Source: Phoronis australis (taxonomy: Eukaryota; Animalia; Phoronida). Taken from it: 64,000 bases of DNA. The stretch's first letter is position 1. Every line of letters begins with the position of its first letter. The stretch spans positions 130,936 through 194,935 of the forward strand of contig NMRA01000674.1 of assembly GCA_002633005.1 (NCBI GenBank), given 5' to 3'. Under the pieces are notes generated by a model. That model did not search any database and was not told the origin of the DNA. It saw only the letters and a list, made by a program, of their open reading frames with translations. Made by a program: the position numbers and the translations under genes. Shown here one piece after another: positions 1 to 64,000 of this stretch.

Positions 1-1188
1 TATTGTTGTTGCTGTTCTATGTTGTTCTATTTTGGTATAAGCTGAGCAATCTATCTGGGGGGCTATTTATGAGAGGGCTCTGTATTGCGTGTAGGCACAG
101 AGTACAAGCAACCTTATTATTAATTTGTGTGATCTGTTTGCTCCGTGCTGGTCTCCCGACAATTCCCAGACGCATACTATTCACCTGTTTCACGAACGCG
201 CGGCGTTGCTGTCGTGTTGATCGAAAACGCCGCGCCTTGACAAACATGGCATCGTCCTGCAAGGTGGTGTGGTGAAAAGACTTATCAACGTTAGCAAAAA
301 TCAAGTTGTCTGATGTTGAATCGATCTCCAAATACGCACGTCAACTAGACTTTTACCCTCCTCAGCCATTCCTCCGTAGTTTTCATTTTTTTGGAAAAGT
401 GTGGAAGTCAGGGAGTTACCCAGGCTTTTAGTCTTGAAAAATCCTGCTCGCCAGCTGGGCGAGTGCCAGAGCCAGAAAATCTACTCGCCCGAAGTTCAAT
501 CACCAGGCCGTTGGCGCCAGTCACCACAACAAATTTGCTAATACTTTAAATAAAAATCACCGTCTCGTGCACTGATGTCACCATTAGGGCTACCGTATTT
601 GCCCTAACAATTAGCGCCCGGGGTGACGCTTTTTGTAGCCTACGGCAGTTAAAATCCGGTCTCCGCTGTGACGTATGTGTAACCTATGACAGACTTTCTA
701 CAAAACTGTGGTGCGTTGCTATCAAACTCTGTTGTTAATCTTTAAAAAAATGTGCTGAAATCCCAGGGCGAAAACTTGCCGACTGATGCGTCGCTGCTTC
801 GTCGATAGGACAACTTGAATTCTTGAGTAAAAATAGTTTCGACTCAAATTACCTCCTCCTTAAGTTTTCGAAATAGCCTTTCCTAAGATTCTTAAGTTTC
901 TGTGGACTCGGAGTCGGGATTAACCGCAGATTAAGTCAAAATCTGCGCTAGATCGCACCCGGCAACGAGAAAAATCTGGACGAACACATACGTTGTTGTC
1001 ACGGGACGTTTGTATTGAAGTGAGTCAACAGGTGTGCACCGAGTGAGCGAGCGCGTGCGTGTCATCAGAGTTCATTTGCCAGAGTAGCAGGCCCAATGAG
1101 CTTTATATGTAGTTATATTTATCTCATTGAGCAGGTAAACATGTACATGTATGCATCGACACGCAAAGTGGCATCAGCCTGACAACCT

Positions 1189-1652
1189 ATTACGCAACTG
1201 CTACTCGAGCCTAAAAATAGCAGCCGACCAGCTGGTCGGCTGATGGCCGGTCGGCTGAAGGGTCGGCTGAAGGGTCGGCTGGGGAGTCGCCTTATGTGTC
1301 GGCACTGTGCGCGGCTGTCGGTCGGCTAATTTGCCGACCGGTCGACGGCTAGTCGTCGACCAATTTCCGACTGGGCGGACAAAAATTCGTGATGTGTGCT
1401 GCAAGCTGATACATCAGTCACATATCACGAATTTTCGTCCGAGAGGCTGGATTATAGTCGACGCCCGGTCGTCCACCGGTCAGCTATTTTGTTGACGGGT
1501 CAGCTAATTTTTAGTCGACCGTCAGCCGGCCCCAAAGCCGACGCACAAGACGTCTGCCCAGCCGACTCTACTGCCGACCTTCATTGTCGACCCGGCATTA
1601 GCCGACCCGGTGGTCGGGTGCAATTTTTGGGCTAGAGTAGCAGTTGCGTAAT
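1189..1652. mobile_element. MITE with ~42-bp terminal inverted repeats and GTCGG/CCGAC-rich interior
   Basis: Left end ATTACGCAACTGCTACTCGAGCCTAAAAATAGCAGCCGACCA; reverse complement of right end ATTACGCAACTGCTACTCTAGCCCAAAAATTGCACCCGACCA. TA lies at both ends (possible TSD). Confidence 0.85.
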
Positions 1653-3195
1653 TGGGAGATTGGCGGATACCACGTAGCGTACCGATGCATAATCGTTTCG
1701 GCACAGGGTAAAACTAACGTATTTTTGAAGTGCCACCGTTGCATGAGTATAACATGTGTAACACCACTAATTCGAATATTGCAGAAGGCGAGTGGTGACA
1801 TTGAGCACTGGATTATGGAATATTCTACAAGTTTTGAAGAACACGATCTGACAGTTTTCCTCACATTTCATATTTTGACTCTTGACGGTAAAGAGTTCGG
1901 TTCGATGTCGCAGTCATTTTGATAACGTAGCCATTTTTTACAAAGTTTTCGTCCAAACTTCGTTTTCTTTGAGTTACGCGTAACTGCTACTTGTTCTTCG
2001 CGTATTTTAAGTTCTCCTATTATGTGTCCATAATGATGGGATTTGGAAGAAGAAAATTCACACGTAGGCATATTTACTGTTGATGTTTAACAGCGCAGGA
2101 AATGGTCAATTTATACTATCAAGTGACGCTTAATCTGTTGATTGACACCATGCAAAGGACGGCAACAAATATGCATGTAAATCAGTCTGGTTTGATCTGT
2201 AACACCCAACCAGTTTTTGTGTTTTGCAGTCACCACGCAATAATTTACAGTTCCGTCGCGTTCCAAAAACGCGGAATACTTCTATTGTGACAAAATGAAA
2301 ATGACCTTTCAGTTTCCGAAAATGCACCTGTTTCTAAAAAAAAAACAAACAGCATAAGAACGTTTTATCGAAAATGCATGGCGGCGCAGTGCACCCGTGA
2401 TGTAAGCATTTTGGCATGTTCAGAAAAGTGCAGTAACTATGCATAGAAAAACAATATATTTGATTCGTCGGACACGAAGACAGTGAATACGGCGTTTTTA
2501 AAAATCCACTCAGGAGGACAATTCAAATTAACGATTTTCGCAATACGTTTAGTGCCTACGTTGTACAGGTGCCTGTGGTCAGAAAGCCTAACTGAGTAAA
2601 GAATTTAAAGTATGCGTTTTGAAAAATTTCTAGAGTTCTGTGGACATAGGTCTGTTATAAGTCAAAAGTGATGAGCTACAAAGAATGCCTTTTAATTTAG
2701 AGTAAGTAAACTTAAGCTTTGCCTCTTACAGCATACGCTCTCAAAACACACGCCTGTTGTAATATCGGCAGAATTAATGTAACAATCAGTGCAACGTACT
2801 ACAGAGTGTTTGTGGATAGCAGAGTAATACACATGTATCTATACGATAAGAATTCTTCACCCTGCATTAAGAGCAACAATTTCGAGCCATACAACTGTAG
2901 TATTTCAAGCGGTCATTTTCATTAGGACTTTCGGAAAGAAATCAAACCAAAACGCTGCGGCACCCAATAACATTATCCTGTATTTTTTCCGTATTCTGCA
3001 GTCAGAAAGAATCACCGAAGACATGTGATTACAATTTTATGAACAATTATGAACTGCCCATGAGGCCGACGGTCCCCGGCCGTATTCCGGGCAATAGCTG
3101 AGCCCTACGCAATTTTCTTTTAGGTCAACATCATCGGCGTGTGACCGGCGTATCCCTTCGTAACGCGGGGACACGAAGAAAGTATTTGGCTAATA

Positions 3196-4731
3196 CAGGC
3201 CCGTAGCCAGCATTGCGCAAGGGGTGGTTTGAGTCTCTGAAACGGTGGATCTTTGATATTTTGCAAAGATCGACCTAGTATAGTGTCAGTAAGGCCCCTG
3301 ATGCATCTTAATTAGAGGGAAGGGAAAACTGTATATACATTGATGACTCTTAGTTCTATGTTCCTGAGATGAGATGGAAATGAGGATACCGCCACAGTTG
3401 CTCGTAAAGAATGGAAAGCAATTTCGGATGTGTAATATGTGGTCCAGAAGGAGAACGTTCTTGCGTTACCTTTCGCCAGACTTTCAAATCATACTCGGAC
3501 TGAATTCTTTAGTCTGAGAATGAATTGAAATTTTTATCTTGGTGTATTTTTGCGTGTTACATCGCTGGAAAAGGGAACAGCCCACTATTCTGAAGGTTCA
3601 CTAAAGCGAAAATGTCTAAAACTTCGAACACAGGTTTAATTATTATTCTTTTTCATGCAAAAGCAAACGACACTTCGGTTATCAGACGCGCTGAGTGGTG
3701 TACCTGTACCGAAAACAACCTAAGGGTACTATTGATTTCATGCGCATACGAAATCACCAACATGTTTTACGAATACGAAAAAACTAAGTAAATGTAGCTC
3801 TTGCATTATTAAAAGGATGCCAAACCCGGATTTGGCCTATTGACAGATTCTGAAAATGACTTTCCCATAAGTTATCTGAAACAAAATAACACTATGTAAC
3901 CACTGACAACTCTCAAAAGTTTGCTGAAAATTTGAAAACTCCTTTCCAAGTTTGCTAATTAAACGGAAGAGCGAAGAAAGCCTTTTGCGACTTACACGAC
4001 AACTGTGGGAAAAGTCCACCCACCAAGAACAAACAATCCTCGTTCTCTCACTTACGGATGCATCATTGGCGTCAGGTAAAGCAGGAATCAACTAAGAATT
4101 CCTACCCAGTACCTCACGAATTGGACATTATGGTCCTTGATGGGTGGTGTATTCCCACAGGTGCGGCGTAATTGGCTAAAAGCGTAGGTTACGCTTGCCT
4201 CTTTACCAGAACTTGCAAGCATTTTCTAATTTTCCTCGATTTTCAAAGGGTTGTCGAGGAGTTAAAGAGCATTATTTGTTTCAGAGAATTGGATGGGAAA
4301 GTCGTTTTTAGTATCGTTTAATAGGACAAAACCGGGTTTGGTAAACTTTCAACTTGAGCGATTGACGGAGGTGATACATTAGCAGGTGACTGAACGAGTA
4401 GTCACAGGATTATCCTTTTAAAAGATTATTTTACGCCTCTAAGAATAATTGACTCACGCCTGCAATTTAGGGTCGTAACGTTCACCCATCTGGCCAACTA
4501 CATGTATAATATATTGGTGTACATGTAGCAACCACGCACGCTCAATGCCAATGTATGACGTAAAGCCTCCTTTAATCGTCTGCACGACCCTGCCATATGC
4601 GCAAACACCACTCGGCGAAGTTGGGCCCTGGGGCCGGGTAGGGCCCTATGATTATGCGAAGCGATTTGAATCAGAAGCAAATTCTTCTAACTTAGTTATA
4701 ATTGTAGTTAACACCACCAGTAGCTGCAACT

Positions 4732-4778
<47 letters not shown>

Positions 4779-4874
4779 GCTGTCCATCTATATCCTATCT
4801 CTAACGGATAGGCTGGCGCTGGACCTTTTCCCTTCGATCGAATCCCCCGACCCCTCCCCCTGGTTACAGGCTTG
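3196..4874. mobile_element. Non-autonomous hAT-like element with 5-bp TSD (TAATA)
   Basis: Left terminus CAGGCCCGTAGCCAG; right terminus CTGGTTACAGGCTTG (12/15 inverted match). TAATA directly flanks both ends (3191-3195, 4875-4879). Confidence 0.6.
4732..4778 (+). repeat. (GTT)n microsatellite
   Basis: About 15 GTT units; these create the poly-V/L/T ORFs in the track. Confidence 0.95.
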
Positions 4875-5079
4875 TAATATTTTTTTAGAATGGCTAAATG
4901 TTTCAAATGCTTCAGCCATTTTGGCTAATGCCTTTCAATCTTTAGCTCGAGCCTAGTGTTGTATATTATCTTCTTTGAAATTCGCTTAACCAAAACATAA
5001 TGTATTGTAATAATGTTATAAAATGAAACAAATGCGTTCTTTTTGGAGGAGAGCGGTGTTTTCTGAGTTGTGTCTTTCC

Positions 5080-5792
5080 GGGATTGTTCTAAAACCCTTT
5101 CGGCCGGTACGGCCAGGATACCCCTAGATCCCCTCGACCCACGACCCCCTCAACCCATGACCTGTGGCAACAGACGTATTTTTGTGTTTTTAATTTTTCC
5201 TAATCTTATTACGTCGCTGAGTGACTTTCCCATGACACATGCCTACGCTCAAGTCTGGTGTTTAAAAAGAGAAAGTGGCCTGAGAACGTGATCTGAAATA
5301 GTTCATTGGTAGAGCTCTATCGTTGTCCCGGAATTATTTCCACAAGCGGCTACCGATGGCCCTGTTCTACTAAAATTAGGCAGAGAGTACGTGAACGTGA
5401 ATGTGCATAATTTAAGATTTTTATTATTTACTTTCTATTGTATACTCGTTTACAATATACTCCATGAAACGTTGAAATACTTTTTAGTTAACAGTCGGCA
5501 AGTCTTCGAATCGATTCGGTCGCATTGCTTTTTCAGTTTTTGACTTTCTAAATTGCCGAATCGACTCTCTTAGTTGCAAGAAACAGGGAAAAGACAGCCG
5601 AGCTCAAGGCTCAACTCATTGGACGTGCATTCCAGTGTTTGTGCTATGCTCAGATCGAGTCGAGCTTGTGTAGACTGGGTGCAGGGAGCATTGGGTCGTG
5701 GGGTTGAGGTGCTGTGGGTCAAGGGTATCGTTGGTCGAGGGGTATCAAAGGGTGTGGGGTTGAGAGGGTCGAAGGTGTTTTATAACTGTCCC
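5080..5792. mobile_element. Degenerate MITE with imperfect TIRs and GACCC-rich subterminal repeats
   Basis: GGGATTGTTCTAAAACCCTTTCG at left versus reverse complement GGGACAGTTATAAAACACCTTCG at right. C-rich subterminal repeats at left mirror G-rich ones at right. Confidence 0.5.
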
Positions 5793-6339
5793 AATAAAAC
5801 TGTGAAAGGGTTGACCCCTGTTCATTTTGCTGACTCAATGCATGGACCACGACTGGGGAATATTTTATGAACTCATTGGCCTCCTAAAGGACAGCGAGTA
5901 CAGGTACTATTCAGTGGACTTAGGTGTCAAAATGCTTCATGAACAGTTGTCTGCATGTTAAGTATCAGATTACATAGTAATTTGATGATCTAGGAACAAT
6001 TATAAGCAAACAATAGTCGCCTATTACTGCTTCAGAATAAAATTACACAAGATGTACCGAGAGTGGTGTACACAGGAAGTAATACTATTCAGCGTATCGA
6101 CCGAGGCCGAAGGTTGAGGACAATACGCAGAATAATGTTGAGTGGGATATTACTTCATCTACGCCAATCGACGTTGGTTTTGTATTTACCCCTAACGCTC
6201 CGAATTAATAACATTTTTGTCATTTTCGGCGTTTTTTAAAATACTTCACACAGACTGTTTTATATGGCGGATCACATCCTATATGTATGTACTTGCCTGT
6301 TAGGTTACATAGTTTTGCTTGAAAAAGGAACGGTTTTAA

Positions 6340-9300
6340 GTACTAGTCCACGAGAGCACCAACCATGAGCGGCAAGGTGGGGGTCAGCCGATTTTCACCA
6401 AATTTGGCACATATGTAGTCCTATGGTATCTATAAACAGCGGTAAAATATTTCCTCAAAATATTGCGTTTTTCTAAAGTTATAGGTTCAAACACATTTTA
6501 CGGTTTCGCAGCCATGTTTTCACGGTATTAAAACTGTCCAGATTTAACTGTTCATATTTTTCCTTGAATGAAAGCTATTGATTTATTATTCACTTGGCAT
6601 TTTTTAATGGTGCCTATAAATTGTAACTCAGATGTCTTGAAACAGGATTCCGATTTACCACCCTCATTTAGTAGTTTTACTACACTGCCCCCCGTTATGC
6701 CATTTTGAGGTTGTGTTCAGTACACTGCTGTACTAAATCTGCCTTCTACATGTAGGTCTTTTCAACACTCTAATTGCTACGGGACAGAGGCAACCACACA
6801 GAGCCCATAAAGTCAGGGAATTACATTTAAGGTGATGTAATCTCACTGCGAAAAAGTGATTTCGCAATATCGCTGACAACACTGGAAATCTCTTCTTCAC
6901 AAACTTGAGGTAGCTGAGGTACCACATCAATGTTCTTATCAAAACTAACCACCACAAAATGAAAAATTGGCTTCTCGGTTCCAATTAGGCAGCATTTTAC
7001 AATGAAATGGTCATGAAAAAATACTTTTGCAACATGGTTTGCATTACAATTGCCCTACGATTACAGTTGTACATACATACTAGTCCAGTAACAAAATTAC
7101 CCATCCATGGGAACCATAAAATGGTCAATTCGCCAAAAAAACAAGGAGCCACCAGAGCTAATGTGCCAATACTTTTCAGTACTGCAACAAAAAATCATTT
7201 GAAGTGGACATAAACTCGCCTAAAATCACATAAAACAACTTTTGATTTAGATATTTTACCATCACGAAATAGGTATTACTTCCAGGTCACTTTTGAGCAA
7301 TTTCAGAACTTTGAAAGATCTGGCAATATGCAATTGCTAGAGACCAGACTAATAGTGTGCGATTTTATACACACAGCATGGTCTCAAGGAATAGCAAACT
7401 GTCAATTCGCTACAATTCCAGAAATCACTTCCCATCTGGATAAGGAACAAACTGAGCAAAGTTTATAGAGGTAAATGGTCTAAATCAAAACTTATTACCT
7501 CCTGGACAGAATATGGGTTTACAACCCAGGTAGAAAGATAAGTTAACAAAACCAGCCTAACTGCAACAGGGTCTCAAATTTCAGTAATATATACCCATTT
7601 ACAAACAAAAATCTATAATGGTAAATAAAATGCGGAAACATAAATTCAGATCAATTATGCATCTTCAAGGAAAAGGAACAGTACAGTGGTCAGAAATCAT
7701 CTAAATGTGATGGCGACACTGAGAAATCCTGTCAGACCAAAAAATCCAGTGGCTAAACAAAATGAACAATGTACCATTACCATGTGGCCCAGGATCATGA
7801 TCCGTGCCCGAAGAAAAATTCAGTCTTAGACTAGGTAAATTTTAGATTTGTGCTGTTCACACAAGCAGTTCTGGTGCAAACAAAGCTTGCGACAACACAC
7901 AAGCCTACTTCCCTACACAGCTGTGCTGATACAATAATGCCCCCACTGGATTTAGCAGATCAGCCAGAGTATTTACAGGTCCAGCCACTGTACTATTTCC
8001 TCCCTTTGAATTTTTACAATGCTACATGTACATCCTTGACAATCGCAGATTGCCTCTTTCAATGCATACTCCACTTCCTCTGTCCCAGTTTCCCCACATT
8101 TGCTGAGAGTGGCCTATCTCAAGAAATTATTTTGGACCTGTTGTGGTATAAGCCAATAATCTTTGGCAAATACTTTTTCCCCCGACTCGTTCCTCAAGCT
8201 ACAAATTCTCTTTGACATATCTTCTGGGAGTACACTTTACGGCCTCTCTTTTAACCCCCTCACTTAGTTGTCCAGAAGGGTAACTTCTTGCTGGTTGTGA
8301 ACTTTTCCATACCCAACCTTTACTAATAATCGGCAAGTCTCCAACTTCAGCAGAAGCCACTTCTTCAGCATAAGCCTTTCCTGATTCCTAAAATTGTATC
8401 AATGAAAAAATTAAACATATTAAATTTAATGAGGTCATTTCGGCTCAGAAAATATGAATACCAAGCTAAAGTGAAGGCACCAATATTTTTGACGGCTTTA
8501 GCATGTTAACTTCATAATCGCAGAAATTCATTGGCAGACATAACATACTCCCTAGTCTCTAAAAGTAGTTCATGGGCAGAAGTCATGTTACACATTTGGT
8601 GGTTGTTATGAAAAGTCATGATGACTACCTATTTTCTATGCCAATGTATACATGTAGTTGCATAAACATCAACACATTTGAATAAGCTACGATTAAGCAA
8701 TAATGCCCAAGTTATAAGCAATCACGGTGTGACAATAAATGTATTTTTGCATGAATGACGTGCTTCTAAAAACATTCCTCAGGGTCAGACCCTGGAGTTT
8801 AGTGATTCCTACCTGAGCTCACACGAAGCAGGACGTTGAACCTTGACTTAACGTCTTTGGTCATTTTTCAGACCTCTATCAGATTTCTCCTCTAGTGTGC
8901 AGTGGATGTTCTAAGTGTCTTTGGCGACGCCAATATATCTCGAGTGTTGTATCGATGATTCGGTTAAGTGAATCTAATACGGTAGATTATGTAGCTCCTG
9001 CACACCTGCCTCCGAGGCCGACAATGAGAGAGACTACTTCTCAGGAGGACACGTTCCACCTCCATATCAGCTGCACGTACTCTTATAAGGTGCTCAAATG
9101 TCTCGCTCTATACCTTGTGCACTTCCCAAGAGTTTTCAAACTTGTTTCTCTCCGCAATTTGTAGAAATACCACATTCGATGCGAATGGCAGTGCCAGATA
9201 AATAGATAAATTCGCAAACCCGCACTTTAGGTCAGCCATCATTCAACTAACGCATTGTAAGCTTTAGTTTGGTATTCAGACGAGTTGGATGAACAAATTT

Positions 9301-10022
9301 AGTATAATTTCATATTTTAGTAGGAAATGCTAGTGTCCTTAAAATCAATTAAAAAACATATAAGCAAACCAATTCTTTTAATTGTTGTATTATACCACGG
9401 CACATTAATGCGTAGAAACGGCTCGCAAATAGTGACTGGTTTAACATGACAAATACACATACGCGGTCTGAAAATAGTGAAATTCAGAACCTATTACCAA
9501 GCCTGCCTGAAGAGCTGACAAAGTTTTTATTGTATTAATTTCAAGGGCATGGAGTCTTCTACATGTCCATGTTATTATTTTTAGTTTTCTCGTGGGGGCA
9601 GCTTCGCTAAGAGGGTACAACTTACTGCTGGGTTTTCACAAGAAGGAAATGTACCTCCACGGAAACAGTTCCAGTGTTACCATGGTAACCGATATTGCAG
9701 TGTCGGTGCCGTTTTTACTGACATTGGCCATGAACCTATCATGTGATATCAAAATTTTTCAGAAACGATTCTGTTTGAAGCAGAAACTGGAGTAGAAAAT
9801 TTGGTCAAAAATGACTCATTCCACACCAAGAAATTGCCTCATTTTGCCCCCAAGAACACTTCCCTTGTATCTCCTTAACAACCAAACTTTGTGATGTCAT
9901 ACTTCACCCAATTTCTCTCATCCCTAATGTGATTTATCAGACTAAACATGGATCTGAATGTCTGACCCCCCACCTTGCCGCTTGTTGGCTGTACAGTGGT
10001 CGGTGGATCCGTGGACTGATAC
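6340..10022 (-). mobile_element. 3.7-kb TTAA-flanked TIR DNA transposon derivative (Sola3/Kolobok-like, family uncertain)
   Basis: TTAA|GTACTAGTCCAC...GCGGCAAGGTGGGGGTCAG at left and CTGACCCCCCACCTTGCCGC...GTGGACTGATAC|TTAA at right. Decayed minus-strand coding remnant at ~8110-8330 (KGWVWK...MSKRICSLRNESGEKVFAKDYWLIPQQVQNNFLR). Confidence 0.75.
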
Positions 10023-10829
10023 TTAAATGTAAAGAATTATTTCTTGAAAAGAGATGACAAAGAATATATAACGGCAATTGAGTATTGAAGTTTGAAATTT
10101 CCTGAAAACAGTTCAATAGAAACCATATTTGATATTTTATTTACCGACGAAGCAGCGCCCGAGTCGCAGACGATATAATATGTAGCAATTCAAAACCGAG
10201 ACAGAATTGCCACATAATTTACAATTTTGTTACAGATGTTATGCTTGAGACCTGGCTGCATATTGAGTGTTATTCATAATGCTGCAATTGTACTGTAACT
10301 TCAAACTTTTTGGGGATAGTTTGATGAACGAGCTGGTGAACGACGTCGAGTTGACATTGATAAACCCTTGGAACTATCCATGTCAGAGGCAGTCTTGAAG
10401 TAGCGCGAGAGGGGGAATAGGAAAACAATATCACATAGCTGGATTGCACTTGACTGATTCAACTCGTATAGGATAAACTGCTTTCCATTATGGTCCTAGT
10501 ATAATTTGATCCTTAATAAGCTTTTTGCACCTTGGTCATTTGACAATCAATTTCAATGGCGGAACACAGTAGATCCATATCAGATTCAGAAATGATTTTG
10601 AGAGAACATTATTGTGTAGACAGAGAGGTGAGAGGATACGGGCATCACACTAGAGTACTTGAAGAATCAGATAATGGATTCAATTTTTACCGGATGAACT
10701 TGACCCACTTGAACCAGAAATGTTGCAAACATACAACAGTATGTCAACCACAACACGCTGTACCAAGTGGTGCTAAATATGCACAATATACATGTAGACA
10801 CTTAATAATCACTGAAAAGGCCACAGTAA

Positions 10830-11700
10830 AACAGTAATTCATGATGTCTAAGGTCAGTCTTATATTTTCACCCATACATCTTCCTTTTATAAATCCCGTC
10901 TGAAGCGGGGAAATTATAAATCCAAGTACCTTTTTCATTCCCCCTGCAATACATCCAGATGCCAACTTGTAAACACTGTTTAGCAATGCCATTGGTCTCC
11001 AGGTTTTTATGATTTTTTTAGCCTTATCTGGCTTTGTAATTAAAGTTACCACCCCGTTTTTGCGTATTTCTCAGTTTGATTTTTAATTTCTTACATTCAC
11101 ATGTTTTATTATAAACAGTCTAAACGTTTCCAGAAAAACTTGAAAATTTCGTTTGTGAAACTATCTTTTTCAAATTTTATGTTTGCAAATATTGACTGTC
11201 ATTAGCATAAGTTTTTTTCGTCAAAATTTGCGGTCACATCTAATGTATTTTATTGATTTTGTAATTATTTTCCCACTTCCCACTTCTATAAAACTGTCTC
11301 GATTTTAAGCTACCAAAATATTTTGTTGGGCTTTCTCCCTCCTCTATCCATTTTGCCCTGAATCTGGCGTATTATCCATTTAATTTCTGTGACCTTATCT
11401 CTAGAAGAGCACGCACTCCTTTTCCTTTCTAGATCTTAAAATTTCTATCACCAACACATTGTTCTGAATTCTGTATTTATTTTTCTAATTTATTATTTTG
11501 CCTATCTAATTTTTCTTTCATCGAATTGTGAGAAAAATGACCTTTTGTATCCCCATTACTTGCACATCTAAAAATAATTCGTCTTTAAGATAAACTGAGT
11601 CTCATTGTTTTGTCTTGCTTTTTAACATTAGTTATCGTGTCTTGAACGGTGTCCTCTGTTTATTTTTACAAAAGGTGCGCAACTGAGAGTTATTAACTCA
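10830..11700 (-). pseudogene. L1/Tx1-clade LINE ORF2 fragment (pre-RT region and N-terminal RT motifs)
   Basis: VTLITKPDK...WRPMALLNSVYKLASGCIA...QTGFIKGRCMGENIRLTLDIMNY, plus upstream ARFRAKWIEEGESPTKYF at ~11320-11370; frameshifted. Confidence 0.85.
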
Positions 11701-12465
11701 TTGCTGTATGCAAAAAGTGTTTTTACTTAAAAGTCTATGCGTCAATAGACTTTAACACCACTTTGAATTCGTGTCAAACGTAAAGTCTTCAACCAAAAGT
11801 AAATTTCTCTCCACTATTGATGATATAATAACACATTTAACAGTACTCTATTTTGTTTCAAATTTTGGTTTTTAAATAACTGGTAAACTACAAAAGTCAT
11901 AGATAAAGGTCTTTGGCATTTTTCAAAACACAAATGGCAGGAAATTTTAGTTGTGTAATATTAAGTAAAGTATCTTGAAAGGCATGATTATCTTTCAAAT
12001 ACATGTGTGCATTCGTAAAATCCTCCTTAGACCATGGAACCCCAGAAGGCCCAGATATTCAAAAATTTTCTTAAAAATTTTTTTGAGTTCAATAATACTT
12101 GAAGATAGATCACTAGATGATGAGAAAAGAATTTAAAAAAAACTTTGCACTCAATGACCTCGTTTTATACAATGTTGCAATTTTGCAACAGTGGGAGCTG
12201 ATGGTAGAAAATGTCCTATATTTAGCCAGACATGTGTTTGTGAAAATCACTACAAAACAACATCAGATGGAACACTTTATTGATGACAATTACCCTAATT
12301 ATCAGCAAAAGCTAAGTTTGGTGTATTTGTAAACATTTTGTTTGGTGCATATGAAATTTCACCCTTCTCTTATCCCTGTAATGCTGTCAACATGTGTTCC
12401 AAGACCTCAGTCCTCGGTTGCCCCTACGGGCCAGTAATTCACATTGCTGCATCTAAACATACAGT

Positions 12466-13410
12466 TTAGTTGTGGTAACTAAGTATGATAGAGACGGAAA
12501 CAGTTTTTTGTGAAGTAAAGCACAGATGAAGTTCACATTTCTCGCATGCAATTCCAGTAAAACCGTCAGCACAGTACTTGCAACGACCTCTTTTCGCAAC
12601 TTTTATGGGCCAGTGACCAACATCATCGCATCTAACCTCACGCGGAAGTGCTGCCTTTCTTGCCTTCTTTGGTAGTGCAGGTTTTGGCAATTTAACCTCA
12701 TCCAACGATGGCCGGCCTCGCTTGAGAGCTTTGCACATGATCAGTGAAGTTGCAACTTGGGCCTGGAACATTCTCAGCTTCATGAGGTCCCCTTCGGGCT
12801 TTTGAAGAGCACGAAATTCCTTTTGGTACAATAGTCAAGCATTTACCACAGCAACGGATATAGTGTGCCAAAACAGGTACAGGTACCACCTTTTGGACGT
12901 GATGCCGTACTAGTACTTTGCTGACAGAGCACCCAACAGGTCGACACCATACATAAATTTATTGTACTGACTGACACAAAATGGCCTTGGGATTTGGACA
13001 TGTGACTTGGAGCTCTTGTCCCATCTTCTGACAATATCAGTAGGATTAGCACCAACAAAGGATGAAATGACAGTTACTGGCTTGTTGTCATTCCAGTGCA
13101 CAACGCAGATGTTTTCGTTGACCTCGACTTTTTCTTCATAGGAACCTCTTCCTTGTTTTTTCATTTCCTTTTCACTTTTGAGGCTGCACCCTTGGATAAG
13201 ATTGGTTCGTATAGTACCCAGGTACTGTATTCCACGTTCATGTAGCTTGTTAACCAGCTTGATACCAGAAAAGAAGTTGTCCGCAATTATTTTGTAGTTC
13301 TTGTGAGATGGCAAAGTTGCTGACAAATTCAAAACAACATTCGCACACAGGCCCAGCTCAGATTTAAACGTGCGCTGACTGCCTTGGTAAACGTCAAAAT
13401 CATAAATAAC
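12466..13410 (-). pseudogene. piggyBac (PGBD3-like) transposase, C-terminal half, frameshifted
   Basis: Motifs IIADNFF, YLGTIRTN, VHWNDNKPV and YNKFMYGVDL, and a C-terminal Cys-rich domain RGRCKYC...CEKCELHLCF, spread over several frames. Confidence 0.9.
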
Positions 13411-13914
13411 GTAGAAAATATATCTGAAACTAAATAAGGCGATCCAGATCCTCCCAAGGATATTATTGTTTCATGAAATGAAGAATATAAATCGGTAAAT
13501 AAAACAACAAGAATGGATCAACTGAAAATTAAAATTTTCGGATGTAATAACTTCCTTTATCAACAAAAACAGAAATAAAGTAAAATCAAACACAAAATGA
13601 CAATTGACATATAAGATATGGTGAAAATGAAACATTTTTGCGTAAAAAATTCAATGACATATTTTAAGAAGTTACGCAAAAAATGTATCATTTCTAATTC
13701 AAATAGTTTGTTCATTTGTCAAGAGAGGTCCCTCATACTGTAGCATTACTGCAACAATGGGCCTTGGAGGTTACACGATCAATAATATAAGCACAGAATA
13801 ATTGAGGGTTAACTATAGATTATCAAAAGTGGTGGTTTCAATATTACAACAAGGGGCATTCCAGGGTAAACTTCTTAAATTATATCATTGAATGTCAATT
13901 GTCATATACATGTA

Positions 13915-14370
13915 GAATGAGACGCCCGTTTAAACGTTGTAACCTTTTAAAAAGATACTGCGTGACGAACACGTGTCTTATCGTTTCGTTTTAAAGTTTA
14001 AACGTGATACAGCGAGTACAACGAGACGGATACTTTAGCGTTATTAACCTTTGGAACGATGCAGGATGACAAACACAATTCTTGTTGATTCTTTTTAAAG
14101 TCTAGAACGTTTCATGAAGTTAAACTAGAGCCACGCTTAAATTTCGTTACTCCCTTTGTACGATACAGAGTGAGGAAAGCGCGTCTCGTTGTATGGTTTT
14201 AAAACATGGAACCATACAGCGATTAGAATGAGATGCACGTACGCTTTACCGCTGACACCTCTTAGAACGATGTAGCGTAATAAACGCGTATCGTTTTTAC
14301 ATGTATGCCAAAAACGATACAGTGCTTTGGACGAGACAGACGTTAAAACCCTTAGAACGATGCAGGGTGA
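13915..14370 (+). repeat. Degenerate ~100-bp satellite-like array (TTTTAAAGTCTAGAACGATACAG core)
   Basis: Recurring AACGTTGTAACCTT...TTTTAAAGTCTAGAACG motifs. The same family occurs in the same orientation at ~36150-36500, ~37130-37350 and ~38095-38165. Confidence 0.6.
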
Positions 14371-14379
14371 AAAATAGCC

Positions 14380-15250
14380 CGAGAGTCCAGAGATTTTGAG
14401 CATGAAAAGGTAACCAATTTTCTTTGATACCAGAGTGATCCATAGGTATCCCAATGCCAGGAAATGTCATCTGGCAGGTTCATTCTGGTGGGTATGGTCA
14501 GAGAGCAATGAAAATGACTTTCAACAATTGAGCCTGATCAACTTTTCTGGAAAAAAATTAAAAAAATAAATGTGACAACTATTACTCAAATCACTGTATC
14601 AAAATTATTCACTGCCAGACAACTTCTGAGGCGGTTTTGACCGTGCTAGGTAAAGAATAGCGGGGTCCCACAACTGAGCGAGATCAATCCACGAGGTAAC
14701 TGCATGAAACTGGCTACAAATTAATAATCATGAACCAATATATCTTGAATGATTACTTCCAGACATATTCAGTGGTGCATTGCAATGTACCTTAGCCAGA
14801 CACACATCTACACTTTCAGCTAGCCCAATACATTAGCTAACCGGTTGAAACCAACTGTTTAACACCCAGCATCACTCCAAGCGGTGCACCAGTTGTGCCA
14901 CAAAATCTCAGTGGTGGGGTACCCTGTCAGATAAATATTTAATAAGGTCCGAAAATTGAGCTAGATCAAGCCAAGGAGTAATCGAATAAAATTGGTTGCA
15001 AAATATTCAACACAACATCACGTACCATGAATGAACACTGCCAAAAAAATCCAGAGGTGGGTAAATCCCGCCACTACGCCCAGACCTCAGAGCCGAGCTT
15101 GGCTAACCCACCAGGTAACCAGTTGAAACCAAGTGCAATGTGTTCCACATCACTCACCATGTGGCAACTATTAGATGCGAACAATCTCGGTGTGGCATTA
15201 GTTCTGCTGAACAAAAATTAAGGGTCAATCTTGAAACAACGTTAGCCATA
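14380..15250 (+). repeat. Dispersed repeat; diverged inverted copy at ~37360-38080
   Basis: AATTTTCTTTGATACCAGAGTGATCCATAGG...CATCTGGCAGGTTC and GGGGTCCCACAACTGAGCGAGATCAA match the reverse complement of 37780-38045. Confidence 0.7.
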
Positions 15251-15317
15251 AGGCGCGTGTACAATGAATGTACATGTACATGTATACAGCAAGAGTCACG
15301 CAATAATGGACCATTAA

Positions 15318-15723
15318 GTACTAGTCCACCAGAGCACCAACCATGAGCGGCAAGGTGGGGGTCAGCTGATTTTCACCAAATTTGGCACATATGTAGTCCT
15401 ATGGGATCTATAAACAGCGGTAAAATATTTCTCCAAAATATTGCGTTTTTCTAAAGTTATAGGTTCAAACACATTTTACGGCTTCGCAGCCATGTTTTCA
15501 CGGTATAAAAAGTGTCCAGTTTTAACTGTTCATATTTTTCCTTGAATGAAAGCTATTGATTTAGTATTCACTTGGCATTGTTTAGTGGAGCCTATAGATT
15601 GTTACGCAGATGTCTTTTGAAACACGATTCCGATTTACCACCCTCATTTATTAGTTTTACTACACTGCCCCCCGTTATGCCATTTTGAGGTTGTGTTCAG
15701 TACACTGCTGTACCAAATCTGCC
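15318..15723 (+). mobile_element. Second copy of the left ~400 bp of the 6340-10022 element
   Basis: Near-identical to 6340-6743 and starts at the same TTAA|GTACTAGTCCAC junction; no matching right end found. Confidence 0.85.
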
Positions 15724-15990
15724 CCCACTGTTATGAGAATGAAACTTAGCCAAAATGTTGACAAAACTTGTTACTTTCATTGCATAACATAAAAACTTTG
15801 TCAGCCAGTTTATTAGTTATACATTTTGGCACCTCAAATGTACTAAAATTAGAAATTTTCATATATCAGATCGATGCGTGAGCACCGTAAAATCCGATTG
15901 TCCTTCATGTTTTTCGATATTTTGCGACCAGTTAGTTCCTCCTGAATGTTTTGAACGTTTTACTACTGATCACTTAAGGCTATAGTACCC

Positions 15991-16610
15991 CTAAATACCA
16001 TACATGGCTCCATTTTGTAAAAAGCCGATTATGTCCTCAACAGTGAACAGGGTTAGACATGAACTCGACAAATGTAGGTTATTTTGATTTACAGTTGTTT
16101 TACTTTGCAATTTCCTCATGGGTATTTCTTCACACATATTCAAGTCAGATTTTCTGTTGATCAAATTGATTGAGTGAAGATTTTCGCGATTGTACAGAAG
16201 GCGGCATAAGGAAAACAGGAGGGCACCACTGGCCAAGGTTCAAGTTTTCTAGATGACATAGTCCTGAATAATTGTAACAATGGGGGGTCATTGATTCAGG
16301 CGCAAGGTCTTCATTTGCAAGGGTTGCTTCTTTACGCAAAGTCTTTATTTTTTGCTTGACCTCATGCATTATGATTTGGAGCATTGTATCCCTGCCCCTC
16401 TTTGTTCGAGAAAGCGCCCTTACGGCAACTGGTACATGTACATTGCGATTTTCTAGATTTCTCCTTGCAACTTTTGAATGCCCTCGCTTTATCTCCATGT
16501 TGTTGGTATTTACAATTACAAGAAAGTATTGAGAATATTCAAGTGGCACTGCGCACAAGACACTGAAAGATAAGTTACGAATTTGCACAGGACAGTTAAA
16601 TTTTGAGCTC
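15991..16610 (-). pseudogene. Decayed coding remnant, probably from a DNA transposon (family unassigned)
   Basis: Overlapping frameshifted ORFs (RTKRGRDTMLQIIMHEVKQKIK..., LLFSLCRLLYNR...) in a TE-dense setting; no catalytic motif recognised. Confidence 0.3.
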
Positions 16611-16616
16611 AATGTT

Positions 16617-16862
16617 AATGTGCGCACCCAACGTTTAAAATTTGGGTCCTTTTTCACGATGTGGACCTTTTACTATCAAAAGACGGGAGGACTAAATAAA
16701 CGGGGTACCACGTTCAGAGCTCTGAATTGTGCGTTTGCGCCTATTTAAAGGAATTTTGTTACGTTTTTCACGGACTTCTTGTTTCTCTGAGGCGGACTTA
16801 TTAGCTCAATTCTCCAAATGGGGGGCCGGGGTTTCCTCCGAGCCCACCTGGGTGCGTGCATG
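16617..16862. mobile_element. ~245-bp MITE with 5-bp TSD (ATGTT)
   Basis: Termini ATGTGCGCACCCA and CTGGGTGCGTGCATG with ATGTT on both flanks; related copy at 55444-55691. Confidence 0.8.
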
Positions 16863-17799
16863 ATGTTTACCTTACGCATTGCTGTCGCAAACGCCATTCA
16901 CAGACAGCGAAACAGCTTGGTTGTCATTTTGCCATTCACTGGCATTTGGGGCCCATTTCAATTAAAACATAGCGCACTACGTTTATTCACCTAAACACCG
17001 TCTCATTCTCATTTGAGGCAGTCCAAATACCACAACGGGAACTCATGCAGTGGCCTATAACTTAGCACAAAACTTGTAGTGAAGCTTGCAGAAATCAACA
17101 ACTTTGCATAAAAGTATATTTCTTTTTTCTTGCCGGTGGATCATTAGAATTAATTGGATAAATCTAGAAACTTGTCCATTACCTGTTGCAAATGAATTTC
17201 TGAAGACGAACATCAGAGCCCTAACTTAAAACCTTTTAAACATTAAAATTTCAAATATGTGCACAAAGACTATTAAATGTCACATCAACAGCTTTTATTT
17301 TTATCAAATACATACAATAATTCATTAAATACAATCAGCTTCATGTAACGCCAATTAAAGACAAGTAGTGGTGGCATTTTGGAAACGCACACTTGACTGA
17401 CAGGACCGCAATGGCTCATCTTTGGCCTATTTAAAGATTGAGGACACGAAGTCGCATCACCTAGTGAGCGCGGTAAAAACTGGAGCGTGCGCAGTGTAAA
17501 AATGGTGAGTTCACGATTTTGCGAACTGAACTAGTCACTGCTCGAAGAAAAACTTTGATAACGGGAGTACATGTATTTGTTCGAGTTGGAAGAAATTAAA
17601 CACATCGACAACTTCCTAAGGTGTCCCTCTATGCGTATAAGGTATTTATAAAAACGTGACTTTCATGCTTTAGCCAGTGCAAGGCATAATTCGCCAAAAA
17701 GCTTCGGGCGTATGGAGCCCTTATAGGAGAGCCCGCAGAGGCGATGGTCATTGCCTATCACCAGGTTTGACCACCATAACGTTATCACTTACACTCGTC

Positions 17800-17925
17800 T
17801 TAAAGTCCTGGACTCACACGTTGTTAAACCTTATTAAATGGTTATATGATATTATAAGGATCCAAGAAGTACCTACCACATAACTATTACACAATCCGTA
17901 ATCGAATAAAGCTTAAATAAACGCG
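17800..17925 (+). mobile_element. End of a TTAA|AG-type (Kolobok-like) MITE family
   Basis: TTAA|AGTCCTGGACTCACACGTTGTTAAACC... matches the reverse complement of 62731-62849. Confidence 0.6.
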
Positions 17926-19027
17926 CCAAAAACGATTCGCATCGGAAGAACACACGTCCATTTGGAACTTATCGCGAACCAGGAAGTACAATTCTTTCAG
18001 GAACCCATGCTAAGAAAACCCCGTCAGTGCGACTGGAGTTTTCCCGGTTACCAGCGCAGAATGGGGAATGTTGGACAAAACCCTTTTGTCCACTGACGTC
18101 ACACGCATGCTGGCGCCCTCAGTGGAGGTTAGGAGACTTTGCACTGGTGGCCTGCCCTTGTAGAGTCTGCAGTTTGTTTACAAAACTGGTAACTTGACTC
18201 AGCGTGGTAACATCATTTGTATCAAACAAAGATACTCTATACCGAAATATTTGTTTGTATACCAGGCCACGGACAGTGCTGTTCTTGAATGGAATTATTT
18301 ATGGATATTAAGGCAATCCTTTGGCAAATATGAGCAGACTTTGAACATACCATTTTGTAAGACATAACCTTCAAAATTTTAATAAAAAATTAACGAATGC
18401 TATCCTGCGTATGACCTTGCTTACCAGTACGACATTCTTTTGGGCACGTTGAGTTTGTTGTCACGAGAACCGACTCACCTGTTTTGTGGAAAGCTTCCCC
18501 ACAGCTTTGAACACAGACTCGTTTTGGGGTTCTGGAATATAATGATTTATTCACTACACCAACTTGTCCACCTTTGCTACAATAAGGCTACCGATGTTCA
18601 CGGAATTTGCTTGATGGAGCAATTATGTGCGAAGACTAAATCACGGGTAACGTGTGAACTTGACTAACACGGTGCGAGTTTGTTGATCAAGAGCTGTTGA
18701 TGACATCAGATTTTATATCCTTTTCATTTCCTACATGTACGAATCGTTGAAAAGCGCCATCCAAGTCAAAACCAAGTATCTTGAAATATAACCCGTTTCA
18801 AATACCTGACCTTAGACATGACGCAGTAATCTAATACCTGACACGTTTTGATACCCATGTTGATACCAAAATCAATGAAAACCACACCCATTTCTCATAA
18901 TCATGAGCTGCCAGCAAGAATTAATTCGATTGTGCGTATCCAAACACAATGCGTTTTTCCCATATTTCATTTGAAACCTGAAGTTGGTCTAGTGCGGCAT
19001 CCCTATCAACCACGACAAGACAATTCA

Positions 19028-19832
19028 GCCGACCACCTCAATCACCATTTATGGCATCCACATTGACTCTGCCACCATGACTGCTTCTCTCCCACAGGAC
19101 AAGGTGGACAGAGCTTCCAACATCCTGCTCGACTTCCAAAAACGTCGCAAGGTTACTCTTCGCGACCTCCAATCCCTCATTGGTCTACTAAACTTTGCCT
19201 GCTCCGTCATCGTGCCCGGCCGCGCCTTCCTGCGCCGACTCATCAACCTCACCATCGGCATTTCGAGACCAGACCACTTTGTCACTCTCAATAAAGAAGC
19301 TAGAGCGGACCTTCGGGCTTGGTCCATCTTTCTCCGAGGCTTCAATGAGAAAACACTGTTCCTATTCGACAAGTGGACATCTTCAGACACCATCAAACTG
19401 TACTATGATGCTGCGGGCTCCAACGGGGGTTTTGCTGCGACATTGGGAGCTTCCTGGTTTGCCTACCCGTCGCCCGAGCACCTCCAACGCCATCACATCA
19501 CCTTCAAGGAACTCCTTCCGATTGCCATAGCGCTAGAGCTGTGGGGTTCAAAGCTTGTCAACCACAAGATCCTCTTGCTGTGCGACAACCGTGCTGTCGT
19601 TGACATTATCAACAAGACCTCCTCCCGCCACGCCCCCATTATGTCTCTTGTTCGTCGTCTGGTCATCTCCGCTCTTACCTTTAATGTTCATTTTCGGGCA
19701 AAACATATCCCCGGCTACACTAACATCATCGCTGATGCACTTTCTCGTTTCAACTTTCAGGTCGCCTTTTCCCAGGGTTATTGGCTCAGCCCTCATCCGA
19801 CACCGATCCCGCCGCACCTCCTGACAGAGTGA
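19028..19832 (+). pseudogene. Ngaro-type YR retrotransposon: RT C-terminus and RNase H (5'-truncated)
   Basis: LQSLIGLLNFACSVIVPGRAFLRRL, LYYDAAGS, HITFKELLPI, CDNRAVVDIIN and HIPGYTNIIADALSR are DIRS-group RT/RNase H motifs. Confidence 0.92.
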
Positions 19833-20660
19833 CCAGACTGCTCCGGGCTTCCCTGGCCCCCTCCACTCTTCAGTCCTACACCCGCATCCTGCATAACCTC
19901 GCACAGTTTCACCTCTCCTCTAACAACTCTCCGCTCACCTTGCCCATTAATACCTCTTTCCTGGCCCTCTACATCTCTCATCTCTTCGAATCTAGCCTTA
20001 GTAGCTCGTCTATCCAGTCCTATGTCTCTGCCATTAGTTTTGTCCACAAGCTTGACATCCTCCCAGTCCCCACTTCCTCCTTTTTCATCAAAAAAATCCT
20101 CAAAGGCACTTCCAATCTGCGCCCTTCTTCTGACGCACGCATGCCCATTACTTCCGCTTTGCTTCACTGCTTGTTTGGCGCCTGGCCTTCTGCACTTGGC
20201 TCTTTTGCCGACTCGGTTCTCGCACGTGCTATGTTCCTCTTAGCCTTCCATGCCTTCCTCAGGGTCGGTGAATTCACAGTCACCTCCTCGCTCTCCTCCC
20301 ACGTCATACAGGTCAGTGACGTCGTCTTCCCCCCTCTGGCGATACTGTGGTCATCACTATGCGTACCTTCAAGCACAGCTCGCGACCAGTGTCACAATTC
20401 CGTCCAGCCAATCTCCCCATTGCCCAGTAGCTGCCCTAACCTTGTACTTGTCTACTTTTCAGCCCTCTCCTGGCCCCTTGTTCCGACACCTCAGTGGATC
20501 ACCGGTTATTCGTTCCTGCTTCAACTCCATGTTAACTAAAGTGGTTTCCTTTGTAGGTCTCGACACCAAGTCTTATACGTCTCATAACTTTCGCATTGGC
20601 GCGGCCACCTCTGCGGCCAGCCGTGGCGACCCTGAACCGTTGATCCAGCGCATCTTGCAG
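19781..20660 (+). pseudogene. Tyrosine recombinase of the same Ngaro-type element (frameshifted, 3'-truncated)
   Basis: Overlaps the RNase H end on the same strand. Contains SLAPSTLQSY, FHAFLRVGEF (catalytic R) and SHNFRIGAAT (HxxR); breaks off before the GRW...Y motif. Confidence 0.9.
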
Positions 20661-23600
20661 AGTCTTAGTAAGTTTTATCTATTTATGTCATAATAAATGA
20701 CAATATTCGCAATCCTCCTCTTGTTTTAGTCTGCAACATAGCTCGTGGCGTACCCCGGGCAAAATAGATTACGATAAACACACATGTGCCCGATTTAAGT
20801 GTTGTGTTATTCATACTGTATGGATACAGGATAGCAACGTAAAAAGAATTCAGCGACAGTACAAAGGTGCATTCCAAAAGGCGCAACCAAAAATTTCTGG
20901 GATTCATATTTCTTGAACATGAAATTTGAGCAGCTGGATTTACAACAAGCAACATTTACACCAGTCAAGCCAGTTTGTTTGCATAAAGCGCTAAATCTTG
21001 AGAATTCAACCAGTTAATCAGAAATGCAAGTGAAAAAAAATTCCCGAGAAAACTAAACGATACCTACCAGCTGGCTACCACCTATCGGCACGCAGAGAAC
21101 GAGCGAGGGCCTAACTTGTTCGTTACATGCCTGTCTACTGTTTCATATAATCTGAAATAATGTTCACGATCTTGCATTCTACAGCGGCTATACTGAACGA
21201 TCGCGTTTCGTGTTGGGCCTAGCAGTTATGTGAAATACAGCAGCTGACGGATTATACTAAAAAGTTTATTCCAAGTATGCTCGTCAAAAGAAAAAAACGA
21301 ATGTTTTAGTCAGATGAGAAGCCTTGTCTTACTTCCCCTTGTTCGTTAGTTACTGATATTTTTGTGATGTAAATTACGAAAATTCCAAAGATATGGCGAA
21401 AAACATTATAACCGTGGATATCATAAATTGTTATAATTAGAGCGTAATTAGCATTGGTCAAATGAAATGCAGTTTGAGAGTGGCGTTCACCTGTGCGCGT
21501 CTGTGTAACATGTGAACAATAACTGTTTTGGGGTTATTGGTTACAATCATCTCCACAGAAAAAAGTTTCAGATTCATGTGAACGTTAAATGAGAACGAAA
21601 TCTGACGGACAACCATTAGAATCGAGAATAAACGTTGTCATGCCAAACGAACTACCTGCATGTACGTCAAAAGTGGATAAGTTTATATCTCCTGAAATTA
21701 TCCATGAACTTGTTTATATCGCTCCTAAAACCAGTGCGTGTCAGTTGAGCTTTGGCGGATAGTAGATAAATGTCGGGAAAACTAAAACTGGCCCGCAGCC
21801 AGCATTGCTCGGGGGGCTGGTTCGAATATCTAGCAAGCTGAACCTTTGTTATTTTGCAAATGTCGACACAAGAGTTTTCAAGGGGACCGAAAATTTGTAT
21901 GCACGGCAAAGATGGTTTTCATTTTTATGTTCGTGAGATCATACATAATTCAGAAATGAGGATGCCGTGACGTTTGTTCGAAAAGAGCAGGACTCAAATT
22001 CTGGTGTATATATGGTACACACATAGATTGTTCTATCGTTACCTCCTACCAAACTTTCAAATCAAACGTTTTTAAAAGAGTGATTACTCATTTCATCCTC
22101 AGACATAAATAATTGGATAATGACTTGACGTAAATTCTCATTTGATTGCATTTTTACGTGTTACTTATTGCTTACAACGATGGAAATGGAATTAAGCCAC
22201 TATTCCGAAGCAAATTTTATAGTTACCAAAGATGTCCGCTTGTGACCTAAATTCGTCACAGCTTTTCATTTAGCGCCGCCTTCTGAGAGGAGCTCATAAA
22301 ACGAAACAACATAGATAACTGTTAAGTTAGTTTGTCCTTTGGTGTTGACAAAATTTTTTGTTTCACTTGCATAAAACTAAGGAGAGGTAAGTCTATATTC
22401 ATTGTATATTCCACGCTAGGCCTACTGTTCTCAAGTATGTGCTGATCGGAGAACAGGAGTAAGTACTGGAGTAGAATAATAATAGTAGCAGGCCTACCTA
22501 TTGGGAATAGTTACTAAGAGTTGACAATACTGAGGCCCGTAGCATGGTCGTATGAGTCTCAATCGGTAGTGGATGCACCATCTTCTGCCAGGAATGTAAC
22601 AAAATCGATGTGGAGTTGTATCAGCTGTATTTGGTTAAATAAGACTAGTTTGTGTGTATTCTGCAGTTCAGGTTACAGTGTCAGACCCAGTGTCCTAGTC
22701 CACTGGCCTTGTTGACTGTGTGAAAACTGGGGTGAGATTGCACTTACACGGCCAGGTTTAGTGGAGAATGTTTGCATGCTTGCACAATGTAAAGATATTG
22801 TTTGTTTTCGTGTAGACTATGCTTAAAAAACCATGTGGAAAATGTCATTCTATTGAATTCAGGCAGTTGCTTTCATACCAGTCTTAGCCCTGAAAAAGTC
22901 TCAATTAATTACAGTTTAATATTATCATAATTAAATATTATCATAATTTCATAAACGTCCACGTAAATACAAATGATATTTCCTATAGATTGATATTGTA
23001 TTGTATTGTATTGTTATGCTTACAAAGGGATCTAAGAATTTTGTTATTCACTTGAATGGTCTTTACATTCATTCTAGTCTTATTGCATCGCATTAGTTAT
23101 CCCATGTGCAAAACATCATTATATTTTTGTTTTCCTCAAGTAAATTGTAGATAGTGATTCCTCAAAATTGGCTTGATGTCTAAAAATCTTGTTTTTATCC
23201 AAGGTAATTACAATCTTCACCACAGGCTCGGGCCTGGCTTGGGGGTCTCTGAATACAACTTGGTCCCCCGCCAATAGGTGGCGGTGCTCGAACTGTGTGA
23301 CTAGGCAAATTACACTGGGACGACCATCTTGGGATACAGTATCTTTGTCCGAATGTTCTTTATTCCGAATGTTCACTACTTCACTTGTCATCTCTGAAAG
23401 TTCACTACACCGAAAGTATCTTAACTTTCTGACTCTGGTGCAATTGTTATAATTTTGCATGGAAAACGACAATTCGGTTATTACATGCAGCTATACCAAA
23501 AATAACCACGGCTAATAAATCACGTTGTTTGGATTTCATGTGCATGAAAAATTGCCCGCATATCTTTCGAATACGTAAAAGTGAGTACTGTACGTACTTG

Positions 23601-24114
23601 GATTTTTAAAGGAATGCAAAGTAGGTACATGTATATTTGATAAATTATCAACTACGATACATTGATCAAATCCTTGTCCAGATCGCATCATCTCACAGTT
23701 TGACTGAAATGTTTATGGCGACTTTACCTCATTCTTACCCACCGAAACTGCTCGCACGGCTGTGTAGCAACTAAATGTATTTAGTAGGCTACCTTGTCCC
23801 TGTCATTCTTCTCCAAAGTGTCGCCCAGTCTTCTTAAATTTAAAACCGCAGTTGGCGGCCACAGCAGGAACCAGTGTCCCTGGTTGTTCAGTTAGATCCT
23901 TACATCACGACTGGCAGTGATGATTGGAACTGAGTTCTATTGTTAACATTAATTTTGATGTTTTAGGAACAATCCAGCTCTTGGCCACCCTTTAATTGGT
24001 TACTAAATGGAAAAACAACTTAAAACCACGATATCAGCCTCGAAAGGCCAATACAACCGCTAAATAGCCCATTTAGTTATTCAACGGTGTTAAATAACAG
24101 TTTGGCGAGAAATC

Positions 24115-24180
24115 GAGGCCGGTTTCGAACCCGGTCCGTAAGAATTTTGGGTCGTCAACTTTACCAGTGCACCAGTCAGC
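24115..24180 (-). mobile_element. tRNA-derived SINE head
   Basis: Minus strand has A-box TGGTGCACTGG and B-box GGTTCGAAACC; no intact cloverleaf. Confidence 0.5.
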
Positions 24181-24536
24181 AACTGACGTTATTGAGCATA
24201 AAAATAGAATACTTAAATGAGCACGCGCAATATTCACAGTTCAGCAGACGATGTATTCCCGGTAGAAGCTTAGCATGATAAAATGTGAATTATGCTAGAC
24301 TGGTTGCTAAATCTTATTCCTGTTTGTTTGAATTTCCAATTGCTTTTGAGAAAAAAACATTATTTTAATAAAAATAACTCGACTTTTCTTAAATGGTCAC
24401 AAACTCCGATCCTGGGCCTGACATACATGTACATGTAAAAAGTAGTTACAAAGCCGAGGCGAGTCCAGAAAGGTATATCTACATGTATTCATCCCTAATG
24501 TTTCGCGTTCAGTACATGTACAGGTATGTGGTATGA

Positions 24537-24699
24537 ATAGATTATTGCATTTCTCAATCCTTAACCCACTTATCTACAGCCCTTTTGGATTATAGAGAAT
24601 TATCGTCCTCGGGGCTAACGTCCCTCGGGCGATAATTCTCAAAAATCAACTCGGGCTCTAGATAACGGGGCATAACGACTTCGCCATGCAATAGTCTAT
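24537..24699. mobile_element. ~160-bp palindromic (fold-back) non-autonomous element
   Basis: ATAGATTATTGCAT...GAGAATTATCGTCCTCGGGG is mirrored by CCCTCGGGCGATAATTCTC...ATGCAATAGTCTAT. Confidence 0.7.
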
Positions 24700-24753
24700 A
24701 TTTATTCATGTCAGTTCCGACAGATTAGTAGATGGTTAGAGAAATGAAATGTC

Positions 24754-24865
24754 GGAGTTGTTTCGAAATTGTGGACATTCAAAGTAGTGAATTGCCGTAG
24801 TAGTGAACACCCGATGGTGGCGAACCTTCGAAGTAGTGAAGCATCGGAGTAGTGAACCTTCCGGC
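24754..24865. repeat. Short tandem motif family TCGGAGTAGTGAACCT (MITE-associated)
   Basis: Several ~16-bp units; related arrays at ~3583-3610, 23348-23415, 55700-55790 and 56655-56745. Confidence 0.55.
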
Positions 24866-24901
24866 ATATCAGAAAACTCTGGGTTGTTTTGTAAACTAGT
24901 A

Positions 24902-24929
24902 CTAGCGAGTAGATGAGGGCGAAGCCCTC
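24902..24929 (-). mobile_element. Helitron-type 3' terminus
   Basis: Minus strand reads GAGGGC-TTC-GCCCTC (perfect hairpin), then ATCTACTCG, then CTAG|T. Confidence 0.55.
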
Positions 24930-25293
24930 GGACAATTTCACAAGATCGGTGGATCTCGCCGCCTGTACTTGCTGTGGTTGATGTGGACATGGATCGAACG
25001 GCAGGACCTGGAAGGCGGTTGATGAGGTTCTTCTTCTTACGGAAATGAGACGCTGGCAGGATGGCAACACCTTGGATGTCGGTGTTTTTTCACATTTTTG
25101 TCGTCAAATAACCACTCGAACACAACTTGACGTGATCAAGTGAAAGAAATTAGTCAAAGATTTATTAAATGCTGAGTTCCTAGATTTCCATGCACATTTT
25201 AGTAAAAAACATTGCGGAAACCGGTTTTTAATGTCCAACTTTCATTGTATGTTTTATCAGTAGCCTAGTTGGTGACGTCAGTGGTGATTGAAT

Positions 25294-26548
25294 AACAGAT
25301 GAAAGCGCTCCGAGGAGCGAACCTTGGCGAAATTAACCAAAAAGATGACGATAAAGATGATGACGAAGATGACGAATATGACGACGATGGTGAACAAAAG
25401 AATTATTAATAACATAGACATGACGAACGTAAAAGTCCGAAATCAGTAAGAAAAAGGCTACAGTCTTGTGCTACACTTGGCGAAATTAACGGAAAAGACA
25501 AGGACGGAGATGATGACGAAGATGATGACGATGATAACGAATATGATGATGATGGTGGCGATGATGAACAACATCACAACATTCATATGATGAACTTAGA
25601 TGTCATAAATCAATAAGAAATAGGCTACAGTCTAGTTCAATAGAAGATATACCAACATCAATGCAGCAAGAGCGCTCAACAAAGGAACAGCGTTATCAGA
25701 AAATCTCAAATAACTCGAAAAGTAGACGTCCTAGCGAAAAATGGAAGACATCTTCTGAAAGCCCGTTCAAAATTCTATCTAAAGTGATGGTATCGCCTAA
25801 TTCCGTAAATTTTTCGAAAAAAATGAAATTTTGCGTTTTTTTTAAAAATTCAAAGTCAAATAACTCGATAACGGTAAGTCTGAAAAAAAATTGTTAGAGG
25901 CCGTTTGAAAGATAATTCTTCAAAGAATCCACATGCAAAAAATCACGTCTTTTTGTCTTCCCGTTTTAAATCGCACTCCAGCACGACTGAAAATGGGCTA
26001 ACATGCGCCAGATCCGCAATCTTGAATGCAACTTCCGGTTTTTTAGTTGATACAATAGCATGTCACAAAAAACTAATATCCGTAAAACTTCGAAGGAATT
26101 GGCCCCATAATGCGCCCTGTACAGGAGAAAACGTTATTAGGCCAAAATCGAGGTGCGCATGCGCGATCACTGATATATCCGCCATCTTTGACCGGAAGTA
26201 AACAATTTGCAGGAGACATGTAGTGCACATCCGGTCCACTTATTGTGCCGATTTTCAGCTCTGTACGTAAAAAATTGCACAATTGTAGCACATGCGTTCT
26301 AGTATATTCGTACCGATTTTCAATTATGTAGGTTGAAAAATGCGGCCTCTACAAGCATTTGACTGTGAAATCGGATACAAAATGTCCGCCACGTCCGCCA
26401 TTTTGTATCCGATCATGACCAAAAACAATAGGCTTCCAGGACTTTCCGATCTACACGTTGTGTGCAAATTTCGTGAAAATCGGACGAAAACTGCGACCTG
26501 TAGAGTGATAACAAAAAATACTTGGCGAAAGAATCTCGCCAAGTAATA
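25294..26548 (+). mobile_element. Helentron/HINE-like non-autonomous element, unit 1
   Basis: 5' GCGCTC..GAGCG inverted repeat, GAT/GAC microsatellite blocks, and a terminal hairpin TACTTGGCGAAAGAATCTCGCCAAGTA followed by an A-rich tail. Confidence 0.6.
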
Positions 26549-26734
26549 AACACAACTTTTCTTCGTCCGCCGCTTAGAATAGAACACAAAGAACTTCTAC
26601 AAGAGAAGAATTACGAAAAGCCATGCGGTGGAGCATAGAAACATGCAGGGAAGTGTCTTTTCACAAATGAACTGGCTGTGTACTCCTCTTAGAAGCAGTC
26701 TCAAGCAGACCATGNTAATGCTGTCGGGGTAACA

Positions 26735-28098
26735 AACAACATGAAAGCGCTCTGAGGAGCGAAACTTGGCGAAATTAACTAAAAAAAAAACACGTTCGAG
26801 AGGACGAGAAAAGACGACGACAGAGATGATGACGAAGATGACAGCTATGACGACGATGGTGGCGTTAATGGACAACCCTAGTTATGATATCATTCATATA
26901 ACGAACGTAGAGGTCAGAAATCACTAAGAAATAGGCTTCAGTCATGAGCGACCCTTGGCGAAATTAACTGAAGAAAAGACGACGTCGGAGATGATGACGA
27001 AGATGACGAATATGATGATGGTGGTGGCCATGATGAAAAACATCATAACATTCATATGACGAATTTAGATGTCATAAATCATTAAGTATTAGGCTGCAGT
27101 CTAGTTCAATAGAAGCTAAACCAACCTGAATGCAGCAAGAGCGCTCAACAAAGGAGCAGCGTTATCACAAAATCTCTAATAACTCGAAAAGTAGACGTCG
27201 TAGAGAAAAATGGAAAGCATCTTCTGAAAGCCCGTTCAAAGCTCTATCTAAACTGATGGTATCGCTTAATTCCGTAAATTTTTCGAAAAAAATGAAATTT
27301 TGCGTTTTTTTTAAGAATTTCAAAGTCAAATAACTCGAAAACGGTAAGTCTGAGAAAAAAATTGTTACAGGCCATTTGAAAGAATATACTTCAAAGAATC
27401 CACATGCAAAAAATCACGTCTTTTTCTCTTCTTGTTTAAAATCGCACTCCAGCATGACTGAAAATAGGTCAACATGCGCCAGATCCGCCATCTTGACAGC
27501 AACTTCCGGTTTTTGGTTTTGTATAATAACATGTCATAAGAAACTAATACCTGTAAAAATTCGAAGGAATTGGTCTGATAATGCGCCCTCTACAGGAGAA
27601 AACGTTTTTAGGCCAAAATCGAGGTGCGCATGCGCGATCGCCGATATTTCCGCCATCTTTAACCGGAAGTGAACAATTTCCGGCACATTTGTAGTAAGCT
27701 TCCGGTCCATTTACTGTGCCGATTCTTAGCCTTTTACGTAAAAAATTGTAGCCTCCAGAAGCATTTGAACTTTTAAATGGAAACAAAATGGCCGCCACAG
27801 CAGCCATCTTGGATCCGATTTTGACGAAAAACAATAGGCTTCTAGTACTTCCTGCAGTACATGTTATGTGTAAATTTCGTGATGATCGGACGAAAATTGC
27901 GACCTGTATCGTGCGAACAAACAAAAAAAAAAAAACTTAGTGGAAGAGCAACATACTTGGCGAAATTTATTTCGCCAAGTAACAAGTAAAAACTTGACGA
28001 CAGAGCAACATACTTGTCGGAATTCGAAGAATTCCGCCAAGTAACAAACTTGGTGGAAGAGCAACATACTTGGCGAAATTTATTTCGCCAAGTAATAA
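26735..28098 (+). mobile_element. Helentron/HINE-like non-autonomous element, unit 2 (diverged tandem copy)
   Basis: Colinear with 25294-26548 (e.g. 27130-27670 vs 25661-26200); ends in three tandem TACTTGGCGAAA...TTTCGCCAAGTA-type hairpins. Confidence 0.6.
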
Positions 28099-30126
28099 AC
28101 CCAAGTGCTTGTGGTACGTGCTTCAAGGATACATGTATCTCAAACCGAGTGGCCGATTAAGGGTTTGTGGAGCTCTAATCTGTCTTAATTCCGGAGGTTC
28201 CACTTATTAATCTGCAGCAGACCTACAATATACTTGTACACGTCTAAAGTATAGCTTTTCAAACTTAATCAACAAACAGAATAAAGTTATCAATTTGAAA
28301 GGAGTAATAATCGATGTTTTCCTACCGGTAAAGCTGTCCCTGTAACCTGGTGAGCATTTATACAATACAGCCACAGACTTAATAGTCTTCGTCCGGGCTA
28401 CCTACGGTCTGGCTGAGCGTGGCGATAACCGTGACAGCTGGCGTGAGTCTACGCGTGACTGTCCGGAACTTACATGTACCACGAGTTAGACGTGAACGAA
28501 GCGCGAGATCCACCGTGAGTCAGGTGTAAGCCAAACGTGACCCAGGCAACAGTTTCCCTGCCTTCTCTACAATGGGGAAATCGTTTTTGCTATTCTCACA
28601 TATTTAGTGTATCTAGAATAAAGAACTCTATCACATTTAAAGAAACATTTCTCAGTGCTGAAATAGTAAACAACTGTAAGAACTTTGACAACATCGGTAA
28701 GAAATTGCCTACTGCGTTGGCAATAGTTATACATGTAGTACTGGTCAGCTCTCTCAGGGCATCCATTCTATATAACCATTACGCAATCTAGTATACCAAC
28801 GTTGTATATACATGTAAGTTCATTAAAAAATGTGGAACTCAAGGCATCAAGAAGCAGCAAGTGAGTAATACTATCTTTAATGCTATCAAATTTACATAAT
28901 TAGCAGAATGTATCATGGATATGTAATGATATGCGTGGAACATTGTAGATTAGTGGATTTGGCATTTATTCTTGTTCTATTATATATCAACTGTAAACTG
29001 TGTATTATTTCTCATTTATTTTCATACTGGTAGATCAGAGGCACCAGTGCCGAAGATTGACTTTAGCGCAGGTTTCTGGCTGTATTTGAGAGCTCACTTT
29101 ACTCTCTAGTAGTGCTATGAAGGTAACGTTTACATGTATATAACCTCAGCAGTGTATACATTGTATACTGACCTGGGTATTTGAGAGTGATTCGGCTTTT
29201 GAAGTCTTAATTCAAGTTTGCCGCTTTCACTGAAACGGTAACTATGTTTTTGACTTGGTATGACAACGATACCAAGAACAGTTTATGGAAATACACCAAC
29301 TACCGTAAAAATACAGCTTCAGCAGTGCAGATAAAATCACGTCCTAACTTGTACACATTCTTCTTTCTTTGTGGACAATTATACATGTATCACACTGTAA
29401 TGCTTCGCCAGGCATTGCCACTGAGCCGAGGGATCACGTATTGCCTACAACTTCTGTGTTCAAGTCTGTATGATTCGGCCACCCCGAACATACATGTACA
29501 TGTATATGACGAGACTTCAGAGATAGTCATACGTTATTTGATTTCTTTTCATGTGGATTGACGTGAAAATTGATATTCAACTGTTTTAGGGACATTTGAA
29601 CAATTAAGGTAGCAGATGACAAGACAAATTAATAGATTTTGATTTTTTTATAAATTGCACGTTCAGTTGTACTCATTATAATTTCAAATTAAACCTTTGT
29701 AAGCGAGTTCATCCAATGATTCAGACGAGTCAATCCTTTGATTACTCGGCGTTCTATCATCCACCTGCGCATCAACTTATTTTGTAATGCTATTATTGTA
29801 GTGGTTGTTGTTCACAATCTTAAACACTTATCATTTTTAGTTTTCAGTTTAATATAAGCTATGTTATACCACGCATACATCTACTTTCTATCCATGGATA
29901 TGCTTAGACACTCGCCCAGTTGATTCCATATTTCACGGTCATGACTAAACTGTGAGAACTGCTAACCTTTCCCGTAATGTGCAGATATTTTAATTGAAAT
30001 TACTTCTGCATTGTGCTTGATGTTTATCACATGCCTTACTTGTATTTTAATGGATAAACAAAGGGGTAAATTGTTTGCAAACTTTTCACTCGGTCATTTC
30101 AAACCTCAGTTGCAGCCAATACACTT

Positions 30127-30490
30127 TCAACCAATCGTATTAATCTTACCTTGAAAGCAAAATGTTTGAACATTTTCACGGATTCCTGCTTTCACTACAC
30201 TAAAACTGAGAGTGTCAAGTTTGACCTCAGCTAGCCACCAAAAGGAAATGCTGCACATCATTATCCAACGCACGCACCAAGAAATTTGATTTGTAACCTC
30301 TTTCCAATGCAAATAGATCATGTGCGGCAAGACTGTCATTATTGATTGCTTGAAATGTCGCTCGTTTATTTATATTACACAAAGGCATAAAATTAAGATC
30401 TCGTTCAAGCCGTCTCAAGAACATGCAACCTGTTTTTTTGGGGGAATTATTGATACGGAAATTTGTTAGCTGTTGAAAAAACATATTTTA
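30127..30490 (-). pseudogene. Possible Academ-like transposase N-terminal remnant
   Basis: LAAHDLFALERGYKSNFL resembles the DL.A.EA.YH..C motif also seen at ~51325; heavily decayed. Confidence 0.3.
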
Positions 30491-32499
30491 TCTGATATAC
30501 TTCACGTTTGAAAGCGTACACAACCTTTCGTCACTTACATGTACAATCAAGATGGACTGAGTAACCCCTGATGGGCCGAGATGACAAATGCCTAATGTTG
30601 AGACAATGTGCTATTTTAGTTCTAGCTTAACAAAGACATTTAGCCACTGAGCGAGTGAGCTTAGTGTTGGTATTCTTAGTTCGAGGTGTGCAAACTCGAT
30701 ATAAGATGCAATTTGAATATATTGAATGGCAGGAGCAATGGAGCAATTACCAAGACATAAGTGCATATCCACATAGCGTTGGAGTTTGACTCGATAACCT
30801 AAGTATTTTAATTTATTCGAAAATAAGGAAAACACCAAAAGCGGTTGAAAAGCTATGTACACTATACCTAGTAATATACAAAATACCTTCACACGGAAAT
30901 AGATAGACTTCATATAGATTGAGGGTGGTCGACACAGTAAAAGGAGAAATACCTGTTGAAGCTTTGTGGAGACTAAGCCAAAATCGAAGTGGGTTATAAT
31001 TGAAACAAATCGACATTTGGCCTAAGTTTAGTGCGTCGAAACTTCGTTGACTTTAGACATCGTGCATTTTTATTTCTCAGTGTTCGTGAATGTGCAGAGT
31101 ACCTGCGGTAAGGAAGCAATATAAACCTAATAAAAATCCGCCTTCATCTTAAAATGTCTATAACTAGAAACTTACGAGCCGTAAAAAATATGTTTTTCTA
31201 CATGAAGAAGTCGTGGTAAATCTAGTCATACCATGCAGAACACTCCGCCATTCCTGTGTTCACGAGACAATATTTTTTAGAAACAAAAACGTTGTTTATA
31301 AATGTTTATTGTCAGGGAAAGCTTCCCTTGACCACCATCAAACTTTTGTAATAAACATATTTGATAATAATGCTCAAGATAAGTTGATAATTTTAATCCT
31401 CTTAATAGGTGTCCTAACAATTATGGGACAATTGCCTTTTAACTTAACATGGAAAATAATGTAAGCTTCAATACAAAATCTAAGACATGTCACAGAGAGA
31501 TTGTACTTTTCCGGCAATAACCAAATGGTGACATTATTACAAGTAGGGTACAGTTTTGTAAATAGATTGATTTGATTTCTAATTTCAAAAAAATGATGGG
31601 TTGACAGCATCATCTAAAATACTTTAACATCAAGAAGAAATTTAAGGAGGATTGCACGTAACTTCAGTGCATCCGAACGTGTCGGAAACAAGCCGGTTAA
31701 TGTGCGAACACGTGTGTCTCTTACCACGGTGCAGTAGTAGGAAATGCGTTGGTGAAATGTGAGATCACGCGTGATCTGGTCTAAAGGTTGTGAGTTCGAA
31801 TACTTGCAATTTTCTATTTTTGAATCACCTGGCCGAAGAAGAGCCGTTGAAGGCTGATTATAGTTAAGGAATCATAGAAAATGCTTGTTTTCAGAGGCAA
31901 ACACAAAACGTCCTTCTGGGCAGAACAAGGTAACAACCCTCAACGTCCCGACCCCCCACATTCGTCGCTACGTGCCTCTACAATTGCACTTTGCTTGTTT
32001 GTCTACTGCACTAAATGATGTCATGATATTCTAGATTCGGTGCGTTAGTCAATGTGTGGGAAGTACCGGTAAGAAATTTGCTGGAGAAAAATGAGCAACT
32101 AATCAACTCGTTACATTATTCACTTTCAACACCATCGTCTCGTAACAGAATTACTTACATGTACATGTACATGTACATAGAAGAACTTAACCAAAGTTAA
32201 AAACCTACCATTTGCCTGCCATATGACAACTGCGCCGTCATTTTCAAAGCCAGTACCACCGTTTGACAGAGTCGGTTTGAACCACAACAGTCATTTCAAA
32301 GAACTCAAAATGCGTTTTTTAAAAAACTTACACTTTTTTATCCTTATTTGCTGTTTTTCGACTTGAATTGAAGTAGGAATTGAAAATAAATTGAAAAACT
32401 ATATGTATTGAAAACTTTCAAACTAATTGCGTTTTTATGCGGCCCCCTAATCATTATAGTCAAATATATAAAAATAAATAGTGATGTGGTTGTTGCTTT

Positions 32500-33300
32500 T
32501 TAAACACCAGAGTAATTTGAACATTTTAAGTGTAAATATCCAATCCCTAAAATCTAAAATGTCAGAATTTCAAAGTATCATATACTATTTAAAAGACAAA
32601 ATTGTGCCATATTGGCATAAAATGTCTAGCAAAAACATGGTTGAAACATGATGACACTTGGCACTTATAAACATACACAATTACAAATTATATAACAAAT
32701 CACTTGAGTGAACATGCAGTTCGCATGACGGCCGTGTTACTTACCTTCAACAAAATATCAAGGTAACACACATACAGTAAATGTACATGCAGCCATAATT
32801 CAACATAAATTATGATGCCAAGGTCTATTGGTCGAGATCAAAACCGACACAAATAAACCAATAAATATTATAGATATATATCGACCACCTAAAACACCAA
32901 ACAGGACTATTGAAATTTCTATCGATTATTTTACTCCAACTATGTTATCTAAAAGGGACAACTGTAGCGAGTTTATAGCAGCTGGTGAATTTAATACTAA
33001 CTTGGTGAGTAATCGAAATAATGACAATTTCTTCGTTTATGTGTATGCTATCTATAAAGACAAGTGCAACCAGTTTGTAGTAGCTGGTGATTTTTATATT
33101 ACCGGTAGATTCTTTGATCATATGTTAGACTTAAGCCTTTCACCGAAAATAACATTTCATACACATTTCCTCCAAAGTTCATTTTCGCTAATCGACAACC
33201 TTTTACCATGGTCTCTGCTTTGGCTCAGTCCTTAAAAGGGTGGCATATTGATAAGCAATCTTTCTGACAATTGGCTTGCATTCATACAGTATACGTCTCA
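32500..33300 (+). pseudogene. APE endonuclease remnant of a CR1/L2-group LINE
   Basis: ILSVNIQSLKSK, KTWLK, IIDIYRPP, AGEFNTNL, SLIDN and ISNLSDN occur in APE motif order, with stops and frameshifts. Confidence 0.75.
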
Positions 33301-34146
33301 TTTAACATAAGGTAATGTCAAAAAGCCTAAGTACACCACCACTAAAGATTTCACTCCTATGTCCCAGGTTAATTTTAGAAAAGTTTTCCATTGAATAAAC
33401 TTCGTCAACAACTACAGGATATTCAATCTTCAAAATTTCATGTGGAGACTGAATTTCGCCGATGGGAAAACTGCTATCATGACGAATGGATGTCCGGATG
33501 TTGAAAAATGCTTGCAAACAAAACAATAGGCACAGCCACTTGTTAAAATTACACTAACCTCTCTTGGTTTTACAATTGTTCATTAACTTACTCGATCGAA
33601 AGATCCTTTTATGTAGGTCTTGGCTAAACGTTCGCTTTGATTTTTCAAACGGACCATCACAATGGTGGCAATCCGATGGAATTTTTTGTCCAGTATAACG
33701 TATCTCCTTTTGCTAAAGAACCTGATTTTTTGTGAATGGCTCAGTATTAAAATTTTGTGAATAATTATTTTCAAATGAGATTTTTTTATTTAGGCTTACA
33801 AAATGTGAATCACTCGGCAAAGTCAGTGACAGTATATCTATGGTGAAATTTTGCTAATCAGAACACTGTTAAGGCTTGTATTTTGTTTTATATAGACTAC
33901 TATATTTTCCGCAATTATAGTGAAATGAATGTACCTACTTTGGGCATTTTTCAAATCCCCTGTTTTGTATTGGTTACATTTTAACCTAAGACGGCGGAAA
34001 GTATTATTAAATGACTAACTTAGGTGTTGAGCCACTAGCAAATGTATTGCATATGTGTAATTGATGTAAGAAATGTTTTACAAAACAAGTGGAAAGTTCG
34101 AACCTCATCTCATAGGCAAACGATGCGGAGGAAAACTTAATGTCAA

Positions 34147-34290
34147 GGAAATGTCCAATCGTTCAAGGTAAGAATAACATGATGAGTGATTGGTTGAACA
34201 ATGTGTTTCCTAGACTACTAGTGATTTTGCAATTATCGGCCAATCAAAAAGTGGAGGTGGGCTTTAAAATGCTTTAAATATAACCTTGTT
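34147..34290 (+). promoter_or_regulatory. Candidate Pol II promoter of the cysteine-rich peptide gene
   Basis: Three CCAAT boxes (CCAATC 34155, reverse-strand ATTGG ~34189, CCAATC 34240) and TATA-like TTTAAATATAA at 34273-34283, about 55 bp upstream of a strong splice donor. Confidence 0.5.
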
Positions 34291-34299
34291 CTAAGGATT

Positions 34300-34335
34300 G
34301 TCACATTCGACATACACAACACTGGGATTAAGCAG
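34300..34335 (+). other. Putative non-coding first exon (start approximate)
   Basis: Inr-like TCACATT ~28 bp after the TATA-like box; ends at consensus donor CAG|GTAAGA (34336). Linkage to the 38726 exon is inferred. Confidence 0.45.
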
Positions 34336-34959
34336 GTAAGAAATTTAGTGTTCACTGTATACAGATGCATAGTATTTGGTAAGTTAAAAAATGTCATTTC
34401 CTCCGTTACAAGAAACGAATGTTTGATTTGGAGTAAAAGTCGCTCCTTAAGCTTAGCTTATGCATGCTTTTATGCTACATTGTTCAGAAATTGAAAAATT
34501 GCATTAAATGTGCGTGGCATATCACATTCGTGAAGATTTTCAGAAAATTTCCAAAACAGTACCCAAGGAGAATAACACTATTTGGTTTGCAAATTGCATT
34601 TTTCTTCAAAACATATTGTCTTTTCTGAAAGAATAATTGTAACTTGCAAACATTTAGAAGCTTAAACATAACCGATGTTATGCAATATTTCCTGAAGTGC
34701 TATTGAAGTTCGTAAAACGGCCAGGGTGCGGCCATTGTTTGTAAGGTCCATGTACTTATTCTACTACAGAGCAAAAACCGAACTTATTACGCAATAATGT
34801 TATTCTTTGTTAAAGCAATTTTAGAGCTCTAAAAGAGCAACACACTATGTGTTTGTTTCGGAAGAAGACGGTTTTCACAACACAATGTTTGTGACACTTG
34901 TGACGATTGTTATACTTACTGAACACTATCTTGGTGTTTTGTCACGGATTTCTGAATGT

Positions 34960-35562
34960 TAAGAGTTTAAATGATAGTGAATGTAATTTTATTAGTTTGT
35001 CGAGTTTTTCACAATGAATTGAATCGTTATGCACGACGGAGCCATTTGAATTCTCAGGACATGTTCCAAGCAATCGATGGGGCCCAAGCATACGATGACT
35101 TACTATTGAAACAGCAAACTTTTCACTTTTGTTCATGCTAGAAGTCATGATAGACACAGATTTAAGATTAACATACCACATATCTCCCATTCATTCTTGT
35201 GGCAACTTTTTAAACAATAGTTTGATCATCCTTTGGCGGGTGATTTGATGAGGCTTAAATTAAGCGTTTGAATGATGGTGAATGTAATTTTGTTAATTTT
35301 GTCTAGCTAGTTTTTACAGTACATTGAATTGAAACATTATGGAAGCCGGGGCTATTAGAAATGTCGTACATGTACTATATTCCAAGCAAACCTTTGCGGA
35401 CCAAGCATACTTTTGTAACAGCAAACTTCTTATTTTGTTCACGCTAGATGACATGATGGACAAAGATTTAAGATTAAGATACCACACATCTCCCATTATT
35501 CTGGTGGCAACTTTTTAAACAATTCTCTGACCATCATTTGGAGAGTGATTAGATGAGGCTTT
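34960..35562 (+). repeat. Diverged tandem duplication, ~300-bp unit x2
   Basis: AATGATAGTGAATGTAATTTT (34970) recurs at 35271; both units end ...GATGAGGCTT. Confidence 0.8.
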
Positions 35563-37359
35563 GTAATGCAATGTGCATTAAACAAGCAGACCACTAGGTT
35601 GTCGTTTACAGTTCATGTAACTGTTCGCCCTTTTTTGCCGAAATGAAAACCTGTGCTGTTACAAACTTAGTGTACGTGTTCATGTGTCACCTCGTCGCAC
35701 CAAAACACCATGTAAAAAAACATCGTAAGCCATGCAGCAGACAATAATGACTGTATAAGCAAAGTATTAGTCATCAACATCGCTTCAAGTAACATATATG
35801 CCACGAAAGAATAATCGCACACTTCCGCTTCTAATACATGTGCCTGAATACTTACTGTGAATTATGCAACAATGTGTTCTTACACAGAAAATCACTAAAC
35901 AATGGAAGTCCTTACCATTTTGCACTAACATTTTACGGAAAACAAAATGCACTCAAGTAGTGAAAGCAACAAGGTGTACGCATCAATGCCACATCACGTC
36001 ATATAAAACATACTGTCAATAACAATTATTTATTTCTAATACACATACGTGAGCCTTTACTGTAAAATATACAAAATCAATGTCCTGTCACACAAACCAA
36101 TAAATAAGAGAAATAATGTTTAGTGATACAAGTATATGCATGTATCGGTGTACCGTTTAAATCTTAGAACGATACAGTGCGTAGGAGACGACCGTTGCTT
36201 GGAACAATACAGCGTGACCAAAGCGCGTCGCGTTGCATCGTTTTAAAAACTAAGAACGATACAGGGAATAGAACGAGAGACCATCTGTATCGTTGTAGGC
36301 CTAACCTCTTGGCCCAATCATGACCAACGCAAGTCTCGCTGTGTCGTCTTAAAGACTAGAACGATACAGCGGGTAATGAGGCACGTTTTAACGTTGTGAC
36401 CTTTAGAGCAATACAGTGTGACAAATGGTTGCCTCGCTGTACTCGTTTTAAAGTCTAGAACAAGGAAGAGTGTTGAACGCATTACAGCGTTCTGTCGTTC
36501 CGTAAGTTTTACAGACGTGAGGGGTGCTCGAACGTGCGATAACATCTGGCTCTTTTGTTAAATGCCCAGAGTCTATTGTCCGGCATGATAACAAGCAGGC
36601 CAATTATCTCCCAGGCTTCAAAGGAAACGTTTGGTGGTTGCACGCTATTACCGAACGCGTATGAACACAGTCAAACCCTTGCGTCCGTTTGGACAGAATA
36701 GATTGTCTTAACTTCTGTTGTAGTTGGGCGATTTTGGTGAGTCAAAAACGGAGCATGATCAGCATTTGACGAGGAATTCAGAAATTCTACTATTTTATGC
36801 TCAAATAATATATGTTATAACTTAACTTTCATTTTTATCAGCCCAACCCAGTCAGTCTAGATACTGTACAATCTGATCGGAGATTTGAGCAATTATGGAA
36901 CAAAAGAGCGCAGGCCCTCCATGTGGAATGGAGTTAATCAGTCGTGTAAGATATTGGCTACAGGGGTAAACTTCCCAACTTGTTGTTGGGCTACAGAATC
37001 GAACAAGTTGGGAGCAACGGGATGTCGCCGTCATGAAGACGCACGCTTTGCGACGCTAAGAACCATAAATCGTGACAGACGTTAGTCTACATATACATGT
37101 AGCTGTATAAACATCAGAACAGTACAGAAAATTGAACGACATGCACTCATTGACGTTATAGCCCTTGACGATACAGGGTGAAGAACATGCGTCCCTTTGT
37201 GTGGTTTTAATATCTAGAAGGATACGGTGAGCTAGCGATCGAGATGCACTTTGAAACGTTGTAACCTCGTTGAACAACATAGCGCGACAGTCGCGTGTCT
37301 CAGTATCACTTTAAAATCAACAACTACTCAGCGAGTAGAAGGTGAAGCACTCTAAACGT

Positions 37360-38080
37360 TATGTAGTTTGCTTCACGTGGTTACCTGGTAGGTTGATCTA
37401 GCTTAACTCTGAGGCGTACAAGTCTGGCGGTGTTAACCCACCTCTGGGTTTGTCTGGCACCGTTATTTCGTGATACAGTGGGTTACGCTGAGTATGTAGC
37501 GATCGATTTCATGCGGTTACCTCTTGGGTTTAACTAACTGAATTTTGGGACAGGGCATCTCGCCACTGAAATCGTCTAGAGCATATCTGCTGCGCAGCAT
37601 AGGGGTGATGCTGGTCGCTACACAACTGATTTCAACAAGGTAACTGGTGGGTTGGACTAACTCAACTTGGTGGGCGTGTCTCAAGAGGGTAATCCAAACC
37701 CCAATTTGTCTGCCTGTGTTCATTCATGATACATTGGTCTATGATGACTAATTTGTAGCCAGTTTCACACAGTTACTTCTTGAGTTGATCTAGCTCAACT
37801 GTGGGACCCCATTGTATTCTATGTGGCGGGGTATACCACCATTGAAATTGTATGACTTTGTACAATTTTGAGACAGTGAATTGAGTAGTTGGTGTTGCAG
37901 GTATTTTTATTTAGTTACCAGAAAAAAATTATAGTGTTATTCTCATGGCCTCCGGAACCAAACTTACTAGAGCGAACCTGTCAGATGGCCATTTTCTAGC
38001 ATTTGGACAGCCATGAATCTCTGTGGTATCAAAGAAAATTGCTTACTCTTAATTGCCCAAGAACTATTGAATCCCTGTCT
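37360..38080 (-). repeat. Inverted copy of the 14380-15250 repeat
   Basis: Reverse-complement similarity as described for 14380-15250. Confidence 0.7.
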
Positions 38081-38738
38081 ACAACACAAATCTGTTTTTA
38101 TCGTTTTAAAGCTTAAGAACGATACGTCGAGTTAAACGACCGATACACGATTACGAACGCGTCTCGTATGAAACTCTAGGAAAGTGTGTGCAGTTTACAG
38201 TATTGGTTATCCTTTATTCAGATGATCAAATGCAGTTAGTAACGATCTAAATACTACACCGTTTCATCAGATGCACCCAGTCTCATTTTCCGTATTGGAC
38301 AATACAAGATTATAATTGCAGAAAGTCAGCAGGCTTTTTAGACATTTTCCATAGTATTTCTATTGAGAAAGGCTCGCAAAACCGGAAATCGAGCCATGCC
38401 TATTAGCAATCCAATGTTGAATAATGGGGATCCCAAATTTCTTCTTGCAACAACCAAGAGGAGAAAATCTATACAAAACTGTGCAAATTTCTTCAACCTA
38501 CGCCAAAAAGGCGCCGACATGCCAAATTCCATTATGGTTACTTTACACTGGTATCAACCAGGTTGTTTCAGTTTGTACTTGAAAATGCGAAAGGATAATT
38601 GTTCTATCGAGGAGAAAATGGTTTGCGAAAGATTATGCACATTTTTGTTGAGATTAAAATATCATATACTTGCTTCTCCTTTTCATAATTGTTTCTCCGT
38701 AACTTGATCTGCCATTGAATTACAGAAAACTAGAAGTC

Positions 38739-38820
38739 ATGAGGTGCGTGGTGATACTCATTGTGCTGATGCTAGCCGTAGGCTGCCTCCAGGCGTGGCC
38801 GGTAGATGGCGAAGACGAAG
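38739..38820 (+). CDS. Signal-peptide/acidic pro-region exon of a secreted cysteine-rich peptide (MRCVVILIVLMLAVGCLQAWPVDGEDE+G)
   Basis: Acceptor TTACAG| at 38725; GTCATG start; basic N-region, hydrophobic core, LQA|WP cleavage-like site, acidic spacer; phase-1 donor AAG|GTGAGA at 38821, in frame with both downstream Cys exons. Confidence 0.85.
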
Positions 38821-39099
38821 GTGAGAAACAATAACTGTCAGTACCCTGGGCCGAGCTCCATGCGAACTTCGCAAGTACAGATAAAGTGATCACGTGCTGT
38901 GCTTGTAATGCCTGGTGTTTTCGCGAGTTTTTTTTTTTGTTTGTGGAGCATGAGATGTGGATCAAAAATCTCAGTACTAGTAACACTTCAAATTTAAAGG
39001 TTCATTTGGCTTACTGAAGATTCACCACGACTTGAGATTTTCTAGTCCTGTTAGAAGAGGTCTCATCTTGCATAGAACAGGTACACAAAAAGACTACAA

Positions 39100-39940
39100 C
39101 TCAAAATTTAGGTTGTTCAGTAACTAATGCGCTAAACATCAAATTGATCCTTTACGACCTTTTTAAATAACTATGTGAATGTCCTAGCATACAAGTTTCA
39201 CCAAGGAACTGCTTACAGGACTTTGAAAGGCTATCTGTCAATGTTGTCTTCTGTACGACCAATGATTTATATTCCTGTAGGGCAGCATCCTCGCGTCATT
39301 TGGCTTTTAAAAGGCACCTACGTTGGGATACCTCCTTCTAAAACATTTTTTCCTGGTTAAGGTTTATTTCAGGTTGTTAAGGCCTAGAAGTACGCTCCTT
39401 TGGAGGCTCCTTGGAAATCAAAATTAAAATATCTCGCCTCAAAACATGTTTTACTATTGCTATCACACCTTTTCGTTGGTGCAATGACTTCTTTTTAGGT
39501 AAAAGCTCAAATATTGACTAAATGTGAGGCTAGCTATTTCATAGACATAGATTTTACAAGCAGATTAGAGTCGGTCAAAAACAATCTCGTGTCTTTAATC
39601 TAGATTTCTGAGGAAAAATAGTTTAACATTAAGCGGTGTTTGTCGTTATGTCTCAAGACAACAGAGGAGCTTCCACGTCCCTGGGTGTCAACGGTTTGTT
39701 CTTGTCGTCTACTGTACATAACATGTATAAGCACCAACTCGGTAGTTAAAACCATTAGACTGGCTTCCATCTGCGACGTTAATATTAGGGTAAGTTTGCT
39801 CCAAATCGTATTAGAGGACGCTTTATTCGTAGTGCTGGTCTTTCGTGGGCTTTCATTAGGGGTAGGCACATGATAGTCATTTTGTCTTTTTGTGGCTGGT
39901 CTTCAGAATTCACCTTTGTTAAACACTATGTACAAGCAGC
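39100..39940 (+). pseudogene. DIRS1-type tyrosine recombinase remnant inside the peptide-gene intron
   Basis: AYRTLKGYLSMLS...VGQHPRVIWLLKG...PP at the N-terminus and IRSAGLSWAFIRG...CGWSSEFTFVKHY (W and catalytic Y motif) at ~39825-39930. Confidence 0.75.
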
Positions 39941-41342
39941 ACGTTTGGATTTTTCGGCATTTAGTTTGGCTAATTTTCCCGATATGAATGCGTTGGTGCT
40001 CCTTCTTTTGCGGGTTTCAGTCGGACGGATAAGTTTTTTTCTCTTTTGAGCACTTGGTGTGATCTCACGTTTATCGGTGCAATTTCTAATTGTTTATTTA
40101 CTGAGGTGTTTCGACAAATGCATCCACTCTGAATACGGACATATGTCCAGTCTGTGTGTATTTTCTGAGACGCACACCTTCATCCCCTCAAGCTTGTTAA
40201 TCAAGTTTATTTATAGGTAAATATAAGGTAACATATAGGAAATATAATTAAGTTGTAACTTCATAATTATTTGGTTACCGTATAGTTACCACTTCCTTCA
40301 CTACCTCTCCTTGGACTTCCAGTGAACGGGTGGCTTGCGCGTAATGAAGAGATCATTAAACTATTGCCGTCCTCATCTCGACCATAGAAACACGAAATCT
40401 TCAATGTTGCAATTTCACGCTCGATTGGTCTGAAGAGAAATAAAAGCCAAATCAATCGACTCGCAATTTAAAGAAACCGATAGATCTAGTAGCGCTCATT
40501 GTAACTAAGCTTGATTTCAAAGATCAAAATTCAAAACCATCACGGGATGCCTGTCAAAGATATATATTTTACGGAACCCCAAATAGATGGTTTTCATCCA
40601 CGTGTGGGGCGAATCCAATACATAAACAACTAAGAATCATCCCATCTCGAATTTCGTGTTCTCTCCAGTTCACATCAGGATATAGCAAAGCAAAGAAATA
40701 TGCGACGGGAACAGTCGGCGCTATTTATATTGTTACATTGGAGAGTTCTCGCCACATTTCCTACAAAATCTTCATCTTATCGTCTTACTATTGCTAACAA
40801 ATACGCACCGGTAACTGTTGAATTGCCTTTGCCAGAATACGACTAAAAAGAAATAGATATTAAGTTTTAAAAGTTGCTTTAAAAATACAAAGCGTTCTAA
40901 AGTATTCCTAATTCATCCAGTGGTCCATGTACTTTGTTCAACTGTGCTGTTTATTGACATTTCGTGCATTAACGGCAATAAAGGTATTTTTGAATTTATC
41001 AGCCAAAGTTTCAACCTTGTGCTAGTCAACTTGTATGCTTCATGAACTGCAAAGATTCTCTCGTTGATAATAACCCGTTCTCTTCATACAATTCCGTTCA
41101 GTTCAACGTGCCTTTGACTTTCCTTCCCCGAACACGCCCCCCGGAAAACGCCTCCTCTCCATTAGTTATGTAACAGCATTTGTTATCGTTCTGTCGCTTT
41201 CTATAGTGTGCTCGTATCATTCCAACTTCGACACCCCCTTTCCAAACCTCAGCCACGGATTGAAGCTGCACCTGTTTACCGTTAGAATGGTGAGAATGAA
41301 GCGCGGCTGTATTTTACGAGTGAACAATTTCCTCTATTTCAG

Positions 41343-41446
41343 TTGCAGTGAAAAGATCCCGCACATGTGATATCGGTTGCACCTACACATGCAATTTTTT
41401 GAAAAAAACTACAACGTGCCCCAATGGAGTTTGTCGTTGTGTTTAA
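41343..41446 (+). CDS. Mature-peptide exon A: (V)AVKR-SRTCDIGCTYTCNFLKKTTTCPNGVCRCV*, CS-alpha/beta defensin/toxin-like
   Basis: Polypyrimidine acceptor TTTCCTCTATTTCAG|, phase 1; KR dibasic site; six Cys as C-x3-C-x3-C-x8-C-x4-C-x-C; stop TAA then donor TAG|GTATGT at 41450. Confidence 0.85.
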
Positions 41447-41541
41447 TAGGTATGTATACAACTACACAAAACCAAGTAAAATAGTTTAACTGGTTCCGGT
41501 CTGCGACCAAAGGTTTTTGAAAACTGCGCTTCAATGTATAA

Positions 41542-42638
41542 AGGAGAATGCCACCCGATTTAATTAGTCTTTTTTGCCGTCTTAATCGGTCTATATCCAC
41601 TTCGACTCTAATACGTTCGACCTTACCTTGCCAAGAGGTGTTGTGTTAACCTGTGAGGAAGGTTAGAAACGACGCTAGCGACGTCAGTGGTTCATATGCA
41701 GAGTGAATGACGCTATGTTGCGGTGCATCGCTCCCGCTTGTCCGTACTTAGCAGCTGCGAGGAAAGCGGGTATATCGTTTTTTGCTTCCTCGAGAGTCCG
41801 AAATGCTTAGGAAGTGGCTCATGGTAGTGAAGAATGGAATGTACGCTATAAATAGCAAGTATGAAGCCGTAAAACATTTCTGTACCTGTGGCCTGCAAAC
41901 GTCGACAGTGCCTGACGAATGCCGGCTTACCAAATAACTCCATACGTTCCGTTGTCTGAGCTTGTTCACGGCGCCTCTCTAGTATTTCTTCATCACTGTA
42001 TTCCTGTTCGAATTGATAGCCTGTAAAACTTAACGATCCACCTGCGAAGTCGCCGGGGACTGATGCCGTCCTTAGTCGGGATTGCGAGTTGCCATTTTGG
42101 CGTTTATTACTGAGCGTTTTGTTTCAAAATGAATTATTTTCACCCTAACCAATACTTATATAAAACTGAAACAAAGCCTGCCTCAATAGATGCAGTTTGT
42201 AATGCCTTTGCAGTGTTCGTGAGTGCAAATGATTTGAGAAGCCAGCAATGAATAAATCACTGCGTTACCGGTTTTAGGTGCAATAAAACTAATTGACGGG
42301 ACACCGAGGCTAATTTAGTGTTTGCTGGAAGAAACTGTTGTAAAACAACTCGATTTCCATCCCACGGCCAAGTGTTAGAGGAATCTTTATTTACATTTAC
42401 ATTAGTCAAATATTTATTGTCAATGTACAACTTCTGCCCTGAGGGTGCTGTGGCCAAAGCGGAACCTAAATTCGCGGCCACCGACGAGTAAGTAGATTTG
42501 CAGTTTCGTGGCAAATTCACCAACATAATCAGGTGCACATTACTTTCGCTCACTAGTATAGTATTTTCTTGACTGGAAGTTTAGTTTCCACTAAACTTTG
42601 GCTGGTTTATGTTCGTGATGTCTGATCAGTTTCCGAGC
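41542..42638. mobile_element. Kolobok-like non-autonomous element, copy A (cut by the gap)
   Basis: Same left terminus AGGAGAATGCCACC and interior as 44037-45647. Confidence 0.65.
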
Positions 42639-42693
42639 NNNNNNNNNNNNNNNNNNNNNNNNNNNNNNNNNNNNNNNNNNNNNNNNNNNNNNN
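42639..42693. other. Assembly gap (55 N)
   Basis: Run of N. Confidence 1.
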
Positions 42694-43354
42694 GAAAACA
42701 TCTTGTTTTCATTTGAAAGACTTTAGACTTGGTTTCTATAACTATTTAAAGCAGACTTCTTGCCTAAAAGTTTGTTCAAATGGTTTGTAAACTCTGCTCG
42801 TCATTTCCAAACTATGAAAATAGACAGTTTTGCAAGACAATTTTCACTAAAGTGCAAAGTTGAGGCAAGATTTTTTATTGCTCAGTCATCAAGACTAACT
42901 CTTTAACTGTATGTTCAAAACGTCACATAAGGCTACAAGGTGTTTTATGGCAGTAAGAAGGTCACAAAAATGGCCACTAAAATTAGCCCCAAAAAGTGGT
43001 CTGTGGATTATCTCCCCTGTCTAGCATAAAACTGTTAGATTTTAATAAATGGCACAGAATTATGCACAGTATACGTTGGTTATTTCAGCCACCAAAATAT
43101 AGCTTTTGATCTATTTTGTATGTTACTCTTTTTTGTTGCTGAAAACATGCGATTTTTGAGACGGCTAATATGCCCAATTGTGCCAATTTGTGTTATCATG
43201 CTCCAGCGGCGAAATTAGAGGTCATTGAGTGCGCAAAATTTGGCATTTGGGTTTTTGTTAGGATACCTACCCATGTACAAAAAATGAAGTTGTTTTAAAT
43301 TTTGACGTATAGACTGATTTTTGAAAATCTACTGGTTTTTATATGGACTGCCTC
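42694..43354. mobile_element. Right end of a Sola3-like DNA transposon
   Basis: Ends ...ATATGGACTGCCTC|TTAA; GAG/CTC termini with a TTAA target are typical of Sola3. This sequence is absent before the equivalent TTAA of copy A (40860). Confidence 0.55.
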
Positions 43355-45149
43355 TTAAGTTTTAAAAGTTACTTTAAAAATACAAAGCGTTCTAAAGTAT
43401 TCCTAATTCATCCAGTGGTCCATGTACTTTGTTCAACTGTGCTGTTTATGGACATGTCGTGCATTAACGGCAACAAAGGTATTTTTGAATTTATCAGCCA
43501 AAGTTTCAACCTTGTGCTAGTCAACTTTTATGCTTCATGAACTGCAAAGATTTTGTCGTTGATAATAACCCGTTCTCTTCATACAATTCCGTTCAGTTCA
43601 ACGTTCCTTTGACTTTCCTTCCCCGAACACGCCCCCCGGAAAACGCCTCCTCTCCATTAGTTATGTAACAGCATTTGTTATCGTTCTGTCGCTTTCTATA
43701 GTGTGCTTGTATCATTCCAACTTCGACACCCCCTTTCCAAACCTCAGCCACGGATTGAAGCTGCACCTGTTTACCGTTAGAATGGTGAGAATGAAGCGCG
43801 GCTGTATTTTACGAGTGAACAATTTCCTCTATTTCAGTTGCAGTGGAAAGATTCCGCAGATGTGATTTCGGTTGCAACTACCAATGCACTTTAGGGAGAT
43901 TAATTGCAGATTGCCAAAATGGAGTTTGTGTTTGTGTTTGACAGGTATGTATATAACTATACAAAACCAAGTAAAATAGTTTAACTGGTTCCGGTCTGCG
44001 ACCAAAGGTTTTTGAAAACTGCGATTCAATACTTGAAGGAGAATGCCACCCGATTTAATTCGTCTTTTTTGCCGTCTTAATCGGTCTATATCCACTTCGA
44101 CTCTCATGCGGTCGACGTTACCTTGCCAAGAGGTGTTGCGTTAACCTGTGAGGAAGGTTAGAAACGACGCTAGCGACGTCAGTGGTTCATATGCAGAGTG
44201 AATGACGCTATGTTGCGGTGCATCACTCCCGCTTGTCCGAAATAAGCAGCTGCGAGGAAAGCGGCTATATCGTTTTTTTACTTTCTCGAGAGTCCGAAAT
44301 GCTTAGGAAGTGGCTCATGGTAGTGAAGAATGAAATGTACGCTGCAAATAGCAAGTATGATGCCGTGAAACATTTCTGGGTCTGTGACCTGCAGACGTCG
44401 ACAGTGCCTGACGAATGCCGGCTTACCAAATAACTCCATACGTTCCGTTTTCTGAGCTTGTTCACGGCGCCTCTCTAGTATTTCTTCATCACTGTATTCC
44501 TGTTCGAATTGATAGCGTGTAAAACTTAACGATCCACCTGCGAAGTCGCCGGGGACTGATGTCATCCTTAGTCGGGATTGCGAGTTGCCATTTTGGCGTT
44601 TATTACTGAGCGTTCTGTTTCAAAATGAATTATTCTCACCCTAACCAATACTTATATAAAACTGAAACAAAGTCTGCCTCATTAGATGTAGTTTGTAATG
44701 CCTTTGCAGTGTTCGTGAGTGCAAATGATTTGAGAAGCCAGCAATGAATAAATCACTGCGTTACCGGTTTTAGGTGCAATAAAATTAATTGACTGGACAC
44801 CGAGGCCGTGTGAGCTCATGCTAATTTAGTGTTTGCTGGAAGAAACTGTTGTGAAACAACTCGATTTCCATCCCAGGGCCAAGTGTGAGGGGAATCTTTA
44901 TTTACATTTACATTAGTCAAATATTTATTGTCAATGTACAACTTCTGCCCTGAGGGTGCTGTGGCCAAAGCAAAACCTTAATTCGCGGCCACCGACGAGT
45001 AAGGATATTTGCAGTTTCGTGGCTAATTCACCTACATAATCAGGTGCACATTACTTTCGCTCACTAGTATAGTATTTTCTTGACTGGAAGTTTAGTTTCC
45101 ACGAAACTTTGGCTGATTTATGTTCGTGATGTCTGATCAGTTTCCGAGC
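43355..45149 (+). repeat. Copy B of the ~1.8-kb direct duplication
   Basis: Colinear with 40860-42638; begins exactly at TTAA. Confidence 0.95.
43838..43941 (+). CDS. Mature-peptide exon B: (V)AVERFRR-CDFGCNYQCTLGRLIADCQNGVCVCV*, CS-alpha/beta defensin/toxin-like
   Basis: Same acceptor, phase, length and Cys spacing as exon A; RFRR furin-type site; stop TGA then donor CAG|GTATGT at 43945. Confidence 0.85.
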
Positions 45150-45647
45150 TACTGGCCAGGATAACAAGCGGTTTGTGTTTAGAACTCAAAAAATCACAAG
45201 TCTAAACAACACAGATCTAGGTTCTCCTGTCAGTATCTCACGGAAAATACTTCGAAAATATCTCTGAACAGACCCCAAACTCCTGCTACGGACCTTATTG
45301 GCCTGCCGAACTTTGTAGGCTACGCTGTGTCCAAATACCAATAAATCCGTAAGAGCGAAATAAAAACACGTTTTTATAAGAAATCGGTGTATGTTTAAGG
45401 GTTTTACATCGACGTTTGATGATTTATTGGTGTTAAACGATGACTTCAAGCGATAAGCTGACACCAGTAACCCGTGTTGTGAACTGCTGAACAGACTGCG
45501 TGTGAAACCGATGACGTCATTGGTTAATTTCAACACCTCCGTCTGCCGTCAGGTGTCAGGTAACGCAACCGTACGTGTCGTTATGGAGTAGAACTACTCG
45601 ATCTGAATTGATACAAATTAGGTTGTTTTTTTGGGCGGCATGCTCCT
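44037..45647. mobile_element. Kolobok-like non-autonomous element, copy B (both ends present)
   Basis: TTGA|AGGAGAATGCCACC ... GGCGGCATGCTCCT|TTAA (AG..CT termini, TTAA-like TSD). Minus-strand YQFEQEYSDEEI resembles KolX N-termini. Confidence 0.7.
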
Positions 45648-47415
45648 TTAAACAAAAATGTCGCCCATTACCCCAACAATGTTGACAATTTGTGTTACAA
45701 AAGGTGTGCGAACATATGTAACAACATCGCAAAACAACTTAGCAAGTATACCTCATTCTTAGTTGCAAGTGGTTCGGTTTGCCAGCTCCCCACACCCCAC
45801 AAGTACAATCAACCCGGTCAATCAGAGCGGTAATTCCGCGCCATTGGATCGCTGGGGTAGGAAAAAATCGCACACGCATTTAGACCATATTACGTGGCTT
45901 CAAAAATGTAAGACTATACACATACCGTATCACTGCAAACATTCTCAAAAGCACCGGCTAGGACCTACATTGTATATGACTTCTTGGTCTAACTAAGATC
46001 CTTCCAAACCTGAGACATTTCCAATACTGGGTAGGGTTCAACAACACTAGGACTTCTCTGGAAAACCACTACTTCGCGAGATTACGCGAGATATTTTTGT
46101 GTATTTTAAATGAAAACACTCGATTTTGGCGAGATTGTTCAAGCATCGAGATATCTACTGAACTCTATCGTGGTGTGACCCCAATCAGTGTGGTGCAGAA
46201 TCCAGTGGCAGCTTATCGAACAGCAAGGCGGCGACTGCATGGTAATGATGAGGATGAAGTATAATTTGAGGCCAATGCACGGTTTCTTCCATAAAACAGA
46301 CCGAAGTAGGGACATAATTACTTTCCATAAAATTTCTGATGAGTTGTGGACTTTTGAAAACACTGATTGCCCGTTTTTCTTTTATCACTTAGTCAAATCT
46401 AGTCTGAACTGCATGTTGAATTCTCTATATGATTGAACATAAGTTGCAAATTGTTAAGGCAACGTCCCAAATTTTGGGACTAAGCCTCTACTAAATTAAA
46501 GGCTCAGTTTTCAGTTATATTAAAAGAGTTTGTTACAACGCAAAGGAGTTCGTAACAGAGATAAGGTGATAGAAAGAAATCACACGTTTGTGAGTTGTCA
46601 ATGACACAGATATGTAAACATCTTAAGGATCTTAATGGATTGACTAAGTTCTCAATTAAAAGTCTCAGAGGAGTCTTAATTTGGAGAATAGATGCCCTGG
46701 GACAACAAACTGGGAATAAGTTAACCTAAGCAGTTATTGTCATTTTTTTTAAATGTCTGTTCATCATTTTAAACGTTAGCGTTATCACAAAGAAGGGGAC
46801 ATTTCAGACGGCGGAGATTACCGTGGACTCATCCCGTTGAATAATTATTGTGGGTGGAAAAGTTTTAAGTTTTTGGGAAATTTCTTCGGAATTATTATCC
46901 TGACTTGGTAGTGTCGTCTTGCTCTTCTGCTGGGCAATGATGACTGACTGCTTCACGCGAAGATTTCTTAATAGCTCTTTACCGGTTTCCATAGACTATA
47001 GCCGCAAATCGCTGGACCATTAGTCAGATCAATAACTCTAACCTGACCCTTCCTTTTTTTCATTCATAGAGGGGCTCTTGCACTTTTGTCTGTAAAAATT
47101 GACAGAGGACGACGGACTGCGTGAAACAGCCTGTCATCAATGCCAAATAGCATATTTAGTCAGGCGTAAGGCCAGGAAAGTTTTTTTTGCAGTAGCTTCC
47201 AAAGAGTTGATGATTCTCTTCTCATTTCAATATGGCCACACTGTTAATGGAAGTCTATTTTTCGATCGAGAACTACATGTATAGCTCTGTCTAGTGCATT
47301 CAGAGTTATTCACTATGCACGTACCTCAGACTATGCAACACAAGTGTCTTTCATTTTGTGCACGAGTATGTGACTGTGGCGCTTACATGATAAGTGCTTT
47401 ACGCTTGATTTTCAG

Positions 47416-47520
47416 GTAATTGGTTGGTCAACAGTGTGGACGACGTTTGAAATTTTGCAAGTAAAATAAATGCATCGACGACCATTTGAAGGCAAAAATA
47501 AAAATATGTCAAAGCCACTT
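47416..47520 (+). other. Candidate terminal 3'-UTR exon of the peptide gene
   Basis: Acceptor TTGATTTTCAG| followed by AATAAA at 47465 and 47497; assignment to this gene is inference only. Confidence 0.25.
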
Positions 47521-48269
47521 TCACTAGTCTCGTTATTGCTGCATTCTTCGCTCCCATGGACGTCGATGGCTGCCAGTTTGAATTTTGATCATCTTCAAAA
47601 CGCAGCTGGTTACAATATTAAAAAATCGTTGCTGCAATACTTTTGAAGTCTAAAAGACAATGTTGTGATCACCTTCTGTAAGGGCTAGCAAAGACGGAGA
47701 CCTAAGAGCTGATTATATGTCAGCCATAGTGAACGACAACTGAACTGAGGGGTCACGTCTAGGCCTGAACAACTGGGCAGCAGTATCATGTAATTCATTT
47801 AATCGTCATGTTATTTTCACATCTTGATGTGAGCTAACACAGGCAGCAAATGATCCCGTAGCCGTCTGCGTTGTCCCGAAGCAGACATCACATGCGAGTA
47901 CTCAGTCCAATGAACAGGGCAGGGCAATGAGAACGTATTTATACGTGGAACAGTTCATTAGTCTCGGGTTTGGATTTGGTAAGAATTCTAAGCTAGGAAA
48001 TCAAATACGTGAGATAGGCTAATAGTTGAGAAATGTTTTCTATTTAATGTTAGTATTAATCGGTTGCAACAGATTTCGTTGAAAATAGGACTAATGTTTT
48101 TGTTTGAATGTCTGTCAATGAGTCACTCGCAGTTTAGAAAGTATCTCCTTTCTTCAAGGTGTAGTAACAATAAACCGACAAACAACAAACAAATGCATTA
48201 AAGCACTAACTATATTTTGATACTTCATGTCTCATCTTCAGGCAATAAATGGAATGAATATAAATGTAT

Positions 48270-49730
48270 ACCTAGCGAAATAAACAGTGAAATGCACTTG
48301 ACAGCAGGCAGCGGGGCATACAACAAGAGAAAGAGAATGTAACACATGGCAGGATGTCCACAACCCTATCGAAACAGTGAGGGTGATGTAGCCCAAATCC
48401 GTCCATTTCACCATAGCGAATGATGGTTTGGTCTACTATTTCTTCCCTAGTAAATTTTCGGCCACGTTGGTGTACAAAATAATCTTGCATGGACCCCCTC
48501 CCCCCATGCAAGTGTATGGACAACCATTGTGAGAGAGATCATACCGTGTGCGCAATGCAACGCTGTTCACGAGAATGAGGACCAAGACTTCCATCCATAT
48601 GAAATGTGAATTGGTAAACAATATTACATTTGGTCACTGGTCGTAGTCTACTACGACTGAGGTTGTTCTATATGGGAAGTTAACGCGACTCTGTATTCTG
48701 ATAATAAATAAGTGTATTCAGTCTATCACCAGGTTTGACCACCATAACGTTATCCCTAACAATCTCCTTAAGCACATGTTCGTCACTCAGATGATTAATA
48801 GAGATACAGTTTTAACAATACACGTTCTTAGTGGTTGTAGTTGTAGGTTCATCCTTAACATTAGAGTCAATCCTACACGTAGATATGAAAAATCTAACGT
48901 GTTTATCAAGAAAACAATAATTATAACCATTTTAACAAGAACTTGTTTTATGTGTTGTACTTCAACGTTGAATGCCTGCCAATCAGATGATATCTGTTGC
49001 GCCCTCTTGAGGTAACTAGTTAAAACCACTAGTTTATAGCTTTCAGGGCAATCACATTTACGATGTAAACAGTTATCAAAATCTGTACTTTTATAATGAC
49101 CTGAAGTACGAAACCCATCATCAGAATAATGTACAATGACATCGAGAAAAAGCAATTCGTTCGTGAACTTTAATATAGAATGGCATCCAAGCAAGTTCTG
49201 GATGAAAACAGTTCATCACGCGAACAATATACAAAGATATTATAAACATAGCAGATATAGATGGGGATTTTGCCGCTTTCTCAGTGACCCGTTTTTCAAC
49301 GTCTGGCATGTAAAATTCTGAGAATATTGGGTCTAACGGGGAATTAATACCGACGCAGATTAATTTTTTTTGTAAAAACAGTTTGCCATTTAAATACCGA
49401 AAGGGTGCTTTGGTTGTACAGTTAGTTAATAATGCACGTACAGATGGTGGGCGAAATCTCATAGCATTCACACTTGTGAGTACTTTGGTGGGCAACCTAA
49501 TTTTTTCTAGGTGAATAGAAAATTCACTTTTAATTCAAATTCCAAAAAGTTTTCACGCCTTAACTTCCACATTTTTAATAATGTGTTTTTGCAAGAAATA
49601 TGCACATTCCTGTTACGTGGAAGCGCTTTTGTATTAAAGTGACCAATCAGAGGGCCTGGTTGTATTGTTGTGCGTGGTAAATTAAAATGGCAGCTCCCAT
49701 GGATGGTGATGCCTGTATAATTCAAGGTGT
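48270..49730 (-). mobile_element. Penelope-like retroelement (RT + GIY-YIG), decayed
   Basis: RT motifs CTTKAPFRYLNGKLFLQ...SPLDPIFSEFYM and LLFLDVIV...CDCPESYK...YLKRA; linker DEHVLKEIVRDNV...LIYYQN; endonuclease start NIVYQFT. Confidence 0.85.
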
Positions 49731-50780
49731 GTCAAACAGCACTAATTTGTCAACAATCAGTACTTGAAGAAGCTTAGAAAAGCATCCTGACAAAAGCTGA
49801 TGGACTGTGTAGCTCTGTGGATCAGAATATATGAAAAAGAAGGATGTGTCACAAACGTTTGTGCAGAAAAAACAGCTACTTTGCCCGACTGGTTTAGTTA
49901 AAACATGTCCTGCTATACAGCTCTAGAAGACAAAGCATCAGAACAAAAGTTCAAAAGGCAAGAAAAACGCATGGCAACGTTTCAAGACACCAGCAGCAGT
50001 AGTAAAGCTGAAGTTGCTGAAAGTGACACAGATGTTACCCAAGATCTCCCAAGAAAATCAATTAGACTTTGAAAATCTGAAACACCAAATTGACCTGAAG
50101 TTCATACATTCTTACACTTTATTGCATCATTTGCGAGCAAGAAAAAAAATGTTATGGACCACATTACAAAAAAGAGAAAGAATGAACAACTTTATAGCCT
50201 TGAAGACAAAACACGTATGTGTTTTTGTAAGGTAAATCTTCGTGTTTTCCTAGTGTCCATTATTTTTACTAGTTGTTTTTAGCTTGTTTAGCCCCTAGAC
50301 GGCCCAAGCCTTATACAATAGTGCTGTCTCAACTGGCCCAGTAGAGACGATGGCCATGTCACAAGTCCTCCATATGCCGGAAGCTTTTTGGCGAATTAAG
50401 CATGACACTGATTAAACCATCAAAGTCATGTTGCTATAAGTTGAGAATTACCTTTTTTGAAGCACAATGTATACGTGAGGGATGCCTTAGGAGGCCGTTA
50501 ATTTCTTCATTTGTTACCATCTTAAACAAACACTCCAGAAATCCAGTCTTTCAAACCGTTCGTCTTTGCCCAAGTCGAAAATTGGCCATTCTTACACTGC
50601 TTGTACCAGGGGTTAATCATATGGCGTTATACTTCGGGTCGGATTTTAAGCATTTTAAATCAAGCTTTCTGAGAAGGTTAAACGGAGTAAATGGTTGCAA
50701 TGAACTGTTAAATCAATGTGCTCAAGTGGTCGTCATGCCCCGTCGTAATTCTGGGACAGGGCAACTTCTTATCATTTTTC

Positions 50781-51022
50781 GTAAATATTATTCACTTAGG
50801 TAGCTGCAACGGTAACTGAAATAGAGCGCCGAGTGGCTGGTGTCCCCATCATAATCCAAGGATTGGGGAAGCCCCTGGCCATTTTTGAAACGGTGTGTTA
50901 ATATTATTTACTTAGGTAGCTGCAACGGTAACTGAAATAGAGTGCCGAGTGGCTGGTGTCCCCATCATAATCCTTGGATATTGGAAGCCTCTGGCGATTT
51001 TTGAAACGTTCTGTAAATATAT
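50781..51022 (+). repeat. 116-bp tandem repeat x2
   Basis: TTAGGTAGCTGCAACGGTAACTGAAATAGAG at 50796 and 50912. Confidence 0.9.
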
Positions 51023-51249
51023 TGACTAAGATATAACCATCTGATTAAAAATAATAAATTTCAATCACTGCATTGGTACACCAGCTGACTTATTTTCAGT
51101 TGCATGATCAAATCTAAGTGTCAGATGGTCAAAAATTTTAGGCGACAGATCAGACGGCTTGTACATCTGGTATGCTGGTTTTGGATCAATTACTGATAAA
51201 TCCGTCTGAAAAAAACTGCATCCCAACACACCGATAGTTAAATGTTAAA

Positions 51250-51920
51250 AGTTGGCATTTTTAAGCTGGACTTAAATCGCACAGCTCAGTCCGGAGACCT
51301 GAATAAGCAAATTAAATTTAAGTATGATGACCTTGTGGCTTAAGAAGCCAAATACCGCAGCGTATGCTATAAAATAGAAATACAATGATGAGGAAGAACT
51401 AAGAGTCCAGTTTTCAGTATCATTTTTTTAAAGTTTTGTTTGAAGTTCATCGAATCAATGCTTCTCACATGGAGATGTCATTTGTTTTTTGTTTCAAAAG
51501 TAAAGCAAGACTTTGACACTATGCTTCAGAAAGCTGTTGTGCATGACGTTATTAGGATTGCCAGTTTGCGCCCACCTAAGAAATACAAAAGTGATTTGGG
51601 GCTAGTGTCAAATGACTGACTCGCTGTCAAACCAATTATCACAGCCTCCAAGGAAGAACTCAGTGTTTGACCCCCATTGCATGCGGGCAAATTACCCGGA
51701 CGCAGTATTATCCCCTCTCTAATTAGCCATAGTTGGCTCCTTCACGGTGGAGCTTTGCACTCAAAATGTATGGTAGTGCCACCAGCTCTATTGCCAGTAC
51801 TCAATGATGTATGCTGCGAGGTCAAATTTAACGTGTGTGAGGGGAAACTGAGTTTGTGCTGCAATGCTGGGTGAAAATGTAAAGATCTGTGCAGTTGTAA
51901 CTATGGTAACATCAGCAACA
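51250..51920 (+). pseudogene. Academ(X)-like transposase remnants (DLVA.EAKY motif and C-terminal Cys-rich finger)
   Basis: DDLVA*EAKYRSVCYK at ~51325; PPALLPVLNDVCC...VC...LCCNAG*KCKDLCSCN at 51780-51900. Confidence 0.55.
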
Positions 51921-52999
51921 CTGAATGTACTAGAATAAAAATTTGCAAAAATTAGCGACGTATCTGACGGACTAATACTGTGCCCTGACCCCCCTAACTC
52001 AAACTCCTGGATCTGTCCCACGAAATATTTCAATGCTTCTTCAATACAATGACTATAAATATTGTGGCATAGCTTTTTAGGTTTATTTGATTTGCACTAA
52101 ACTGTTGCTGTTCCATACAGTAGATCGGTATAGGAAGTTTTTCTTAAGTGTGGGTGAAAAGGTATCTCTTTATACGAAAAAGACATACAAATTGTACACA
52201 GAATAATCACTATCACAGAATTCTAACATTTTCCTGGGAATTTTGCAGTGAGTGGTATAAGCACTACTTCCAGATTTTCCACTTCCTACACATAATATTT
52301 GTGTTTTTATACCATGTCATAGACATCTAAAGCTATTGCATGCTGGAGCTTTTGGGTTGAACTCACTTTGTTGAATCCAATGAGACTGATATATATTTCA
52401 TCGAAGCCAGAGTTATTTGGAGGCGTTACTGCGGCATTTATTCTAACCTTTCTAAAGTTCCCCCCGAAGCACTACCAATTTAGAGAGTTCTACTGATAAG
52501 AAGAGGGCAGAAGATTTAGTCTCGACTCCAGACAATGGCCCAGGTTCAAAACTTAATTTCTTATGTAACAGCCATACTGTTCAATGTGTTCGTTTCAAGC
52601 ACACAAACTGGAATCCAATGAGTCCAATTTCTCTGCTTGCCTACGTAAACCATACGTTTAACAGATGTTGAGATTTATAATGTAGTCCTAGTTAAATTAC
52701 ACTTGTCATGACCATGTTATTATAAGTAATCAGATTGATCTCAAACCACAGAAGTCTATTCATGGAATGCCAACTTCAATTTCATGCCGCTGAAGTTGCG
52801 CTGCGATTGCATTCGTTTGTTACAATGTTTGTTCTTTCTATGGTATTTGTCACTACAACTTTTTGCAACTCATACGAATTATAAGACTAATCCCCGAGTC
52901 GCAAGTTTTAATAATAGATTACATAGGTCATGTGCAGGAGTTGGCATTTCAGGGCTAAGACAACTGTTGACATCTACAAATGAATGAAACTATTAAGAA

Positions 53000-53420
53000 A
53001 CTCCGTGGAACTCAAAGTTCTCCTCTTTTCGTGGCGGAGGGTAGAAAGCTCTGATGCAGGCTACTGCGCATGCTGGAATGACAACACCGACAGTCCGTCC
53101 TAAGTGACCGTGTACCCATCTTTGGAACTGTCTGTAGTCCACGGGTCCCATCCTTTTACCCAAGGGTCCATCACAGCGATCACGGTAATGACTTTTGTAT
53201 TGCAGCCATGAAGTCTCAAAACATCCCGATTGATGTATACAGCTTTAAAACACCCATGCTCCACAACACATTTTTTCGTTCTGTGTAAGCTGTCACGCTT
53301 CATTTTTCCATCAAGTTTTGCAACAACCTTGTCGACCTCTTGACAACATACCCTTTCTTCAACAACTGGGGTTGTCTCACAGTTGCCACAGGTGCAGCTC
53401 CAAGATTTGTCAGCCATACA
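53000..53420 (-). pseudogene. P2X7-ballast-like (KolX) protein remnant, Kolobok-derived
   Basis: WSCTCGNC...ERVCCQEV...CVVEHGCFKAVYINRDVL, then after a break VIPACAVACIRAFYP. Confidence 0.8.
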
Positions 53421-54317
53421 TTACTACAGTAAACATCAAAATTTCGAATTGAAAACTTTACCAAGAGTGTTTCTGCCAAATTTAATTGAGGGTACTGCAT
53501 ACGATCACATATAGTAAAGATATATACTTTCCATACAAATGAGTAGTGCTACACCCAAGGCAGTGGTAGATCATGCCCGGGGGATGTAGTGATGGAAATG
53601 AATTGTTTGTTTCTAAGCTGACCATAAGACACAAGGAAGTTGCCCCGATTCATTGGTGGAGGGGACTGTTTTGTAAGTAGTCGTGAGACCTGCTCTTCCA
53701 ATCTGAACCCTATCGGTACCCATATGTACCAATAAACAAACTAGGCAATGCCAATGGGGCATACCAACTTGAAAAGCAGTGTTGCCACTCAAATATTACA
53801 GTATACAGTTTTTAAACCTTCTCCATAATATGCAATATGGGCAATGACCAATCCAATGGTATACCCTCTATACTCTACAGAAAATTTATCAGGTGGTTTC
53901 ACCCAAGTCGACTCGTACCCAGGCCATGCACCGTATTTTATTCATAAAAGATGGCAAAATAGGATCAGTGTACATCAACATGAAATGGTTGTTTCCATTC
54001 CAAGCATCGCCTTACAAAATAAAACTGTTTTGGAACACATGTGTACATTGATATGGGTCCGAGTTGACTTGCCCTGGAGTGACCTGTTCTATACATGTAA
54101 CCTATAGAATTACCCCCCTCCGCCAGCACCTAGGTGAGAAAGTCGAAATTATAAAATTGCGATTTTTCATCCTCTTGTTAACACTTCACAGTCGATTATT
54201 CCAAAGTGGCTCTCAATCATTCCCATGCATACATATATTCACTCACTAGTAACACCGAGCTCAGTCTCAGAGAAGTAGGAGACACTTTTGTGCAAAGCTC
54301 AATTGTCTGCCAGTGAA

Positions 54318-54368
54318 AGCCAGGATTCGAACATGAGTCTCACGAGCTCAAACCACTGAGCCACGCTG
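54318..54368 (-). mobile_element. tRNA-derived SINE head
   Basis: Minus strand AGCGTGGCTCAGTGG (A box) ... GTTCGAATCC (B box). Confidence 0.55.
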
Positions 54369-54699
54369 TCAACAAATAATCAGAGACCAATCACTTTTTG
54401 AGTGATTTGCTAAAATGCAAAATAATTACTCAGTTTTTATCACTGAAAGTGGTATTAAACCACGGCTGAAAGACGTTTCACCAGTGGGGACGTGGGCGCC
54501 TAGGACTGACTGGTAAAGCACCTACATGTACTTTTGAATTAAAAAAGACCAAGTAATAATTCGCGGTTGTAGAATACATATTGATAATATTCTTACCAGT
54601 CACTAACATCCAATCGCAACTCCTGCGCACCTTCTGCCCGTGGAGGTTCACTCGACGAACAGGCTGAGGCTGAGTGACGACCGGAGAAAAAATTTATAC

Positions 54700-55440
54700 C
54701 ATATTATTGTTCAGATTGGTTAGGACCTTGCTATTTCCTCTTTAAAGAAAATCCACAGCTAGAAGCCTTCTGCTCTGAGGCTATAGAATCAGCAATAGCA
54801 GTGTTTTCAGAGAAAAAAAAGACCAGAAAGGTAAAGCGTGCAAAGCAAGCTCACCACAGCTTCCTTGAATTATTGACAGTTGCTGAGATACTAGAAACAT
54901 TCAGAGAATGGGAAGCCCACCGATCAGCTAATTTCATGCTTAAGTCCATCAAGAACTACATTTATCAACATTTATTCGAAACGTTTCTGCTATCTGTGAA
55001 AGACTTGACTCTGCATCTCCAAAATGTTTGTGGAATGAGCAAGATCTTTTTAAATGCAAGACCTAAGAGGCTACACCTTGACTGAATTTGAAACGCGCAA
55101 CTTATCAGTAACCGAAAATGAAAAAGCAAGTATCCAGAGCACAATTGTGAACACCTCAACAGGATGGTGATGGTCCGTTCTGAACAGACCCGTATTTTCA
55201 ACGATGCCCATGCCAGACAAAGACTCTTCTTTAAAACTCCAAAACTGTCCTATCTGCCCATAGATTTCAAGAGTCAGTTCAGCATTGAAACAGGTTTCAA
55301 TCAAGAGCACCCTTGCCTATCGGATCAAGAGCGATAGGGATACAATAGACAAGACTAAAAGTACCATACTCAACCATGGCAGTCCAGTTACAGTTTGGGG
55401 TGACCAGTTGCATGGCATGACGGTATGGTCAAACATCCTC
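54700..55440 (+). pseudogene. Academ-like transposase central remnant
   Basis: KVKRAKQAH...FREWE...DLTLHLQNVCGMSKIF resembles the RA..AH and W.LHL motifs of this group; frameshifted. Confidence 0.5.
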
Positions 55441-55443
55441 TTG

Positions 55444-55691
55444 CATGCGCGCACCCAGCCTTTAATATGGGGGGCTCTATTCTCTGGCAAAGGGGACCTT
55501 TTGCTAACAAAAAACCGGGAGGACTACAAAAACGGGGTACCACCTTCAGTTCAGTGAACTGTGCGTCTATGCGTTTTTAGTGGACTTGTGTCTCGCTTTC
55601 TCGGACTTTTTTTCTGAGGCGGACCTTTTTACCCACTTCACCAATTTGGGGGGCTCGTTCGAGCCCCCCGAGCCCCCTGGGTGCGCGCATA
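55444..55691. mobile_element. MITE, same family as 16617-16862
   Basis: TIR CATGCGCGCACCCAG / CTGGGTGCGCGCAT; interior colinear with the other copy. Confidence 0.8.
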
Positions 55692-58600
55692 GCATGCCAC
55701 TATGACGAAGGTTCAATACTCCCAATGCCCATTACTCCGAAGGTTCGTTATCTTCTAAAATTCACTATTTTGAATTTCCACTATTCCAAAACCAGGGCCC
55801 GATCTCTGATCTTTGGACTCGAAACGAACTGGAAATTATTTTTGGCAATTTCTCTGTGCCAAATAATTATAGTTCATGAATATAAGTTTCTAGTACATGA
55901 GTACATGTTTGCACTAAAAAAACCTTATATGTGTCCTACAAACTCGAGTAAAAACTCGGAATTTAAAGTTCAAGCACAAACTTTAGATTTAATGTTGAAT
56001 TTGTCAACTGCAAATTAAGACTAATCAATCACCCTCGTAAGTCATTATGCACTCGAGCATAGAGTAATAGACGCTTATCCCGAGTTCGCACAAAAGTAGA
56101 TTTAAAAATGGCAAACATTATTTCGTGTTCCATTTAGAGTAAATAGATTCTAGACTGTTCTCTACTCTGATTGTGTGATCATGACTCATTCTCAATAGAG
56201 ACAACATCTTGGGCACAGCTGTTGCGACCAACTGCGGTTTCAAATTTAAGAAAACTAAATGGGAATCCCTGACTTTGTGAGGCCTTGCAGGGACAGGATG
56301 GCTTAGTAACTTCATTTAGTTTCGACCCAGCCGTGTGCGTCGCGCTGCGATTCAATCTTGACATGGATTTGAAGAATTGTGTCATGGTTGATAATTCTTC
56401 ATATCATTTTAAAATGCAAGTGCGTACTCATTTTAAGACATGCGGGCAATTTAGCATGCACATGAAGTCTGACTACAGTTTCTAGTTGTGCTGGCCAGCT
56501 GGAGACGGTGGTCACAGTCTACATAAAATCCAGACAAAGTGCAATAGTGCCCGGGCGTTGTTTTCGGTATAGATGCATCTAATAGCCGAAATATCGTTTA
56601 TTTTAGCATGTAAAAGCTTAAAAATCTCATCTGACTTTGAAAGTTTAGATATTTTTGGAGCGGTGAATCTTCGGAGTGATGAATCGTCGATGTAATGAAC
56701 CTTTAGAATAGCTAACTTTACGAGTAGTAAACTTTCGAAATAGTGGATTGTCGCCATTTCCAGTGATGTAAGCAACTTAAGGAACACGCTAAAATACAAC
56801 CAGATAAAGGTGTTTTATTTGTTTCACAATCTCTCTTGATAAGTTAAAAAAACTTGCTGTCATTAAAAAAGTTCAATTTACCAGCACTCCTGGACTTCTT
56901 ATGGACCTGGATAAGGGTCCCCAGAAACCACCAGAGGTGGCTGGAATGTCATGTGACTGATGCGAGACGGCCGTCCCTGTGCCTTCCCACCGTTTTGCTT
57001 AAAGTCCTTATTTTAAAATGCCAATGTGGCTCCAGTATCAGAAAACACTTAATAAATAAAATCTTACTTTCGATACCCTTTCGTTATATTCTTTTCGCCT
57101 TTCGTGCTACAAGTGTTTTTACCTGTATTTGACCCTTCACTGTCAGAAGATACATGTAATTACCGGCTGTCATCGGTTATTTCCGTATCCACATTTGCGG
57201 CTCGTCAGTTCAGGAACTTGTCCTGAACGCCGCCATTTTTTCCTTCAAACTGAATGTGCTATCGCTTGCTCGAAAAGTTTTCATTATTTTGTTTTATTAG
57301 TAATATCTCGTGATTCGTTGGTGTATATAGCGTACTTATAGTTCACAGTTGGTGGTCGTTAATTTTTTTTTGGATTGTAACGCGTACTTTTGTTTATTAT
57401 GTTAAAATAGCGTTGGTGTTTAATTCCTGTTATGTAGAGCGGTCGAACCAATTTTATTTCGTTTTGAATTTTTTCCTTGGTTTTGAAAAAGTACTTTGCC
57501 ATCAACGGATACATAATGCGTCCCACTCAGTAAAAATCAAAAAAGTGTCAAAATCGGGGCAAGCAGTGCAAATTTTTTGCAATTTTGTGGCGAAATTTGG
57601 GTCAATTTGTTTGTATCGGGTTAGCCATCTTGGACGACAGCGGGATAAGTTACGAGTTTAAAACTTTGTGCAAATTGTTTTCACCTACAATTTTAAAACG
57701 GTGAAATTTAGTGAGATACCTCTTTATTTACTATTCTGCGCGATTTAACAGTTTTCACCCCATTTCAGCCTCGCAGTTGTTACGTATCAAGTGATAAATG
57801 TGCTCACAATTCCCGTTGGACTTCCTCTCATTTCTGCCGGCACCGGCCGGTGACTTTTGCTGAACTGAAAGGCATGTTCAACCGGATACTTTGTAATTTG
57901 TGAAGATTTAACGTTGATACGTTTTGTCAAACTTTGCTATAAGAAAGGAACTTTGTTCAATTTCCGTGTTTTTGTGCAAAAAATGTAAGGTTTATTCGAA
58001 ATATTTTACTGTGAATTTCACATTGAGGTGATCTTATACTAAGCTAAATAAATAGTTGAAATAATTTTGAAGTGTTTTTTGACTGTGAACTGCTGTTCAA
58101 AGCTTGATTAGTTGTCACAAAATGATTCATATTTTTCTAAATTTTAAGTCTAAATCACTTTGAAGTCATTTTGTAACTTGTTGCTTTGAATTCTTAATTC
58201 AGGTTATCAAGTCAACAATATGAAGATTCTATGTTGGATTGTGAAGTTTCAAGCCTCCAGTTCAATGATTGAGTGACCAAAGCATGATATAATTAGCTTG
58301 CCATAAATAATATGTTCACTAGCATCTTCAGGCAACATTTCTTGATACCTTGAGTTTACTATTATTTCATTAGATTAATACATAAATACATGTATAAAAA
58401 CATCATACGTCAGTTCAAAACCAAGTTCACTGGAAGTTCTTCATTTCATGGGTTCTTGCAATTTTGTCATTGACACTGCCACTTCCACTCAAATTACAAT
58501 TATTGATGTGGTTTAGTTGTAAGGTCATTTCCTTCGTACTCACTGCTTAATAAATATATAGAATTTTGTACTGAACGTGTCATACTTATGTGCTCGAATG

Positions 58601-59399
58601 AACCCCCTGTTTGGAGAAATGGAAAAGGGTCTGCCTTAGTCAGAGAAGCAAGAACTCCGAAAAAAGTAGAACACAAGACAAAAGTCCACTAGAAGGCAGG
58701 AAGAACCAAAATTTGGCGTCTGCATTTTGTACCTCTGAACATACAAAATTAATGTTATAGTAAAAGATACACATTCTCAAAAATTCAAGCCCACCATTTT
58801 TAGGCTTGTTGCGCTCATGCAAAGTCTGAACAACACTCACTTGAAAGCCAACATCTTTGCTCAGTTCGCCAGATGACCCCAAGTTCTAAAAAACCTTCGT
58901 TTGCGCGAGCGTTGTTGCCAGGGACGATGTAGGCCTCAGGTTAGCTTTGGCGCAAAGCTGTATACTAAAAGGCTGTATTTTGACGACAGTCTTCATATTG
59001 CTAGCTGGCACTGGGGCTAGCTAAACTAAGGGTTGCCGCGGCAGTGAGACACAGGACTAACCAGCCAGTCCTTTAATTCAAGGGTTTGAAATTACCTGTC
59101 TATGCATATGGCATAAATGATTTGAACCTTTTACTTCGATAAAACAGCTTGCAACTGCATGCCTTTACCGTTCGCCAGTGTCTGGTCTCGGTCCGCACGG
59201 GGTACGATCGGCTGCGGGCCCAGAGTCCGGCAAAAAGATGTCTGTCAAAATTTATTCGCCACATTTCGTCAGCAATTTCGATACAATTATATTATGATTT
59301 CATTAACGTTATGGCGCTCTGTCGTTCATATTATCCGCGTTTGCAGGCTGGTAACAGACATTGCTCCAGTCGCACAGACGGGGTATACTAAGCCTGGTT

Positions 59400-61535
59400 T
59401 CCTGAATGAACTGTGAAGTGTTAACAATTATTAACATTGGAAGTGACCACAGAATGGTTAGAGCAAAAATAAGAATCAACAAAAGCCTACTAAGGCTTAA
59501 ACGAATGGAAAGACTGAGATCATTCAAGGCAAACACAGAACACATGGAATAATGCAAAGAATACTTTCAACTGACACTAAAAAGAGATTTCAAGCCTTAG
59601 AAGAAGACACTAAATCAATCGAAACTTTTAACAAAGTCCTAACAGAAGAAATCAAGATCCTGCATGAGAAAAAAGGAAAGACAGGCACAAGTCCATCACC
59701 AGAAGACACTAAAGCTCAACAGATGGACACAAAAAGAAAAGAACTGTACAAGAAAGACAAAAAGACAGAAAGAGAAAGAATAGAATACAGTGAACTTAAC
59801 AAAACAATGAAAACATTTAAGAGAAATAGAGCCCGACGATAAAGAATAAAGATGATAATGGCCACAATTGAAAAAGGAAAAGGACCAAAAAAATCTACAA
59901 GCAAGGAAATAAAAAGAAGATATCAAAAATGCGAAACCCTAACGGAGAAATAACAAACAACAGAGAAGAAATACTCAAAATTTTATATGAGAAAACGATG
60001 AATCCACCAGAAAAGATGGGAACCAGGAATCTAGACACAGAACAAGTACCACCTTTCACTGAGGAGGAAGTAGAACATACCCTCAGAAGGATGAAGAAAA
60101 GAATAGCACCAGGAAATGATAATATTACAAGCGATATAATTTCGGCAGGAGGACAAGAAATAATCAAATACTTGGCAAAAGCATTCAATGTAATTCTAAG
60201 CACCCAAAACATCCCAAAATGCTGGAAAGAAGCAAATATAATATTATTGTTTAAAAAGGAGACCGAAGTGACATAAAGAACTATAGACCCATAAGCTTAT
60301 TAGCTCATACATACAAACTGTTCACAAGGCTATTACAAAATAGAATGGAGAAACAACTGGATGAAAATAAACCCCGAGAACAAGCAGGGTTTAGAAAGAG
60401 CTACTCAGCAACAGACCATCTACAAGCCCTTGGACAAACAATTGAAAAATGTAACAAATTTAACCTGCCACTGTGTGTTGGTTTCATAGACTATGAAAAG
60501 GCTTTTGATTCAGTTGGACACTTTGCGATCACTGAAGCCCTAAAAAACATCAACAAAAATGAAACATTTGTAAAACTGCTGCAATATATATGCAGATGCC
60601 ACCGCCAGAATACACATCGACAACCACGTCTCTGAAAGATTCAACATAGAGAGAGGAGTTAGAGAGGGAGACCCAAATTCACCTAAACTGTTTACACTGA
60701 CAATGGAAGAAACCTTCAAATCTTCAGGCTTTCAAAGGGGAGTAAACATAGACGGAGAACATCTAACACACCTAAGATTTGCAGATGATGCTGCTTTGTG
60801 CACAGAAGACATAATACCATTATAAACAAATTTAAATATACTGAATGAAGAAAGCAACAATGTGGGATTAAAGATACACAAGAACAAGACAAAGTACGTG
60901 ACAAATTTTGAAACCAATGAACAAGTAATGGTGGAGAGCAAGATAAATACCTGGGACAAACTATACAAATTGGAAACCTCATGAACAATGAAATACAAAT
61001 CCGAATAAGAGCTGGATGGGGTTGCTTTGGAAAAAACAGAGAAATATTCCAAGATAAGAATATACCCATATGCCTGAAAAGAAAAATATTTGACCAGTGC
61101 ATCATCCCCACAATCACCTATGGATGCCAAACATGGACCTTAACAAAACAGACAATTACCAAGCTAAGAGCAACACAGAGAGCAATTGAGAGAAAAATTC
61201 TTGGAATAAAGCTACTAGACAGGGATCCACACACAGAGATAAGGAAACAAACAGGAGTTATGGACATAATCAAGACAATTCTGAAATTGAAATGGAGGTG
61301 CGGCGAACACGTCGCCAGAGCACAGGACAACAGATGGACAAAAAGATGCACAGCGTGGAAACCCAGATATGGAAAGAGATCAAGAGGATGGCCCCAAGCC
61401 AGATGGAGAGATGACATCGTGAAGACGAGAGGCACAACGAGGATGAGAGCGGCAAGAGACAAAACAAATTGGAAGGCATTGCCGGAGGGCTACATCCTGT
61501 AGTAGATGGACAATGCCTAGTGTCAGTAAGTAAGT
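59400..61535 (+). mobile_element. RTE-clade LINE, 5'-truncated and frameshifted
   Basis: SDHRMV (APE end), APGNDNI, EQAGFRK, IDYEKAFDSV, RGVREGD, HLRFADD, RIRAGW...TYGCQTW; short AGTA-repeat tail at ~61525. Confidence 0.92.
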
Positions 61536-62042
61536 GAGAGTCAGACTTCACCGGAAGAGGGGCAAAACCCGCCATATTGCTCTTGTTTGTCCCGAGTCTT
61601 TGCTACATACGCTATATCTTACTGGAGATAACATGGTGAATTTTACGCTTAAAACGTTAACACAACTTATGATATGGTAGATGGATCGTGGAATAATTGT
61701 GGATGGACGAAGAAAATGTGAACTTGTTATGTTGTACGAAGCTGTGAACGGACTTAAATTGGAACTCAACTCGGTCAAGACCTGAATTACGCAGGCATAC
61801 AGGGGCAATAGTATATCCCCATAAAAAGTTGCTCACTTCAAAATACAGCAAATTAAATCAAATGACACATGCATGTGTGTCCATGGAGTTATAATTATCA
61901 CATACTCTGACTCTGGATACAATTTAGTCTACAAATAACTTGTACATAATCATGAAGACCTCGAGGTTTGATCGCTCGAGTTTCTCTCACCGAGCGCCAT
62001 TTTGAGGATGTTAAGTGAAATCACGCCTGTTGACGAATAAAA

Positions 62043-62845
62043 AGTCCAAGGGACACAAATCTTACAAATTTCACTTGATATTTTTTTCTCATGCTATTTT
62101 GCAAGTGTCACGCGTCAAGTCTCGCGCTGAGCTCAGTCTCGCGCTAGCCTTTTCCTCATACTCACCTGACTCAATTGAAATACTTTGTGGTTATCGCGCG
62201 CGCGTCAAAGTTAACAGTAACCACAAAGTGGAATTGGAATTCTTCGCCAAAGTCACTTGAATTCCAAGAGCTATGCTTCATCGAAGATTTGGTTAGAAAC
62301 AGAAAGGATCACTGAAGAAAGTAAGCCTCTTTTAGGTGATAATTTTAGGTGTAGAATGTATTTTTGACGAGGTGAAAACATAATCGGATTTCGCCAACCG
62401 CCAGTTTAAATACACGGGACGAAATTAATGCAGGACGCGATGGAGCATATTATTTTGCAAATATGAATTTCATTTGCAATAACAGCAATGCTTGTTTTGC
62501 ATTTTTTGAACTAAACGGCCAAAAACTCGAAGAAAATGACACAATACAATCTGCTACCGTATTGTGCAAATGGCCAAACAACAAGCTTTTTCCCCATTTC
62601 CCGTGACCTCATAGTTAAGTCTCACATAATCTCGAGTTATTGTTATAAACTCGCAAAAGGACTACTGTACTTGTGGGTTGGCGGTAAGTTCAAAATGGCT
62701 CTGTGTTCATCGAGTTCAAATTGTGAGTAACGCGTTTATTTAAACTTTATTCAATTACGAATTTTGTATTAGTTGTGGGGTAGGTACTTCTTGGATCCTG
62801 ATGACATCTTCTAACCATGGGTTAACAACGTGTGCTTCTTGGACT
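62043..62845. mobile_element. Kolobok-like MITE
   Basis: Left AGTCCAAGGGACACA, right CGTGTGCTTCTTGGACT|TTAA; the right ~115 bp match 17800-17925 inverted. Confidence 0.5.
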
Positions 62846-64000
62846 TTAAGGCACGGCGGAAGTTTGAAGGGTTTGGTCACGGCTAATTACCGACAGAGCG
62901 GCGAGGGTAGTGGTCTACAAATTCCACGCACAATGATTTTTTCAGGTCTGTCAGATATTAATGATAAATTGAAGACGTTTCTGTATAATTTTAGGACTGT
63001 AGGTAAGGCATTTTTTCGCACGTACACGTTTATTTTTAAAAAGTCTGAAAACGCGTGGGGGGTGCTTATAGCGACATGGGCGGTTATTAGGGCGAATACG
63101 GTCCACAACCTAGAGTTGGCGCGATATGGATTTTAATATTTTCATAGGTTACATTGAAGAAACATAAAAGTGAAAATATTTTGAAATTTATCTTAGTTGA
63201 GCGTGAAATTTGAAGAAACAATTTAATATAGAGTAATTAGCGACTGGTTCAGTACGAAAAAGTTTAAAGCTGCAATTCGAACGTTTAGCTGTTAATATTG
63301 AATTCTTCATCGGAACGCGAGTTAAAAAACATTACCACACTCATTCGTTCTAGAATTAGTGTCGAATAAGTCGGCAACTCAAGCTACAGGCATTTTGGTT
63401 ATGCGCATTTTTGATACGCAGTTTTAGGATCGGCCAATCCTAGTAAACTCTGAAGTATTTTCTTCTCTTTCTGATGGTTTCGATATTCTTGTTACCAATG
63501 GTAATAGAATCTTATCATGATAAGCAATACTAAGAGAGGAAAAGGCCTAATTTAATTTTCGCTTTTTAGCCTGCTAAGCGTTGAAATACATCTTTAACAT
63601 TAGAATTTCTACGTAAGTTCCTCACATCATATGAAGTCTACGCTACACTAGTTTCATTTCCATTGGGTTCAATTGTTATCTACCGTCTAGTTTTTTACTT
63701 TCATCGATGCAAAGCTACTCTTTGTAACCTTATTTTTCGTTTTATGTCGACTATCTGTTTCTACTAACCCCTTTATTGTTCAACTTGCTATTCATGATTC
63801 TGATGTGTTCTTTAAATCGAAGATTCATATATTTTGCCATAGATCTAAGTACAACCTGTTACATCATATTTTAGTATGTTTCCTTATATGGACTAATGTA
63901 TTTATATATGGCATGTCTGGCTAACACTAGTGGTTACATAACATCAGTGAATGCTTTTCTTTCAGTAAAAAATACAACTCAGTCTTCCAGCAAGCCTATA

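Follow-up and report, generated by a model that had tools for sequence, protein, structure and literature searches.

The locus described here lies on the forward strand of the 64-kb window, i.e., the whole stretch of DNA analysed, and comprises four exons, more than had first been noted from the letters: a 5′UTR exon, an exon for a signal and an acidic pro-piece, a peptide exon present in two copies, and a 3′UTR exon. Exon 2 (38726..38820) opens with 13 nt of UTR and reads 27 codons plus one base from the ATG at 38739 to a phase-1 GT donor at 38821, encoding a hydrophobic signal of probably about 19 residues, with cleavage predicted near residue 19, and the acidic pro-piece. TTTCAG acceptors directly precede both copies of the peptide exon, 3a (41343..41449) and 3b (43838..43944), and each is in frame with 33 residues and a stop, giving a precursor of 27 + 1 + 33 = 61 aa. 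Both hold a basic site (RFRR in 3b), a six-cysteine mature peptide and, past the stop, a further donor (AG/GTATGT at 41450; at 43945 for 3b). The ATG, phase-1 donor, acceptors and two 61-aa frames proposed by the sequence-only reading were all recovered in the letters, with GT..AG splice sites, and ORF calling overlooks the peptide family at this locus.

RNA evidence was drawn from contigs (X1) and raw-read runs (X2–X4), the latter chosen by species label. The putative exon 1 (34311..34335, start approximate; donor CAG/GTAAG at 34336) was placed from relatives' reads, none of the joints listed being its own: 458 X4 reads have a loose 5′ end that shares with it an 11-mer occurring once in the window. 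A coding upstream exon considered near 34151 was dropped because the 5′ ends of the reads indicate 34311–34335; the 5′ end of the dominant relative's reads gave no unique mapping. Exon 4 (47416..47502, end approximate) follows a TTTTCAG acceptor and holds AATAAA at 47465 and 47497; it was located by the loose end of an X1 contig, from a relative about 83% like exon 3a, which matches 47419–47448 with 1 mismatch in 30. Exons 1, 2 and 4 are single copy in the 64-kb window.

The reads demonstrate that exon 2 is joined to exon 3a. At 80% likeness, the junction 38820>41343 (GT..AG) is crossed by 3 reads in X3 and 5 reads in X4, and by none in X1 or X2; the X3 and X4 versions are nearly identical to exon 3a, with one listed difference (X4, at 41361), and its depth in these two runs is 3–5. 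The second junction suggested earlier, 38820>43838, is absent among the 15 of 69 joints listed in the scan that covered 43838, as is 38820>41343, and depth in the bin with the start of copy b is near zero (0–0.13). Of the two precursors first proposed, both frames are intact and 3a is spliced; one signal exon may perhaps serve both.

Expression of the peptide family as a whole is strong and stranded. Exon 2 (95 nt) collected 1266, 2320 and 3524 reads in the three raw-read runs, i.e., 99, 205 and 319 per million reads and strong expression in every run, with a stranded depth of 673–1884 in bin 38759–38861 and about zero in the introns. Most of these reads (1057/1266, 1924/2320 and 3036/3524) are less than 90% alike and represent mostly relatives' transcripts. 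By hand translation, seven of the eight continuations listed after exon 2 or before exon 3 are distinct pro-ends closing in R-x-R-R, the mark of several relatives; exon 3a lacks the last Arg of this family site.

In both copies the cysteines are spaced 3, 3, 8, 4, 1. C-x3-C and C-x-C motifs define the CS-alpha/beta type (PMC5116183, excerpt), and together with a third cysteine pair they form its six-cysteine array. This pattern occurs twice in the window, against an average of 0.03 over 100 shuffles, the two being mutual duplicates and hence one independent event. The architecture recognised earlier (signal, acidic pro-piece, basic site and six cysteines with CS-alpha/beta-type spacing) was borne out in a spliced, expressed gene. 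The mature 3a peptide would comprise about 27–29 aa with a net charge of +2 to +3, and 3b, if cut after RR, 26 aa with a net charge of –1. Of the gamma-core signature GXC/CXG, which is usual, non-obligatory and generally found at the fourth cysteine, only a GVC at the fifth is present and none before the fourth. One structure model reached a pLDDT of 50; the other (pLDDT 80) shows the C-terminal hairpin and no helix. Foldseek returned no match to the models at E≤0.001, and the best VIA-align Z was 2.0.

Searches for relatives agree with the earlier statement that the peptides fit no nameable family: none in Pfam, the PDB or the databases matched. Pfam gave no family at E≤10 for any of the three pieces, hence no defensin or toxin family, Toxin_2 included. 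A PDB profile search with the two sequences had as its best match the beetle defensin coprisin, at E=0.0051 over C2–C6, and gamma-KTx 2.2 at a non-significant E=8.2; single-sequence PDB searches gave no match and one match (E=0.76), respectively. At E≤0.001, none of 1.84 billion representatives matched the two-sequence profile. A homologue search with the exon 3a and exon 2 frames, queries that were single short exon frames padded with flanking non-exonic codons and run against targets of 22–70 aa, yielded no candidates. In metagenomes, the pattern gave 203 matches and one locus, a 12-residue motif whose contig is 55% GC; it has just 3 Cys, the 20 codons ahead of it encode no signal, and it was judged to be chance. 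The family was not found described in the literature, the Kulikovia framework-IX peptides (65 and 69 aa; PMC11768458) and Cephalothrix peptides (PMC12846013) being outside the comparison; of six peptide motifs sought, the 3b hairpin motif alone is in print, in 4 papers, one of which lists beetle defensins.

The two peptide exons lie in a duplication. Unit 1 (40860..42638; 1.78 kb) ends at an assembly gap of 55 N (42639..42693), followed by a repeat fragment (42694..43358) with RNA on both strands (X1 contigs 42722–43026 and 42998–43358) and by unit 2 (43355..45149), which is 95% like unit 1. The repeat fragment stops at a TTAA, the point from which unit 2 is homologous, and probably represents one end of a transposon insertion. 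The host is likely a marine invertebrate; a transposon within the window has its nearest relatives among bivalve copies.

Between the copies, 22 differences change an amino acid and one is silent (dN 0.36, dS 0.05, the latter depending on that single difference; Fisher p=0.022), and coding divergence is 23/99 compared with 9/483 in the intron (p=2e-12). None of the six Cys codons is changed. The excess of amino-acid changes is restricted to the mature peptide, and since the Cys codons are intact and the intron differs by 2%, the 22 changes against 1 point to diversifying selection on the peptide exon.

Exon 3b may be a tandem cassette exon or a second allele. Because the gap coincides exactly with the end of the first copy, copy b is perhaps the other haplotype, scaffolded in tandem over the gap, with one peptide per allele; we regard this as an even bet, independent of function. 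Consistently, contig ends lie in repeats on both sides, unit 2 begins next to the transposon-like fragment, non-coding divergence is 1.9% in the intron, 4.4% in the repeat part and 8.4% in the 95 nt past the stop, the remaining exons are single copy and the junction to 3b was not among the joints listed. A coding divergence of 23%, however, is extreme for alleles, whereas X3 and X4 carry near-identical 3a, and a true tandem duplicate would break the assembly here as well. More tentatively, the locus could belong to an undescribed minimal CS-alpha/beta family that diversifies by in-gene duplication of its mature-peptide exon. A single promoter, signal exon and 3′UTR exon would then be shared by two cassette exons that exclude each other and evolve under strong positive selection, and the natural short-loop scaffold would stand halfway from defensins to short scorpion toxins. 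Transcripts with both peptide exons would have an early stop and be degraded. Either outcome is unusual: a defence peptide diversified through cassette exons, or two alleles whose proteins differ by 48% and whose introns differ by 2%.

With a probability of roughly 0.55, the locus is a four-exon member of a strongly expressed, fast-diverging family whose peptides are predicted to be secreted, are likely cut at the basic site, likely take a minimal CS-alpha/beta (defensin-type) fold and likely act in antimicrobial host defence; the family is best read as lineage-specific host-defence peptides. The acidic pro-piece would hold the peptide in an inactive state up to cleavage by a furin-type convertase, disulfides would, judged from the spacing, pair C1–C4, C2–C5 and C3–C6, the mature peptides would kill or bind microbes, and an arms race could drive their divergence. 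Insect-type defensin precursors likewise consist of signal, pro-piece and basic site. Coprisin (PDB 2LN4) and other insect-type defensins share the six cysteines, C-x3-C, C-x-C and the C-x-N-G-V-C-x-C hairpin end. Both the x3 and the x1 loop, neither of which varies among 57 insect defensins (PMC5506212, excerpt), are retained and count for defence. A kappaB-like site (34147..34156, + strand; motif scan), lying some 160 nt ahead of exon 1, weakly supports the same reading; the search pattern was composed after the site was seen, and a stricter form has 4 sites in the 64-kb window. A putative promoter-like stretch (34155..34283, + strand; motif scan) contains CCAAT boxes at 34155, 34189 (reverse) and 34240, a GC-box-like element at 34253 and a TATA-like element at 34273–34283. 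Against defence count the weak positive charge of 3a and neutral to –1 charge of 3b, one model at pLDDT 50 and a helix-free one at pLDDT 80, neither with a significant fold match, a feature search favouring toxins and the absence of antimicrobial activity in MgCRP-I (see below for both). The peptides differ from insect-type defensins in lacking Gly-x-Cys before C4 and a Pfam defensin match, in their low charge, and in a first loop of 3 and a length of ~26–29 aa, outside the defensin ranges of 4–16 and 32–52 aa (PMC5506212, excerpt). At this size they are easily synthesised and assayed, and they belong to an abundant family overlooked by ORF calling and the databases searched.

Mytilins share the C-x3-C-x3-C start and four exons, but have eight cysteines, an anionic C-terminal extension and, in the excerpt of PMC7168163, no N-terminal pro-piece. 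The nemertean alpha-KTx/beta-defensin/myticin-like family also consists of secreted six-Cys peptides of ~60 aa with weak KTx likeness (PMC10674772); membership was rejected by eye, as the Fig. S11 rows shown end in C-x3-C-x3-C, with another signal and no R-x-R-R pro-piece (PMC10674772, excerpt).

A less favoured, rather unlikely option is that the peptides are ion-channel-active toxins for defence or predation, on a convergent short-KTx-like scaffold in which the defensin n-loop is already short. Spacing is unable to separate antimicrobials from toxins (PMC5116183, excerpt). The size and C1-x3-C2 loop had been called unmatched, a claim that did not hold: BmP02 (alpha-KTx 9.1) has 28 aa and, with C3, C6 and C10, a first loop of 2 (PMC12894229 and PMC6483409, excerpts), and both copies fall within the alpha-KTx range (23–42 aa, short n-loop), three disulfides in BmP02 following the pattern expected here (PMC12894229, excerpt). 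Channel access has two prerequisites, one being a short n-loop, and the toxin signature is Lys-Cys4-Xaa-Asn (PMC8252768, excerpt). Of the KTx hairpin suspected earlier, both copies retain the Asn at C4+2, but neither has the Lys before C4 and the best sequence match is a beetle defensin; the missing Lys is compatible with activity, since BmP02 blocks Kv1.3 via other basic residues. The top three matches of both copies in an Atlas feature search are short scorpion toxin clusters, at lead level, although their scores (0.84–0.85) stay below 0.9, a level approached by a third of shuffled proteins. Conotoxins, too, combine a conserved pre-pro region with a hypervariable mature one. Unlike alpha-KTx, the peptides here have an N-terminal acidic pro-piece with R-x-R-R and no significant sequence or fold match; also, no Pfam toxin family was hit by the three pieces and there is no evidence of a venomous host. 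Being natural scaffolds with a short loop but no toxin Lys, they bear on how defensins and channel toxins relate.

Less probable still is a role as recognition or signalling molecules (gamete, pheromone, symbiont control), or another fold, neither antibiotic nor toxin. Low charge and the absent helix would fit, and positive selection marks reproductive proteins as well. A precedent is MgCRP-I of Mytilus, which showed no toxic or antimicrobial activity; it too has four exons, the first being 5′UTR, and a conserved pre-pro part and a basic cleavage site, while its mature region is hypervariable and positively selected but keeps its Cys codons (PMC4558851, excerpt). In contrast to the C-C-C-C-C-C array here, its array is C-C-CC-C-C, its introns sit at other positions, and peptide and whole 3′UTR are both on its last exon (PMC4558851, excerpt). 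Defensin-like spacing, coprisin similarity and strong expression in all three runs argue against such a role. Finally, a silent or decaying copy, with RNA solely from relatives elsewhere, would fit the dissimilar exon 2 reads and the Arg missing from 3a, but is very improbable and for 3a largely refuted by matching junction reads in two runs. Undamaged frames and splice sites, the promoter motifs, and a surplus of amino-acid changes that spares every Cys also speak against it.

We conclude that the peptide gene is real, expressed and positively selected, without a named family, and that it has four exons, since reads and a contig from other family members' transcripts (hereafter relatives) extend its anatomy to 34311-34336 and 47419-47448. 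The coding pieces lie where the sequence-only reading had placed them: exon 2, encoding the signal and acidic pro-piece (38726-38820), contributes 27 codons from the ATG at 38739 up to the phase-1 donor (GT at 38821), while identical TTTCAG acceptors precede the peptide exons 3a (41343-41449) and 3b (43838-43944), each giving 33 residues plus stop. The six-cysteine pattern occurs twice in the window, versus 0.03 times per shuffle. Both pieces sit inside one 1.78-kb duplication (40860-42638 and 43355-45149, units 1 and 2; 95% alike) and therefore represent one event. From the relatives' transcripts, the 5′ end (exon 1) is placed at 34311 with a CAG/GTAAG donor at 34336; here, an 11-mer at 34311, single in the window (0.05 expected), is shared with the 5′ loose end of 458 reads of RNA run X4. 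Upstream of this donor, a motif scan gave promoter-like motifs (CCAAT, GC-box-like, TATA-like) and, starting at 34147, a kappaB-like site, its pattern framed post hoc. An AG/GTATGT donor directly follows the stop in both peptide exons; a relative's contig from run X1 departs exon 3 at this donor and then matches 47419-47448 (1 mismatch in 30), placing exon 4 behind a TTTTCAG acceptor, with AATAAA at 47465 and 47497. Exons 1, 2 and 4 are each single copy within the window.

Expression was followed in four coded runs that share a species label, with X1 as assembled contigs and X2-X4 as raw reads (18-19% of each run read). Mapping to 38450-41520 at 80% likeness gave 1266, 2320 and 3524 reads (99-319 per million), with a depth of 673-1884 over exon 2 on the strand expected for a plus-strand transcript and almost none in the intron. 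Most of these reads are less than 90% alike to this locus and thus derive from relatives, whether paralogues, alleles or a closely related taxon, rather than from this copy. The joint 38820>41343 (GT..AG) was spanned by 3 reads in X3 and 5 in X4, and by none in either X1 or X2; apart from one listed difference, the X4 reads match exon 3a. Of the two junctions predicted from sequence, this one was recovered in RNA; both it and 38820>43838 were absent among the 15 of 69 joints listed in the wide mapping. Seven of the eight continuations shown at the exon 2/exon 3 boundary are differing pro-ends closing R-x-R-R (read by hand) and one reads otherwise, with 20 further loose ends beyond these eight. 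Given such varied pro-ends in relatives' reads, the family is multigene or multi-allelic, and abundant. An X1 contig (41368-41452) represents a third peptide-exon variant, about 83% like copy a (exon 3a) with a pro-end nearly identical to that of copy b (exon 3b). Another, abundant X1 contig (depth about 3040) has exon 2 in common and continues at 38817 without an R-x-R-R pro-end reading, so that an exon 2-type signal exon may serve a different peptide family.

Copies a and b differ at 23 of 99 coding bases, whereas the intron upstream shows 9 differences in 483 bases (p = 2e-12). Of the coding differences, 22 change the amino acid and one is silent (p = 0.022; dN 0.36, dS 0.05, the latter from one change); no Cys codon is changed, and the copies are 52% identical over 33 residues. 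This excess of amino-acid change holds whether they are alleles or paralogues. It is about an even bet that exons 3a and 3b are two haplotypes joined across a 55-N gap (42639-42693), which may itself mark the join: the gap starts exactly at the end of unit 1, the contig to its right opens in a repeat (42694-43358) ending at TTAA where unit 2 starts, and non-coding divergence between the units is 1.9-8.4%. A tandem duplication, however, explains gap, repeat and divergence equally well. RNA reads map to both strands of this repeat, which resembles the terminus of a TTAA-targeting DNA transposon. A single exon 2 and a single exon 4 flank both peptide exons, which suggests cassette exons; diversification of the gene by this route is less likely than not. 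In the wide mapping, the bin where copy b begins had a depth of 0-0.13, and the 38450-41520 mapping stopped short of this copy.

We favor, at a probability of roughly 55%, a secreted, convertase-cut, three-disulfide antimicrobial peptide shaped by an arms race. The precursor would most likely be secreted, its acidic pro-piece would be cut off by a furin-type convertase (the basic site is RFRR in copy b and KR alone in copy a), and the mature three-disulfide peptide of about 26-29 residues would act on microbes, its surface changing under the arms race. The low net charge of the peptides (+2 to +3 for copy a, -1 to 0 for copy b) speaks against antimicrobial action, as does the lack of such activity in MgCRP-I. 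A channel-active toxin, the main rival, seems unlikely. Short scorpion toxins came first for both copies in the Atlas feature search (0.84-0.85; a lead only). Of the toxin signature Lys-Cys4-Xaa-Asn (PMC8252768), the Asn is present and the Lys is not. A recognition or signaling role is less probable still, and that this locus, with most reads from relatives and some across its own joint, is a silent copy is very improbable.

The earlier claim that no named family fits holds, as Pfam gave no family, two word-based searches no relatives and a profile search of 1.84 billion representatives no matches, although with such short queries the absence of matches is weak evidence. In the PDB, the profile matched only coprisin (E = 0.0051) and gamma-KTx 2.2 (E = 8.2). 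The model of copy a reached pLDDT 50 and that of copy b 80, the latter a hairpin without helix; fold searches with the predicted models gave no significant structural match. Insect defensins, with first loops of 4-16 and lengths of 32-52, differ from this family, which lies outside both ranges. The view that size and first loop are unmatched fails in turn, because BmP02 is 28 residues long with a first loop of 2 residues (PMC12894229 and PMC6483409). MgCRP-I (PMC4558851), mytilins (PMC7168163) and a nemertean KTx-like family (PMC10674772, with sequences from its supplement) have build or history in common with the peptides, but a different Cys array. The literature, mostly non-subscription journals, yielded no account of this family, and PMC11767717 no match to it; sections of PMC11768458 and PMC12846013 name six-Cys peptides outside the sequence comparison here.

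Outside the gene, transposon remnants make up most of the window, and 7 of the 25 ORFs scanned had a match. The remnants include a DIRS/Ngaro-type tyrosine-recombinase retroelement (18993-20693; best named matches bivalve proteins, up to 62% identity, which hints weakly at a marine invertebrate as host), a minus-strand piggyBac-type transposase remnant (12466-13470; PF13843) and, from the ORF scan, broken non-LTR retrotransposon reverse transcriptase pieces on the plus (59872-61502) and minus (10744-11070) strands. A tandem duplication of about 1.47 kb (25299-27748, 83% alike) carries short GAT/GAC repeats resembling Asp/Glu coding and a single N at 26715. Repeats at 36100-37800, 41539-42638 and 44000-46500 have heavy RNA read cover on both strands, and the stretch 37372-38046 recurs in inverted orientation at 14410-15127.

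Follow-up and report, generated by a model that had tools for sequence, protein, structure and literature searches.

The CS-alpha-beta superfamily of peptides is defined by six Cys with C-x3-C and C-x-C motifs. Insect defensins are laid out as a signal, an acidic pro-segment and a basic cleavage site, and myticins contain eight Cys. Exon-limited hypervariation is already known from conotoxins and mussel peptides. According to the account in PMC2707604, the alleles of locus E1 in Conus ebraeus show almost only nonsynonymous differences in the toxin-coding region. MgCRP-I of Mytilus, as described in PMC4558851, is a multi-copy family of unknown function with a conserved pre-pro region, a hypervariable six-Cys mature peptide, positive selection and four exons, the first of which is non-coding. 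PMC3164099 presents myticin C, also of Mytilus, as a defence peptide of high variability: its basic sequences are divergent, recombinants occur, and the mature region is under positive selection. In the snake-venom toxin genes treated in PMC7285919, introns are more conserved than mature-protein exons, and Ka is near or above Ks. In heterotype false duplication, divergent haplotypes both enter the primary assembly and are mistaken for exon duplications, with half coverage of haplotype-specific variants as the stated mark (PMC8081667).

In this study, two versions (A and B) of one exon were compared in a window of 64,000 nucleotides from Phoronis australis, which is the whole stretch of DNA that was analysed. 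We give a probability of about 0.7 to the reading that A and B are two alleles of exon 3 of one animal gene, set one after the other on either side of a scaffold gap and encoding a predicted secreted, defensin-like six-Cys peptide, the exposed residues of which are likely under strong diversifying selection. A sequence-only reading of the window had framed them as two exons of one locus. This framing is probably wrong, given that both the depth of the contigs and the shape of their graph indicate two alleles.

Gene layout and divergence of exon 3

The gene is predicted to comprise four exons and to encode a secreted precursor of 61 residues (Table 1). One signal exon and one 3' untranslated exon serve the locus in the window; exon 2 occurs there once, with a maximum hydropathy of 3.7 over 11 residues. 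No RNA joint from exon 1 to exon 2 was found among the 15 of 173 joints listed. Exon 4 was placed from a contig of run X5, in which an exon-3 variant is joined straight to letters matching 47419 onward. RNA reads of related signal exons in runs X8 and X9 match up to 38818 and then continue into another exon, and the cover of exon A in these two runs was 0 and about 2 at an 80% threshold, at which more divergent alleles could go unseen. Versions A and B are each complete with intact acceptor and donor, and the stop codon of A (41444-41446) lies directly before the donor. The earlier reading had left unmentioned the N run that separates the two copies. The summed X1 depth of the repeat after A is 2-4 × 10^5, compared with 40-80 nearby. 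The B-only sequence probably represents the end of a transposon insertion that is polymorphic, and the TTAA with which the sequence ends is uninterrupted in copy A.

Table 1 Features of the locus, in positions of the window
Feature	Position	Strand	Details
TATA-like box and predicted non-coding exon 1	34275..34335	+	Box at 34275; CAG/GTAAGA donor at 34335/34336; predicted from sequence only
Exon 2	38726..38820	+	27 codons from the ATG at 38739; predicted signal peptide (hydrophobic), then acidic pro-segment; GT donor in phase 1
Intron upstream of exon A	40860..41342	+	9/483 differences from the B copy
Exon 3, version A	41343..41449	+	Six-Cys peptide preceded by the end of the pro-region and a predicted basic cleavage site; exact in X1 and X3 contigs
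Very high-copy repeat in the intron after A	41539..42638	.	Truncated by the gap; aligns to the complete copy after B
Scaffold gap between copies A and B	42639..42693	.	Run of 55 N
B-only upstream sequence	42694..43354	.	660 nt; placed by its junctions; ends at TTAA; unmatched elsewhere in the window
Exon 3, version B, likely second allele	43838..43944	+	B letters in X1 and X2 contigs
Complete intronic transposon	44033..45651	.	19-nt terminal inverted repeats, 84% complementary
Exon 4, 3' untranslated	47416..47520	+	Present once, downstream of B; AATAAA at 47465 and 47497; 3' end approximate

Global alignment of 40860-42638 with 43355-45149 and an in-frame codon table showed that A (41345-41443) and B (43840-43938) differ at 23 of 99 nt over 33 codons, changing 16 of the 33 residues with no indels. 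All 17 conserved codons are identical, and all eight residues between C3 and C4 are unlike; these figures reproduce the earlier count in full. That reading had called A and B mature-peptide exons; exon 3 also carries the predicted end of the pro-region, and three of the 16 residue changes precede C1. The exon carries an excess of differences over all flanks (Fisher P = 3e-11). The highest 99-nt window outside exon 3 contained 10 differences against 23 in the exon, and none of 20,000 permutations reached 23. Divergence of the introns is far below that of the exon. The value of about 2% that had been given for the upstream intron was confirmed, as was an identical run of some 125 nt before the exon: the last difference is at 41213, leaving 129 nt identical in A and B, a mildly unusual length (P = 0.09 under the divergence of the upstream intron and 0.007 under that of all flanks). 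The downstream flank is more divergent than the upstream one (54/1188 differences, of which 48/1100 fall within the transposon). An exon evolving about tenfold faster than its intron had been proposed; the excess is real, and its size ranges from 5- to 19-fold according to which flank serves as reference. Both exons were found exactly in contigs of public DNA runs, which answers the doubt that only one of them might be real and rules out sequencing or consensus error behind the difference. A and B are both real sequences.

Allelic status and causes of the divergence

A and B are read as two alleles scaffolded in tandem because of the N gap, the ending of A in a high-copy transposon and a half-depth bubble with two branches. 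The X1 contig over 40617-41350 (depth 32.2) stops at the first exon difference and then forks into two branches of 175 nt, one with the exact exon A (depth 22.2; also exact in an X3 contig of 815 nt) and one with B letters (27 differences from A, depth 21.3), the version-specific k-mers in a branch being 145 of 145. Both branches have about half the depth of nearby shared sequence (36-39 in several contigs), as expected of heterotype false duplication, measured by contig depth only and over the gene span. Under an allele model, the upstream contig should have a depth of 32.8 (observed 32.2), if five unlisted contig differences are taken as the rest of the A/B sites, and a nearly homozygous contig a depth of 41 (observed 37). 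A homozygous tandem duplication predicts 27.7 upstream and a ceiling of 21.75 for unique flank versus 25.7-39.2 observed, and is contradicted by the X1 contig depth, with the reservation that the depth of a contig does not measure copy number and that the depth data span the gene only. The flank upstream of A carries a second haplotype, set apart at 40667-40820 by a 5-nt insertion and six substitutions. In X2 this haplotype is linked to exon B within one contig, a weak link given that de Bruijn contigs are unphased. Another haplotype pair within the gene has depths of 20.3 and 13.3. Copy A terminates at the gap, inside a repeat; both versions occur in DNA runs of one sample; and none of the contigs listed (24 of 57 loose ends not cut) crosses the 43354/43355 junction. 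The divergent exon and the transposon sequence may have kept the assembler from merging the haplotypes, which would then have been joined in series.

It is unlikely that A and B are instead recent paralogues, arising from duplication of the whole gene (13 kb or more), collapsed except here and followed by positive selection, as in the conotoxin and mussel peptide families. The family is multi-copy, with at least three other exon-3 starts in loose ends, and the equal depths of the two branches also fit two homozygous loci. The depth baseline is limited to the gene span, and recent whole-gene duplicates collapsed elsewhere would look similar; alleles and recent paralogues of mussel CRP-I are often indistinguishable, according to PMC10138031. 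However, just two versions occur at each bubble, and the flank divergence of 1.9-4.5% matches that found where the gene forms other two-path bubbles (17/297 at 38789-39090). Two loci in so heterozygous an animal should give more than two haplotypes, although contigs drop rare variants.

Strong positive or balancing selection, which the sequence-only reading had put forward, is supported by the pattern of change and may act on a conotoxin- or defensin-like secreted peptide. Changes occurred at 22 of 77.5 nonsynonymous sites (dN 0.36) and at 1 of 21.5 synonymous sites (dS 0.048; Fisher P = 0.022), falling on codon positions 1, 2 and 3 in the ratio 8/12/3, and dN is 5-19 times the flank divergence. 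The same reading had also offered exon-limited conversion from a distant paralogue and targeted hypermutation. Because synonymous sites differ at the flank rate, whole-exon conversion from a distant paralogue and position-blind hypermutation are disfavoured, and the near-exclusive amino-acid change favours diversifying selection over either. The power of this comparison is modest: at a rate of 23%, one change or fewer in 21.5 synonymous sites has P = 0.04, and the upper 95% limit of pS is 0.23. The fixed Cys codons, earlier taken as a signature, have no force in this respect, and their conservation was dropped as a sign of a mutator: six Cys codons contain 2 synonymous sites, and identity is expected (P of no change 0.93 at the flank rate, 0.59 at 23%).

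A very improbable account keeps the alleles as real and attributes their divergence mainly to a local mutational or conversion process (short paralogue tracts, or error-prone repair at the exon), with selection as a filter. Transversions make up 17 of the 23 exon differences and 29 of 63 in the flanks (P = 0.03, or 0.04 allowing for nonsynonymous opportunity), an excess that selection alone does not obviously predict, and the 23 differences include 8 adjacent pairs. A third exon-3 form was found in X5 and several paralogues in other runs; the third form is B-like at its 5' end and A-like at its 3' end (best-split permutation P = 0.03, post hoc), but it also fits a simple tree without recombination. 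Just upstream, 40986-41161 and 41241-41328 are about 80% identical to other contigs that are likely paralogues, a similarity that may provide homology for exchange. Weighing against a mainly local process are the absence of synonymous change in 10.7 sites of conserved codons, the single change overall and the 3 of 23 differences at third positions, and PMC4029134 states that hypermutation guided by Cys codons had no direct evidence behind it. It is a long shot that exon 3 is a swappable variable cassette in an undescribed family with an MHC-like allele series, its segments exchanged among alleles and paralogues via conserved intronic arms and altered by transversion-biased local mutation, making the exon a built-in diversity generator of an invertebrate effector.

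Least probable is a real tandem, in which one gene holds two mutually exclusive exon-3 cassettes and transcripts with A+B meet an early stop and are degraded: a single signal exon, two complete exons with intact splice sites, one downstream 3' exon and the absence upstream of A of the 660 nt found upstream of B would agree with it, but depth contradicts a homozygous tandem pair, X1, X2 and X3 contigs all run unbroken through 40860, the two copies meet at an N gap within a repeat, and the only escape is a hemizygous A+B haplotype facing a deletion.

Predicted precursor and its likely role

The precursor, as read from its letters, has a hydrophobic N-terminal core, an acidic spacer and a basic site before C1, which would correspond to the signal peptide and processing site of secreted CS-alpha-beta precursors. 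It would be secreted and cleaved at the basic site (R-x-R-R in B, K-R-x-R in A), thereby freeing a peptide of 26-27 residues with three disulfides and a CS-alpha-beta-like fold. The six Cys, a Gly, a Tyr and an N-G-V turn would form a fixed scaffold on which the C3-C4 segment is replaced wholesale. The charge from residue 7 on is +2 in A and 0 in B. If A and B are alleles, rare or divergent forms may be favoured, and recombination would hold the flanking intron at ordinary heterozygosity. The predicted role is most likely host defence against fast-evolving microbes or parasites; the peptide could also act as a toxin or in recognition.

Neither exon matched a Pfam family at E up to 10, in searches of limited sensitivity with 33-residue queries, and 108 of the 125 window ORFs of at least 78 residues gave just transposon-type or marginal matches, in 7 of them. 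No sequence homologues were detected with the two-exon alignment or the signal exon at near and longer lengths, in searches that required a candidate to share three words of 5 residues and have little power with short queries. A two-exon profile search retrieved the insect defensin coprisin (E = 0.005, residues 12-32) and a scorpion toxin (E = 8.2). The single-sequence PDB search returned coprisin for B (E = 0.76) and no match for A, and the nearest Atlas clusters of both versions were scorpion short toxins (0.84-0.85), taken as leads only. AlphaFold models of the two versions were poor (mean pLDDT 58 and 52, no helix), and fold searches with these low-confidence models gave a best E of 3.8 (Foldseek) and a best Z of 2.8 (VIA). 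A pattern scan of metagenomes gave 0 matches in one scan and 1 in another, the latter rejected as chance (57% GC, match confined to 21 letters).

If A and B are alleles, one animal carries two forms of the peptide, unlike at 16 of 33 residues, on haplotypes that diverge by only 2-4%. Alleles with matched introns bring their own neutral clock, which comparisons of paralogues do not have, and the locus can therefore be used to test selection, conversion and targeted mutation against each other in hypervariable disulfide-peptide exons. The locus also marks an expressed peptide family for which the protein sets searched gave no homologue and, on the allele reading, shows the fastest-evolving alleles becoming false tandem exons in short-read assemblies.

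Comparison with described systems

Both versions share the defining motifs of the CS-alpha-beta superfamily, with Cys gaps of 3, 3, 8, 4 and 1; coprisin (PDB 2LN4) and scorpion short toxins (Pfam Toxin_2, Toxin_5) have in common with them six Cys, C-x3-C and a terminal C-x4-C-x-C. The fold of this superfamily is a helix on a two-stranded sheet with disulfides C1-C4, C2-C5 and C3-C6, its activity is antimicrobial or directed at ion channels, and the likeness here comes from sequence. In coprisin, C2-3 lies far from C20 in the alignment, whereas the C1-C2 gap here is just 3 residues. Profiles of the named Pfam defensin and toxin families gave no match, and the peptide is thus not placed in a named family. 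The predicted precursor shares its signal, acidic pro-segment and basic cleavage site with insect defensins.

In the series given in PMC2707604, E1 alleles are separated by 1-11 nonsynonymous sites and 1-8 residues, in contrast to 22 sites and 16 residues here; if A and B are alleles, their distance is about twice the largest of that series. The peptide has no adjacent Cys pair, unlike E1 conotoxins, and no evidence of venom use. Likeness to MgCRP-I, as far as PMC4558851 describes it, extends to the multi-copy family, the conserved pre-pro region, the four exons with a non-coding first and the hypervariable six-Cys peptide under positive selection. Its array is C-C-CC-C-C, and its last exon holds the mature peptide and the 3' UTR, whereas here an intron follows the stop codon and C3 and C4, adjacent in the knottin array of O-type conotoxins and MgCRP-I, are 8 residues apart. 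In myticin C, per PMC3164099, introns vary at least as much as exons and the anionic region is C-terminal; here exon variation far exceeds that of the intron, and the acidic segment is N-terminal. The stop codon one residue after C6 leaves six Cys and no anionic C-terminal extension of the myticin kind. The accelerated exons of snake-venom toxins are compared between paralogues in PMC7285919, whereas A and B probably represent alleles. Heterotype false duplication accounts for the tandem layout only; the sequence divergence between A and B is itself biological.

Divergence of the two exon-3 versions

The window holds a single long internal duplication (40860-42638 versus 43355-45149; 94% identity), in which exon 3, encoding a six-cysteine mature peptide, is present in two versions, A and B. 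Among the 33 codons compared (41345-41443 versus 43840-43938), 23 of 99 nucleotides and 16 residues differ, identical codons are used at all 17 common residues, and all eight residues between the third and fourth cysteines are unlike. Outside the exon, differences number 9 in the 483 nt of intron on its 5' side, 6 in the first 89 nt on its 3' side and 48 in 1100 nt of the downstream transposon. The counts of the sequence-only reading, including the low divergence of the upstream intron, were borne out by alignment and codon table, and the excess of exon over intron divergence was upheld, with a 99-nt window of 23 differences found in none of 20,000 permutations. Both versions were recovered in contigs from three public DNA runs of one sample (X1, X2 and X3), which rules out sequencing or consensus error as the source. 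The exon divergence is real and biological.

Probable allelic arrangement of the copies

Copy A breaks off within a very-high-depth repeat at a 55-N gap separating it from copy B, and a complete copy of that repeat, with terminal inverted repeats, lies 3' of exon B. Copy B opens with 660 nt ending at a TTAA that is uninterrupted in A, as would be expected of a polymorphic transposon insertion. In X1, one contig (40617-41350, depth 32.2) runs as far as the first site at which the exons differ, where the path forks into two branches of 175 nt: an exact A (depth 22.2) and one with 27 B-type differences (depth 21.3). The flank upstream of A is joined to exon B in one X2 contig, and one X3 contig is exactly A over 815 nt; these contigs are unphased, and their sample may be the assembled animal.

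Contig depth is not equal to copy number; with 21.75 taken as the depth of one copy, the upstream contig should have a depth of 32.8 under the allele model, which treats five unlisted differences as remaining A/B sites, and a contig that is nearly homozygous should reach 41 (observed, 37). Under a homozygous tandem duplication, the expected depth of the upstream contig is 27.7 and unique-flank contigs could not exceed 21.75, which is contradicted by the 25.7 to 39.2 observed. The eight X1 pieces listed had depths of 36.3, 37, 26, 35.3, 20.3, 13.3, 25.7 and 32.2, the lowest two being one haplotype pair. Just 3' of the signal exon (38789-39090), 17 sites and 5 gap letters in ~297 nt distinguish two haplotype contigs of X1, and background heterozygosity is therefore high.

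We consider A and B to be probably (roughly 0.68 for the whole reading) two alleles of one predicted secreted defensin-like peptide gene, placed in tandem as an assembly artefact and under diversifying selection. The layout is like that of heterotype false duplications in the part of PMC8081667 available. The earlier framing as two mature-peptide exons of one locus is probably mistaken, given the X1 bubble and depths. That A and B are paralogues is rather unlikely; a collapsed whole-gene duplication is compatible with the depths, because those compared all lie within the gene span. True tandem cassettes in one gene are very improbable, a homozygous pair being at odds with the X1 depths and an N gap lying between the copies.

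By the Nei-Gojobori method, 22 changes fell on 77.5 nonsynonymous sites and 1 on 21.5 synonymous sites (dN 0.36, dS 0.048, P = 0.022); dN was 5 to 19 times the flank divergence, and codon positions 1, 2 and 3 took 8, 12 and 3 changes. Selection, one of the causes proposed from sequence, is thereby favoured. The upper limit of pS (0.23) leaves room for old balanced alleles, whose flanks may have been made alike by recombination. Conversion of the whole exon from a distant paralogue or a position-blind mutator would also lift synonymous divergence, and the chance of at most one synonymous change at a 23% rate is 0.04; conversion or a mutator as the main source is improbable. Transversions make up 17 of the 23 exon differences, compared with 29 of the 63 flank differences (P = 0.03 to 0.04), which speaks against pure selection. 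The fixed cysteine codons, earlier read as a telltale signature, are uninformative, since they contain only two synonymous sites. The idea of a mutator acting around Cys codons is without direct evidence according to a portion of PMC4029134.

Gene structure, variation and expression

The donor of exon 2 is in phase 1 and its frame is compatible with both versions, giving a predicted precursor of 61 residues with either. Both versions carry a stop codon a few bases 5' of the GT donor. The stops are unlike (TAA, TGA) and lie only 3 nt from the last-intron donor (41444-41450, 43939-43945), so that under the 50-nt rule nonsense-mediated decay would spare the normal transcript. The single 3' untranslated exon was identified from a contig of X5 (a run of another sample, taken as RNA by guess), in which an exon-3 variant passes directly into letters matching 47419 onward.

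Features of the window
Feature	Position	Strand	Remarks
Exon 1, non-coding (putative)	ends 34335		behind a TATA-like box; predicted from sequence
Exon 2, signal	38726-38820		single copy; 27 residues, strongly hydrophobic core, acidic end
Exon 3, version A	41343-41449	+	
Exon 3, version B	43838-43944	+	
Exon 4, 3' untranslated	starts 47416		single, downstream of copy B; X5 contig joint
Last-intron element, ~1.6 kb	44033-45651, 41539-42638		very high copy; terminal inverted repeats, TTAA-like end; heavy RNA-read cover, both strands
First-intron repeat	36500-37035		second high-copy transcribed repeat; summed X1 depth 0.7-1.4 x 10^5
Older tandem pair, 300 nt	34959-35561		76%; first intron
Older pair, 1 kb	25299-27748		83%; internal repeats
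DIRS-like overlapping long frames	18993-20690		reverse transcriptase thumb, E = 1e-4; tyrosine-recombinase-like frame, by eye
DDE_Tnp_1_7 transposase fragment	12913-13470	-	Pfam scan
Frameshifted LINE reverse transcriptase	59872-61499	+	Pfam scan

The last-intron element bears a resemblance to Kolobok-type elements with a THAP remnant. In the rest of the window, Pfam matches were transposon-type or marginal (7 of 108 frames scanned). Introns of the GT-AG type, together with the repeats present, point to an animal source.

A third exon-3 form is present in X5. Among the 40 of 71 matches listed, most of its informative sites on the 5' side agree with B, whereas the last three informative events agree with A; two codons are new, and the stretch from the first to the second cysteine is apparently one codon longer. 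The B-to-A split (P = 0.03, post hoc) is a weak hint of recombination, and the form could be either allelic or closely paralogous. The signal exon was covered by strand-specific reads in the RNA runs X8 (1050 reads) and X9 (1914 reads), of which 18-19% was read; almost all of these reads disagree with the window at 38774, and they run on into a different exon 3. Loose ends in the DNA runs showed at least two further exon-3 starts. Intron segments just 5' of exon 3 (40986-41161, 41241-41328) matched other contigs of X1, X2 and X3 at ~80%, with exons diverging beyond alignment; these contigs are likely paralogues. Together, these results indicate an expressed family of several copies, with variation concentrated on this exon in them too.

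Affinities of the peptide and comparison with known systems

The cysteine spacing is 3-3-8-4-1. A two-version profile matched coprisin with E = 0.005, its match to a potassium-channel toxin of scorpions had E = 8.2, and scorpion short toxins were nearest to both versions in the Atlas (0.84-0.85), which serves as a lead only. Neither version had a Pfam family match, three homologue searches yielded no candidates, and structure prediction of both gave no usable model. The peptide would likely work like a CS-alpha-beta defence peptide; on these searches it is placed in no named family, and the family is apparently undescribed.

From the parts of the cited papers available, exons outpace introns in snake toxin genes (PMC7285919), likewise here, and mussel CRP-I comprises hypervariable six-Cys peptides with conserved pre-pro regions (PMC4558851, PMC10138031), the hypervariable six-Cys peptide being shared with this gene. 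Recombining variants are described for myticin C (PMC3164099). Alleles of Conus ebraeus E1 differ almost entirely at nonsynonymous sites (PMC2707604, in part); the bias is likewise found here, with 22 changes and 16 residues versus at most 11 sites and 8 residues. The phenomenon is thus of a known kind, and the allelic distance is unusually large.
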